Shown here: piece by piece, positions 1-64,000 of the stretch | Layout of the letters: every line of letters starts with the position of its first letter | Numbering within the stretch: the first letter of the stretch is position 1 | Assembly: GCA_973895155.1 (NCBI GenBank) | Contig: OZ316895.1 | Location: 1,362,435-1,426,434, forward strand | Reading direction: 5' to 3' | DNA from: Marsupella aquatica | Taxonomy: Eukaryota; Plantae; Marchantiophyta | DNA: 64,000 nucleotides | Translations under genes and position numbers: made by a program | The notes under the pieces: generated by a model | What the model saw: the letters and a program-made list of their open reading frames with translations, nothing else | What the model was told of the DNA's origin: nothing | The model's database searches: none

Positions 1-766
1 TACAGGGATGTAAGACTGTAATGTGTAGGTACCGCTCGTAATTACAGGGATGTAATACAATTCTGTGTAGGTCCCTCTTGCAAATTACAACACTGTACAG
101 TAGTAACAGAAACGCACTACTGTAATGTGTAATGTGTAGGTCCCGTAGGGAGAGACAGGATTGGAGTTCATGGGTGGACAGAAACGGACTGTAGACGAGA
201 AGTGGAGAAGAGAGTGAGCATCTCTTCGCCCAATCTCTTGATCGTCGTCCATGATTATCTAGAGGTGGGACACAGAATCGGAGCTCAAGGGTGGACGGGG
301 AGAGACGACTTGAAGTGAGGGACAGACAGAGCATTTGTGCTCTGAGGCAATTGTGTAGGGACAGAGAGAGCTATGGCGCTGTGGGAGGTCACGGTGGTGA
401 CTGCGGACGTGCTCGGCCTGAAGCGAACCTACCGCTAATTACCTCTGTAGGCGTAGAAAGGAATTCGGGGGAACCAGTATTCTAAAATCCTAGATTTAAA
501 TGAGCGGTTGGGGTACAGGGTCAGCCTTGACGGCTCGCTTCTGTGATGTGTACCTGCTTATTTTGTAATTCTTCTCATTGAACACAGAGCAAAATTTGGA
601 TTTGAATTGATATGCAGAGTGGAGGACTCTGGGAAAATGATTTGCATCTCACTTGATATGTCTGTTGGAAAGCCGAGCAACAACGGTCAGGTCTAGAATC
701 CTTAGCTAGTTTGCCCACATTTTTTCCAAAAAAGGCCAGGTTGGCTATTACTGATAGTTTGGCAAG

Positions 767-3700
767 ATGAAGCTTGTCCGTGATCACCTCTTTATTGGTA
801 ACATCACTGATGCCAATGCGGTTTTCCAGTCTTCTGAGCTCAAAGTCACGCACATGCTCTCACTTCTTTCAAACCAAGTTCTGTCTCAGCCAAACCCCAA
901 GCCCGGAGATCCTTATGCTTTACTGACGATTAGCGCCGGGGCTCATAACCCCCCCACCAGCAAGCCTGTCGAAAAGCCCACCCCAGAGTCACGCGGGGGA
1001 ACAACGGAGGAGAGGCAGAACGCAGGAGGACGAGAGTTTGTCCGCATGACAGTGCCTTTGCGAGATATGGAATCAGAGAACTTGCTGGATCATCTGGAGG
1101 CCTGTCTGGAGTTTATTGAGGAAGGGAGGAAGAAAGGAGATGTCCTGGTTCACTGTTTGGCTGGTGTCTCGCGCAGGTAAGTCGTCGCGATCTCGGAAAC
1201 ATCTCAATTCTGTAAATTTAAGTCTGTGGGGACCTTTGGAATCTTGAGCAGTCGGGATTCGCAGTCGGAATGGCGGAAAGGGCAGTCACCTCCTCACGCA
1301 GTAAATGGATAGACAAACCACCTGTCGGACTGTGCGCTTGAATGATGACAGGGTTCAGTGAATAATTATTCAGTGATTTGCCGAGTTCGGTAGGCTTGAA
1401 TCTGCCAGGGACTAACTGCTCGAGTGATTGCTTCTTAATCGTAAACAGATTGAACTGGGACCAAAAATTCTTATGTTTGTCCTGCTTTTGTGAGATCAAT
1501 GCACTAATGACCACAAGCAAGACACAGAGCAACTGATAGTTTGATATGGAGGTTTTGTGGGATTTTGGGCTAAGGACGTAATTGTTTCATATAATATCTT
1601 GCTTGTCGTCATTAGATTCAAGCGGTGTATATCGGATTCCACCGTGGTTGTTCTTGAGAGCTTCAGAACCTTGTTCTTTTCTCTTGTCCCCGTCCTCGAT
1701 AGACACAACCGTCACTTTTCCTGTAGACCACCTTAGCTTCAAAACTAGTACCAACTACGGACAATGCCTGGTTGGATTGTAACTGATTCTTAACTTTCTC
1801 CCGGGTCATTGCAGCGCGGCCGTGATTACAGCGTATCTTATGCGAATTGAAAAACTTTATGTAGATGGTATGAACTCTTTCGTCAAACATCCAAATTATG
1901 ACTTGAATGACCTCTTGTAACGTGCGGTAGGCCCTAAGAATTACACCCTTAGCACAGCTGAACTCAATTTCAGCGGCTGGTGGACAAAGGAATTTGTAAG
2001 CTCTATCCAGTTTTGCGATGGTGCCACTACTACCCAATCGAGTAGAGTTTTGATGCTGAGGCTAGACTTTACACCTGAACTTAAGCACCTGTCCGCGACT
2101 TCTAATCAACCTTACGTCAACTTCTGAAACACTGAAATCAGAACTTTGTAGCTCCCTGTTTGACTTCGTCTCCTGCTTTTGCTCTCTACTTGAGCTGATT
2201 TATTACCAGCGATTCTTGGATGTTATTATTGATCCCATTGTCCGATTTTTTTCTGTCAATATATCTATTATTCATGCTCTGATTTTAGATGTTCCTCTGT
2301 GACAGACGCGCTGGCATCTCTTCGAGAAGGAAGTCCACACGTTTGCCCAAATGAGGGGTTCATGGAACAGGTATAGCCTCGGAGGACTAAACAGGTTGTA
2401 TCTTCAAATTTTGTTATCCGTTTAGGACTGGGGAGTTCAATGTTGGGACGATTTAGGCCTAATGTGTTCTTCATCCAAGAATGCTTTTCCATCCATGTAA
2501 TGCAATCAAAGACTACAACGGCATGTTATGAAAGAAAAAACTAGGTGATTTTGCACGTGAGAAACACTGGTGATATTGCATGTGAATAAGCTTTCTGGGT
2601 ATAGACAGTCAAGGTGAAGATTTAGACGAAGCTCACTGTTACAATTCATTTTAGAGAATGGGTGACATCTTCCTCTGGTTGTTCTATTATTCTCTCATCT
2701 CCTGTCTCATCTGTGTGCAGTTAAAGATGTTCGAAGAGATGGGTTTCAAGGTTGATCACGGTAGTCCCATATATAAACAGTTTCATGTTACAAATCTAGG
2801 TATGTCCTTCCTTGTGCTCAACTACAGTATTTGTCTCCTTTCGCGACGACAACTACCCGGTGACTCCGTTATAGCCTGTGAAATGTGAACGAATAGATGG
2901 GAGTCTAATTGTGGCTCTGGAAGAGAGTGGGGTGTGGGCGTGATGAGTATATGTCGCTCTTTCAGGTCTTCTTCCCTCTTGTCCTTGCATCCAGAGTATT
3001 CAAGTTCTGCGCCCCCCACCCCCTGTTAATGCCTCCTTTTCGATCACTTTCGTTTGCTTCTGTCAGCCAGCGCAGGACATACTACTAGTTTGAGGCGGTC
3101 ATCCTTTAAGAACCATGTCTACAATTTTGTTGGAGGAACTAGTTTGAGGCGGCTATGTTCTATGACCCATGTCTACAATGTTGTTGGACCAACTAAGGTT
3201 AGTCTGGAACCAAGATGAGAGCTAGTTTGGGCAAGGTTGAAGCCGACATTTCAAAACCTTTTTAATGCCACCTGTTGCTTTCTTGTCGAAGCCTGCATAG
3301 TTTCATCACTTAAATTCAACGGATTAACGAACACTTTCACTGGACGAGTTTGGTGAGCGGGTCACTGGGATTTTAACGTATGGCATTATCTTCTATGTGG
3401 CATAATTCATGCTCATGTGCTTTTGAGTGAGGCCCACAGATCACAGAATCTTGGAAGAAATTATATTGAGCTCATTGAAGAAGCATGCTTCAACATGAGA
3501 ACTTTTAATTTTGATTTATCATCGTGGTGCATGCTTATGAGGCTATTTGAACATATCCGTCTGTTCTTTGGCCTGTTATCTCAGGTGATGCTTATCGGAA
3601 AGGTGAAAAGATCGAAAGCTCAAGATTTGCCTTGGATCCTGGAGCCGATAGTATATCTCTGGCGGAGAGTATTGGGTCCCAAATGAAGCTTCTTGAAGAA

Positions 3701-4251
3701 AACAGAGTGGCATTTTTATACCGTTGCAGAAAATGCCGGAGGCTTGTGGCCTCTCAAAGTAATGTTATTTCACATAGCTCTGGCGTGGAAGAGCCTCTAT
3801 TTAGATCAAAGAGGAGAAGCGGGGGACGGGGTCATGATGATGATTATGGGGAGCCGAAGTGTTCATCAATTTTTGTGGAACCTATGCAATGGATGACATC
3901 AGGTGCCCTTTTCACCAATTCATCTTGTAATCGTATCAGTGTTGTTCATGAAGGCTAGTCAGAGCTCTGTAGCACTTCCCTGTAGCGAAGAGAAAGCTTC
4001 AGGTCATTAACCTGGACATTGTCAGTCCACAAGATGACTGATTGCATAACCGAGTACCCATGATGCCATTCTGAATGTCGGGTTGGATGTTTGCAGGTAT
4101 CCAAGGGGATGTGGAGGGAAAGCTATTCTGTGTTAGTTGTCAAGCACGACTTGGAAACTTTCACTGGGCAGGTCTTCAGTGCAGTTGTGGAGCATGGGTC
4201 AATCCTGCATTCCAGCTTCACAAGAGCCGTATGGATTTGACATGGACGTGA
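767..4251 (+). CDS. DUSP12: Dual-specificity protein phosphatase 12 / YVH1-like with C-terminal Zn-binding domain; exons 767-1176, 1815-1867, 2306-2370, 2721-2799, 3585-3902, 4097-4251
   Basis: Catalytic loop VHCLAGVSR|SAAVITAYLM spans a GT-AG intron; CPNEGFMEQL motif; Zn domain YRCRKCRR...CSSIFVEPMQWM...EGKLFCVSCQARLGNFHWAGLQCSCGAWVNPAFQLHKSRMD. All six exons join in frame at GT-AG sites. Confidence 0.93.
3084..3195. repeat. Intronic 54-bp imperfect tandem duplication
   Basis: ACTAGTTTGAGGCGG...CCATGTCTACAAT.TTGTTGGA starts at 3084 and again at 3138. Confidence 0.75.
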
Positions 4252-5836
4252 CAACTGATGAGACAATGACGGCTGTAAGTTTTATCTTCTTTACGATTGC
4301 CGTTTAGTTGTGCGATCATGTATTTCTCGACTCCGACCCTGAAGTATCTTTCTTGTCTTACCAACCCGGTTCTGTCTACTTGTTCAGGGCTAGCTCTCAT
4401 GTTGCTGTGAGGATGAAAGCAGAAAGAGCCTGCAAACTGGCGTAGATGACATCGCTTGAATTTAGCACTCTTTCGGTGCAATGGATGTACGTCGTAAAAA
4501 GGTTACTCTTGGTTATTCTGCAGCACTTTCAATATTACATTGGATTTCAAAATGGGCTAGAGATGGCCAGGTTTTCAAACCAATGCAAACTTTTAGTCAG
4601 ATTCAATTTTGATACTGGACCTGAGGTGACTGATCATGTTGTTTATTTCAATGAGTGAACGCAATGATCAAGGGAACTTTGTTCATTATATCTGGCCGTA
4701 TGATTACAAATTTGCGATCAATTTGCTAAATTTTATTTAGATTTTGCTACAAGTGATTTTAACTGCTTAGGAAACTTTTGAACTAAATCCCTTAATAGTA
4801 TCGGATTTAAAATGAAGGCATCCACATTTATGTCTGCCCAAATAATCCACCGGACTTTCGTATGCTCAATGACGACATGGAGGCTAGGATATACGGCTTG
4901 TGTCCATGATTTCAAGCTTCCAATTCGAACAGAACATGAATAAAACATGGAACATGGAACATCTGAAATGTGTGAACCACCCTTAGACGAAGTTTCCTTC
5001 GTCTCGGAATTGATTTGTCTAAATACCAAGAAATTTCTCAATCAAGGATATGATGTTGATATGGCCCAAACTTTAAGGGATTCTAACGCAAACAAAGATC
5101 CGAATGATTTTAAGACACGTGTTGTGCAATCTTGGGGTATCGTTCTACTTGGAGTTTAAGCCACTTAATGTGCTCAACTACAGAGTAGACTAGGATCGGC
5201 TCTAACGGAGATACTCTTTCACCACTTCATGTCCCAGATTGAGCCCAATACGTTTTTCAAGACATTCTGTGTGCATTTTTATCGTTGAGATGATGAAAGG
5301 CCCCAAGCTTTATCACCCATAAAAACTTGGACCAAATATCAATACTTCTCAAAGGAGAACATCAAACGCCTCCTGGATGGAATGTGCCACTCGGATCCAA
5401 CCCACCTTTCCGGCGATGCATCTGGTATTAGTGAAGCTCAGGTTGTTGAGCGAGCGGTATCAAATGGCGTAAATTTGAAAATGTTCCAAATTGTTTCTTC
5501 TTGCCTTCGGTTATCAACATCCATAGTGGAGAACGAGTCATCAATTCACCACTGCGGGTAAACATCACTAGAGAACATCTCAACAGTCCTGTCACTTCAA
5601 TTGTGGAATAAATTGCATGGCCATTCTTCAGCTGTTGTTGATTCCCCCAATGAGAGGAAGAAAACACTTCCACCGCTACAGTAATGTACGCACTACATGT
5701 AGAATCGACACAAAAAGTAGATTGTAAACTTTAACCTGTCACCGCAGCTAGAATTTTTCTGGGCGACGACATCTTAACATGGACAGAAATCGTCCGCCAT
5801 GCGAATCAATAGTTAAATCTAGAAATGATGCATGGC

Positions 5837-8800
5837 TCATTGTGAAAGGTAACTTCGTAGGTAATCCATCCTTGTTGGGTGTTTCATCTTCATCAACGCG
5901 CATGCTTCATATTTTCGAACCATCTCCCGAGAGAGGCCTAGAGTCTGGCCGATTTCTCCCAATGTTCTCTCGCCTTGTCCGTCTAGTCCAAATCGTTGTC
6001 GTAACACCAGTCCTTCCCTAGGCTTTAAAGAATCCAGCTGCTCATCAATACCCACAGAGAAGTCCCATCATCAGTAATGATATAATCCAAGGCTCATACT
6101 GCTTCTAGAAGAACGTCAGGGGTTTACCCAAGCAGAGCTATTGGTGGATGGAAATAGGTGCAGTCAAAAACGAGCTTTCAGGTGAAACCATAATTTGAGA
6201 GCATTAGATTGGACCGTCTGAGATAAAGTAAAACTCACCACATCAGCGACCCCGAATCTTAGAGAACCATCATCTCCTGAACGACTTTCACCCACTCGTT
6301 CAGCGTCCGACTTATCTGCAACAGTTTCGACCAATTCTTCTCCCGTCACCTCCGACTTTCTATTCATTGATCCCGTGCGCGCACTCGAGTTAACAATATC
6401 ACGAAACCTGTCTGCTACCAGTCCCAGACGCTCCATCACTTCTTCGTCAGTGGGTGCCCTCTCCAGCTCCACCAGAAGGTCCAGTCTTGCCCTTTTGATA
6501 TTCAATTTATGCTGTTCAAGCGGGAATGTCACCTCAATAAATCAGCCATTACTTAAAACGAAGAATACAAGTAATCGTTCAGGACGACGATGTGGTCAAC
6601 ATTCACCACTACACTTCAATAGATTGACAGAGCAGAAGACAGTATTAAGGTCTTCTCAATTAAATCGATTATTGTCAGTCCCAGAAATTTTCTGTTTTAG
6701 AAAGTCCACAACAGAATTAAACGCTGAGTGCATTGAACCCACATTGGAAACTTTTCACTGGAACAAGACTGCTTCCATGACAAGAATTTTTCAATAGAAT
6801 CCGAATCTCATCAATCAATTCAATCAATCCACCGGACACAATCAAGTGACTTAAAAAACTGGAATGATAGTGCTATCTTCGTATGAATATTCTCGTGACG
6901 AAGGAACAGTGTGTCGCCAGTTGCCACATCATCCATAGCTCTCGGTGCAATTACTTCAGCTGAATTAGGTCCAAGTTATTAATCCCACCAAGATTTGTAT
7001 GGGCTGTTATTGAGATTGGATTTTGGTTCATCGACATTTAAAAATTCCAAGACTACCAAATTTTGAGAACTAAATTTTGAGAACTAAATTTTGAGTACCA
7101 AATTACCCCCCAGTAGAAGATAGTTCGCTTGATTTCCATATGTCTTTTCAATGTCATCTTAAATTCCACAGATCTGAAATTTGGGTGAAGTAATGAGAGT
7201 ACTAGATCCCAACTGGAAATCAGGCAAGCAAATTGACGAGGGGAGGTCGTGAGAGATGTACCATAGCCACGTTGTACGGTGATCGCAGACTGCTGCCGCT
7301 CCTAGTTTGTGCTCTTAGAATGGAATTGCGAACCCAGTACACAGCATACGTAGAGAACCTATGTCCCCTCTTGGGATCAAACTTGGCAACTCCGTGAAGA
7401 AGGCCCGAGACACCTTCTTGGCATAAATCGAAAAGCGACAAGCACGAATTCTCTCTGTTGTACTTGTTTGCCTGAGAAAGTACCAGTCGTAAATTGTGCT
7501 GAAACATTTCCAACAGAAAGTGACATATTTTTAGTCCCGCCGAAGTAATACATGCAGCTGGCAAATGTGGAACGAGAGGGGACGTACAACGAAAGAAGAA
7601 TTCGAATCATATCTTCTTAAAACATTCAGCCACAACAGCTGGTCACCGTGTCAAATAATGAGAGTAGGGGAGGGGAGGATTCACAAGCTCCCTCACCTGA
7701 ATCAACTTGTTCCTGGCAGCTTTTCCTATATGAAGGTGACGACGCAATGTGTGCACATCCATTTGTGCGGCTGCAGCCCATTCTTCGTCTGACGGGTCTC
7801 TCCCTAGTTCCCCGAACAAGGATTTGCGCAACTTCTCGAATGTCTGCAAGGCGAACAAGTAGCCCGATCTTAAGAAGTGACTACGAAACAAGAATGTTCT
7901 ACAAATCCCCATAAATTCCATAAACCGTTCCAGTCCGCCTCACAGTTGTGGACAATGCTAATGGCATGCCCTACAATAATGGCATCATACTGGGTTTACA
8001 CCGTGTCTACCCACTTCTAAGCTAAGCACCGTCGTGTTGAACAACACGCACTATGGAATTGCTCGACCTCTCTGTGGACTCCTGATCTTTCACTTCATTC
8101 GAATAGTAGAGTGATGGAGAATGGTGCAAGGACAATTGATTACCAAGTAGCCTGTTCCACAGTTAATGTTAACTGTATTAACCACAAGGTTTGGTTAAAT
8201 CCTGATAATACGCCGATCACAATTGCCGACCTATCCTGCAGGGGAACTAGGAAATCAATTAAGACCCACGCGAGAACCGTGAGGAAGCAGAAGGAGGAGA
8301 ATGGGTTGCTCTGGCACCTTCATAAGGAAATGGGAAGGGGAATTGGCACGAAGTCTATCTTCCTCACATGCGAATTGATTACTGAAGAAACCGACATTTT
8401 TGCCCCATACTCTTCTTGCTAAGGGTAAGACAACTAGATTAGAAATGGGAAGGGAATTGTCACGAAGTCTATCTCCCAGACATGCGAATTGATTATTAAG
8501 GAAACCGACATTTTTGCCCCATACTCTTCGTGCTAATGGTAAAAAAATTGGATTAGCATTTGCTTTAGAAATCCCAAACTCCATTTGCTTTAGAAATCCC
8601 AAACTCCACCAGGACGTAGCTATATGAATCACATCTGTTAGTCGCAAAGCGCTTGAACTAGAGCTTCCGATTCACATAATTAAATATTAAAAATTGTGTG
8701 AGAGGAAGCGAAACTCTCTGTAAGGAGTAATACCGATAGCTCGGAAGCCCTACCTTCATAGGCTTCATGAGAATGGCAAGCTCGGACTCCTCTTCAGCTG

Positions 8801-9827
8801 AGAGAAGGCCCCGCTTCAAGTTATCCCAATCAACGACCCCCAATTCGAGAGCCATTCCATGTTTGGCAATAAGATTGTCCGCCTCCTCGGACCAGACGTC
8901 CTGTGCTGCCTTCCCTATTGTAGTGCAGGCATCATTCACCTGTAGCGACCTATCCTGCCTTCTCTTCCGAAGAGCAATTCTAGAAAGGAGATTTAGCCGG
9001 CACTTCCCCTCGCCCACCCTTCTCTTCACTACCACAGACGGCACAGAGCGCACGATGAATCCGTCCTTCGTCGTCTGAGGGGAGATTATCGATGGGGCCT
9101 GTTGCTGCTGTTCCGAATGCAAGTAGTCCACAGCACTTGCTCTCGGCGGCCTTCCTCTTCTCTTCCTAACACTCGACATGGTTGGAGAGCTACAAGAAGC
9201 GCCCACCACCTCCGCTGCACCACCGCTGCCCATTTCCCCCACAAGTCTCGTTTGCGCTTCCAGGTCCTTGAGAATGTTCTCGTAGTCCAATTCATTGGTC
9301 GTGGCGTCCTTATGGTACGCACTCTCTAACGCTTCAGCGATCCTCTGCAACTCAGCAGTAGACGAATCTAAAACCTCTCCACCAGGAGCAACAGCTGTGC
9401 TCTTCCTCTTCCGTCTCGGTGCATCTCTCGTCCTAGATCTCCTCCGCGGTTGTGGCTTTTGGATACCATGATCATCCACCAGGTTGTCTACTTCACTCAC
9501 CTGCACGCAGCTGTGGTCAGCAGCTGTAGGTGGAGATGATACAGCGGTCAGGGATGCTGCTGCTGATACTATGGTCGAGGATCTAATTCCTCTTTTGCTG
9601 GACGAGGGCCTCTTTGGCCTGAGAGCCCTGAGGCAGACCCTGGGAAGGCGGTCGATGACAATTGTGGGCAGCAATACCGGTAGTCCAGAACCCCCGCTCA
9701 CTGCTTCTCCGTTGAACCTACCGCTGCTACTGTTGACAACAAACGAGGACGAGATCGAGGGGCAGCTGTGAGGATGGGTGCTGGAGGCGCGGCTGACTCC
9801 CACTCGTCCGGCTCCAATTCTTTCCAT
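5837..9827 (-). CDS. SIG5: Nuclear-encoded plastid RNA polymerase sigma factor, SIG5/SigE type; exons 9827-8754, 7843-7697, 7498-7262, 6511-6239, 6037-5837
   Basis: Region 1.2 [11 protein letters not shown]; region 2 ARNKLIQ|HNLRLV...[10 protein letters not shown]...[19 protein letters not shown]; region 4 [30 protein letters not shown]...[22 protein letters not shown] matches the SIG5 C-terminus. Ser/Arg-rich transit-peptide-like N-terminus. First in-frame ATG is 9827 (track start 9887 is TTG). Confidence 0.9.
8328..8608. repeat. Tandem duplications in SIG5 intron 1 (~115 bp x2, then 25 bp x2)
   Basis: AAATGGGAAGGG...GAAACCGACATTTTTGCCCCATACTCTTC at 8328 and 8443; CATTTGCTTTAGAAATCCCAAACTC x2 at 8557-8606. 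Confidence 0.8.
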
Positions 9828-11386
9828 TCCCTTAATTGGAACCGAATTCACGATTCTCTGGAGATCCACAGGTGTACACCCCTTCAAAGCCTACTGATGC
9901 ACCAGCGACAATGCCTCTGGCGTAGAATCCCCCCAAATTTCTCCTCGCCTGAAATTTTGGTCGGCTGAAACCACAGGGATCTCGAGAGAGTTGGACAATG
10001 GATCCCCCAATAACTTCCTTTAATCACTGTAAATGATCGACTGAACCGCAGATACCTCGAGCGTGATTGGAAATTGAGCCCCTAATTCGAACAGTCAGTG
10101 CGTGCTCGTGTTCCAAATCACAGCAAGTACAAACTAAAGGTGAGCGAAGATTTCCATCGCCTTTGAACAGACGGGGTTCAAGAGGACCAGAGTGGTTAGG
10201 ACCAGATTTCACCACTCCAAAAGGTTCTACTGAATAGACGATCTCACAAGAGGCACGTCTCGGATTTTGTGGAGGGAAGCCACAGACCGTTCGCAATATC
10301 GATTCATATCATCCCAACACCATCCAGAACACGAGAAATTGATTGGGCCGACGAGACGAGACAGGCACTGGTGGCGGAAGGGACGCCGAATGCTTCTGGT
10401 ACAAGCAAATCACAAGCAGCGTTCTGGTAATACACAGACAGCTGGTTGGCTCTGGCTGCTGTTTGAATCTGGCTGGTGTCCCACCGCGTACCCAATTACT
10501 GTACTACAGAATCGAATGGCAATTTCGTCAAGAGCAACAGCACAAATTCCGATCGCTCCTGGGGCACCCACCTTCTGCCCGCGGGCAGGAAGAAATGGGA
10601 ATTTCTAGAATCGACGGCTAAAGTTCCGATTCACACTTTTCAGGGACATTTGGCTGTTGATCTTTCTCTACTGCATCTGCCATGAAGATCCCTTCAAGGT
10701 GCATCAGGAACCACAACTCGCAGGTGCCCTCGACTCAGACACTGACCGACGTCATCTGGAGTCGTGGCGACACCTCGAGAGGAGCAAACAGTCAAACCTG
10801 GAGTGGACACACTGGCGTGGTCGTGGATTTGGGACTCCATGTCCACCGATCTAGACCATCTGATCTTCAGATAAGCCAATACTTCTCCTGTAAGTTACGA
10901 AACTTTTAATTCTGAGAACTTGGAGAACTGAGAGGCAGTTTTGTAGCTATCGATAATTATGACAGCCGCCTGAAATCGAGCATGTCACCACGAAAATGAG
11001 ATTCAGGGCCTCTGTAGTCGGTGTGGGCCCATGATCTCGCTCTGGGCACTTTCGTGTCCTGACCAAGACATTGAGGATTTGAGGATGCGCATCTGGTTCC
11101 TGCTCTACAGGAGACACGTAGGTGAAAAGCCTTAGAACCACACACTAGTGGCCACATGCTTTAACGAGGAAAAAGGTGTTTTGCTCTGTTGCTCTGTAGA
11201 TTTCAACTGACTGGGAATTGGACATCCGCTCTATAAGAAATTTTACCCTTTCCTAAGAACGTGCTAGAAAGCTGCTACAGTAGATTGCGCATACCAGCCA
11301 AATTAAAAGTTGCCATGACCACCTGAGTGAATTACAGATCCCTTTAATTACAACAACTGTTGTTAACAACTGCTGGTGTTCCAATC

Positions 11387-11729
11387 TGAGGTATTTTGTG
11401 AACCGTATATACAAGAGGCAAACTACCTCATAATATTTTGTGAACCGTATATACAAGAGGCAAAATACCTCATAATATTTTGTGAACCATATATACAAGA
11501 GGCAAAATACCTCATAATGGAATGAGCAGGCATCGTTAGCTTCACACTAAAGGTGTTTAGGTGAATTAAACACTGACATATCCATTGACTAATGCCTAAC
11601 ATGCTTGGATATAAGATTTGAACATAACTAAGTGTGTTCCACTATGAGGTATTTTGTCAACCTTACACAGGAGGCAAAATACCTCATAATGGAATGAGCA
11701 GGCATCCTTAGCTTCACCTTAAAGGTGTT
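11387..11729. repeat. 42-bp tandem repeat (x3) plus a downstream duplicated block containing a 14-bp-stem hairpin
   Basis: TATTTTGTGAACC.TATATACAAGAGGCAAA.TACCTCATAA x3 (11392-11517); related copy at 11643-11729 with TATGAGGTATTTTG/CAAAATACCTCATA inverted repeat. Confidence 0.85.
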
Positions 11730-12710
11730 TTAAATAGATCTTAAATAGATCCATTGACTGTTGCATGCAGTGTGTATGAAACACAGTCAAATTGTGAAAT
11801 GTAATTATGGCTAAAAGTGATAGGATGACAATAGCCTAAAGCCCTAAAAGTGAAAAATCACCAAAAAAAACCCTTTAGGGGTGAGAGGTTAAGGTCCTAT
11901 CCCTCCAGCAAAGGACCCAGTGCTGGATGCTCCCATGTACATGCATGGAAAGTGAGAATGTAGCTGTTGAATTTGAGCTGCGCATGTTGCCGTCAATCTG
12001 ACTAAGAATTTCTTCCATGAAATTCACTCATGAAAACAGGTCCAGAGTTTTTTAGCAAAGAGATTCTACACGGATTTGAACTTGAAATGCAACTTGGTGC
12101 CTTCGCATCAACAAATACCATATTACCTGAAGTTTGAGAAATTCTCACCAGGTGTCCAGATGTTGTACTCTCCTTAGCAACTGTCTTACAATGGCATGAG
12201 CAAGTGATGGTGTCCATCTTCAGGAGCAGCTCGATTATGAAAGACATCCTAATCCAATTCCAAATGCATCGGCATCAAAATGGTACCGAAACATGTGTAA
12301 GTTGGTTTTTGGGATATTCTCTTGACATACCTTACACTGTGTTCTAAAGGAGACACATTAGGACATCTCCATTGGTTGATTTCTATTGTATTGAAAAGTA
12401 CAGCCAGAGCACTGTAGCTTCCTTAAGTGCTACTCAATGGATACCAAACCTTTCTCCATAGCAAAGAACTGAAGAGATCAACTTGAAGATTGGCTACTTC
12501 TTCCAACTAAAATGGAAGGAAATGGTACAAGGTGCCCTCATATCACCTGTGACGGCCCCGGTGAAGGCACCATGAAATGGTAATATATCCAGTTGGCCAT
12601 GAACTGTCTATAGGATAATGATAGTTTAATTTGGACCTAGTGAAATATAGGTAATGATAGTCTAGGTACAAGGTTACTATGCTGTAAGGGTAACTAGGAT
12701 GTAACCTTGT

Positions 12711-13036
12711 TGTTGAGCAAAGACGACAGTCACAACGGCAAGCCCATGATCATCCAACGCACAAGTAGTCAAAACATATATATATAGCTCATTGAGTCTA
12801 CGTCCATGGGAACACACAAGAGCTTTATTGCACTCTAACCATAGGCCATACCGAGTCTCCGCAATACAAGATCTCTCTTATCTCTCAACTGGCTCCGTAA
12901 CACTGAGGTCCTCCTATCCAAGCAAACATTGCTTGGGATCTCGTGTGCAAATGACTAACCTAACCAAGTCCGCAACTAAGATTAGCCCTGTTGCAATTAT
13001 AGTCGTAACCTTAGACTTAAGAGTAAATGCCTAACA
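12711..13036 (-). mobile_element. Solo LTR related to the Copia LTR at 42330
   Basis: TGTTGAGCA...CTAACA ends; 5-bp TSD CTTGT (12706-12710/13037-13041); shares AACGGCAAGCCCATGA.CATCCAACGCACAAG and TCTCTCAACT.GCTCCGTAAC with the 42330 LTR. Confidence 0.88.
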
Positions 13037-14080
13037 CTTGTGACCAGAAAGTAAGAAAAGCTAAACGGCGGTAGCCAGGAAGCTATGAGCATTTTAGGAG
13101 CAGGATTGAACCTAGAGCCCCATCCCAAGCAGTAATTATAGTACACAAATAGGTGCGAGAAAAATTTAACAATCGTAACTTTCAGGGCAGGAGAATACAG
13201 AAATAATAGGGTCCTCCAAAAATATGGTTACATACAGGTAACCATTCCTGTGTACCAATTTTACCAAGTTTGCCAACTGCTGGAAGTTAGATTGGATTGG
13301 AATCTCCATGAGTGAAGTCTCAATATAAGCCTCTCTTGACCTGCAGCCCCATGTGCAAAGTCAACACTCTAGAGGATGACCTTATGTGACCAGTGGATAT
13401 ATATATATGAACTGCTCTGTACAGTACTTGTATGTGATGTTGGACCAAAAGTTGGATGGCACACTAGTTCTTTACAATGGTGAACATAACGACATCAAAA
13501 TCTTTGGATGGTCTAGATTCAAGTAGATGACTACACAATTTTTTCTTTGTTTTCACAAAAAAAAAATTCACCATAAAGTTTGAAGACAAAATATTTAAGC
13601 AAGTCCTTAGTGCTCAGTATGGAAACCAAAGGAGGATTTTGCATGGTTGCTACAAGCATACTCCTAATCTGCACCCAGGCCTTGATTTCAGCAAATTTGT
13701 TGACTATATTTTCTTGCAAATCATTACTAAGCTTTTTTTCATTAAGGGCTTCTTTTTATTTCTTAAATCTTAAGTCCAACCCAAAGTTGAATCACAGGAA
13801 ATGCAAAGAATAACTCCTGTTCCATCAAACTTTAGAGCTATTTTAACACAACACTTCAAAGCACTTTACAATGCTTGATGGTTGCATTATTTAACCTATT
13901 AGGCAAATGAACATGATTTCTATACAAGCTTGTTACCATCATCCTCTTGTGTTGTTGTAGAGTTTGTATTCCAAAGGTAAAAGGCATTCATGTGGAGGCT
14001 ATAGTTTTGCAACCAGTTGAATGCATCCAGAGACTGAATAAGAATAGCTTAGGGGGTGGACCCATGCAAGAGTCAAGTGA

Positions 14081-14425
14081 TATTAGGATTTACTCTTAGG
14101 TCTAGAGTTATGATTATACCGTAATTAAGGCTAACCTTAGTTGTAGACTTGGTTAGGTTAGTCATGTTGTGCACACTCTATACCTAAGCGGTGTTTGCTT
14201 GGAAAGTGGGAACTCAGGCTCATTGTTACGGAGCCAGTTGAGAGATAGGGAGAGTTTGTGTTGTGGATGCTTCGCATGGTCGATCGACCTAGACTGCAGT
14301 AAAGCTCATGTGTGTTCCCGTGGACGTAGCCTCATGTGGAGGTCAACCACGTATCTCTCTGTGTCGACTCTTGTGCGTTGGATGGTTCATGCGCTTGCCG
14401 TTGCGATTGTTGTCTATGCTCAACA
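14081..14425 (+). mobile_element. Solo LTR of the same family, opposite orientation
   Basis: TATTAGG...TGCTCAACA (TG decayed to TA); near-TSD AGTGA/GGTGA; reverse complement of the 42330 LTR (GTATCTCTCTGTGTCGACTCTTGTGCGTTGGATGGTTCATG). Confidence 0.85.
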
Positions 14426-15496
14426 GGTGAGTGGGGAGGAAAGGCAAAGGGGGTTAGCTTTAGAAGAACAATTGGACAAACACTGTGACATTTCCCAGAC
14501 CAAAACAAGTGGACAATGATTGTATATAACTCCCAGGCCTATGCTGAGCGGGAGGGGCCTTTGTGGGGAATGCAATCAATGGATTCCAAGAGATCAAGTG
14601 AACAAAGCTTTACACTACCTTTTGTGGTCTGAACTTTGGCCACAAAATCAGTGTGCATGTCCCCATTCAACCAATATTCATTGGGACCCGCCAACTGCCA
14701 TATATGTAGGTTTAGGCAAATAAGTGCTGAAATGGTCACCATTAGTCTTCTATAGTCATGAATAGGCAGCCACCTAAAATCATAGTTGGGATGGCATCTT
14801 AGTCTTGAAAAGTAAGACTTGTTCGTCCGCTTGTTCTCGTAGAGCTCCCCTTTCCCCCTCCCCCTTGTCTTGCGCACACATTGCTACACAACATACGTCG
14901 CATGTCACACACATCAAAACATAAGCACATTCAAACAAACATAAGAGAATGACTACAAGTGAAACTCATGTCCCACATGTCCAAAACGCACAATAATCTT
15001 CAATGAATCCGACAGCGATTGGTACCAATCAACGAACAATTAATCCCAAGGCATCTGATCCGATTATAGACGTATGTCAAGCCCAACGCACCTTGCACTC
15101 AAGGAATTAACGTTACATAGAAGGAGCTTTCAGCCACCATAGCCACAACTTGAGCTCCCCTCTCCAAGTCTCAACATCAATATATAGCCTTTTGATGCCT
15201 CACAATGGGAGAACTACTCTCCACACAAACCTAAACTAAACTGAGCTATTGGCTCATATAGCACACATCCAAAACATACAAACCTAAATAGTACAATATA
15301 CTACAATATCACCTAGAATTGTGTGACACCCTAGATGAGTGGATGGTGAGCAGAGTTGAAAGAAAATGGAAGAGATAACCAACATTTTCTCCTTTTCTCT
15401 TTGCTTCATAGGACATACAAAATGCCTAAAACGATCTGACAATTGAAGGATATTACCATCCAATTTTATATTCTTATGTTCATGATAACAGTTTAT

Positions 15497-15520
15497 ACCC
15501 TAAACCCTAAACCCTAAACC
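15497..15520 (+). repeat. Interstitial plant telomere repeat (CCCTAAA)3
   Basis: ACCCTAAACCCTAAACCCTAAACC directly abutting the CACTA subterminal repeats. Confidence 0.85.
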
Positions 15521-15525
15521 CCATT

Positions 15526-15820
15526 AAACGACTATTCAGTACCGTATAGGACTTGGAAACGACTGGGAAGGACTCCAGTCCTTTATAGGACTGCGAGTCG
15601 TATGTTTTGTTACTATAATCAACTGAGTCCTTTATAGAACTGGTTTATAAGTCGTTTAATAGACTGGATTTTCAGTCTATTTTAGTCTTTGTGTGGGTAG
15701 CTTTGGTGAGTCGTTTTCAGTCTTTTATGGACTGAGATGGTGAATCGTTGGGAACGACTAAAAAGGTTATGGAGGGTAGTCTTTAAATATACTTTGTGGG
15801 GTATGTATAAGTCTTTCATG
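15526..15820. repeat. Left subterminal repeat array of the CACTA element
   Basis: More than 12 direct and inverted copies of AGTCNTTT/AAANGACT, e.g. AGTCCTTTATAGGACT, AGTCGTTTAATAGACT, AGTCTTTTATGGACT. Confidence 0.75.
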
Positions 15821-16317
15821 TCAACTGGATATGAGTGATGAAGACCCCACTATACTACTTGGAATGAACCCACTCTTGTGCACAAATAACATATTGCATT
15901 CATGTTTTATTGTGTACTTGAATTAACTCACTCTATAAGTTCACCATTCATCATGTTAACATTAGAATACATAGTTTCAGAAAGCCATCTTCTATACCAT
16001 GTACACTAATATGAATTCACAGATTCAAACTTCATAGACTACAAAGAAGGTCACAAAGTATTCCTCTATACCATACACACTAATACTGAAATGATACAAA
16101 ACAGATTCAAGTATCATAGACAATCACCATAGAGCCATAGTTTGACATCAATCAATTGTTTCATACATACAGAATTCAGAAATATCAATGTCACACACAA
16201 CGGCTCCTTCATCCTCTTTACCAAATGGAAAAATTGGTACAGATATTTCTTGGATCTTTCCAAGGCAATGTCAAAATGTGACACAATTCACATGATTCTA
16301 TCTACACTTGCATTCAG

Positions 16318-19300
16318 TCACTGCAGACTAACACACTCTGATGGCCAGAGCACAAGAGATCCTACTGCATCTGCAATTATTTCCTAAGGTGGATCATCGT
16401 CTCTATTCGGAAATGGCAAATTACAATCAGATACAATCACTGTAGTCAACAACACTACTACATGGTCATCCGGGACCACTTTGCCATGGAATTTTGCATG
16501 ATCCGGTCGCAAAATGCCTGTACCCACACATACCTGCGAGTCATCCTCCCATGATAGAAGATTATGGACTGGCTCTACTGTGGCTATCACCTCCACCTTA
16601 CCCTGGCTGTTTTTCTTGGCTTTCCTGGGTGGCTTATACATGACATTATTCATACCTTGGTTGCGAGTCATGACTTTGGCACGAGTGTTTTGTGCTGGTG
16701 ATCGAGAATTGGCTACACTCTTCTTCAAAGAATCTGCATCCATATTTGACACTTCTGATTGTGTAGCAGGATTTCCCTGCGACATCATCTCAGTATCTGC
16801 CAACATTGTACTTGCCTCAATTGAAGCATCTACAATCTTACTTGCATCCAATGTTGCTCCCAAGTTTCGACGTCGCTTCACCCTGCTCCCACTTGGTTGA
16901 GAGTCTGTCAACTCTGCATCAACTACAATTCAGTGTCATGTCCAACATAAGTGAATCACTCATCACATGTGCTAAATGTACATGTCACCAACCACAAAGT
17001 TGTCACTATCTCCTTACCATTATGAACAGCCTTCTTCCCCTTCTTTGCCATTGCCATATGCTCCATGTCTGCTTCTGTTGATCAATAAACACACCACAAT
17101 ATTCACGTTGAATCTATTAACCACTGAATTGTTGCTCAACATTCATATAGAGGAATTTAAAGCATCAGCTTACCTGATACCTCCTTGGCTATGGTCACTG
17201 AGGCACTGGGCACATCTTCTTCATTATTGCTCTTTGAATCACCTGATACATCAATCATGATGTCACTTCAGATCCCAGTTCATCCAACCAGTTCTTACAG
17301 AAAAGATTACCTCCAACCGGGTTAAGCTTCACAAAACTCCATGCACTTTTCAAATGTAATGTACTGGATCATAGCAGGTTACCTGTCTCAGCAACCTTCT
17401 TGCCCTTCTGCTTACTGATTACAGGGTCCTTCTCTGCCTCCACTCTTCCTGCATTCAAACCATTCACTCAATTCATGAAAACTTACTTCTAACATTTGAA
17501 CATAGGACACAATGAACAATGGGCCGGTGTCATTTCCATACCTGTGTCAGATTTGCCAATTCCCTTTTTTGTTAACAAGGGCACACTTTGTACAATGTTG
17601 CCCTCATTGTTTGGTTGGGAACCACCCAATTTTTCAATCACAAGCTTGAAATTAGATTCCACTGATGCAAGAAGGTTCGCTACAGATGCCTCCACAATAT
17701 CCAAACGATCAGCCAATTTACTTTCCACTTGAGGGAGTCCACACTCTAATGACTTCAACCGTTCACACATCTCTGTGAGAGTTGTAACAGTTCCCTGTCA
17801 TAACACAGCTTACATATCTCAGATAACTGTCCCCAAGAACTGGTTGCTTACTTCCTACTACATTTCTTTCTGATGCTCAAGGCCAAATAGTCACAGAACA
17901 TACAGAATTACAACATAATCACCTGTTTGGAAGTTACACTTGTCACCTCACTCCTTTGTTTCATGAACTCCTCTCTCACTTCTTGTGCTGATGGTTCTTC
18001 ACCTGTCAATTTCTTCTGCAGTCCACATCAACATACATATGAATGAAACCAAGTGTTGATTGTCAATGAAAATGTAATAATGGTAGCAAGATGATAAGTT
18101 TGAGGCTTACTATCAGGCATGTCACTGCCTTACCAATTGTTCTTTCACTGGAGCATAACTTCCTCTCCCAGCCTGTGAAAGGTGTTTCACTTTGCCTCGA
18201 GCATTTGACATCAGTTCACTCTTGCTCTGTCCAGCCTCCGACATGAACCCTTTGATTAACCGTGTCCATTGATCCAGTTCCAATGATGGGGGTGGTGGCA
18301 TTCTCCTGTTAGAACCATTGTCTATCCACGTCCTTTTCAACCTATGCCTCTCTTGTTTCAAAATCCTCATTGCATAATCTGATATGCAATCTTCAACTGG
18401 GCCCTTACCATCATTACCAACATACTCCCACCGTTCAAGAATGTCCTTGCAGATAGCAGCCCAATCAGCTTTGTTCTGACTCCTAAACTCTGTAATGCTC
18501 AAATCTAACCAACGCAATACTTCTCCTCTTAGGTCAGAATGCCAACGGTTCTTACCATCACATGTGGGAGTTATCCAACCTTCGGAATTCACTTCTACTT
18601 TACCAAATTTGTTACTGTCTCCTGCCTTGGTACTCCCTGAAGCGCTACTAGGTGTCCCTCCACGGCCTGGGGTCCCTCCACGGCCTGATCTCCCCCCACG
18701 GCCTGGATTGCATTGTCCAAACCTCCTTGGAGTCCCTGCACATTTACAGGATCCATTTACAGTCACTTACATTAGGTAAGTATGAATCATAAATCCCGCT
18801 GCCAAATATACAGTGGACTTCAGAGCAATTCTGCAATGACCAAGTTACCTCTCCCTTGGCGCATAGATGGTTCTGGACCACCTGTCCTATTGCTTTGTCT
18901 TGATGAATTAGGGGCGTTTCTCCCGCCTGTGAATGATTGCCTCCTATCTGAACGTGGATGGCCTTTGTTGTTTTCGTGATTGTCCCAATCAGAGTCTGCA
19001 TACCAACAGGTACATGCCACACTCATGGACCTGTAAGATAAACTCTTTGCCCTAGCTACACATCAGATAAGTGCATATTGAGCTAAATCTCTACTACCAT
19101 CACAAAATCACTAGCACAAGGCACTTACTTGTCCAATCATCCTCCTCACCTTTCTATTGCCCTCTGTACCCGTCTCTACCACGCTCTGGGTGTTCATATT
19201 CATCCCATCCATCTTCTGCTCCATCATAGTCATCATCATAATTATCAGGCGTCCCTTGCCAATAACTCTGGCTCCTTCTAGGGTATGGATTATGTGATTT

Positions 19301-19497
19301 CTCTCTAGCTGCCCACCTACCTGGGACTTGATGAGGGCCCTGTGCATCTTGCACAGGTGCATTTTTCTGTGAGCCCCCTGCATCTGGGTCTCCATCCATA
19401 TCCAATCTTTCCTCTTCACCCTACTCTCCAAGCCCCATGTCTGTCTCCATGTCATCACCCTCTTCCCCCATAGCTTCTGCACAGCACCCACAACCAA
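16318..19497 (-). pseudogene. CACTA TnpA/Ptta-like multi-exon gene, disrupted
   Basis: Exon 18766-18130 has a Transposase_24/Ptta-like PPPSLELDQWTRLI..F.SE..Q.KSE.MSNAR....SQAGRGSY segment; coiled-coil exon near 17489-17795; last exon VGTGIL...FHGKVVPDDHVVVLL..V...LPFP...*EIIADAVGSLVLWP resembles the En/Spm C-terminal domain, with a premature TAG at 16384-16386. The 5' exon structure is uncertain. Confidence 0.7.
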
Positions 19498-19648
19498 ACA
19501 GGGAGAATCAACACACTAAATTCAAAGTATCAATCAATTTCATGCATATCCAACTATCCTAAACATCATTCCAGGCAACAATTCCCGTTCTGTGACTCTG
19601 TGCAGGTAGTCATCCTCAACCTCATACTTGCCAATCGCCAGCTGTTGC

Positions 19649-22600
19649 CTATTGCAAATCATCAACCTCATCATATTCCATTTGCCCAGGTTCATCATAT
19701 GTCTCTCTCAATGTTAAGGGGATGTAGTCAGTCCATGCCCGAGTTGGAAGTACAGTCTCATGACTAGGATGCTCGAATGCAGCATGGTCATCCAAACTGA
19801 ACTCTACTTTACTTCCATCCATCCGCTTGTTCCGTGCTTGGCTATGGCATACCACCCTCCAGCCATGTGACTCCTCCATATCTGCAAAGAAAGCCTGTTC
19901 AACTTGGCTAGGGAAAACAAAAGGCTCAGACCATTCTGGTACTCTGGACCTAAAATTGGCCAACAAGAACCCATCATGATCACGCTTCATGGTGGCCCTT
20001 GGTCTCTGCCACTCTGATTTCACCCATGATCCCTTCATCAATATCACTGGGACACTTGTGTTACCATAATTCAACACCCAAATGTCGGTCAACTCCCCCA
20101 CGTAACCCATCTTCATCCACCCCCTCTGTTCTTCAGAGGTTCTCTGCTCAAACACAGAAATCAAACCACAATCATATGATACACAATGGTCACCCTGCTC
20201 ATCCCTCACTCGATAATGATTTCCATAAGCTCTCATCCGTTTGTAGGTCAGAATAGACAATCGTGGTGGCACAGATAGAAGATACAAATCCTTCTCCATA
20301 TCTGGGTGATGTCTACTATGCTCTCGAATTGTCACCCGAATCCACTGCTCGAACTGTGGGAAGGGATCCTGCTGCCCAGAGTGTGCAGCTTTTTGCATAT
20401 CATATTCCCTGCAATATGAGGTACAGGCATAGTTAGTCTAAACAACACATGACAACCTAAGATCACCCTTGGAACAGACAAGAAGCATCACAACAAAGGC
20501 AAGTCAATTCAATCACTCACCTCCACCATGGTTGCATAGGCTCTGTGTTTGCCAGCACATATGAATGAGCCTTGTCTCGAATCGCAACAGGCAGCTGAAC
20601 AGCACGTCCCACACCTTCAACAACCTCGCCACTCACTCCATCATCTTCACCAGATTTCCAAACTCTTGTCATAGCTTCACCAGACCCAGCCATGTACTCT
20701 GTTAGGAATCCCAACGTCTCATCCTTAATGTACCCCAATGCCATGGAAGCCTCTGGCCTGTAGTATGTTCTCACATGACCTTTCAACAACTTCATGTATC
20801 GCTCCATAGGGTACATCCATCTGGTACTGACTGGCCCATACTGCCCTAGCTCTTCTACCACATGGATTAGGAGATGAGTCATAACATCAAAGAAAGCAGG
20901 GGGAAGTATATCTCCAAGTCACAGAGGACATAAGCAGCATCCTGCTTCAACTGCTCCAATCCTTGGGGATCCCACACTTTCACACATATACGGCGAAATA
21001 CATTGCACAGTCGAAGAATGACATTACGGACTGGTTTCTGCATGAGACCTCTGAGGCATAGGGGCAGAATGTGCTGCATCAACACATGGTAGTCATGTGT
21101 TTTCATACTGCCAAGTTTATTCTTTGTAATATGCTTCTTGAAGGCACCAGCATAGCCAGAGGGCACTTTCAGACAGCTCAATCTATACAAGAATGTCTTC
21201 CATTCATCCTGTGTGCACACATAGGGAGCTTGGAACTTGAGAAGTACATTGGGATTGCTTGCATGGGGCTTCAACCAAAGGTGAGGGCGAATCCCCTTCT
21301 GTTGCATATCAGCTCGAACTGCTCCTGTATCTTTCTCACCCGACAAGAACTTCAGCAAGCTCTCACAAATATTTTTCTCAATGTGCATGACGTCCACATT
21401 GTGTTTGCTGGGCTCGAATTCCTGCACTCCACAAAGCAAAGAATTCAACAACAGAAACACTAATTAACCACATAGGAGGATTGTAACCAACATCAATCCA
21501 CCATTGCTCCAATCTAAAATTGCAATCATACAGGGGCTGGAGGCTAAGTACATTACCCTCCAGTACTCCAACTCCAAGTCCATCAAGGTCTGTCTTTTCA
21601 CACCGTGTTTCACCACTGGATCCTTAGGTTCTCGATCAGTGGCACTTCTCTTGTCCCAATCAGCCTTCCTGGCTGCCCACCTCAGGACTTGCTCTCTGGT
21701 GACCCTCTGTGGTGGGCCACGAAGCTCTGTTTTGTTGTTGAAGTGTGCAATTTGAGACCGTGTGTGCCTGTAAGGATGATCAACAGGCAGATACCTTCTA
21801 TGCCCCTGAAATTTCATACTGTGCAGGGCATGCGACCACTAACTTGTCACATTTTTCCCACATGGTGTGCACCCCACATAGCCCTTTGTCACTCGTCCAG
21901 ATATGATGCCATGGCCTGGGTAATCTGCTATATCCAGCAAACAAATTGCATGCAGTCTAAAGGGGCTGGGTCGAAGAAGCCCCTTCAGAACATCATGGGT
22001 TAACACCCCTTCTATCCACAAAGTCTTCCACTCTTCCACTGCTGGAGCCAACATGATATCTATGAATTGCTCGGTCACAGAAGCTGGTCCAGGGATTAAC
22101 AGCACCATCATGACAAAAAACCTCTTTGTAGTCATCCATGGGGGAAGGTTGTAATTTAGCAGCGTAACCGGCCAACATGAATAACGGTTGTTTTTGTCTC
22201 CAAATGGGTTTACTCCATCCAGTGATAGACCAAATCTAAAGTTCCGCTTCTCTACAGCAAACTGTGGCCACCTCTCATCAACAAATTTCCAATGGTTGGA
22301 ATCTCCAATGTGACGCTGCAGGCCATCACTGCTCTTGTTATCAGGAGTCCATGTCATCAGCTTGGAAATGGCAGGGCATCTAAACAGATGTTGTAGTCTA
22401 GGAATGAGAGGAAAATGACGAAGAACCTTGGCAGGGTGTGTACATTTCCCTACATTTTTGTACCTGTGCTTACCACAATGAGGGCATGTCAATTTATCTG
22501 CATGCTCTTTGCGAAAGAGAACACACCCATCAGGGCATGCGTCAATAGACACATAGTTCAGCCCAAGGTTAGACATCAATTTCCTAGCCTCGTACATATT

Positions 22601-23347
22601 TTTTGGAATTGAATTACCATCTGGTAACACATTTCGGCGCAGGAAGGTCAACAACTCTGTCACAAATATATTGGGAACATTGTGATTGCCAGAGATGTTC
22701 AACAACAACACGACAAAACCCAGCTTGGAGCAGTTCGACCCCTCGTAGATAGGAATGCAAGCTTCTTTGATGTGTTTTGGGCCCCCAAACACCCACTCCC
22801 TCTCTGCTGCACCTTCCCCAATGTCAAAGTCAGGTTCAGCTTGGCCGTCGCCAATGTGTGGCTGCGGTTCATTGTCCTCTTCTGATTCCACTGTGTCGTA
22901 AAAAGCATCAAGGTCTTCAAAAATCTCTTGAACCATTCTTGGGACATCCATCCCACCGTCCTCAGTGACTGCCTCTCCATCTCCATCTTGGTCATCCACG
23001 TTCTCATGTTGGACCCCAGGACCATCCTCTGCACAGTCTATGTCCTGCTCTACATAGTCTCTATGCCTAGCTGTATTAGAATCCACAAAGTCAGCTCTCC
23101 ACTCTTCATCAGAGGAGTCTTCTTCTGCTGGTACATTCCAAACCCTCCACCGAGGGTGCCTTTCATGCCGCAGCAGGTGAAGGTGCACAGTGTTCAAACT
23201 CAACGACTTGAATCCTTGGCACTGTGTGCATGGGCATCTCATCCTCCTACTCCTACCTTGGGCGGCCCGGGCTTGTTCACACATCCACAATTTAGAATCA
23301 TGATGCCTAATCCTAAATGGGTTGTGAAGAGGCAACCTTGGAGCCAT
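19649..23347 (-). pseudogene. CACTA TnpD transposase, disrupted; exons ~23347-21557, 21421-20521, 20408-19649
   Basis: MRCPCTQC N-terminal domain; IDACPDGCVLF..CPHCGKHRY; LSLDGVNPF...YSCWPVTLLNYNLPPW; IADYPG; HNVDVMHIEKNICESL; KTHDYHVLMQ; MTHLLIH...GPVSTRWMYPMERYM; EPFVFPSQVEQAFF. Lesions: in-frame TAG at 21839-21841 and a 1-nt loss in a C-run near 20900. Confidence 0.93.
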
Positions 23348-23673
23348 CACTATACACACGCACTCAGCACCCTGTCATTTTATTATGCAAGTGAAAAATA
23401 CACTTCCTGTTAAGGATTTCACCCCCGACTGTACTTGCCAAAATACGTAACGTTCCAAAAAAACAAAAAAACAAAAAATATAGGTGTCTGAGTCATGTAC
23501 CTATTCTCAAGTGAATGAGACAAAATTCCTAAATGTTTGAGGGTGTCAACTCCTCCGCTGTCCTCACATGTACTGCCTCTGCACGTACATCCATGACCAT
23601 ATCAGAGTCCAATCATGTATAGTCATAGACACAGGTGCCAGGTGCGAGACCGGTGTGAGATGTCCTCATCTTA

Positions 23674-24243
23674 CTACCACATCAAATACGGATACCAATC
23701 CTGTTGTCGATGCCACTCAGCCCTGAGGTACTCAGGCATGTACATTAAGTCATCAAGGTCTAAACCCTGCTCATGCCATGGTGGTCTTCGATCCGTGCCT
23801 ACAAGCAGTGGCAGCAGTGCCCTCCATGGTGCACATGTTGCTACCAAGTCCCTCCACTGGGTACTAATTAGTCTATATTTGCAGATATCTTGTGCGCCAG
23901 ACACCACAAGAACCCTCGGCCAGACATGTGCAAGAACTATATCATCTGCCAAATCAGGCAACAAGGAACCACCTACAGCATCGTGCTTGTCTAACTCATC
24001 TGCTGAAAAGTAAATATCCTCTTCCGACTGTGCATCCTCATTCACCACAGCATTCACAACACATCCAAGGTCTGCAGGCATTATCTCGGATGGAGCTACA
24101 CTCTGTCTGGTTACCAATCCACACAAGTAAGCCCAAGCAGTAGCCATGCACGATGCAACCCGTAGGAGGACCCTACATAGGGCCTGACGGTCTGGAAGAG
24201 GCAGCATACCCACCAAAGTCTTCAGCCAAACAGAGCCCAGCAA
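23674..24243 (-). CDS. F-box motif protein (CACTA cargo), no recognisable substrate-binding repeat domain
   Basis: SLLPDLADDIVLAHVWPRV......ICKYRLISTQWRDLV...PW fits the F-box consensus (LP.L.DDI...I..R......R.VS..WR.L). Start codon uncertain. Confidence 0.7.
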   Translation of the reverse strand: MLGSVWLKTLVGMLPLPDRQALCRVLLRVASCMATAWAYLCGLVTRQSVAPSEIMPADLGCVVNAVVNEDAQSEEDIYFSADELDKHDAVGGSLLPDLADDIVLAHVWPRVLVVSGAQDICKYRLISTQWRDLVATCAPWRALLPLLVGTDRRPPWHEQGLDLDDLMYMPEYLRAEWHRQQDWYPYLMW

Positions 24244-24383
24244 GTAGATTCACAGTCACACCCCACGCAGCAGGAAACAACAATCACTCCAACTGCGACC
24301 AACCATGACAAGATGAGTTAGTTCAAGGATCACATTTATTACAAAATTGTGATTTATACAAAAATATGAGGGACTCCTACTCC

Positions 24384-25232
24384 TCACTCTCTCCCACCTT
24401 TGCTAAGCATACATCTCTGCTGAATCTTGGAGGGCCAGGCCTCAAAAATATCAAAGTCCCAAGCATTCTGTCGCTTCCCTCTAGCTGCTGATTCCAGAAG
24501 CCAATCAGGGGAAAGCACCCAAAGATTGTTGTTCATGACAAAATCACGCACTGTTGTCTTAAAGAATTTTCTGCATATTTTCATGTATGACAGACCTACA
24601 ACATGAGTGGAGGTTTCTGTTAGACTCTCCTCCACTGTCCCACCTAGCTCAACAACGATAGACTTGTACAATCTGCACTTAGTCTCCCCAATTCCTTCTT
24701 CTGCAAATATCACACTGAACCCCTTCATAATGGTATTTCTCTCCTTGCCATGCTCATTCAATATAGCATCTGCACGCATAGGATGGTGTCCTATGTTGAC
24801 AACAGGTCCATATTGGACAGAAGCAAAGTTGGGTTTCTCTGTCGCTGCTTCATAGGCTTCCTTTTCAGCCAAAGCCTCTGCAGTGGCCTCCTCACTCTCC
24901 CACAACTCATATTGCTCAGTACTCTGTACACACCTATGTTTAACAGAATCGGTCAGCCAAGAGACTTCAACTACTTTTAGACCTTGGTTGGTAATGGCAG
25001 AATCAATGAAGGACCATGACCAGTTGTTCATCACATCCAGCCATGTCCCCGCAACAACATGTGTAGTCTGTGGAGTGATGTCCTTGACTTCAGTCCCATG
25101 GAACTCTGAGAATCATTTTTGTACGATTGGCCAACTCACTTGGGTGAACCCATAGTGGCCAGGAATCAAAATGGCTTTGATTCCAGCCAACAGAGGCGGG
25201 TGATCAACCTTTGTACGTTTCCTAGAGGCCAT
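24384..25232 (-). pseudogene. Tandem-BRCT protein, 282 aa (CACTA cargo), one premature stop
   Basis: ATG at 25232 (MASRKRTK, NLS-like) is in frame with track ORF 24384-25034; TGA at 25113-25115. Two BRCT signatures: G.EV..ITPQTTHVVA...VVEVSWLTDSV and FSVIF....LGGTVEESLTETSTHVVG...LSPDWLLESAARGKR. Confidence 0.78.
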
Positions 25233-25830
25233 GTACACACGGGCCACCTAATCACTGCAGACCGGAAGATAATGCGTTCACCTGATAATCGGAGGGCCCT
25301 TAAAATGCTGCGTTTATAACTTGGTCCAGTCCAGTCGTCTGGTGAGTCTCTGCTCCGATTCCAAACGGGAGAAATATTGGGACAAACGTACTAGACACCT
25401 GCAAGCATGCACCTCATAGTTTGAATATGTGCCTTGACAATATTGAAGGTGACAAGTGCAATTGTTTTGTGATGCCACATACAGATGTTGTAAATGGGCA
25501 GACATTCAATGAGAATAGAAAATGTTGGTACACTTTAAGGGAATTCTCGCAAATTAAATAGCCTTGTAACTTATATGCTCATAATGAGAAGTCCTGATTT
25601 AATTTAAGCAGTGTCATGTAAGTCGTGATCAAAATGATTGCAGAGTTAAAAAAGTTCCTAGAAGGCTTAAGGGGAGTTTTTGAAGGCATGTACCCAGGAA
25701 CAAGTAATGAACTTAGGGTACTTGTTGCCTAAGCATCCTCTCCTACAGAGGTCCTTCTTCTCAAAATTGGAATGTCTGCAATCTCCAAGGTATCCACATC
25801 AGGTGCACTATGCATGTACATTATTCAGGT

Positions 25831-26511
25831 TCAAAGCCAAGAAATGTGATCTCTCATGGGAGTGTGCAAAGTAGGATCTATGGCATGGCGATGACAATAG
25901 AAGATCCATCGATCAACACCATGTGCAGAGTGATGATAGATGTGTCTGTCACAAGCATAGCCTTCTGCTTGACGCTCCTTCAAACAATGAAAGTGCCACA
26001 TGGTGGGACACCTAACACAGTGGACTATGTCCACCCAGAAATCTTCATCGTGCTGACCACATGCCTTGCACTTATGAAGTGGGCAAGCTGTGGCAAGATC
26101 GGGCAAACATGAAAAACAAAAGAACCTCACACAATATCTGTCAGGGCATTTCCTAACAAGTGGTGGAGCATCAACAGAGCCCTCATAAGACCCCAACTTC
26201 CCACACTGTGCACACTTAGCCTGCTTCTCCAAACAATCAGTGCACATCCAGCCTCCCTGGTGTGCTGACGGGAGGCCCACCCCTGGACAGTTGTTTTCTG
26301 CAGCAAGGTCAGACTCTGGGTTGAGGTGGAAATGCCTCATGCAAGGGCCCTCACATATGGCTAAGCCACCACCATCGTCACAAATGGCACAACAATGAGC
26401 TGCCTTCTGGAAAATCTGACTTGCGGAGAAGTTACTACCATCTGGCCCAACTACACCTGTGTTGCTCACCTCTGTCCCCCGCTTCTTGGCTCGGATTTTA
26501 GGGCGTGCCAT
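25831..26511 (-). CDS. Stand-alone EDM2-type composite PHD-finger protein, 226 aa, intronless (CACTA cargo)
   Basis: CAICDDGG.L.ICEGPCMRHFH...C..GL...WMCTDC...QAKCAQCGKLGS...CP...C.RFFC..C...CPLHKCKAC...CVRCPTMWHFHCL...RWIFYCHRHAIDPTLHTPMRDHI parallels the PHD block of plant EDM2 (as I recall it, ending LIYC..HEIDEEL.TP.RDH). Basic N-terminus MARPKIRAKKR. Confidence 0.85.
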   Translation of the reverse strand: MARPKIRAKKRGTEVSNTGVVGPDGSNFSASQIFQKAAHCCAICDDGGGLAICEGPCMRHFHLNPESDLAAENNCPGVGLPSAHQGGWMCTDCLEKQAKCAQCGKLGSYEGSVDAPPLVRKCPDRYCVRFFCFSCLPDLATACPLHKCKACGQHDEDFWVDIVHCVRCPTMWHFHCLKERQAEGYACDRHIYHHSAHGVDRWIFYCHRHAIDPTLHTPMRDHISWL

Positions 26512-27180
26512 GCCTACGCCTGAGACAGATAGTACAATTTAGTAGAGTGCACAGACAATACAATTTAGTGCAGTGTACAAAAAGTACAATGTAGCATATA
26601 GACTAGAGTGGCAATTGCTACTGCAATGAAATGTTCACACACATGTGCAGAGTAGACATACTTTTTGGTTTATTGAGCCCACACTAAAAACTGATCCCCT
26701 CGTACAATAGCTCCACCTACACCTCAATTTTGTGGCTATGATTCACCAAAGGAGATCTGCAACAAGATTTAATGCATTTGAATCACATATAACAGTCGTG
26801 ACATGTAAAACAGGCATTTTTTGAACAGGATTGGTATCAAGCAGTGTGATCAGGGTTGTAATTTATACATCCTAAATAGGCTATGATAGTGAATGAGACA
26901 AATAAGTTAGGCATAAATCACTTTTTCCAGGTTATCACATGGCCCATTAATTCCAGTCTTTGAAAGGAGACTTTTAAGTGAGCTTGCTAGCCTCTTAAAT
27001 TAGGATATTGTACTTAGTGCAGCCATAATAGGATAAGTTATGTACTGTTGACCGTAAACCCTGGACCCAAAATTGCTCATAATTCAAAATCTTAAGTAAA
27101 TATCCTCTCTGTTCAAGTCAAAGTGTTAAGTTATAGGTCAATGGTCTCTGGTCTGTGCATGCGGTGTGACAAGTGGTCTT

Positions 27181-27753
27181 CTACAGCGTGTGATCCAAAC
27201 ATGTGTAGACACCAAAGTGACCGGTGGTGGGGTCTGGGAGGGCAGGACAAGTGACATCGCCAGGCACACTGCAGGATGGCGAGTGGTTCCAGATGATACA
27301 TTGTGCTCTGTGAAAAAACCGACATCCAAGAGAACGGTCATCCAACTCTAGGCCAGAAGCCCTACAGGCAGGACAGTCATACTGGCAACTGTGCACACAC
27401 CCTTGGGCCCTAATTTGTGGCGGGTCATGTACGAGAGACAAAAATACCAAGGATGTTGGGAAGGGTGGAGAAGCAGGTACAGGGCGGCTGTAGTTATTCT
27501 TGGCAACAACTGGGTACTCAAAGTACCATGCAGACTGGGCTGGAAGGATCCCAAGTCTGACATACTCAAGGCGCAACATCTCTGCCTTGCGTGCAAGCCG
27601 CACATGTTCAGCATTGCGGGTCCTCACCATAAGTGTTGCTTTTGTGGAGTGTCGTGTGTTCACGTCCTCTGATAAGCACCTTCGATCAGCAAGGTGAGCA
27701 GGAGCTGTACTTGCCTCACCAACAGCAACCAACCTTAAATTATCAGTTCCCAC
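27181..27753 (-). CDS. Cys/His-rich hypothetical protein inside the CACTA element, possibly a spliced cargo gene
   Basis: 190-codon open frame co-oriented with the other cargo genes; CVHSCQYDCPAC...CRFFHRAQC...C...C...C; candidate acceptor near 27780 and donor near 27865. No family recognised. Confidence 0.35.
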   Translation of the reverse strand: MGTDNLRLVAVGEASTAPAHLADRRCLSEDVNTRHSTKATLMVRTRNAEHVRLARKAEMLRLEYVRLGILPAQSAWYFEYPVVAKNNYSRPVPASPPFPTSLVFLSLVHDPPQIRAQGCVHSCQYDCPACRASGLELDDRSLGCRFFHRAQCIIWNHSPSCSVPGDVTCPALPDPTTGHFGVYTCLDHTL

Positions 27754-29171
27754 TCACTGTGTCATTCCATTGGTTCCAGCTAGGGGTCACAATGTAAACA
27801 TAGCATGAAACACTCCTAATCAACTTGCTTACAAACTACAATATCCAGAAAGAGTGAAAGTCTCACCCTCCAGTGAGCAGCAGAGAGGTAGTTCACTGGA
27901 TGTGTTGATGTGCAGTTAAACCTCCACTATTGCTTACTTCCGGTGTATGCTGCTCAGTCGGAGACATATTAGTAGCAGCAAATTGCAAATAATGGCCATA
28001 AGCAAACCGTGAGAGTTTGCAGAATGCTACGACAACTATTCATCCATCACAACAGTGCTCCACAGGAATGAAACCAAGCAAAATTTGGTGACCTCGGCCA
28101 ATGACAAGGCCAATGTAGTTCACAATCCTTGACCGATCAGGATATGGATTGGAATTACAATTAGTCAGCTCTTCTTCTTCTTTGTTTTCTAACTCTGGGG
28201 CAAATGAGCATGACCAGGGAATTCTCTGAGAAATAGAAGTGCACAGGGAAAATGAAATTGGCTCATTGAGTTGCGCAAGACCGCCCACTGCAGCATAAAC
28301 AAACTCATGAAGTGGCAGAAAGGATAGCGTCGCCACAAGCGCAAAATCCCGACAGGTTTAAGCTGCAAAAAACTAACCCATCCAAATGTGATTGCAATGG
28401 TGTTGAGGTCGTCTATTCACCACCCCACTCCACCGTGGGAGCATTGGGCACAAGGCATGTTCGGATCCAGGGAGGAGCAAAATAGTCATGTGAAGCAACA
28501 AGTGTGGAGAGACCAATAAGTAAACAAAAATAGGGAAGAACAATGCGGTGATCTTGAGCAGCAGGAAACAAGGAAGTTGATTTGGGAGGGATTGTAGGGA
28601 CAGAGCTTTTGGTGGGCTTGGCTGCGCGTTCATATCGGAAGATAGATGCGAGAGAGTGTGAAGAGGGTGGCAACCAACAAAGGCAGTGGCAAGCAAGCAA
28701 GCAATACACGATGATAGCGGCAATCGGCAATGGCGGTGGGAGGCAGCAATAGGCTACATGACTATTCAGTACCAATCCGCAGCTCGTCCGATGAGAATGA
28801 GTGACATGAGGAAAATGCCAACACACTGACCCACTACCAAGAAGAACGAAAACCAATCTCAACCACCCTCTATCATCAATGACAGGACATATATTCAAAA
28901 ATCCAAGCTGCAATTGACGGAAACAATAACATAAACAGAATTCTGAACATAAACTGCTCATGAAGCTTTCGGGATCATATATTCCAAGAGCAAATGTGAA
29001 CATGCCAATATATGAAAGCTCTGGCATATAGGGCATTGCATTCCATAGAGACGTCTGCACCAAAGAGCTTGGAAGCAATTGCCTATCTGCTGGAAGCAGG
29101 AAACATATATGTAAATCCCAAGCCCATACTACATTGGAGATGATCAGCTCACTCAGACAGACATTGCATTT

Positions 29172-29319
29172 TGATTAACCAAATGTAGCAGGCTAGCAGA
29201 GGGACGAAGGATAGGGCCAACACTAATGCACAGCAGTGAACAACTATGATTAACCAAATGTCAGTAGCAGGCCAGCAGAGGGACGGAGGATAGGGCCAAC
29301 ACTAATGCGCAGCTGTGAA
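29172..29319. repeat. ~75-bp tandem duplication inside the CACTA element
   Basis: TGATTAACCAAATGT...GCAGAGGGACG.AGGATAGGGCCAACACTAATGC at 29172 and 29247. Confidence 0.8.
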
Positions 29320-31569
29320 AGACTGACAAATAGAAAGCAAACGAGAGCTTCAAATATAGAACATCAAACCTTCAGCAGCGGTCAATGGGCTTTGATTTAC
29401 AGGTCGCCTGGCTTGGTCCCTTGTCGCAGCTCGCCCAGCTCCACAACACCGTAGACAAGGAGTTGGCTGGTCCAATTTCCACCATGCAGCGTTAGCAAAA
29501 CTGCAATGCTTGATCTTCGCCCTCCGCCCTTTGCCCGAACCCCAAAATAGACCTCAAAGTAGAAAGCCAGCAAAGGGTTGAGCAGAAATCCCTAGAAAAT
29601 CCCGCCTCTAAAGTCCATTGCTCGTGGTTACAAATGATGGCAACGGAACATTCGGGCAACCCAACAGTTGAACTGACCTCAATCACACCTGCACCTGGTT
29701 GGCAGCTCCGCAGACACTAATTGTAGCTCTAGTTGAAGACATCATTTGAACAGCAAATCAGTCACAGCTCATGAATCCGTTCAGACTAGCATCATGGGTA
29801 CTACGTCGGAGCACTGCGCAAGAAGCCAGGAAAAAACTGCAAACATGGGGACCCACAGGCAAGAAATCTGGACCTCCGACACAATCTGGAAATCCTTTCG
29901 CAAACAACTGGCCCTCTCCTCAACAACTTGCGATGGTAGTAGCTCGCAATGGTAGCAGCTCGCGATAGTAGCTCCCTTCAACAAGCTTGGTAGTGCGATA
30001 GGAGCAACAACTTACAGAGAAGACAATGACCTCCCCTATGAGACTGATTGAAAGACCTCAATACAATTACTGAAGTAGGGATACAGAACGGGGAGAAGCC
30101 TTTCGCAGTTTGGGACGGCGAGAAGTGTGAACACTTAGGGCAGGGCCCGCAGGAAGGTCACTCAGTCCGAATGAGCCACAAGCTTATCGCCCAAAACCAC
30201 GCAAACCTGAAGTTGAAATTAGCACTATGAGGTAGCAAGCTACAAAATAGCATTTCCCACATTCTTAATGCATGGCATCGGAGCTCATTCCGCCTAGAAA
30301 ACCAAAGCCACTACCAAAACTAACTTGCAAATGGAAGTTTGGACTAACCAGGGTGATTCAGGGCAGTTCAATGTCACTATGGCAGGTGCATTGCTGCTCG
30401 TAGCTGCAATGTACCTTAGCGCTCCCGGTCCCTCCACGGCTGCAACTTCCCAAGACCGGTCGGTCCTAGCCAGTCAGTCTTCTCTGAATCTTGGTGCGCC
30501 CACGTTGTCTCAATCCGAAGCTGTCAGCTCTCAGGCAGGAGACAAATCTCCGCTTGCCTTCGCGCCAAAAGCTGTCACTGGCCTCAAGAGCCTCTAAGGC
30601 AATGTCCGCAACGCCTCAATGTCTCCAACACCTCAATGTCCTTACCATCAAGCGCTTCTCAGGGATGCCTCAATGTCCTTACCACCTCACGACTGTCAAG
30701 GTCCCAAACCAGCGCAAACAACTTGCTGAACTCCTTTGTCCAAACAATTGTAAGGGGCATGCAGGTAGAACTGTCAAAAGCGCTCGCAGGAGTGGATGGC
30801 AACAATTGACTACAATCGCCTCCCAGCTTCCCTCGCAAAATGTTAACCCTAAACCCTACTCGTATGCTCCACTCATAGAAGCAAAGCACAATGTTCTGTC
30901 GCACAATGGGGCCCGAACACATGGGCGCAAGTACTCGATAGTTCCCTTCACAAAAACCCAATAATCACCTGATGACCAAAGCACACTCACCCTAACCCAA
31001 TACTTAGTGCAAGCAGTCATGTAAGCTTGTTTCCGTTGAGGTGACCCGTTGAGCATAATAAGTACGTTTGCGCCAGAGTGTTAGGCAACACACAAAACTA
31101 AAGAGGGTTAAGGATAACTTTAAATAAATCCCTTTGGTGACAAAGTCATGGCCACTTAATTAGTTGTGGGCCCCCCTAACCCTCCCCCCCCCCTTGTGGA
31201 ATTAATCTTGGATCAAAAGGCACCATCATTTACACTCAAATCAATCAAGTTGTGGACTGTTCATTGTGTCAATTAGTGCCCATGACCCTGTCAAAACAAC
31301 ACTAGTTGGCAATGCGGAATATATCATGGTGTGGGAGTTGTACCTAGCTAGGGTTATAGTGATGCATTAGTTCCGATTCCGGTTAGAAACCACCCTAAGC
31401 CCTCTAGTACAATTGTACCCTAAGTTATGAAAAGTACCCGTTACATGGATATTTACGATGCAATGTTAGTTAAGGTTGGTGATATATAGAAGGCATGTCC
31501 TTAAGCACTTAGACCCAAAAGTAGCATGTCGCCCGGTCCTTCTTAAGTATACTCTTATCATGAACCCTT

Positions 31570-31834
31570 GTAAGACTTTGTATTAAACTAGTCTTTGTGT
31601 GGACCTTTAGAGTGATTCCAAGAACAAAACCCATGATGTCCTAGAGTGTTCACCCTTCACAAAGTAGCAAGGTTACTTTTCATAGTCTTTAACTAAACCG
31701 GAAAACACTCAAAGTCTTTTATAGTCTTTAACAAAACCTTGGCAATGGGTGCAAGTCATTTAAAGTATGGAAGAAGGACTTAGTGGGCTTAGTCCTATAA
31801 GGTATGGTCTAAATTACCCCGGTTTCTACTAGTA
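31570..31834. repeat. Right subterminal repeats and putative TIR of the CACTA element
   Basis: AGTCTTT/AAGACT/AGTCCTATAA motifs followed by CCGGTTTCTACTAGTA. Confidence 0.65.
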
Positions 31835-31921
31835 GAAAATTACTACTAAGTAGATCCTTAGGTTATTAGAGTCATTCTCTATTCATCTGGCAATATTTCC
31901 TTACAAATTATGTGTGCTCTA

Positions 31922-32296
31922 TGTTAGGTATTTACTTTTTTAGGTCTAGGGTTACAACATGTAACCCTAGTAAGTTAGGCTACCATAATCGGAGACGTGG
32001 TTAGGTTAACTAAGTTGCACACTATATCCTAAGCGGTGTTTGCTTGGATAAGTGGAACTAAGGCTCATTGTTACAAAGTCACTTGAGAGATAATGAGAGC
32101 TTACACTGTGGAGACTAGGTATGGCCGACGAGCTTAGAGTTCAATAAAACTTTCTTGTGTGTTTTCGTGCCTGGATGCAACCTCGAGGAGGTGAACCACA
32201 TATCTCTTGTATCGACCACTTGTGCATTGGATGTGTCATGTGCTTACCATTGTGAATGTCGTCTACTCAATGCTCTAATGTCGTCTATGCTCAACG
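31922..32296 (+). mobile_element. Solo LTR of the same Copia LTR family
   Basis: TGTTAGG...ATGCTCAACG (CA changed to CG); TSD CTCTA (31917-31921/32297-32301); collinear with 14081-14425; short duplication of the 3' end. Confidence 0.85.
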
Positions 32297-32668
32297 CTCT
32301 AAACATTATAACCTGCAATCTTATAATTTGTTTAAGAAATATCATTCTAACAGAAAGCCACCTTAGCCACTTGATTATGGTGACCATTTTTCCTAGCAAT
32401 GAGATGGGCCTAACCATGTCTTTGTGCACCTTTTTCATGTCAACATGTCACTCTCCTTGCAGCTTGCACATTCCTAGGCACCCTCCTTGAAATTCCAGTT
32501 GCATTGTTTACTTGCCAACTGCCGACAACATCCTATTGCCTACCATCTCACTTGTACTCGATAACACTTATGCTCGACATCATAACACTAATAGACATTG
32601 GACAGTGATAAACAATATTAAGAACTACACTTATTATGAACAACTAGCTCAATCCCCGTGTGTTGCAC

Positions 32669-32822
32669 AAAAGAAGTTGTGTCGGCCAAGAGGTCGTGGA
32701 GAAAAAAAGATCTCGTGTCAGCCAAGAGGTGGTTGAGAAAAAAAGATGTCGTTTCGACCAAGAGGTCGTTGAAAAAAAAAGATGTTGTGTCGGCCAAGAG
32801 GTCGTTCAGAGAAAATATGTCG
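32669..32822. repeat. 36-bp minisatellite (~4.3 copies)
   Basis: CCAAGAGG anchors at 32686, 32722, 32758 and 32794; unit ~GTGTCGGCCAAGAGGTCGTTGAGAAAAAAAGATGTC. Confidence 0.85.
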
Positions 32823-34073
32823 CCGTCAGTGACTGTAGGGCCGAGGCAAGTCGGGTGTCAAGAGGGGCAGAGGTTTGGTCCAGGCGTCCCAATTTAGAAG
32901 TTGGGAGTCGACCGTTTTGAGTCTGATGAGGCCGGGCAAGGATAGGTCCGGCACGGCGAGTCCAGGCAAGGATGCAGCCTTTGTTGTTGGTTGTCGGCCC
33001 CTCCAAAAGCCAGGCACAATGCGAGGGAAATTAGCGAGGGCAATCCGTGAGCGAGGGCAGTTGGTCGCCAGGCAGGTATAGTCGGTCACGATGGGAGGGC
33101 AGTAGGTCCGCGGACAATAGTGGGAGGAGCAAGGCAAGTCCCACCTCGCGAGTCGGGTCAAGGGAGTGGCGAGGCGAGAGGCCAGGGAGTGGCGAGGTGA
33201 GAGGCCAGGGAGTGGCAAGGTGCAAGTAGGGCCGAGGAAGGCACAGGAGGCGAGTTGCAACCCGAGGGAGGGATGCGAGGTGCCACTTGCGAGGCAAGGC
33301 ACCATGGGAGGCGGTGGAGGAAGTCGAGTGGCCGAGGGAGGGAGGGAGTTGGGAGCGAGGAGGAGGGAATTGCGGGAGCGAGGGGGAGGCCGGGACTTGG
33401 TCGCGGCGCGGTAGCCGAGGAGGGTCACGATCGGTAGTCGAGTTGTGGCCCAGCATTATGAGGCAACGTTTGCAGGAGCCGAGGAAGGCATAGTGGGAGC
33501 GGAGCCTCTTTGCTCCTATTGCTTCCTGTTTGTCCGGTTTTGGATTTTCACACCCTAAAATCCAAGCTAAATTCGACGACCCTAAACAGTGTATTATAGT
33601 TTCTAATAGTAATACTAATATATGACACTATGAGTTGGGGGCATTGGGCTTCTCATTGATGATAAAATAAAGAGGCAGATTAACTAAGTAATTCACTATT
33701 TGTGTGACATACACCATATCTTTTTCCCCACTCACAAAATCAAAAGGGTATCTCCAACATTACTGGGTTGTGAAGTTACTTCATGGGTTCAGTCAGGAAA
33801 ACTCACCAACTCCTGAGGTATTGTGTGAAGCAGGTACTAGACAGGATATTTTGCCAGCAAGGAAAGCATTGCTAGGGGGTCACAGGAGTAGTTCTTAATG
33901 CTTGTTGATGTTTGCTAACTTCTGTATTTCTAGTGCTTTTCTAAGGCTTCATATGGCTAGCCAGTTAGCTTGCCAAAAGAGAAATCCCCCCCAAAATCAT
34001 ATGTACTACTAAATTGTGATCCAAACCTACAATGTAGGGCTACTGTCTAGCATGAAGCCTGTAGACCGTGACT

Positions 34074-34203
34074 CTGGGGGTGTAACCAAAAATTGGGGTG
34101 GGGTGGGGTGGAAAATTACAAGGGGCAGTGGGGTGAGTATCTGGGGGTGTAACCAAAAATTGGGGTGGGGTGGAAAATTACAAGGGGCAGTGGGGTGAGT
34201 ATC
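34074..34203. repeat. G-rich ~65-bp tandem duplication
   Basis: CTGGGGG.TGTAACCAAAAATT(GGGGT)nGGAAAATTACAAGGGGCAGTGGGGTGAGTAT x2. Confidence 0.85.
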
Positions 34204-34638
34204 CGCAGTCACTAAAGATTGAATGCAATAAACTAGATGAATGGAATGCAAGTCGTTGAAGGGGAAACCAATTGGTATTACCATTCAAACCAGGACAATG
34301 AGGAGTAACCGTGCTAAGGAGCTGGCGATGGAGCTGGCAACCTGAGAGTGCATGGGAGATGTGCTTTTTTGTCCTCACCTCTAATCAGTTTCAAAGAACT
34401 GGATATTCTGGCCAGTGACAGATATTTCAATATAGCATGTTTGTCCCCGAACATGTCTCAATTTTTTTGTCTTGTAGTGATATGTAATTTATCTAATTTT
34501 ATTTATGATAAAAGAAGAGAGCAGATGTAAAGAACATACCAAGAAAATAATATATCTGAATTAAGAGTGAGTGAGATAATACACATGCAAAAATAAGCAC
34601 ATAATGACCAGGAAAGTTGTGCATATAACTATATAAGG

Positions 34639-34970
34639 TGTTGAACTAAGACGTCATTTGCAACGACCATACAACCATGATTCATTCCATGCACACATAG
34701 TCGACACAATCTCTACGTGGTTCACCTTTTCTCCAAGGCTACATCCACACGAACACTCAAGCTTTACTTCAAGAGTAGACGAACACACATGCTCTCTCTC
34801 TTCCTCCTGTTGCTCTGTTACAATGAGTAAGCACCACACACCAGCGGCTTACACTAGCCCTGGTATATACAAGGTCACACACGACTAACCTAACCTCAGC
34901 TAAGATCCTAACTGTGGTTAGCCTAAGTGTCGTAACCTATGAGTCACAAGACTAAGAGCAATCCTTAACA
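34639..34970 (-). mobile_element. Solo LTR, diverged member of the same family
   Basis: TGTTGAA...CTTAACA; TSD TAAGG (34634-34638/34971-34975); shares TACGTGGTTCACCT and ATGAGTCACAAGACTA.GAGCAAT with the 42330 LTR. Confidence 0.85.
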
Positions 34971-35586
34971 TAAGGTACAAAATTTCACTTACTTCTAGGT
35001 AAAACAGTCAACTCAATTAAAAACATAGATTTTGTAAAGGAAACCATTAGGGGAACTTAGTACATCACATGTGCACATTGTTCAAATAATTTCTCTCACT
35101 CTCATGAGAAAAGATAGAATTAACTAAGAGGGATTGAAAAGGAAAATTTAAACATTGACGAGGGGAGCCAAAATAAATTCAAAATACTCTAAGTCAACTA
35201 AAATTAAAAGGGGTCCAAAATTTAATGAAAATCTAATTACTACAAATGATTCATCTTGTTAAGGCACATTAAAATCTAAATACTGGACCCAAAATATGCA
35301 TAAGGTAAAACATGAAAGTTGGATTCACCATATAGCAATATTAGTGTCAAAATTTATTTCAAATAAGGTATTGGTTAGCTAGGGACTAAGTTTGTTAGGG
35401 AAGTGGTGTATGTTTAGGGTTTTTCTTCTATTTAGGAAAGAACACGGTGCTGTGATGTATTTTAAAAGAGGGTGTTGGGATGAATTTATTACTCTTTGAT
35501 CACACTCTACAGTACAACTCCACACACCAGCTTATTTTTTAAGTGCAAATTTTGCCAAATTCCACCTCCCCCCGAAATGGTCACCA

Positions 35587-35692
35587 TTTTTGGCTAATAT
35601 GCGCTAGAATTTCTTAACATCATTTGCCACTTTTCAACCACTTTTGGCTAATATGCGCTAGAATTTTTTAACACCATTCGCCACTTTTTCAC
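35587..35692. repeat. ~55-bp tandem duplication upstream of the DUF212 gene
   Basis: TTTTGGCTAATATGCGCTAGAATTT.TTAACA.CATT.GCCACTTTT x2. Confidence 0.8.
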
Positions 35693-36372
35693 CAAATCAT
35701 GACCCCATTTGCCAGAATCTAACGGCCCTCCTTAAATGATAGACGGCACTCCTTAAATGATAGGATATCTGACGGTCATTATTTAATTCAGGAAAATCTG
35801 GTTGAGAAGATTCCTAGAATCTACTCACTAAGAGAACATTGGCCACACTGGCTAAAAATAAAAAACCTTAAAAAATACGCTGCCACACACCCACACGAGA
35901 ATGATGCATGTTCCCCTTAGCAGCACCTGTTCATGAGAATCCGAGCTTTCAGTTCCTTCAGAGGTCCACTGAAGACCTCGTCTGCCCACGAATCATGATC
36001 CACTTGTGACAGTATCTTCTCTGCTTTTCGACACAAGACGGAGCAAAGAGAGCTGCCCACAGATTTGGTTCGACTCTGGAGGTCGTTGTCTCCTCCCTTC
36101 TGAGCCTTTTTTCGAGGAGCTCGAGTCAGTGAAGCGAGAGCGATGGATAGTTTAGGTGATGTGGACCACATCTGCTTCCGAATGTCTTCTCGTTGTCGGT
36201 GAAAGCTGCCAAGAATTACAGTGTCGGTCGATTCCGCACGTTCTGTTTGCTCAGGTGCAGACGGAGAGGGAGGCCTGTGAGGAATGCTTTGAACCTCGTG
36301 AATGATTCAACGGAAAAACTTAGCGGAAATCTACCATTGGAGTTGGTCAGCACATCCACATTCGGTACATTC

Positions 36373-38977
36373 ATGGCGAGTGCGGCTGTTTGCCCACACA
36401 CAGGCTGTGGCGCTCCATTTGCGCAAGGGAAGGTTGAGACGTCCTGTGGAAACGCGAGATGGCAGCGGAGCAAGTGTACTTCTGGATCTACAGGCAGCAA
36501 GTTTGGTGGGATGATGATGCGGAGCTGTTGGTGGGGTGACGAATGTAGACGGCACGTCAGGTCCGGAAGAAGCTTTAGAAGAGGACATGGGAAGGGTTTT
36601 CCTCATGCCAAACGGCTTCAAGTGAAAGCAGGCTTGGAAGAGATTGTTCACAATCAGGCAAGAACTAAACGCCCAACTGTGGTCGTCTCCATCTCTTTGC
36701 AGCTGTGCAATACTTAGCTAGTCTTACCTCATCTCGATTCACTTCACGGTGAGAAGGGATTTCTAGTGGGTCAAACGTTTTTCTGAGTAAGGAAGAATCG
36801 GGTGGGAGCATTACCTTTAAATCAAGACAACAATCTGGTCGGAGCATTGGCTCAAATCCTGTAGCTTTGCCTGCATTGATCAATGCAATCTAATGGCAAC
36901 TACCTCCTCCTCGGCCGTTGATCATGGATTCCTAGAATTTTTGTATTTGTGTCTTTTGCAGCATCCATCTCATGGATTTTAAAGGTCTGCTTTGGTTGGA
37001 TAATGCGAGTCAAGACTATCAAAACTGACCACAGAAAAATGCATTTCAAGTTCCAATGCTCCTCGTAAGATTTTTCACCTTCGACCTGGAGAAATTCCTC
37101 CCTGACAAGAGTGGTCCAAACAACGCAGTTTTCGATCAGTATCGTTTCTCGTGGCTACATTGACGGAAGACCTTTCGACAGAAGAGTCGCTCAAAATCGT
37201 TTGAGTTGGGGGTGGATATCTTTCTGTAGGTGACATGAATTTTCAAATCACTATATGCTGTGCAGGTGTTAGTTTGTAGCGTTGCTGCTGGCATTCTTGG
37301 ACAGATAGCTAAGCCAATTTACACTGCCTTAAGAGGAAAAGGATTCAACTGGAGACTTATTTATACGTCTGGTGGAATGCCGTCCACGCATTCAGCGGTA
37401 ACGCTCGAGAACTGCCATGAAAAGTTACGTTATTACATTTGTTTTTCCGGCAAAGACTGTCACTCTTTTGCCATCTGAGATATTTCGTGCAATGGTTGCA
37501 GACTGTGACTGCTGCTGCGACAGCCCTCGGTATAGAAAGGTACTGGACAAGACGCTCAACTTTCTGTAAGACATTGCATTCCGGCATGTGGAAAGCCTTT
37601 AACGAAAACAGTTTGGGATGGTTGCTACTGCTGCATACGGTCGAGTAGAGTTGCTTCTTTTGTGCTTGATGTGAATTGACGTGATTTGTTCACTACATTT
37701 CTAAACCATGATTGTTCGACAGGGGACTGTCAGACTCTGTGTTTGGGCTATCCGTCATCATGGCTTGCCTTGTCATGTACGATGCACAGGTATTTACAGT
37801 CCGTCAGTCCTGAATATCTTCCTTCACTTAGATTTATGAAGGTTCTCACGTATCTTACAATCACAGTGTCCGATGAGGTTAGTCAAAGTCTATTCAAATG
37901 GTTATTCGTATCTCTGGCTGATGAACTGAAAGAATGCTGACGCTATTGATCATTGGCCCTTTCCTTTCTTAAACGAGTTCAAGCAGTAATGTTCAGAATC
38001 CTCAATGTCGAGAAAGTCTTCCCCCATCACAAGCCAGGAAACAGATGCGGCAGGATACCTGTGGGATCTTCTAGTCTGCCACTACGATTTTTCATTTTTT
38101 CCAATAATCGTGCAACATTTTGACATATCGCTCGACTGTCCAGAAGAATCACTACAAATTTAAAATGTGATTGACACGGAATAAGGAGTTGCGGTGTCCT
38201 GTAAACTTATTTACTTAGATCGAAGGCAGGGGATTGAGGGTTTAGGGTGAAATCGTCTCTTGTACATCTATGGGAACACAAGTAAACAATGGTTTATGTT
38301 TCGAGTTCAGATGGCTTGTTATCAATATAGGGCAATGATGTCAAGATTCTCTCCTTGTGTTAGTATTCAACATGTTGCAGTACGAATGGCCTTTCTTGTC
38401 CAGAGAATTGTCACACATCAACCACGATGGTAACAGATTAATTTCATGTTGGCAGGGGGTAAGAAGGTCTGTTGGCAAACAAGCAGAAGTTATCAATACC
38501 ATGATTTTCACACATATGGCAGGGTCTGTACCACCTCGATCTGTTCCTCCTGCTACATCTACTCCAAACCCTTCTCCTTATGCAATCGGCGTGGAGTTGG
38601 CCCGGGATCCTGTGCAAGCTGAGCTTGCATTTATGGAGGACGCTGACGCTTCCACTTATGGGAAATCGAAGAGTACAGCTGTACTAAGCAAGGAGAGTTC
38701 TGAGAGAGTAAATGGCATTCCAAGTGCACCCGTAACAATTGCAGGAGAGAGAACTCAAGCAAATGGAGCTGTTACTGGAGCACAACTCTTGGTGGAAGGT
38801 GCAGAGAGTCTACCTAGCATCCAGGATGGGGAGGTAACCCTACAAGAAATTGGGGACACAGATGGCTGGCGACACATTCCACTGAAGGAATCAGTCGGAC
38901 ACACCAAATTGGAAGTCCTTGTGGGAGGAATATGGGGTATTGTACTTGCATCCGCATTGCATTCGAGCATCCAATGA
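36373..38977 (+). CDS. DUF212/YuiD-family (divergent PAP2) membrane protein, probably plastid-targeted; exons 36373-36657, 37266-37397, 37502-37539, 37723-37789, 38456-38977
   Basis: HNQ|VLV...GQIAKP...SGGMPSTHSA|TVTAAATALGIER|GLSDSVFG...VMYDAQ|GVRRSVGKQAEVIN...LKESVGHT.LEVLVG; the exons join in frame; first intron is GC-AG. Confidence 0.9.
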
Positions 38978-41900
38978 TCGTCTTTAAGAACTTCACCGCA
39001 GGTGGTTTATAGGAACTTGTTATGAGATTAAGATCCGTAAGTAATTCTGTACAGATTGGGGCATGTTTAACCCATTTTATGATGCAATATGACAGTTTGC
39101 TGCAGTAGGTGGGTTTGTAAGGTATTTCCATGAATATTATGGTGGTTGAGAATTGTCTATACGTTTATTTGGGGAATTGAAAGCACGTGGTATGGAATTC
39201 TAATGAGATGGGCCTATTCGAAGGTTCTCATTTCTGGTGGTTTCATGCATGGTGACGAACATTTGAAATGTTGATTGGCAAGCGAGGGAAAGAAGACAGA
39301 AAACCATGAAAGGATTCCTCTCCTAACAGACCTTTTCCAAACCATCTGGGCTCAAAATGTCGATCCGGACAATGCCATGGATCTTTTTCTCGAGATTCTA
39401 TCGGGAGAACGTTTGTACGCCAGCATTCTTCGAGAAGATACCCTATACAGTGAGAACGTTTGCGTAGGGTACAGTAGGAGGAGCGGCCACAAGTGGACCA
39501 ACAATTGAGGCAAAACCATGAGAATTGCAAGTCTACTGAAAATGGGAAGTGGACAGACTACTTACAACAGGTGAGAATTCGCTTTATGAGTCATTGTTGA
39601 CTCTTCCATTTAAAAATTTGTTATCGTTAGTCCATTGAGGCACCGACCTCTCTGCTTTTGGGCAAAAAGAAAACGGCATGGACCCTAATGTTGCCCTTCT
39701 GGCTGCCACCATTGCTCTTTCCACCTTAGGTACTCCTGTTCGGGCAGCCCAGAACTTCAGTAGTCAGTGCAAAGCCTACACTGTCTACTGCCAACGGATT
39801 GAGGCAGTGGTGAATCAACAGCCACTACTCACAGCTGCCCCCACCACCACCTCCCGGCTAATTTCCTGACCACCTGCATCCAAGTTTAGCTGCCTCAACT
39901 CCTCTCTTCACTCGCCTGTGCTTTGCTATCGCCTGCCATACAACTACTTTCTACTACCCTGCCAAACCTCGAACTCTCTTCCCTCTGCCATACAATACCG
40001 TCATCACACGTCAACTACCGTGACACCTTCTTCCACTGCCCGCACTCATCCTGTGAACCGTCTTCCACTGCCCTCATTGCATTTGAAATACTGTTGCGAC
40101 AATTCCTGAGGAAATTGACAATTTCACTTACACTACTCATGACAATGCACATTGCTACTGGACAATACATTGCCAACCTTTGCTTGCAATCGTGCAAACA
40201 CCAAAGGCGATGCTGATTGTGATTGTGTTGGAAGGCCGAAAATGTACTTTTTTTCAGTGCAAGATTCTCATGAAAAAGTGAAAGAACATGAATGATGGAA
40301 GGATCATTGGCAACATTATAATGTTGAAGAATCAAAACTATGGAGTTCAACTTCGAATTCTTCTCTAGGTATCTACTTCGATAATATGCGATCCCACAAC
40401 GAGGGCACGCATTGTCTGCTAACAAAATTACAAAAGACAAGAATGCGACTGTTGAATTTATTTGTCGGTTCTTCTTGAATGTCAGTTCTCCAGCTAGAAA
40501 GGACCCTAAAAAAGGTCTGCAAGCCTTTGGAAACAGTCAGGAGAAACTCTAGCTCATGGTTCTGATCTATTGATGCTGCGATTGAGTTAAATACGATGTT
40601 GGACAACAGTGCACAATGGTCATGAGGCAAGGGTCAAGCAGTCTGAGTTTTTAGATCAATGGGTGAAATCAGATCTTTAGATCAATGGGTGATATCAGAT
40701 GTTGATGATTAATGGTGAGAATGCTCACTTTAAACCAACAGTACTTTATCAGGTGTTCTTTTTGCGTGTCTGTAATGATGCTTCTATGCTTCCCAGGTGT
40801 GTCACCATACTAATTGCATCTAAAGAGTTTTCAGTTATAATTTTGTCATCTCAAGCCTGGTTTTTATGTTGTTGCCTATCTTGGGGACCTACTCACTATT
40901 AAAAATTGAAGGAAATGGAAATCCCATAACCCTCTGATGAGGCGCCAATCAGATGAAAGAGAAGTGAGAAAGTGAAGTGGGGAGTCGGAGAGGAACGGAA
41001 AAAGGAAATGGGTGTGTGGGTTGGGGGACGGGGACAGGGACAGGGAGGGGAAAAGAATTGTGGGTTTCAAGTTTAGGTTGGAGGGCAACTTACTAAATTG
41101 TTTAATCTTGATATAATTATGGTACCACTTAACCAGCTTCCTATCTAACAAACGTTTCATGGACCTACTGTCCCACCAGCAAAGTTTGCATGAACAACAT
41201 AGGCATTAAACATTTGGTTTCTGCTTTCTTCACCAGCCGTGCAACTTTTGCCTTCTCTTTGCACTCTCCTCCCCGTCCTTGTGACTTTAAGTCTCCTCCC
41301 TACCTACAATTCATGCATTGCTTTCTCTTTCACCTAGCATTTCAGCACTTACACTTTGACCATCTGTTGACAGAACTTGCCTCAACATTCCTTTTGGGGC
41401 GCTCGGCCATGGCCTCCACCCAGCGCGGCTTTGCTAATGGAATACATGTCTCCGATAAATATATGCAACTTTGTTTGACCTCATGACCTTGCTCACTTTG
41501 CGTGCAAAATCATTCTTGCAACAATAGCACGGCAAGTACCACCAACAAAACAATTGTGCAACACACAGGCACTCGGCTGGTGCAACTATAGTAGACAATA
41601 CTTAGCCCTTGGACAGTTACAAGACAAATCCCATAATGCTCTAATATAAGAATAAAACTACCCAAAGAGTACCAAAGAAAGAAATCCATGTGGAAGTCAG
41701 GGATTTATGTCCTTGAACTGCACACGAAGATCCAATTTATTCAGTGTGACATGTCTTGAGGCATCATAATTAAATGTGCTGGGGAGCTTAGGGCTCTTTG
41801 GGTGGGAGAAGGGGCGGGATAGGCTTCTTGTGGAATCATGATTGAACCCTCCTGGGAAATCTCAATTTTGCAGGTTGGCATGACTTACCCCTCCTTACAG

Positions 41901-42329
41901 ATACTTTTAGATAGGATCTCTATCTCTCACACACACTTTCTCATCTCGTACAAATGTTTTTGTTTTGTTCTTGTGAAGACTCTGATAGAAGGTTGATCAT
42001 CTCAGTCCTTTCACTTTGATCAACAATTTCTTTGTCATTCATGCTACTAAGTCCTTAACTTGGCACTTGGTAGACAGTAATGTGTATATTGTACAGAGTG
42101 TTCCTTTGATACTTTCACTTGTTTTCATTCTCCCCTCTGATTTGGACTCCTGCTTTTTTTCAATTTTCTTTTTTTGGACTCCTGTCTCATGACTGAGCGC
42201 TTTTGTTCATTGGGAGTGTGATATATATTTGATAGTTCCTTGTAGTAAAAATTAGTCTAAAGTATAATTTCTTCTGTGGACTCTATGTATGATTCTTCAT
42301 TGCCTCAAGTATGTCATATCACCAGACAT

Positions 42330-42673
42330 TGTTGAGCATAGACGACATTCGTAACGGCAAGCCCATGAACCATCCAACGCACAAGAGTCGACACAGAGAG
42401 ATACGTGGTTCACCTCCACATGAGGCTACGTCCACGGCAACACATAAGAGTTTTACTGCACTCTAGGCCGACCGGCCATACCAAGCATCCACAACACAAG
42501 CTCTCCCTATCTCTCAACTAGCTCCGTAACAATGAGCCTAAGTTCCACCAGGGTCTGGAATCAGCCCTGGCTATATGCACACCAGCACTACCGCTAACAT
42601 TAGCTAAGTCCTAACCCGAGTTAGACTAACTATGGTTAGCTCATGAGTCACAAGACTAGAGCAATATCTAACA
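42330..42673 (-). repeat. 3' LTR of outer Copia (344 bp)
   Basis: TG..CA ends; near-identical to 55336-55437 + 60106-60317 apart from ~3 substitutions, a 29-bp indel and a 1-bp indel. Confidence 0.95.
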
Positions 42674-42880
42674 AACTCCCCCTTGAATCTTGTCTTGGGG
42701 ACTGAACTAAATGCTACCATATGGAATCCTCAGCGGGAAGTTCTAGACAATCACCAAACCAGGTCTCCCCCTAAAAACCACAAGGGTTAACTAAGGGTTA
42801 ACTAGAACTAAGCCGTAGCCTAACAGGAATGAGTAATCCATTTACAAATAGTCACACATTGTTAAATAACTCTACTTGCA

Positions 42881-44909
42881 CTACAACTGCAAAACCTGCA
42901 AAGTAGCACGGTGTCTTGAGAAACTCTCCAAAGGAATCACTTTGGTAAAGGCATCGGCAGGATTGAGCTTTCCATCAATCTTGACTAGCTCAAAAGTTTT
43001 ATCAGACACTGCTTGCCTGATAAAATGGTACCTGATATCAATGTGCTTCACCCTGCTATCCATCACCTGGTTAGCAGCCAAGTGAAGAGCACTTTGACTA
43101 TCACAGTTTAGAGTCATTTTGCCATGCTCTAAACCCATCTCCGCGATCAACTTATCCAACCAAATTGCTTCCTTTGCTGCTTCTGCTGCTGCAACATACT
43201 CTGCTTCTGTAGTAGACTAAGATATACACTTCTGCAAGGTAGATTTCCAACTGATACATCCTCCTCCAAGAGTGTATACAAACCCAGTTGTAGACCTCCT
43301 TGTATCCAGACAGCCTCCATAGTCAGAATCTACATAGCCAACCAACGTTCTATCTGATCTGTTATCAAATAGTAATCCATAGTCCTTTGTTCCCCTCACA
43401 TACCTGAGAATCCATTTCACAGCTTCCCAATGTACCTTCCCTGGATTTGACATGAATCTGCTAACCTTGCCCATCGCTAGGGCCAAGTCAGGCCTAGTAC
43501 AGGTCATCAAATACATCAGACTGCCTACTGCCTTCTCATAAGGAATCTTAGCCATCAGACCTTTCTCCACAGCATCCGTAGGAGAGAAAGCCGATGATAA
43601 CTTGAAATGTGAAGCTAAAGGAATACTCACTGGCTTATAGTTCTCCATGTTGAATCGTGCAAGTACTTTCCTCGCATACTGGCCTTGACTCAAGCACAAC
43701 TGTCCAGTCTCAGAGTTCCTAAAAATCTCCATCCCTAAGATCCTCTTGGCCTTACCAAGATCTTTCATCCTGAATTCAACACTCAATTTCGCCTTGAGAC
43801 TGTCAATCTCAGATTGATCTTTAGCCACAATCAGCATGTCATCCACATAGATCACAGAATGATGAAACCAAATACATCATTCTTGACTGATTTCGTATAC
43901 ACACAAGGATCATACACCATCCTTGTAAAACCTTGAGCAAACATGAAATCATCAAACCGCTTGTTCTACTGTCTGGGAGACTGCTTCAATCCATACAAGG
44001 ACTTGAGCACTCTGCAAACTAAGTTCTCTTGGCCCTTCTTCATAAAGCCTAACAGTGGCTGTCTCATGAAGATCAACTCTTCCAAGTTGCCATAGAGAAA
44101 AGCAGTAACAACATCCATTTGATCCATCACCAGACCAAAAAACACAACAAGCTGACACAAGATCCGAATTGTGGAATACTTAGCTACCGGTGAAAAGACC
44201 TCATTGTAATCCACTTCTTTCTCCTGAGTGAATCCCTTGGCAACAAGCCTTGCCTTGTAGATCTTGTCTCCACCCTCTGAAGGACTATCCTTCAACTTGT
44301 AAATCCACTTGCTGTCCACCACTTGCTGACCTCTTGGAAGCTCCACCAGCTCCCATGTCTTGTTGTCACTCAAAGATTGCAACTCCCTCTGCATTGCTGC
44401 ATTCCACTCATGCTTCTGCTCTGAAGCACAAGCCTCACTATACGATGAAGGCTCTCCTTCTTCCAAGATCAAAGCCATATCATCTTCATCAGGTGCAATG
44501 TCAATATCATCTAGCTTAGATGAGTCTGCCCATTGACCATACCTGGTAGGAGCTCTAGTAGAACGAATGGAAGTTCTTCTAGTAGATGACTCAGACTGAT
44601 CTGTTGCAGCTGTTGGTTGAATTTGAGGTACCCTAGCAACAATTTGCTCCTCTTGTTCCATCACAAGAACCAACTCCAAGCCCGGAGCTTCTCCATCTCT
44701 CCTGTCATGAACTGCATCATGACTAATCTCCCCCTCAACCCGGTCCGGGATGGGAGATTTCCCCTTATCAGTATGGGAGTCCTGAGAACTCTCCCCCTCC
44801 TTTGATGATCTGGATTCATTAAAGGACACATCTCTACTGACAATTAGTTTACAGGTTATTGGATCCCATAACCTATAACCCTTCACACCTTTTTGATAGC
44901 CAAGGAAAA
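42881..44909 (-). pseudogene. Outer Copia pol, C-terminal part (integrase end, RT, RNase H)
   Basis: IFLGYQKGVKGYRLWDP; YKARLVAKGFTQ; QMDVVTAFL; KSLYGLKQSPRQ*; IYVDDML; STTEAEY; KHIDIRYHFIR. Stops at 43966 and 43217, frameshift near 43856. Confidence 0.93.
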
Positions 44910-47900
44910 TATTAGGAATTGGCTCAATTGTTAGGAATTGACTCTAGTTCCCGACATAGTTAGCTTGGCCTTACTAGGGTTAGTTTTAACCCTAGATTAC
45001 ATTAGGATAAGATCCGCTTAGTTTAGGCCCACTCATCTTGGCCCCCTTGGGGGGTATAGGCTGGAGGGAGAGCACTCTCTCCCTCATTCTTCACATGTAC
45101 TCTCATTTGCTATGGAGCCTTCAGGAGTTTCTCCACTCGGGGTGTCTCGTCGGTGTAGCGTCTGATTGAGTGTCTCTCATATTTCCGCATTCCTATCTAG
45201 TCCGGAGCCGACGGTTTCTTACAAGTGGTATCAGAGCCTCGCGTTCGTGGTTCGGTGGCCTGGGCAGTGGTGAGAGCGTTTCATTGTATTGGATCGTGGT
45301 GGAAGATTGAATCGTCGTCGATGATTGCATGATTGTTTCACTGGTCGTTTCGCGTTGAAGGTTTCATGCTTGAATACGGTGACGGTTTCCCGATTGAAAC
45401 TTCAGCTTGGAGTGTCGGATGTGTCTCTGTTGTTTGAAGTACTGTCAAGAGGACAGTCTAGCGATCTCTTATGCGCGTCGGCGGGCACAACGTTTTGGTG
45501 AAGGTTTCAGTGCTTTTCATCATTGGTGTGCCGAGTAATCTTGTATATTGAGGTTGTTGTTTAGAGCTTTATGCTCTTGGTTATGGCTTATGTAAGGTTC
45601 GTCTCTCTCTCGTGTGGGGCCGAAGGAGTCTCTTTCTCTTCGTGAAAAGTCGTGAATTGTGGGGCCAATGTTGCATTATTTTTGCAAATTTTAGTTCATC
45701 CTTAAGTCGCCGTATCGCAACGTTATACGGCGTTGCGGACAGGCTTGAGTCCAGCCGGTGTATTATCTTCGGGCACGAGGCCATATGTTCCCCGTTGGCA
45801 TTGAGGGAGAGCCCGAGGTCTAAGAAGGTACATCTGTACCTGCAGGTACAGTACTTGAAAGTATTGTATTGAGTGGGGAGGGGGAGTTCGTAGCTCCCTC
45901 CTCTCAAGAGCTCTTGAAGAGGGCACGAGGCCCTGTGCAGGTACGACTGTACTTGCTGGTACAATTTTATTTTCTTTTAAGTGTGGGAAAGGGAAATTCG
46001 TATCTCCCTTCTCTCAGGAGCTTTAATGGGGCCCATTGCACTATGCTGAAAGAGCGAAGGGGAGGGGAGAGAGTCTCCTCCTTTGAGGAGACTTAATAAA
46101 CGGGGGCTCAAAGCCCTATGGAGGTGTGCAGGAGCCAGGAGGTGCATTAAGCTCCCTTTTTTCAGGAGCTAGGAGGGGAGTTAATGGTCCCTCTTTCCAG
46201 GAGCTTTGAAGGAGGGCTCGAAGCCCTATGATCAAGCCAGGAGGGCTCGAGTGAATTTTGAGGGGTACAAGGGGGGCATTAACGGCCCCTGTACCTGGTG
46301 CACAGCAGGACGGAGGGCTAGAGTGGAGGGTCGACGCGCGACCCTATGCGCGGGAGGGCAAGGCACGGAAAAGTTTTTTTAAAGAATTTTTTGAGGTCAG
46401 TAGGGACGAATGCTCGTCCCTAGTCTTCATTTTTTTTCTTTGTTCTTTTCTTTTTCTCTCCGCGATTACTCTTACTTCCCAGGTGGACAGGTGTTGGCTC
46501 CACATTTCTTCTGCTGTAAATTTCGACTGTACTTTGATTCCCTCCGAAAGATACTTTTCCAGAGAGCTGAATTTTGGCCGAAATTTCGAATTCGGCGGTT
46601 GTCGAGGCAGAATTTTTTCGCACTGCTTTGCAAGGGGATACTCAAGGGAGTTGAGCACCGGCCTGTGAAATCGATTTGCATTTAACTATTGCAAAAAAAT
46701 TTCGGGACCTAAGATACCCGACGGGGGTCAAAACGGCCATTTTGACCCCCCTCCGGTCCGGGTTGAATAAGTTTTTGCTGGAGAAGTTTTTTGCCAAATC
46801 ATTTTTAGATCTTGGTAGTGTACCTTGCAGGCTACGCGGCAGTGCATTCCATTTCCACTTTCACCAACTTTCATTTGTTGGTGACTTTTTGGGTGGAGGT
46901 ATTTTGGTTGTGTTTCCCGTGTGTTTGTGGCAGCATCAATGACTTCAAGAAAGCTTGCGGCGCCGAAGTTTGAGGTGGAGAAGTTTGACGGGAAGGTCAG
47001 CTTCAGCCTCTGGACTCGGAAGGTGACCAATGTGTTGATCCAGCAGGGTCTTGAGAAGACCCTCACTGGAGTGAAACCCTCGAATCTAACAGATGAGGAG
47101 TGGGAGGACATGTCGGTGCAGGCGTGTAGCACAATTGAGTTGTTCTTGGCAAACAACATTCTCAAGAACGTGTTGGGGATGGATCGGAATGCCAAGAAAA
47201 TCTGGGATATGCTTACTCAGCTATACCAGAGTACTTCGTTGACTACTCGCATTTATCACTTGGAGCGGCTATTCAGGTTGAAGTTGAAGGATGGTGGCAA
47301 CATGCGTGATCACCTCAGTCTCTTTGATGAGATTGTGCACGAGGTGGCCACGGCGGGAGACAAGTTGACCGATGAGTATCTTGCGATGCATTTGTTGATG
47401 TCGCTTCCTCAGAGCTATTCGACGTTGGTGACAGTCATCACACATGACAAGTCTACGTTGAAGCTGGATGAGGTAAAGGCTACCATTCTTGCAGAATGGG
47501 GCAAGCGACAACTTTCTGGCCGTGACAATGAGTCTGCTACCTTAGTGGTTAGAGGCAGATCGACGGAGCGTACTACGGATCAGTCTAGATCTAAATCACA
47601 TAGTAGATCTAAATCTAAGTCCCGTAGTAAGAAAGTGCAGTGTTGGCATTGCCATGAGAAGGGCCACACCAAGTGGAATTGTCCTTCTCTGTCGAAGCAG
47701 AAGCGTCCTGCTTCCAATGGTGCGTCCTCATCGTCGGCTGGTATTGTGATTGCTGATAATGAGGATGCTGCTGAAGTGCTATGTATTGGTGCTGTGAATT
47801 CTGTGTATGACAATAAATGGATGTTGGATTCGGGTTCCTCTTATCACGTGTGTCCAACGCAATCGTATTTCTCCACTTACCAACCTTGTACCGATACTGT

Positions 47901-50900
47901 GGAAATCGGAAATGGAGTCCGATGTGCGATTGTTGGCATGGGGACTATCAAATTCCGGATGTTTGATGGTGTTGTGCGAGCACTGACGGGAGTCAGACAC
48001 ATACTAGACATCTCTAAGAATTTGATTTCTCTTGGTGCTTTGGAAGCTGGTGGATCTCATTTCACTGCACGTGATGGTGCGCTCTTTGTCATCAAAGATG
48101 ATGTATCTTTGATTAAGGCGCTACGGCAGAATAATTTGTACATCTTGGAAGGAGATGTCATTGCTCCTAGAGTGGAGCATGTGGATTCTATGGTGGAACG
48201 TTCGGATGCAGCGGCAACATCTGCTGTAGAGTCATCTACGGCTGCTTCAATTGAAGCACCCTCGACATCTGGTCGCACACAAGCCATAGATTTGTGGCAT
48301 GCACGGTTGGGGCACTTGAGTGGTAAAGGATTGGCAGCCTTGGCAAACAGAGATTTGTTGCAAGGCGCTCAATCTGATAAACTCTCTTTTTGTGAAGATT
48401 GCATCTTCGGCAAGCAGAGGAGAGTGAGTTTCAGTTCTAGTTCATACCATTCTCATGAAATTCTTGAGTATGTACATTCGGATATTTGGGGTCCAGTGCC
48501 GGAGCCGTCGTTGGGTGGAGCCAGATATTTTGTGACGTTTGTAGATGATTACTCTCGAATGTGTTGGTTGTACTACATGAAGGAGAAGTCTCAAGTCTTT
48601 GAGATTTTCAAGGAGTGGAAAGCCATGGTAGAGCTACAAACTGGGAAGGAGTTGAAGTGTGTTCGGTTCGATAACGGTGGCGAGTATAAGTCCAATGAGT
48701 TTGATCAATTTGGTCGGGACCTTGGCCTCAAGCGTCATTACACTGTACCGGAGACCCCGCAGCAGAATGGAGTTGCAGAACGGTTGAATCGGACATTACT
48801 AGAGAAATCACACAACATGCTATGTAAGTCCAAGTTGCCCAACAACTTTTGGGCTGAAGCTGTCAACCAAGCTGCATACGTCTACAATCTGTCACCGCAT
48901 AGTAGTAAGTTGATGCAGACTCCATATGAGTTGTGGTATAAGAGACCTGCTGATTACTCTAGACTCCGAGTTTTTGGTTGTGCTGCCTATGTTCACATTG
49001 AGCAGACACACAGGTCTAAGTTGGATCCCAAGTCTAAGAAATGTATTTTTCTAGGCTTTAGTCCTGGGCAGAAGGGCTATAAATTGTGGGATCCTGTCGA
49101 TTGCAAGGCAGTTGTGAGCAAAAATGTTGTTTTTGACGAAGAATGGTTGTCAAGACCCCGGGATATTCAAGAGGAACAGGTGGAGGAACCCACTACGATG
49201 GAGCTTGGTGGCGATGAGGAAGCTGCTGGTCCCTCTGGAAGAGGTGCAATTCCTCAACCAAGGCGCTCCACCAGGGCCAATTTTGGCCAACCCCCTGATA
49301 GATTTGGTTTTGCAGATCCTCGTGTTCACGTTGTTGAGCATGACGATGATCCCGGTGTTATTTTGCTTACTGAAGATGGAGACCCCTCTAGCTATGAAGA
49401 AGCTATGGCCTCTCCAGAGAAGGATAAGTGGATGGAGGCGATGTTGAAGGAGATGAATTCTTTGAAGAAGAATTCAACTTGGCGCTTAACTGACATGCCT
49501 CGCGAGAAAACACTGGTTCCGTGTAGATGGTTGTACAAGAAGAAGCAGGATGGCACTTACAAGGCTCGCCTTGTGGCCAAAGGGTACACCCAGAAGGAGG
49601 GCTTGGACTACACGGAAATTTTCTCACCAGTTGTCAAACTCACTACTATCCGTGTTTTACTTGCGATTGTGGCATTCTATGATCTTGAGTTAGATCAGAT
49701 GGATGTAATTACTGCTTTCCTGCATGGATTGCTTGATGTGGAGATTTATATGACTCAGCCTCCAGGTTTTATTGATGAAAAGACCAGACACTTGGTGTGT
49801 AAGCTCTTGCGCTCGTTATACGGATTGAAGCAGAGTCCCAGACAGTGGAATAAGCGTTTTGATTCCTTCATGTTATCTCAGGGGTTCACACGAAGTGAAC
49901 ATGATTGTTGTATTTACATGAAGGAGGTGGAGAATTACTCACGCTTTGGTTACATTGTGCTGGCATTGTACGTGGATGACATGTTGATCCTGGCTGAGAA
50001 TAAGTCTGATGTTGCCCATCTGAAAGCAATGCTGAGTAAGGAGTTTTCAATGAAGGACTTGGGTCAGGCCAAGAAGATACTAGGGATGGAGATTCATCGT
50101 GACAGGGAGCAAAGGCAATTATGGTTGTCTCAGAGGCAGTATTTGGAGAAGGTACTTGCCAAGTATGGAATGGAGAATGCAAAACCAGTTGGTACTCCAT
50201 TGGCCTCCCACTTTAAACTCTCAAAGAATGATTGCCCTTCTAGTGAGAGTGATAGACTGGCGATGAAACATATTCCCTATGATAGTGTTGTGGGTAGTTT
50301 GATGTATGCAATGACATGCACTAGACCTTACATTGCCCACGCTGTTAGCATTTTGAGCAGATTTATGGCAAATCCTGGTAAGCTTCACTGGGAAGCAGTG
50401 AAGTGGGTTTTGCGGTATTTGAAAGGTACCTTAGATTGTGGGATCTTATTTGACGGTAAAGCAGACTCTACATTAGAGTTGGAAGGTTTTGTAGATTCAG
50501 ATTATGCTGGTAACTTGGATAACAGAAAGTCTACTACAGGCTATGTGTTTATGCTGGGTGGAGGTTGTATCAGCTGAAAGTCGGCAACTCAATCTTGTGT
50601 TGCGTTGTCTACTACTGAGGCTGAGTACATGGCTGCATGTGAGGCAACCAAGGAGCTGATCTGGCTACGGAGATTGGTGAGTGATCTGGGTCTTTCACCT
50701 GAAAGACCGGTGCTGCTGTGCGACAGTCAAAGTGCTTTGCATCTGGCTAAGAACCCCGTGTTCCATGCCAGGACAAAGCACATTGACATTCGTTATCACT
50801 TCATCCGTGAGGTGATTGAGACAAAGCAGATGTTTCTGGAGAAGGTGGCTTCAGAGGAGAATGCGGCAGACATGCTTACCAAAGTTTTACCTACCAATAG

Positions 50901-51317
50901 CTTTAGTCATTGTGTGGATATTATTAATGTTAGGGCCAAACCAGTGACTATGTAAATATGTTACTTAGTTACATATTGTATATCACCTGACTCATTGTGT
51001 GAACTTGAGTCAAGGTGGAGATTGTTAGGAATTGACTCTAGTTCCCGACATAGTTAGCTTGGCCTTACTAGGGTTAGTTTTAACCCTAGATTACATTAGG
51101 ATAAGATCCGCTTAGTTTAGGCCCACTCATCTTGGCCCCCTTGGGGGGTATAGGCTGGAGGGAGAGCACTCTCTCCCTCATTCTTCACATGTACTCTCAT
51201 TTGCTATGGAGCCTTCAGGAGTTTCTCCACTCGGTGTGTCTCGTCGGTGTAGCGTCTGATTGAGTGTCTCTCATGTTTCCGCATTGCTGTCTAGTCCGGA
51301 GCCGACGGTTTCTTACA
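44910..51317 (+). mobile_element. Nested Ty1/Copia retrotransposon (inner), inserted antisense into the outer integrase
   Basis: 295-bp LTRs 44929-45223 and 51023-51317 (~4 substitutions); TSD GAAAA (44905-44909/51318-51322) splits host KKCIF|LGY; PBS TGGTATCAGAGC 45226-45237; PPT AAGGTGGAG before 51023. Confidence 0.96.
46939..50955 (+). pseudogene. Inner Copia gag-pol polyprotein with one premature stop
   Basis: KFEVEKFDG gag start; CWHCHEKGHTKWNC knuckle; WMLDSGSSYH protease; HARLGH/CEDC and VHSDIWGP..DNGGEY..NGVAER integrase; LYVDDML RT; TGA at 50575-50577 (ISW to IS*), then in-frame RNase H STTEAEY...KHIDIRYHF to 50955. Confidence 0.95.
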
Positions 51318-53594
51318 GAAAATGCACTTCTTTGACTTGGACTCCAGCTTGGATCGAAGCTGGGAAGGTGTAAGCACATAAGCATCACATCCAAAAATCC
51401 TCAGATGTGAGTAATCTGCTAAATGCCCGTACCTCATTTCAAATGGCGTCTTGAATCCAATCGAACTGGATGGAGAAAAATTTACCAAATAAGCTGTAGT
51501 GTTGACAGCTTCAGCCCAAAACTCATGTGGTAAGCATGATTGACTCAACATACTCCTCGAGCGGTCCAATAGTGTTCGGTTGAGTCTCTCAGAAACACCA
51601 TTCTGCTGAGGAGTATAACTTGTTGTGAGATGGCGGGTAATCCCCTGCTCCTTACAATACGTTCTAAATTTCCCGGAACTGTATTCACCGCCGTTATCCG
51701 ATCGAAGATATCTCACCTTATTACCAGTCTGATTCTCAACTTGGGCTTTCCACTCCTTAAAAGTGGCAAAAACATCAGACTTATTGTGTAGAAAGTATAT
51801 CCACACATACCTTGAGTAATCGTCTATGAACGTGACATAGTATAACCGTCCAGAATGTGAGGGAGTAGGGGCTGGACCCCACACATCACTATGTACATAC
51901 TCAAGTACCTCCTTGCTGGTGTGAGTTCCAACTCCGAAGGGTTTCCTGTGCTGCTTCCCTAGCACACAGTGCTCACAAAATTCCAACTTACAAGATTGCA
52001 AATTAGAAAGTAATCCTTTCTTCTGAAGAATAACCAAACCTTTTTCACTCATGTGGCCCAAACGGAAGTGCCACAGCCGGGCCGTCTCCTCATGAGATAA
52101 GGTTACATTGGCTTCATCACAAACTACATTGCCCTCCAAAACGTATAGATTGTTATGTCTCTTTCCCTTCAATACAACTTTAGTACCAGTTGAAACCTGA
52201 AGGATACCATTAGCAGAGCTCCACTGATGGCCATTTGCTTCTAAAACTCCAAGTGAAATGAGATTTTTCATCATGTTGGGAATATGTCTCACATTCCTCA
52301 ACGTTCTCATAACACCATCAAACATCTGAAATCTTACAGATCCAAGTCCAACAACTTGACATGGGATTCCATTTCCCATCAACCCTGACCCGTTGGAAAC
52401 CGTGTAAGAACTAAAACAATCTCTCCTAGAGCAAATGTGAAAAGTACATGCACTATCTAGAATCCAGTCATCACTACCTGGATTTGACACTGCGTTGAGA
52501 GCATAACCTTGACATCACAATATGTCATCATCATCGAGTAAATCTACCTCATGCGAGCTCGATGCCGCGTTAGCAGAGGCAGTAGGGACCTTTACTCGAC
52601 AATCCCTTTTCATGTGGCCAGGCTTGCCACAATTCCAACATGCAAGAGGCTTCCATGCAAGAGGCTTCCTCTCTTGCGATTTCCCTCTGGATTTAGATCT
52701 CCCCTGTGATGTAGATCTAAACCTATTCTGTCCATTCGTGCGCTGCGCTGCTCTTCCCCTGTTCACATTGAGTGCAGTGCCAGAAGAAGATGTTGTCTGT
52801 GATTGACCCAACTTCTTCTTAGCATCATCAGACAATAAAGAGCTCACCACCTCATTATACGAAATGGACTTCAGATCTCTGTATAAGAGCACCTGTTTCA
52901 AGCCCTGATATGACGGCGGTAAGGAGCTTAGCAGAAGCAAGGCCTTTTCCTCATCTTCAACTCCTTTTCCCAGGTTTGACAAATCCACCGCTAGACTGTC
53001 AAATTCATCCAGGTGATCCTGCATCTTGCTCCCTTCCTTGAGCTTGAGGCTCATCAAGAGAGACTTCTTGTACAACCGGTCTGATGCATCTTCCCGGTAG
53101 TACTTCTCTCTAAGAACCTTGAACAGTGACGCGCAATCCGCATAATCATCCAGTTGCTTGATGATGTGCGGCTTGAGATATAGCATCACTGCATTGACAG
53201 CAATCACCTGCTCCTGTCTCCACTGTCTCACAGAAATCTCCTCCTCTCCATCATACTGCTATCGCGATGAAAGCAGATGAGCTAAGCCCATGGCCCGTAG
53301 AACACCCTTCACTTGCTTCTCCCATAGCAAATAATCAGTACGACCATCGTACTTCTCCACCTCAAACTTCACTCCTCCAAATCTAGCCATCTCCCTCTTC
53401 TTCCCTACTACCGACAGCTCTGGTAGTAACACAGCTTCCTCCACTGCATGCCGCACCAGTGATCGTACCGGTGTCACTAGTTCTTCCTCAAACGGTAGCA
53501 GCTCCTCCTCAGACTCTCCATCTGACCGTCGCGATCCTGAAGCTCCATCGACGCCAATTCTTCCAGTATCCCCCGAGTCACTCATATGAAACAA
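51318..53594 (-). pseudogene. Outer Copia gag, protease and integrase (N-terminal part)
   Basis: MARFGGVKFEVEKYDG; CWNCGKPGHMKRDC; WILDSACTFH; WHFRLGH..CEHC; VHSDVWGP..SDNGGEY..NGVSER. In-frame stops at 53259 and 52515. Confidence 0.93.
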
Positions 53595-55335
53595 TCACGA
53601 AAAAACGTCTTTTTTCAAAACTTCTCATAAAACTCAAAACTCAACACCGCCGTGTAACCCACGAAGTTGGGAGTCCAATACTGAAAGTCGAAATCAAAAT
53701 TGAAATTCGACGAAAAAGTTATTCAAATTTCGGTCGGGGTGGGTAAAACCTTGGGAAACTCCCCCGTTTTGACCACCTCGGAGAATAACCAAAATACCAA
53801 GTACAACCCGTCGTCGGAATCGCGATGTGATTGGTGCGCCGTGTTGCTAACTCCAGTGGCAATGTCCTCACCAAAAAAGAACCAAAAAAGTTACCGTTCG
53901 GCGGACGGAATCTTTGTCGGATGGCCAAAAAACAGCTCTCTATTTTTTGGGAATATTCCCGCACAGTCCGACAGATCTCACAGGGGGTCGTTCCCCCTGT
54001 CGGAGCGGTTAAAATGGAGGGCCACCGGTCCCCGGACAGCCAATAGAAGAGCCGACAAGAAAAAGACAAAAAAAATGGCCCTAAAGGGGTGCAAAGCGCC
54101 CTAAATTGAAAAAATACGAGTATAAAAAGGCGCATCCGCGTATAGGCGACGCGAGGCGGGCCAGGAAGTATACACGTATTGGGCCGAGCATTTACAAGGC
54201 GTATGGTACGGGGTACGGGGAGTACCCGGGCGGCTGCATACGCAGCCGCGGTCATATAGTCGGCGCGAGTGAGGCGGGGCGAAAAATAGCCGGCAGCTTT
54301 TGATGGTGGCAGGGCCGCACACGCTGTGGGCTCAGGCAATGAGCAAGGCCGGAGCACGAAAAAGGAGGGAGGCGAGCAAGGGCACGGCCGGGGAGCAGCA
54401 GCCAGTCGGGGGGAGGGTGGGCACTGGCAGCGCGAGCGCGCACACAGCGCCGGCCGGCGCTGGGCAGCTCGCTCTGCGCCTGAAATAACGAGGGTGCGGG
54501 GGAGGGGGGGCGCGCATACACGGTACACAGTGCGGGATGGGGAGGAGGTGGAGAACGTGTGTTTATACACACATTCGTGTGTGTATACACACACAAGGGG
54601 TTAAACCCCTTTAAAACCAAAAATGACCCCCCCCCCAACGGAAAAAGGCAAAAACTCACCTTTGCCGCCGCTGTTTCCAACGAGTAAAATGAACGCTGCC
54701 GACGGTAAAAGTGGTCGAATTTCACCGGCACAGTTTGCAAGCTCAGCAAAGACTACACTTTTCGTCGCGTCGCCTTCACTTCGCATCAAGTGCCAATCCC
54801 GGACTCAAAACGACCGCCTCGCTGCGATCAAACCGTTGAGCCGTAGCACTTTGCGCTTCTTCCACCGAGTCGGACGTCACGAAGAGAAACCTGGTTCAGA
54901 TGAGAACAAGCTCCATAGCTTATGAAAAAACCTGAACGCCTCCTTCACTCGTCACGACGCACTTGGTAACAACTCGGCAGCAACTCAACTACCAAAATGA
55001 CCAGCTCGCATCAACCTTCAACTTGAGCTATAATGTGCGATCCCTCCCGCACCACACAGCTCACTCCGTTGAAAAACGCGATCTCTGGTCTCTCCCCCGA
55101 AAACCTGTCGAACACGAATAAAACCTGAACGACGCAAACTTCAATTCCTCTGCACCACGGATACCGATCAGCGAGTTCTAACCACCGTTAGAAAGCCCTC
55201 TCACTAACCTATCCGCTCAGCCACACACATTCGAGTTTCATGCGATGAAACTCCGAATGTACCATCGACAATGAACGCTGGAAAAACCTGTCACGAAAAA
55301 ACCTCGTCACCTCCCAAGCATGCTTTGATACCACT

Positions 55336-55437
55336 TGTTGAGCATAGACGACATTCGTAACGGCAAGCCCATGAACCATCCAACGCACAAGAGTCGACAC
55401 AGAGAGATACGTGGTTCACCTCCACATGAGGCTACGT
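55336..55437 (-). repeat. 5' LTR of outer Copia, PBS-proximal part
   Basis: Matches 42330-42431; adjacent to the PBS; interrupted after TACGT. Confidence 0.93.
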
Positions 55438-58400
55438 TGTGGTGCGTCCCATGGCTCCCTAAACCCAAGAAACCCCCCAGCTCAAGCCGATTCCCGCAGG
55501 TTTCGCGCTTGGCGAGGCCGTTTCCGCGGCTTAGCGGCATGGGACGCTGCTAACCTTCTACTACTACTATTAACATTTTACACACATATACTGGACAGAT
55601 CCTTCATCGGGTCATGAGATACGTAGCCGGCCTAATCTAGGCCTTCCCCTGTCTTCCCCTCCGTCTTGTTAGGTATGTTTGGATTCCGCCGCCGGAATGA
55701 TCCCCAATAGGCTTGGTTAAGCCGCTAAGACCTCTCTCAGCTCGACACATCCAACTCTCACTCCCCTGCTTACTTTCCTTCCTTTTGGTTGATGTGGGCA
55801 CTCTTCACACAAGTTAATGCGACACACAAATAGCAAAATGACTCATTCTGATTGAGTCATACCATGCACTTGCCATACAAACAGTACATCTCATACACAA
55901 GTTCTGCGAACTAAGCCGTGAGGCCAACTCTATTCAGCTCTTAGGCATGAGGAAACATGAATATACACAAGGGTCACTGTATGACTAACCGAGAGCTTCT
56001 CGTACTACTTGATCCCAGCCCGGCTGGTGCAAACTAAAAACTTGCTAAAGAAGAGGCCCTTAGCTCCCCGCTGCCCAGGTACTTATCCTGGTAGTGGATC
56101 CGCCATTCTTTGCATCGTAAGCCTAATCTACCTAACAGTAATCTACTTGCCCGAATCTACCTATGTACAGCAAGGCAGGAGCACAAGTGTTGCTCCTACC
56201 AGTGGGACCGCAATCCCACTAAGCTAAGTATCAGGGCCGCTCCTGGTTCTGATCCTAATCCTAAACGTGGAGATCCGCGCCCGCCCTGCTCACTCACGCC
56301 TCCTCCCTCCACGTCCGCCCTCCCTAAAAGGAACGGCACCTTTGCACCGTCACGACACCGGTGGTGGATCCTTAATGGACGCCCCCAACGCTTCCTCCTC
56401 AGCCACTGCCGTAGGCTCATTCCCTGATAGATTACCTGCCCTTGACTGAGTCAATTCTCCCTCGGCCTGACTGGGTCCACCATCGGCGTTGGCATCGGCT
56501 CGGGAATCGGTTACGGCCTCAGCCTCGGCTACGGTCTCCCCGGCCTGCTCAAGAGGCGGATCTGGAATACCGGCCTCATTACTGAGTAGTTCGGCTTGGG
56601 CCGCACCACCCCCACCTGTGATGATAGCGGGATCTATTGCCGTATTCATGCCGGAGGATGGTGCTGGTTCTACCTCTTTGGTCACCACGGCTTGTGGAGT
56701 CGGATTACTCCTTGACCCTGAAGGTTTCCGCTTTTTCTTCTTTTCTGGTTCGGCAGCTGGTCCCTTCCCCTTCCCACTTACTTCCGGCACTGGTGCAGTT
56801 GGCGCGGCTTTTTCTTCGGCCAGTACCACTCCTGGTAACTTGGTTGCCCCAATTGGAGTTGGGCCTAATGAAGACAAGCACTTAAATACTGCGGCTTGTT
56901 TCTTCAGCCGCTCCGTTTGGTTGTCGGCCCGCCGCTGGAGGTTCTCCATCTTCCTCGTGATTTCCTCCAACTCCTCCTGGGTCTCATCCAGGTCCTTGCG
57001 TGCCTCCTCTAGTTCCTTTTGGGCTTCCTCCCGTTCTTGTTTCAAGGTAGTCCTCTCCTCCTGGGTTGCTCTTAGCTCCTTGTCGAGCTCTGCAATGATG
57101 ACAGACTCCATCTGGTTCATCTTGGCGTAAGTCTGTTCGAGCATCTCGTCCTTCTCCCTTAGGTCTGCCTTGAAGCTGGCCGTCAGGGACGCAAGCTCCT
57201 GCTGCAGCGCCATAATCCCTTGATAGGATTTCCCTAACTCGGCCTCCTTCTGCCCAAGGGCTCCGCGGATTTTCTCGAGCTCCCCCTTCAACGCCCATTC
57301 CTTTCTTTGGGTCTCTGCCATGGCCCGGCTGTTGGCTGTTATGTGGGCCTCCTCTGTATTCTTCAGCTCTTGCTTCCACTTCTCCCTCTCTTTGATCGTG
57401 TCGGCCAACTCTCCCTGCGTCTGAGTCAGTTTATCCTTGATATTCTGATTATCAGCCTGCGCGGTGTCCAACTGCCCCTGCATGATGTTCAGCTCATGTC
57501 GTTTAATCCGCAGTTCATCTTGGGCTTTCTTGGCCGCCCTTAGATCTTCAATCTCGGCTTCCATCCTCCTAAGCTGCCGAATGACCTCGTCCTTCTTGCT
57601 TCTCTCTAAAGCCACCGCTTCTTCTAATTGGTGCTTCTCCAACTGCTCCCTATGGAAAAAGGGTCCTACCTCCAACTCCTCTCCAAAGATGCCGAGCGCA
57701 AGTTCCCCACACATCTCACCATACTCCATGGCTCTATTCTTAGCGTAGGTGGAGTAAGTAGAAGTGATCGACATCGCCCATCGCGGCCTCTGCTCCCAAG
57801 CCGTCTTGCGGATCTCTTCAATCGTGGCTAGAGGTTTGCTTCCTTTTTTGGCTAGCCGCCTGATGTCCTCCGGCCAATCTCCTCCTGGTAAATCCTTTTC
57901 CCTAGCCAGGGCTGCCTCCTCTTCCTGCTTGATTCGCTCCTGAAATTCCTGCACCGTCTGTTTTATGCCGTCGAAGCTCGGGGGAGCAACATCTGGTGGG
58001 GGAGACTCAGGGCTACTCTGCTGGTTGGGGTCCCCTCGCACTACCCTTGGAAGTGTGGGGACAAACCGGCCACAGGTCCTTACTCCTGGGACGTGATGGT
58101 CCGACCCATAGCAGGAATTATCATGGCTGCAGTCCTCCACTGCCTCCTCTACTTCTTGGCCGTCCGGCTTCTCCCTCTCCTCTTCCTCGGTAGGAGCTTT
58201 AGGCAATTCTGCCTCAGATTCGGAGCTTGAGATTCCCACATACATTCGAACACCTGGCTTGGATTCAGGCCTGATTCTCTCCTTGTCTCCAGCAAAGGGG
58301 TTTTCTCTTGTGAGCCGGTGTAGGCCTACCTCTGTAGTAGTGTCCTGCATTGTTGCCGTTGCCGTTGTTGTTGCCGATGCCGATTTCTTTTCTTTCTCCA

Positions 58401-60100
58401 GTAGTTTCAGCAGACTCTGCATGCCTGGTTGCTACATCGGCAAGTCCTCCTTCCTGGGCCTAAACACGTGCTCGATCGTAGGGCTAACAGGTGGTTGAGG
58501 CTTCTCAGCCAACGGCCTCGGCGTTGGAGCTTCCTCGGGTGCCCTTACCTGCAGGGGAAGTACCGGGGCAAAAGTTTGACCTCTGGCATACCGGCACAAC
58601 AGCGGCATGTGATAGCCAAGCCGCGACACGCTCCCCATGCCAATTACCTGCTGCTCCTCCTTTAAGATCTTCTTCAATTGGTTGAGGAGGTACCCGTTGT
58701 AGTCCCGGCTTGGGTCTGGCCTTTCTGCCAGATAGACCTGTGCCTTGCCGATCTCTGCCCTCGGCAAGTTACAATGCATGGTCACCCGCAAGAAGTCGAT
58801 CATCTCTCCTATGTGCGGGTTGGTGCAGGTGTTCCGGAAGAAGCCATTCTTCATTGATGGCCCGGGGAACGACCGGAACTCCTTGTCAGGCAAGGTCTTC
58901 CTGGTATCAACTTTGGTCTTATTGCCTATCGGCAAGCCAAACACTTCGGCAATTACCTTGGGAGTAAGATAGAAATCCTTCCCATATATCCTCGTGCAAT
59001 TGGTCTCGGGTTCCCATGACCCCACGAATTCTAATAGGTCTGACTCCGGTACCTCCGGCTTCAGCCATGGTAATCTTACAAAGGCCTCTAAGCCGGATCC
59101 GGCCATGAAGCCTTGGTACTTCTTGGTCTGCATGGCCGTGAAGCATGCATCCTCCTCCCGTGCAAAATGTAGTTGCACCTCCACCGGTAGGGTTGCCGCC
59201 CAGCCCTTCCAGGTGTCATCCCTGGTTGGAATGGCCTTGATGGGATCGACCTCCTCCTCTTCGGCTTCTCCCTGCCTCCTGCTCTGCTGCTCGGTTGGCT
59301 TCTTTGGTGCCGCCGACCTCGTTCTTTTTGCCGGGGTGGCTTCATCATTGACGGCTCCTTTCCTCTTCATCTCTGCTGCCGTGGAGGTTTCTCCTAGCAC
59401 CGTTGCCTGGGTCCACCTTTCTGTGCTACCCTTTAATTCCCAGTGTATGTCGTTGCAGTTCTTGATGGCCTCTCGGATGCCGACAACGCTGTCTTTGCAA
59501 AACAGAAGATCGTCGAGTTGATTGGAAGTAGGCGTCCACAGGAACTCGTCCTTGATGAGTTCGCCTCCTAAGAAAGCCGTCTTCTGCAGCTCCCACAATC
59601 GAGCGAGCTCCTACCGTTCTCGAGCTACCCTTTCTGATTCCTCGTCCTCGTAAGTCTTGATGTACTCAGTTGCCCGTTCGAACAGGCATCCCCAGAAATG
59701 TGCCGCTTGATTGACGTTGTTCATACCCTCCTTAGGTCGATCGTCGGTATCTACTCTCTCCGCGAGTGCTTGCCTAAGCAGCTGACAGTAGTTGGCCTCC
59801 CGTAGTCGTCTGCCTAGTTCGTGCTCGCAAATGAGCCACCATCTCCTGCAAGCGCTCCTTACCCCTCTCCTCTGCCAGTCCTTCTTCCCGTTGATCCTTC
59901 CTAGCCGCCGACGCTTAACGCGCCCTAACCCTAATCAAGTTTTCACCCTCAGCGTCCTTACCTCCGGCCTCGGCCCGGGTTCCATGGTTGCCCCTAATGG
60001 TTTATATTTTCCTTATTTTGTCCCTATACTAAGGTGTTCCTAGGGTGCCTTCCTGCTTTACCCACTTAACTGGCCGAGTGATTCCTGTCTAGGCATCACA
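55438..60100 (-). mobile_element. 4,663-bp TG..CA element with 5-bp TSD and no gag/pol; putative giant solo LTR carrying a long ORF (copy 1)
   Basis: TSD TACGT (55433-55437/60101-60105); ends TGTGGTGC / GCATCACA (imperfect 8-bp inverted repeat); removing it restores the Copia LTR; no internal direct-repeat pair, PBS, RT or integrase seen. Confidence 0.85.
56350..59985 (-). pseudogene. Single 1,211-aa ORF in copy 1 (plant mobile/transposon-protein-like domain plus long coiled coil), broken by three nonsense codons
   Basis: ATG at 59985 follows TATA-like AAATATAAA; track ORFs 58432-59598 and 56350-58422 share one frame; stops at 59935, 59611 and 58432 read CGA, CAG and CAG in copy 2. Confidence 0.8.
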
Positions 60101-60105
60101 TACGT

Positions 60106-60317
60106 CCACGGGAACACATAAGAGCTTTACTGCACTCTAGGCCGACCGGCCATACCAAGCATCCACAGCACAAGCTCTCCCTATCTCTCAACTAGCTCCG
60201 TAACATCAGCCCTGGCATATGCACACCAGCACTACCGCTAACATTAGCTAAGTCCTAACCCGAGTTAGACTAACTATGGTTAGCTCATGAGTCACAAGAC
60301 TAGAGCAATATCTAACA
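60106..60317 (-). repeat. 5' LTR of outer Copia, distal part
   Basis: Continues the 42330 LTR sequence after the TSD; ends TCTAACA followed by GACAT. Confidence 0.93.
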
Positions 60318-60549
60318 GACATATCACACCTGGGAATACATCCTTTCTCTGAAACAGCCATGTGCCTGAAACTGTCAACTAGCCACTGAATAATTGGTGC
60401 AATGTTTGATCTTCCTCATGCATAAATAGAATTGAACAAATATCTGTTTGAATGTCCATGATTTTACATGGGAATACTATTACTAGTACTCCAAACTGAT
60501 TTATACAAATAAGGGTGATTGGCCAATTTCTAGATTGTGGATGACAAGG

Positions 60550-63500
60550 TGTGATGCCTAGACAGGAATCACTCGGCCGGTTAAGTGGGTAAAGTAGGAA
60601 GGCACCCTAGGAACACCTTAGTATAGGGACAAAACAAGGAAAATATAAACAATTAAGGGCAACCATGGAACCCGGGCCGAGGCCGGAGGTAAGGCTGAGG
60701 GTGAAAACCCGATTAGGGTTTAGGGCGCGTTAAGCATCGGCGGCTAGGAAGGATCAACGGGAAGAAGGACCGGCGGAGGAGAGGGGTAAGAAGCGCTTGC
60801 AGGAGATGGTGGCTCATTTGCGAGCACGAACTAGGCAGACGACTATGGGAGGCCAACTACTGTCAGCTGCTTAGGGCAAGCACTCGGGGAGAGAGTAGAT
60901 ACCGACGATCGACCTAAGGAGGGTATGAGCAATGTCAATCAAGCGGCACATTTCTGGGGATGCCTGTTCGAACGGGCAACTGAGTACATCAAGACTTACG
61001 AGGACGAGGAGTCAGAAAGGGCAGCTCGAGAACGGCAGGAGCTCGCTCGATTGTGGGAGCTGCAGAAGACGGATTTCTTAGGAGGCGAACTCATCAAGGA
61101 CGAGTTCCTGTGGACGCCTACTTCCAATCAACTCGACGATCTTCTGTTTTGCAAAGACAGCATCGTCGGCATCCGAGAGGCCATCAAGAACTGCAACGAC
61201 ATACACTGGGAATTAAAGGGTAGCACGGAAAGGTGGACCCAGGCAACGGTGCTAGGAGAAACCTCCACGGCAGCAGAGATGAAGAGGAAGGGAGCCGTCA
61301 ACGATGAAGCCACCCCGGCAAAAAGAACGAGGTCGGCGGCACCAAAGAAGCCAGCCGAGCAGCAGAACAGGAGGCAGGGAGAAGCCGAAGAGGAGGAGGT
61401 CGATCCCATCAAGGCCATTCCAACCAGGGATGACACCTGGAAGGGCTGGGCGGCAACCCTACCGGTGGAGGTGCAACTACATTTTGCACGGGAGGAGGAT
61501 GCATGCTTGACGGCCATGCAGACCAAGAAGTACCAAGGCTTCATGGCCGGATCTGGCTTGGAGGCCTTTGTAAGATTACCATGGCTGAAGCCGGAGGTAC
61601 CGGAGTCAGACCTATTAGAATTCGTGGGGTCATGGGAACCCGAGACCAATTGCACGAGGATATATGGGAAGGATTTCTATCTTACTCCCAAGGTAATTGC
61701 CGAAGTGTTTGGCTTGCCGATAGGCAATAAGACCAAAGTTGATACCAGGAAGACCTTGCCTGACAAGGAGTTCCGGTCGTTCCCCGGGCCATCAACGAAG
61801 AATGGCTTCTTCCGGAACACCTGCACCAACCCGCACATAGGAGAGATGATCGACTTCTTGCGGGTGACCATGCATTGTAACTTGCCGAGGGCAGAGATCG
61901 GCAAGGCACAGGTCTATCTGGCAGAAAGGCCAGACCCAAGCCGGGACTACAACGGGTACCTCCTCAACCAATTGAAGAAGATCTTAAAAGGAGGAGCAGC
62001 AGGTAATCGGCATGGGGAGCGTGTCGCGGCTGGGCTATCACATGCCGCTGTTGTGCCGGTATGCCAGAGGTCAGACTTTTGCCCCGGTACTTCCCCTGCA
62101 GGTAAGGGCACCCGAGGAAGCTCCAACGCCGAGGCCGTTGGCTGAGAAGCCTCAACCACCTGTTAGTCCTACGATCGAGCACGTGTTTAGGCCCAGGAAG
62201 GAGGACTTGCCGATGCAGCAACCAGGCATGCAGAGTCTGCTGAAACTACTGGAGAAAGAAAAGAAATCGGCATCGGCAACAACAACGGCAACGGCAACAA
62301 TGCAGGACACTACTACAGAGGTAGGCCTACACCGGCTCACAAGAGAAAACCCCTTTGCTGGAGACAAGGAGAGAATCAGGCCGGAATCCAAGCCAGGTGT
62401 TCGAATGTACGTGGGAACCTCAAGCTCCGAATCTGAGGCAGAATTGCCTGAAGCTCCTACCGACGAAGAGGAGAGGGAGAAGCCGGACGTCCAAGAAGTA
62501 GAGGAGGCAGTGGAGGACTGCAGCCATGATAATTCCGGCTATGGGTCGGACCATCACGTTCCAGGAGTAAGGACCTGTGGCCGGTTTGTCCCCACACTTC
62601 CAAGGGTAGTGCGAGGGGACCCCAACCAGCAGAGTAGCCCTGAGTCTCCCCCACCAGATGTTGCTCCCCCGAGCTTCGACGGCATAAAACAGACGGTGCA
62701 GGAATTTCAGGAGCGAATCAAGCAGGAGGAGGAGGCCGCCCTGGCTAAGGAAAAGGATTTACCAGGAGGAGATTGGCCGGAGGACATCAGGCGGCTAGCC
62801 AAAAAAGGAAGCAAACCTCTAGCCACGATTGAAGAGATCCGCAGGACGGCTTGGGAGCAGAGGCCGCGATGGGCGATGCCGATCACTTCTACTTACTCCA
62901 CCTACGCTAAGAATAGAGCCATGGAGTATGGTGAGATGTGTGGGGAACTTGCGCTCGGCATCTTTGGAGAGGAGTTGGAGGTAGGACCCTTTTTCCATAG
63001 GGAGCAGTTGGAGAAGCACCAATTAGAAGAAGCGGTGGCTTTAGAGAGAAGCAAGAAGGACGAGGTCATTCGGCGGCTTAGGAGGATGGAAGCCGAGATT
63101 GAAGATCTAAGGGCGGCCAAGAAAGCCCAAGATGAACTGCGGATTAAACGACATGAGCTGAACATCATGCAGGGGCAGTTGGACACCGCGCAGGCTGATA
63201 ATCAGAATATCAAGGATAAACTGACTCAGACGCAGGAAGAGTTGGCCGACACGATCAAAGAGAGGGAGAAGTGGAAGCAAGAGCTGAAGAATACAAAGGA
63301 GGCCCACATAACAGCCAACAGCCGGGCCATGGCGGAGACCCAAAGAAAGGAATGGGCGTTGAAAGGGGAGCTCGAGAAAATCCGTGGAGCCCTTGAGCAG
63401 AAGGAGGTCGAGTTAGGGAAATCCTATCAAGGGATTATGGCGCTGCAGCAGGAGCTTGCGTCCCTGACGGCCAGCTTCAAGGCCGACCTAAGGGAGAAGG

Positions 63501-64000
63501 ACGAGATGCTCGAACAGACTTACGCCAAGATGAACCAGATGGAGTCTGTCATCATTGCAGAGCTCGACAAGGAGCTAAAAGCAACCCAGGAGGAGAGGAC
63601 TACCTTGAAACAAGAACGGGAGGAAGCCCAAAAGGAACTAGAGGAGGCACGCAAGGACCTGGATGAGACCCAGGAGGAGTTGGAGGAAATCACGAGAAAG
63701 ATGGAGAACCTCCAGCGGCGGGCCGACAACCAAACGGAGCGGCTAAAGAAACAAGCCGCAGTATTTAGGTGCTTGTCTTCATCAGGCCCAACTCCAATTG
63801 GGGCAACCAAGTTACCAGGAGTGGTACTGGCCGAAGAAAAAGCCGCGCCAACTGCACCAGTGCCGGAGGTAAGTGGGAAGGGGAAGGGACCAGCTGCCGA
63901 ACCAGAAAAGAAGAAAAAGCGGAAACCTTCAGGGTCAAGGAGTAATCCGACTCCACAAGCCGTGGTGACCAAAGAGGTAGAACCAGCACCATCCTCCAAC
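60550..64000 (+). mobile_element. Second, inverted copy of the ORF-bearing element (copy 2), truncated by the window end
   Basis: Starts TGTGATGCCTAGACAGGAATC, the reverse complement of the copy 1 end at 60100; collinear to ~56650 with scattered substitutions; left flank CAAGG is the predicted TSD. Confidence 0.9.
60665..64000 (+). pseudogene. Copy 2 of the long ORF; +1 frameshifts at ~60720, ~60875 and ~61988; appears open from ~61990 to the window end
   Basis: ATG at 60665 corresponds to 59985; track ORF 60925-62145 leaves the true frame at ATCTTAAAAGG (copy 1 ATCTTAAAGG); MQSLLKLLEK resumes at 62228. Confidence 0.8.

Follow-up and report, generated by a model that had tools for sequence, protein, structure and literature searches.

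A discrete insertion of 4,663 bp lies within the 64-kb window, the whole stretch of DNA that was analysed, where it splits a Copia LTR and is accompanied by a second, inverted copy of itself. The features of the insertion and its surroundings are listed below.

55438..60100, minus strand (sense, from PPT end to PBS end): probable solo LTR, TG..CA, 4,663 bp, identified from its ends, its TSD and purine-tract and PBS-like flanks
55433..55437, unstranded: left 5-bp TSD, TACGT, single in the partner LTR
60101..60105, unstranded: right 5-bp TSD, TACGT, exact match to the left TSD
55438..55445, unstranded: terminal inverted repeat at the 3' (CA) end of the LTR, 7/8 match
60093..60100, unstranded: terminal inverted repeat at the 5' (TG) end of the LTR, 7/8 match
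55335..55437, minus strand: one half of the host Copia LTR, from alignment to the partner LTR
60101..60322, minus strand: other half of the host Copia LTR, from the same alignment
60550..64000, plus strand: second LTR copy, inverted, running off the window, 98% identical over 3,448 bp

The TG and CA ends and the imperfect 8-bp terminal inverted repeat of the preliminary description were found again, with 7 of the 8 positions complementary. The exact TACGT duplication, said to split a Copia LTR, is present on both sides of the unit and occurs once in the partner Copia LTR at 42329-42673, to which the two split halves are about 99% identical except for a 29-bp deletion. Contig evidence was taken from the public runs X1, X2, X5 and X6, representing four organisms; runs X8-X17, with small shares, were left out. 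The empty site, joining 55432 to 60101, is present in 11, 18 and 2 contigs in three of these four runs, which also bears out the insertion, and the whole unit from 55438 to 60100 is covered by contigs in all four.

A self-comparison found no internal LTR pair and no direct repeats at the unit ends within 55438-60100. There was no Pfam match to gag, RT or integrase in the two long stop-free pieces of the unit or its N-terminal piece, in agreement with the earlier account of a unit that lacks these and paired LTRs. Gypsy gag-pol is also absent from 38 further stop-free segments of the window. This first copy has one 5-bp TSD, with neither a PBS nor a PPT alongside. The second copy is preceded by CAAGG and, since there is no purine tract before it, is either a 5' LTR or another solo LTR.

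The long reading frame and its protein

Most of the unit is occupied by a single reading frame, followed by a non-coding tail.

56350..59985, minus strand: long frame, 1,211 codons, 78% of the unit, a single frame with three stops
59937-59935, minus strand: stop codon 17, copy 1
59613-59611, minus strand: stop codon 125, copy 1
58434-58432, minus strand: stop codon 518, copy 1
56350..59724, minus strand: likely CDS from Met88, 1,124 codons, 72% of the unit, a pseudogene in copy 1
60001..60006, minus strand: TATAAA, LTR positions 95-100, candidate promoter
59245..59724, minus strand: N-terminal region with its own relatives (P0006, P0009, P0015, P0024), codons about 88-247
58570..59208, minus strand: conserved domain, codons about 260-472, defined by relatives; weak lead to Transposase_32 / ATHILA ORF-1
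56896..57648, minus strand: long predicted coiled coil, codons about 780-1030, from composition
56725..56742, minus strand: KKKKRK, a predicted NLS-like run, from sequence
55438..56349, minus strand: non-coding LTR tail, 912 bp, holding all but one of the 12 listed common indel rows
56061..56069, minus strand: 9-mer, 623 bp from the CA end, that repeats the nine bases just ahead of TG in contigs with the purine tract

Three stops are observed over the 1,211 codons where about 52 would be expected (P about 3e-19), and the other five frames of the unit have 24 to 63. The single frame covering 78% of the unit therefore stands as first described, but it is not intact, with the three stops in copy 1 and, in copy 2, three 1-bp insertions that are frameshifts inside the frame. 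Copy 2 is sense at all three of the copy 1 stop codons. Where copy 1 has stops at codons 17 and 125, another base makes up 85-100% of the depth in all four runs.

Between the two copies there are 25 synonymous and 35 non-synonymous differences (pN/pS 0.57, P 0.024). Half of the listed variant sites in the frame (18/36) are at third positions. Among the 12 indel rows listed, of 20, eleven are in the non-coding tail and the sole row within the frame is of 3 bp. Because indels avoid the frame, pN/pS is 0.57 and 22 relatives were found, these comparisons indicate that the frame is a real gene under modest selection in the family, broken in both window copies. The family looks abundant and recently active.

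The sense strand of the unit contains a single TATAAA, at 60006-60001, which starts just 21 nt upstream of the first ATG (59985). The start had been placed here, 115 bp from the end of the unit and behind a TATA-like box. The box is present, but the likely start is Met88 (59724), because no alignment to a relative begins before codon 92; on the same ground, 59985 was set aside as the less likely position. One relative, P0009, begins with Met at the place matching Met88, and the ORF of copy 2 begins at the same Met. The ATG at 59985 could still serve as a start, given a 3-bp indel at 59953 and a sense codon 17 in most copies.

Relatives were obtained by a word-free protein search at E<=0.001. 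This matched 23 proteins, the best at 6e-49 with 41% identity, and one of them (P0020) was discarded as a spurious repeat protein, leaving the 22 relatives. They are annotated as unnamed proteins, and those with organism names are from a liverwort genome, including CAM6082161.1 and CAM6101870.1 of Calypogeia fissa. A homologue search with the whole frame gave none among 7,987 scored sequences and a 392-residue piece none among 3,750, while a profile homologue search recovered P0022 only (1 of 7,994). In the JGI metagenomes, none of 477 pattern hits to the protein was confirmed. A fourth profile match in the window (6541, E 0.002) was dismissed as a composition match in a sigma-factor exon.

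The predicted coiled coil has an E/K/R/Q content of 38-55%, and proline is absent from residues 781-1020; coiled-coil Pfam matches were sub-threshold only. The C-terminal parts of P0031 and P0011 are also coiled-coil-like. No transmembrane stretch was found, the maximum 19-residue hydropathy being 0.89. The ORF differs from env-like sense accessory ORFs in having no transmembrane segment and in lying after the purine tract rather than between pol and the 3' LTR.

For the conserved domain and 14 relatives, no Pfam family was found at E<=10. PF20167, PF03078 and PF10536 had no matches in the window pieces, in the 23 matched proteins (E<=0.1) or in 15 sequences (E<=10). Atlas neighbours of one relative's domain include clusters of PF20167 (0.84) and PF03078 (0.83), both below the tool's level of 0.9; this relative is 27% identical. 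The AlphaFold model is of low confidence (pLDDT 54.7, pTM 0.25), so that its lack of Foldseek matches at E<=0.001 is uninformative on fold, as is the lack of matches in a PDB sequence search with the protein. In its best-predicted part, this low-confidence model shows a helix-hairpin-helix motif, which resembles the PF20167, PF03078 and PF10536 families.

Downstream of the gene there is a T-richer stretch at LTR positions 4001-4250, and the tail contains neither AATAAA nor a second canonical TATA. This tail likely carries R, the poly(A) site and U5. It is possible that the 9-mer at 56061..56069 is a relic PPT of an older, shorter LTR, a weak suggestion made post hoc.

Flanks of other copies in public runs

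Inside the unit the contig depth is about 1e5-1e6. To the left of 55434 three of the four runs have a depth of 0, and the fourth has 48.8 in a single bin. Loose contig ends occur at 55438 in 12, 42, 4 and 3 contigs of the four runs, with mixed flanks that agree at 0.36-0.55. Many independent insertions of the family terminate at the same base.

Up to 30 letters past each unit end were viewed. In a single rearranged contig of X1, the 20 letters abutting 55438 read, on the LTR sense strand, four T followed by TGGCGCTA. The mixed loose-end consensus matches the last 12 of these letters at 7 (X1), 8 (X2), 7 (X5) and 8 (X6) positions, counted by hand. Together X2, X5 and X6 match at 23 of 36 letters, with P from 9e-7 to 4e-4 at match rates of 0.25 to 0.35. 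The PBS is clean in the one X1 contig and is a statistical signal in mixed consensus in X2, X5 and X6. A PBS has been defined as TGG 0-5 bp after the LTR (Neumann 2019, PMC6317226), and in some copies here TGG follows the CA end at this distance.

Beyond 60100, five X1 contigs share a flank with an agreement of 0.82. Nine of ten bases in it are purines, ending three bases before TG. This polypurine tract before TG was seen in one of the four runs (X1) among the loose ends listed. In the rest of the window the purine motif occurs about as often as chance predicts (7 hits against 5.7). None of the contigs listed spans the whole unit, and the JGI metagenomes had no match to the LTR end.

Both the PBS-like motif and the purine tract are oriented in the sense of the ORF and are at the correct ends. 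Two marks to look for in other copies had been proposed at the outset, a PBS following the CA and a PPT preceding the TG, and both were found in the public-run contigs. With these flanks in the sense of the ORF, the unit is most likely an LTR, of which copy 1 is a solo form. They also support the earlier reading of a giant protein-encoding LTR, with the gene pseudogenised in both window copies.

Athila/Tat elements and other comparable systems

The PBS is unlike that of the host Copia, which is of the Met type. It may be a tRNA-Asn site, an assignment for which the literature searched gave no confirmation. Athila/Tat (OTA) elements are recognised by a non-Met PBS (Asp, Asn, Arg, Lys) and a 5-bp TSD. 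At Athila junctions an AT-rich spacer of 3-6 bp is followed by TGGCGC (ATHILAfinder preprint), and here too the PBS starts with TGGCGC after an AT-rich spacer, but it diverges from the Brassicaceae Athila PBS after six bases. Athila/Tat elements, in the available text of the sources, also share the 5-bp TSD and an LTR length of up to about 5 kb (PMC6317226, PMC4408406, PMC7264820), and non-chromovirus LTRs in general reach about 5 kb (Neumann 2019, PMC6317226). The family, known from its LTR alone, is probably of the Athila/Tat type.

Extra ORFs are common in plant retrotransposons, and the available portions of the reviews place them in the internal region. The available accounts of Tat extra ORFs describe a PMD plus a coiled coil, and the combination here of a conserved domain, a coiled coil and an NLS-like run is similar to the Athila/Tat extra ORFs as far as those sources describe them. 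There, however, the extra ORFs are internal, before or after gag-pol, whereas here the ORF lies within the LTR, with the purine tract on one side of it and the PBS on the other. The likeness to Transposase_32 (PF20167) and ATHILA ORF-1 (PF03078) comes from the Atlas clusters only. The sense accessory ORF of sunflower Athila has PF20167 and an NLS but is much shorter, at 487 residues compared with about 1,120.

Retrosat2, RIRE3, RIRE8 and the sunflower Tekay elements with a 5' accessory ORF (PMC3485330, PMC11728184) have LTRs of more than 3 kb and a coiled, predicted nuclear extra ORF. Unlike the ORF here, ORF0 is described as upstream of gag-pol and treated apart from the LTR. Tekay elements mostly have a tRNA-Met PBS. 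Solo LTRs and LARDs resemble the unit in having TG..CA ends, a single TSD and no interior, but no selected gene of such a size was reported for them in the literature found.

Genes within the LTR are known from retroviruses, as sag in MMTV and nef in HIV. These are likewise sense genes inside the terminal repeat, which would be duplicated at each replication, but they belong to retroviruses of animals, whose LTRs and genes are far shorter; no sequence relation is implied. No plant precedent for an ORF inside a retrotransposon LTR was found in the literature searched, which was largely open-access. A gene inside a plant LTR is unusual, since extra genes of this kind are usually described from the region between the two LTRs.

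Alternative readings, origin and consequences

The preliminary description allowed for a non-autonomous cassette mobilised by an integrase, and a cassette that is not an LTR is unlikely given both flanks. It is highly improbable that the unit is a DNA transposon or independent cassette that has TG..CA ends, moves whole and encodes its own mobility protein. The inverted repeat of 7/8 bp, the clean TSD, the one large ORF and the weak Atlas lead named Transposase_32 would all suit it, but the description of PF20167 relates it to Athila ORF-1, the unit has no transposase Pfam match where the CACTA transposase of the same window matches at 3e-47, and the PBS-like and purine-tract flanks are at the correct ends in one orientation. 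A family with short LTRs and an internal ORF, the unit being a deletion derivative or an LTR with a one-off ORF insertion, had been named as the case that would overturn the first interpretation, and it is very unlikely indeed. Extra ORFs are normally internal, and an older LTR could once have begun at the 9-mer at 56069-56061. However, the unit ends lack direct repeats, the purine tract sits directly against the far end, the one nearer the ORF, and depth stays within one order along the unit, across both ORF and ends and with no excess at the ends (157,000-897,000 in X1; 200,000-1,258,000 in X2). Among the 15 of 150 joints listed, no well-supported one skips the ORF, and the internal deletions are single contigs with a depth below 450.

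Two further readings accept a true LTR, and both are possible although rather unlikely. The gene may lie in a giant R/U5, with the accessory ORF as the first cistron of a genomic RNA that would start from the TATA at position 95, gag-pol being expressed through splicing or re-initiation. The sole sense-strand TATAAA at this position and a tail without a second canonical TATA or AATAAA are consistent with this, as are Ogre-type elements, in which, according to the available sources, the 5' end bears sense extra ORFs and gag-pol is spliced. Such an arrangement would, from the general scheme of LTR replication, need about 4.5 kb of minus-strand strong-stop DNA, and the T-richer, possible poly(A) region downstream of the gene argues against it. 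The other reading is somewhat doubtful as well, and sees a non-autonomous, LARD-like family whose gene-bearing LTRs surround a non-coding interior, with gag-pol supplied in trans. Non-autonomous elements also require a PBS and PPT, and no gag-pol was seen beside the LTR in the 30 or fewer flanking letters per end; nothing bears directly against it, but similar extra ORFs are reported from elements defined by gag-pol.

The unit is most probably a solo LTR of a high-copy family, probably Ty3/Gypsy of the Athila/Tat type, with a 4.66-kb LTR carrying a sense accessory gene, broken in this copy, for a predicted nuclear protein of about 1,120 residues. A full element would have integrated in the Copia LTR, and recombination between its LTRs would then have deleted the interior. 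By analogy with MMTV sag, the gene likely lies within an enlarged U3. Each round of reverse transcription would then place a copy of the gene, taken from the 3' end of the genomic RNA, in both LTRs. For its transcription, the TATA box at LTR position 95 may serve as the promoter and the 912-bp tail as the site of polyadenylation. The data on which the U3 placement is based also fit a position-95 promoter that starts the genomic RNA and a gene in R/U5.

The simplest origin would be a sense extra ORF between pol and the 3' LTR that was drawn into U3, captured when plus-strand priming shifted to a purine tract upstream of the ORF. By analogy with extra ORFs that combine a domain with a coiled coil, the protein would likely be a nuclear accessory factor, acting on chromatin or silencing or in import of the integration complex.

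It is tentatively suggested that this lineage moved a gene of more than 1,100 codons wholly into the LTR, together with a promoter and poly(A) site, and that young solo LTRs continue to provide, in trans, a nuclear protein that counters silencing or acts on chromatin, even once the host has removed the element by recombination. A gene that fills most of the LTR is present twice per element and survives solo-LTR formation, and it must traverse strong-stop or plus-strand synthesis of unusual length. Surveys that bin extra ORFs as 5' or 3' could mask those borne by LTRs, and in genome annotation such solo LTRs would pass for orphan host genes. If the suggestion is true, each solo LTR would be a complete gene cassette, and the usual process of element removal would become one of gene amplification.

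The insertion and its surroundings

The insertion at 55438-60100 (the unit, copy 1) is 4,663 bp long, begins with TG and ends with CA, and its termini are complementary at 7 of 8 bases, as a terminal inverted repeat. It interrupts one LTR of a Copia element, with TACGT on either side. The partner LTR of that element, at 42329-42673, carries TACGT once and matches the two split halves (55335-55437 and 60101-60322) at ~99%, except for a 29-bp deletion. The TG..CA ends, exact TACGT TSD and split Copia LTR of the preliminary description are therefore borne out. Its account of a unit without paired LTRs, gag, RT or integrase also stands, as self-comparison of the unit found no LTR-type direct repeats and a Pfam search gave no gag, RT or integrase match.

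An inverted second copy (copy 2) starts at 60550 and extends past the window end, with 98% identity to copy 1 over 3,448 bp. It begins ~227 bp past the host Copia LTR (gap 60323-60549) and 449 bp from copy 1. These nearby independent insertions may reflect chance in a repeat-rich region or a local target preference. Between the copies, 54 of 65 differences are transitions and 32 of the 52 scored differences fall at CG or CHG sites, a pattern expected of methylated repeats decaying after insertion.

Other features of the window
42329-42673 and 55335-60322, minus strand: LTRs of the outer element of a nested Copia cluster (repeat comparison)
44927-45223 and 51021-51317: inner LTR pair of the cluster, 99% identical (repeat comparison)
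46939-50577, plus strand: gag-pol frame of 1,212 codons between the inner LTRs (ORF and Pfam)
14209-14429, 12710-12749 and 32028-32160: further fragments of the host Copia LTR family, with greater divergence (repeat comparison)
about 16400-23350, minus strand: remains of a CACTA-type transposon, with a Transposase_21 match at 21842-23347 (E 3e-47)
24387-25031 (BRCT), 25834-26511 (PHD-like) and 23677-24207 (weak F-box-like): frames beside these remains that may be CACTA cargo
6167-9827, minus strand: host gene whose exons match sigma-70 regions 2 and 3 in profile searches, probably a nuclear-encoded plastid sigma factor
767-1180: dual-specificity phosphatase exon (Pfam)
38372-38977: DUF212 (Pfam)

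Boundaries of the family in public sequencing runs

Seven public runs from five organisms contain 24-73% of the unit's sampled words. Contigs were aligned from 4 of the 17 listed runs (X1, X2, X5 and X6, from four organisms; X1 read at ~57%), any of which may be the source of the window itself. All 30 bins of the unit are covered in all four, by 882 contigs in X5 and 258 in X6, contig depth not being equivalent to copy number. With 16,967 contigs aligned in X1 and 31,853 in X2, the family is large and diverse in at least these two. Insertion-free contigs, representing the empty site, are present in three of the four runs. Coverage stops sharply at the left end of the unit, from which 12 (X1), 42 (X2), 4 (X5) and 3 (X6) contigs run on into mixed flanks; thus many insertions share the exact end 55438.

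One X1 contig, the source of the clean PBS read, has 20 letters adjoining 55438; in the sense of the ORF these give CA, four T and TGGCGCTA, a possible match to tRNA-Asn. This contig is a rearranged copy with a joint from 55564 to 55438, which appears to be a duplication of the LTR's final ~140 bp plus the first PBS bases. By hand count, the mixed loose-end consensus matches the last 12 of these letters at 7 (X1), 8 (X2), 7 (X5) and 8 (X6) positions; pooled, X2, X5 and X6 give 23 of 36 matches (P 9e-7 to 4e-4). A working definition of the PBS in PMC6317226 is TGG 0-5 bp from the LTR end. The T spacer followed by a TGG-type motif is reminiscent of the Athila junction, which the ATHILAfinder preprint describes as an AT-rich spacer of 3-6 bp and then TGGCGC. 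At the right end, five contigs, all from X1, share a flank with a purine run (9 of 10) stopping three bases ahead of the TG. The match of one X6 contig stops at 60100 and the contig continues for 106 letters.

Since, in other copies, a purine tract precedes the TG and a PBS follows the CA on the same strand, the unit is an LTR with its ORF in sense orientation. The weaker points of this reading are that the purine tract comes from a single run and the clean PBS from a single rearranged contig. The main proposal of the preliminary description, an LTR encoding a protein, holds, and both flanking signals it suggested looking for are seen. It had also considered short LTRs with the ORF internal. 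Coverage is of the same order across the ORF and the unit ends, internal deletions are single low-depth contigs among the 15 joints listed of 150, and nothing in these data points to short LTRs lacking the ORF as a common form. Copy 1 is a solo LTR, as the TSD takes the place of PBS and purine tract at its ends. Copy 2, before which the purine tract is absent, is a 5' LTR or a further solo LTR.

The reading frame and its protein

The long frame runs from 59985 to 56350 on the minus strand (1,211 codons), where ~52 stops are expected by composition. It is genuine but broken in both window copies: copy 1 has stops at three codons (17, 125 and 518) and copy 2 has three single-base insertions, so that the one reading frame described earlier is confirmed in extent but not as intact. 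Copy 2 has sense codons at all three stop positions. At codons 17 and 125, 85-100% of depth in each of the four runs has another base than the stop; the codon 518 stop position is absent from the 40 variant rows listed of 637.

A start near the unit end, behind a TATA-like box, had been proposed. The only TATAAA of the sense strand begins 21 nt ahead of the first ATG; transcription usually starts 25-35 nt from a TATA box, so the first ATG would be too close to be transcribed from it. Protein homology starts at codon 92, and the relative P0009 opens with Met at the corresponding position. The first ATG is thus disfavoured, and the start codon is likely to be Met88 at 59724.

Between the two copies the frame has a pN/pS of 0.57 (25 synonymous and 35 non-synonymous differences, P 0.024). 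Variant sites listed within the frame number 36, of which 15 are synonymous, 19 are non-synonymous and 2 involve stops. Among the 12 indel rows listed of 20 (~seven distinct loci), 11 are within the 912-bp non-coding tail and the one inside the frame is 3 bp. These patterns point to modest selection on the frame with decay superimposed.

Layout of the protein, all on the minus strand
N-terminal region with its own relatives (relative alignments)
conserved domain, codons ~260-472 (relative alignments)
proline- and acid-rich linker (composition)
long E/K/R/Q-rich, proline-free stretch (composition)
KKKKRK run (sequence)

With 1.84 billion representatives as the target, a word-free search returned 23 matches, one of them spurious; the best has E 6e-49 at 41% identity. 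Ten of these relatives were looked up: four are annotated, in each case as an unnamed protein of the liverwort Calypogeia fissa, another five are Logan-only, and the last is a cluster with hypothetical JGI members. At 22-29% identity, these are too distant to pin down the host lineage, for which a land plant without seeds is a guess. No transmembrane segment was found, and neither pieces of the protein nor its relatives have a Pfam match, which gives no assignment to the Transposase_32, ATHILA or PMD families. The Atlas neighbours of the relative P0011 include a Transposase_32 cluster (0.84) and an ATHILA cluster (0.83), both under the tool's 0.9 level. A structure search with a poor predicted model had no matches. 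Its make-up is reminiscent both of the Tat extra ORFs that combine a PMD with a coiled coil (PMC4408406) and of a sunflower Athila sense aORF reported to carry PF20167 and an NLS (PMC11728184). As far as can be told, the protein would act like such extra-ORF accessory proteins.

Probable origin of a gene within an LTR

The most likely course is that an Athila/Tat-type Gypsy element inserted into the Copia LTR, with the 5-bp TSD as its footprint, and that the interior would then have been lost when the long LTRs recombined with each other. The gene may lie in an enlarged U3, with a promoter of its own close to the start of the LTR and the signals of R/U5 in the tail; this is favoured over a gene inside a giant R/U5. 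A 9-mer 623 bp from the CA repeats the sequence with which the current purine tract ends. This post hoc match would fit, weakly, an older short LTR and a shifted priming site.

Retroviral genes are found in LTRs in the cases of MMTV sag and HIV nef. For plants, the literature searched, which included few subscription papers, has no confirmed precedent for an ORF inside a retrotransposon LTR. PMC6317226 reports LTRs of up to ~5 kb and sorts extra ORFs by the side of gag-pol, 5' or 3', on which they lie; the passages found there do not mention a location in the LTR. Additional ORFs are assigned to the internal region in PMC7264820, and Retrosat2, with 3.2-kb LTRs, has its ORF0 upstream of gag-pol (PMC3485330). 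The portions seen of PMC3601003, PMC2533021 and PMC7251063 likewise hold no LTR-internal ORF. Forward extra ORFs of TatII are on the 5' side in 23% and the 3' side in 26%, and those of Tekay are also on both sides (PMC6317226 Additional file 5). Such near-equal rates are the pattern that LTR-borne ORFs would give, and it is therefore possible that a precedent has been overlooked among them. The unit itself most likely holds an unusually large retrotransposon accessory gene that was relocated into the LTR.
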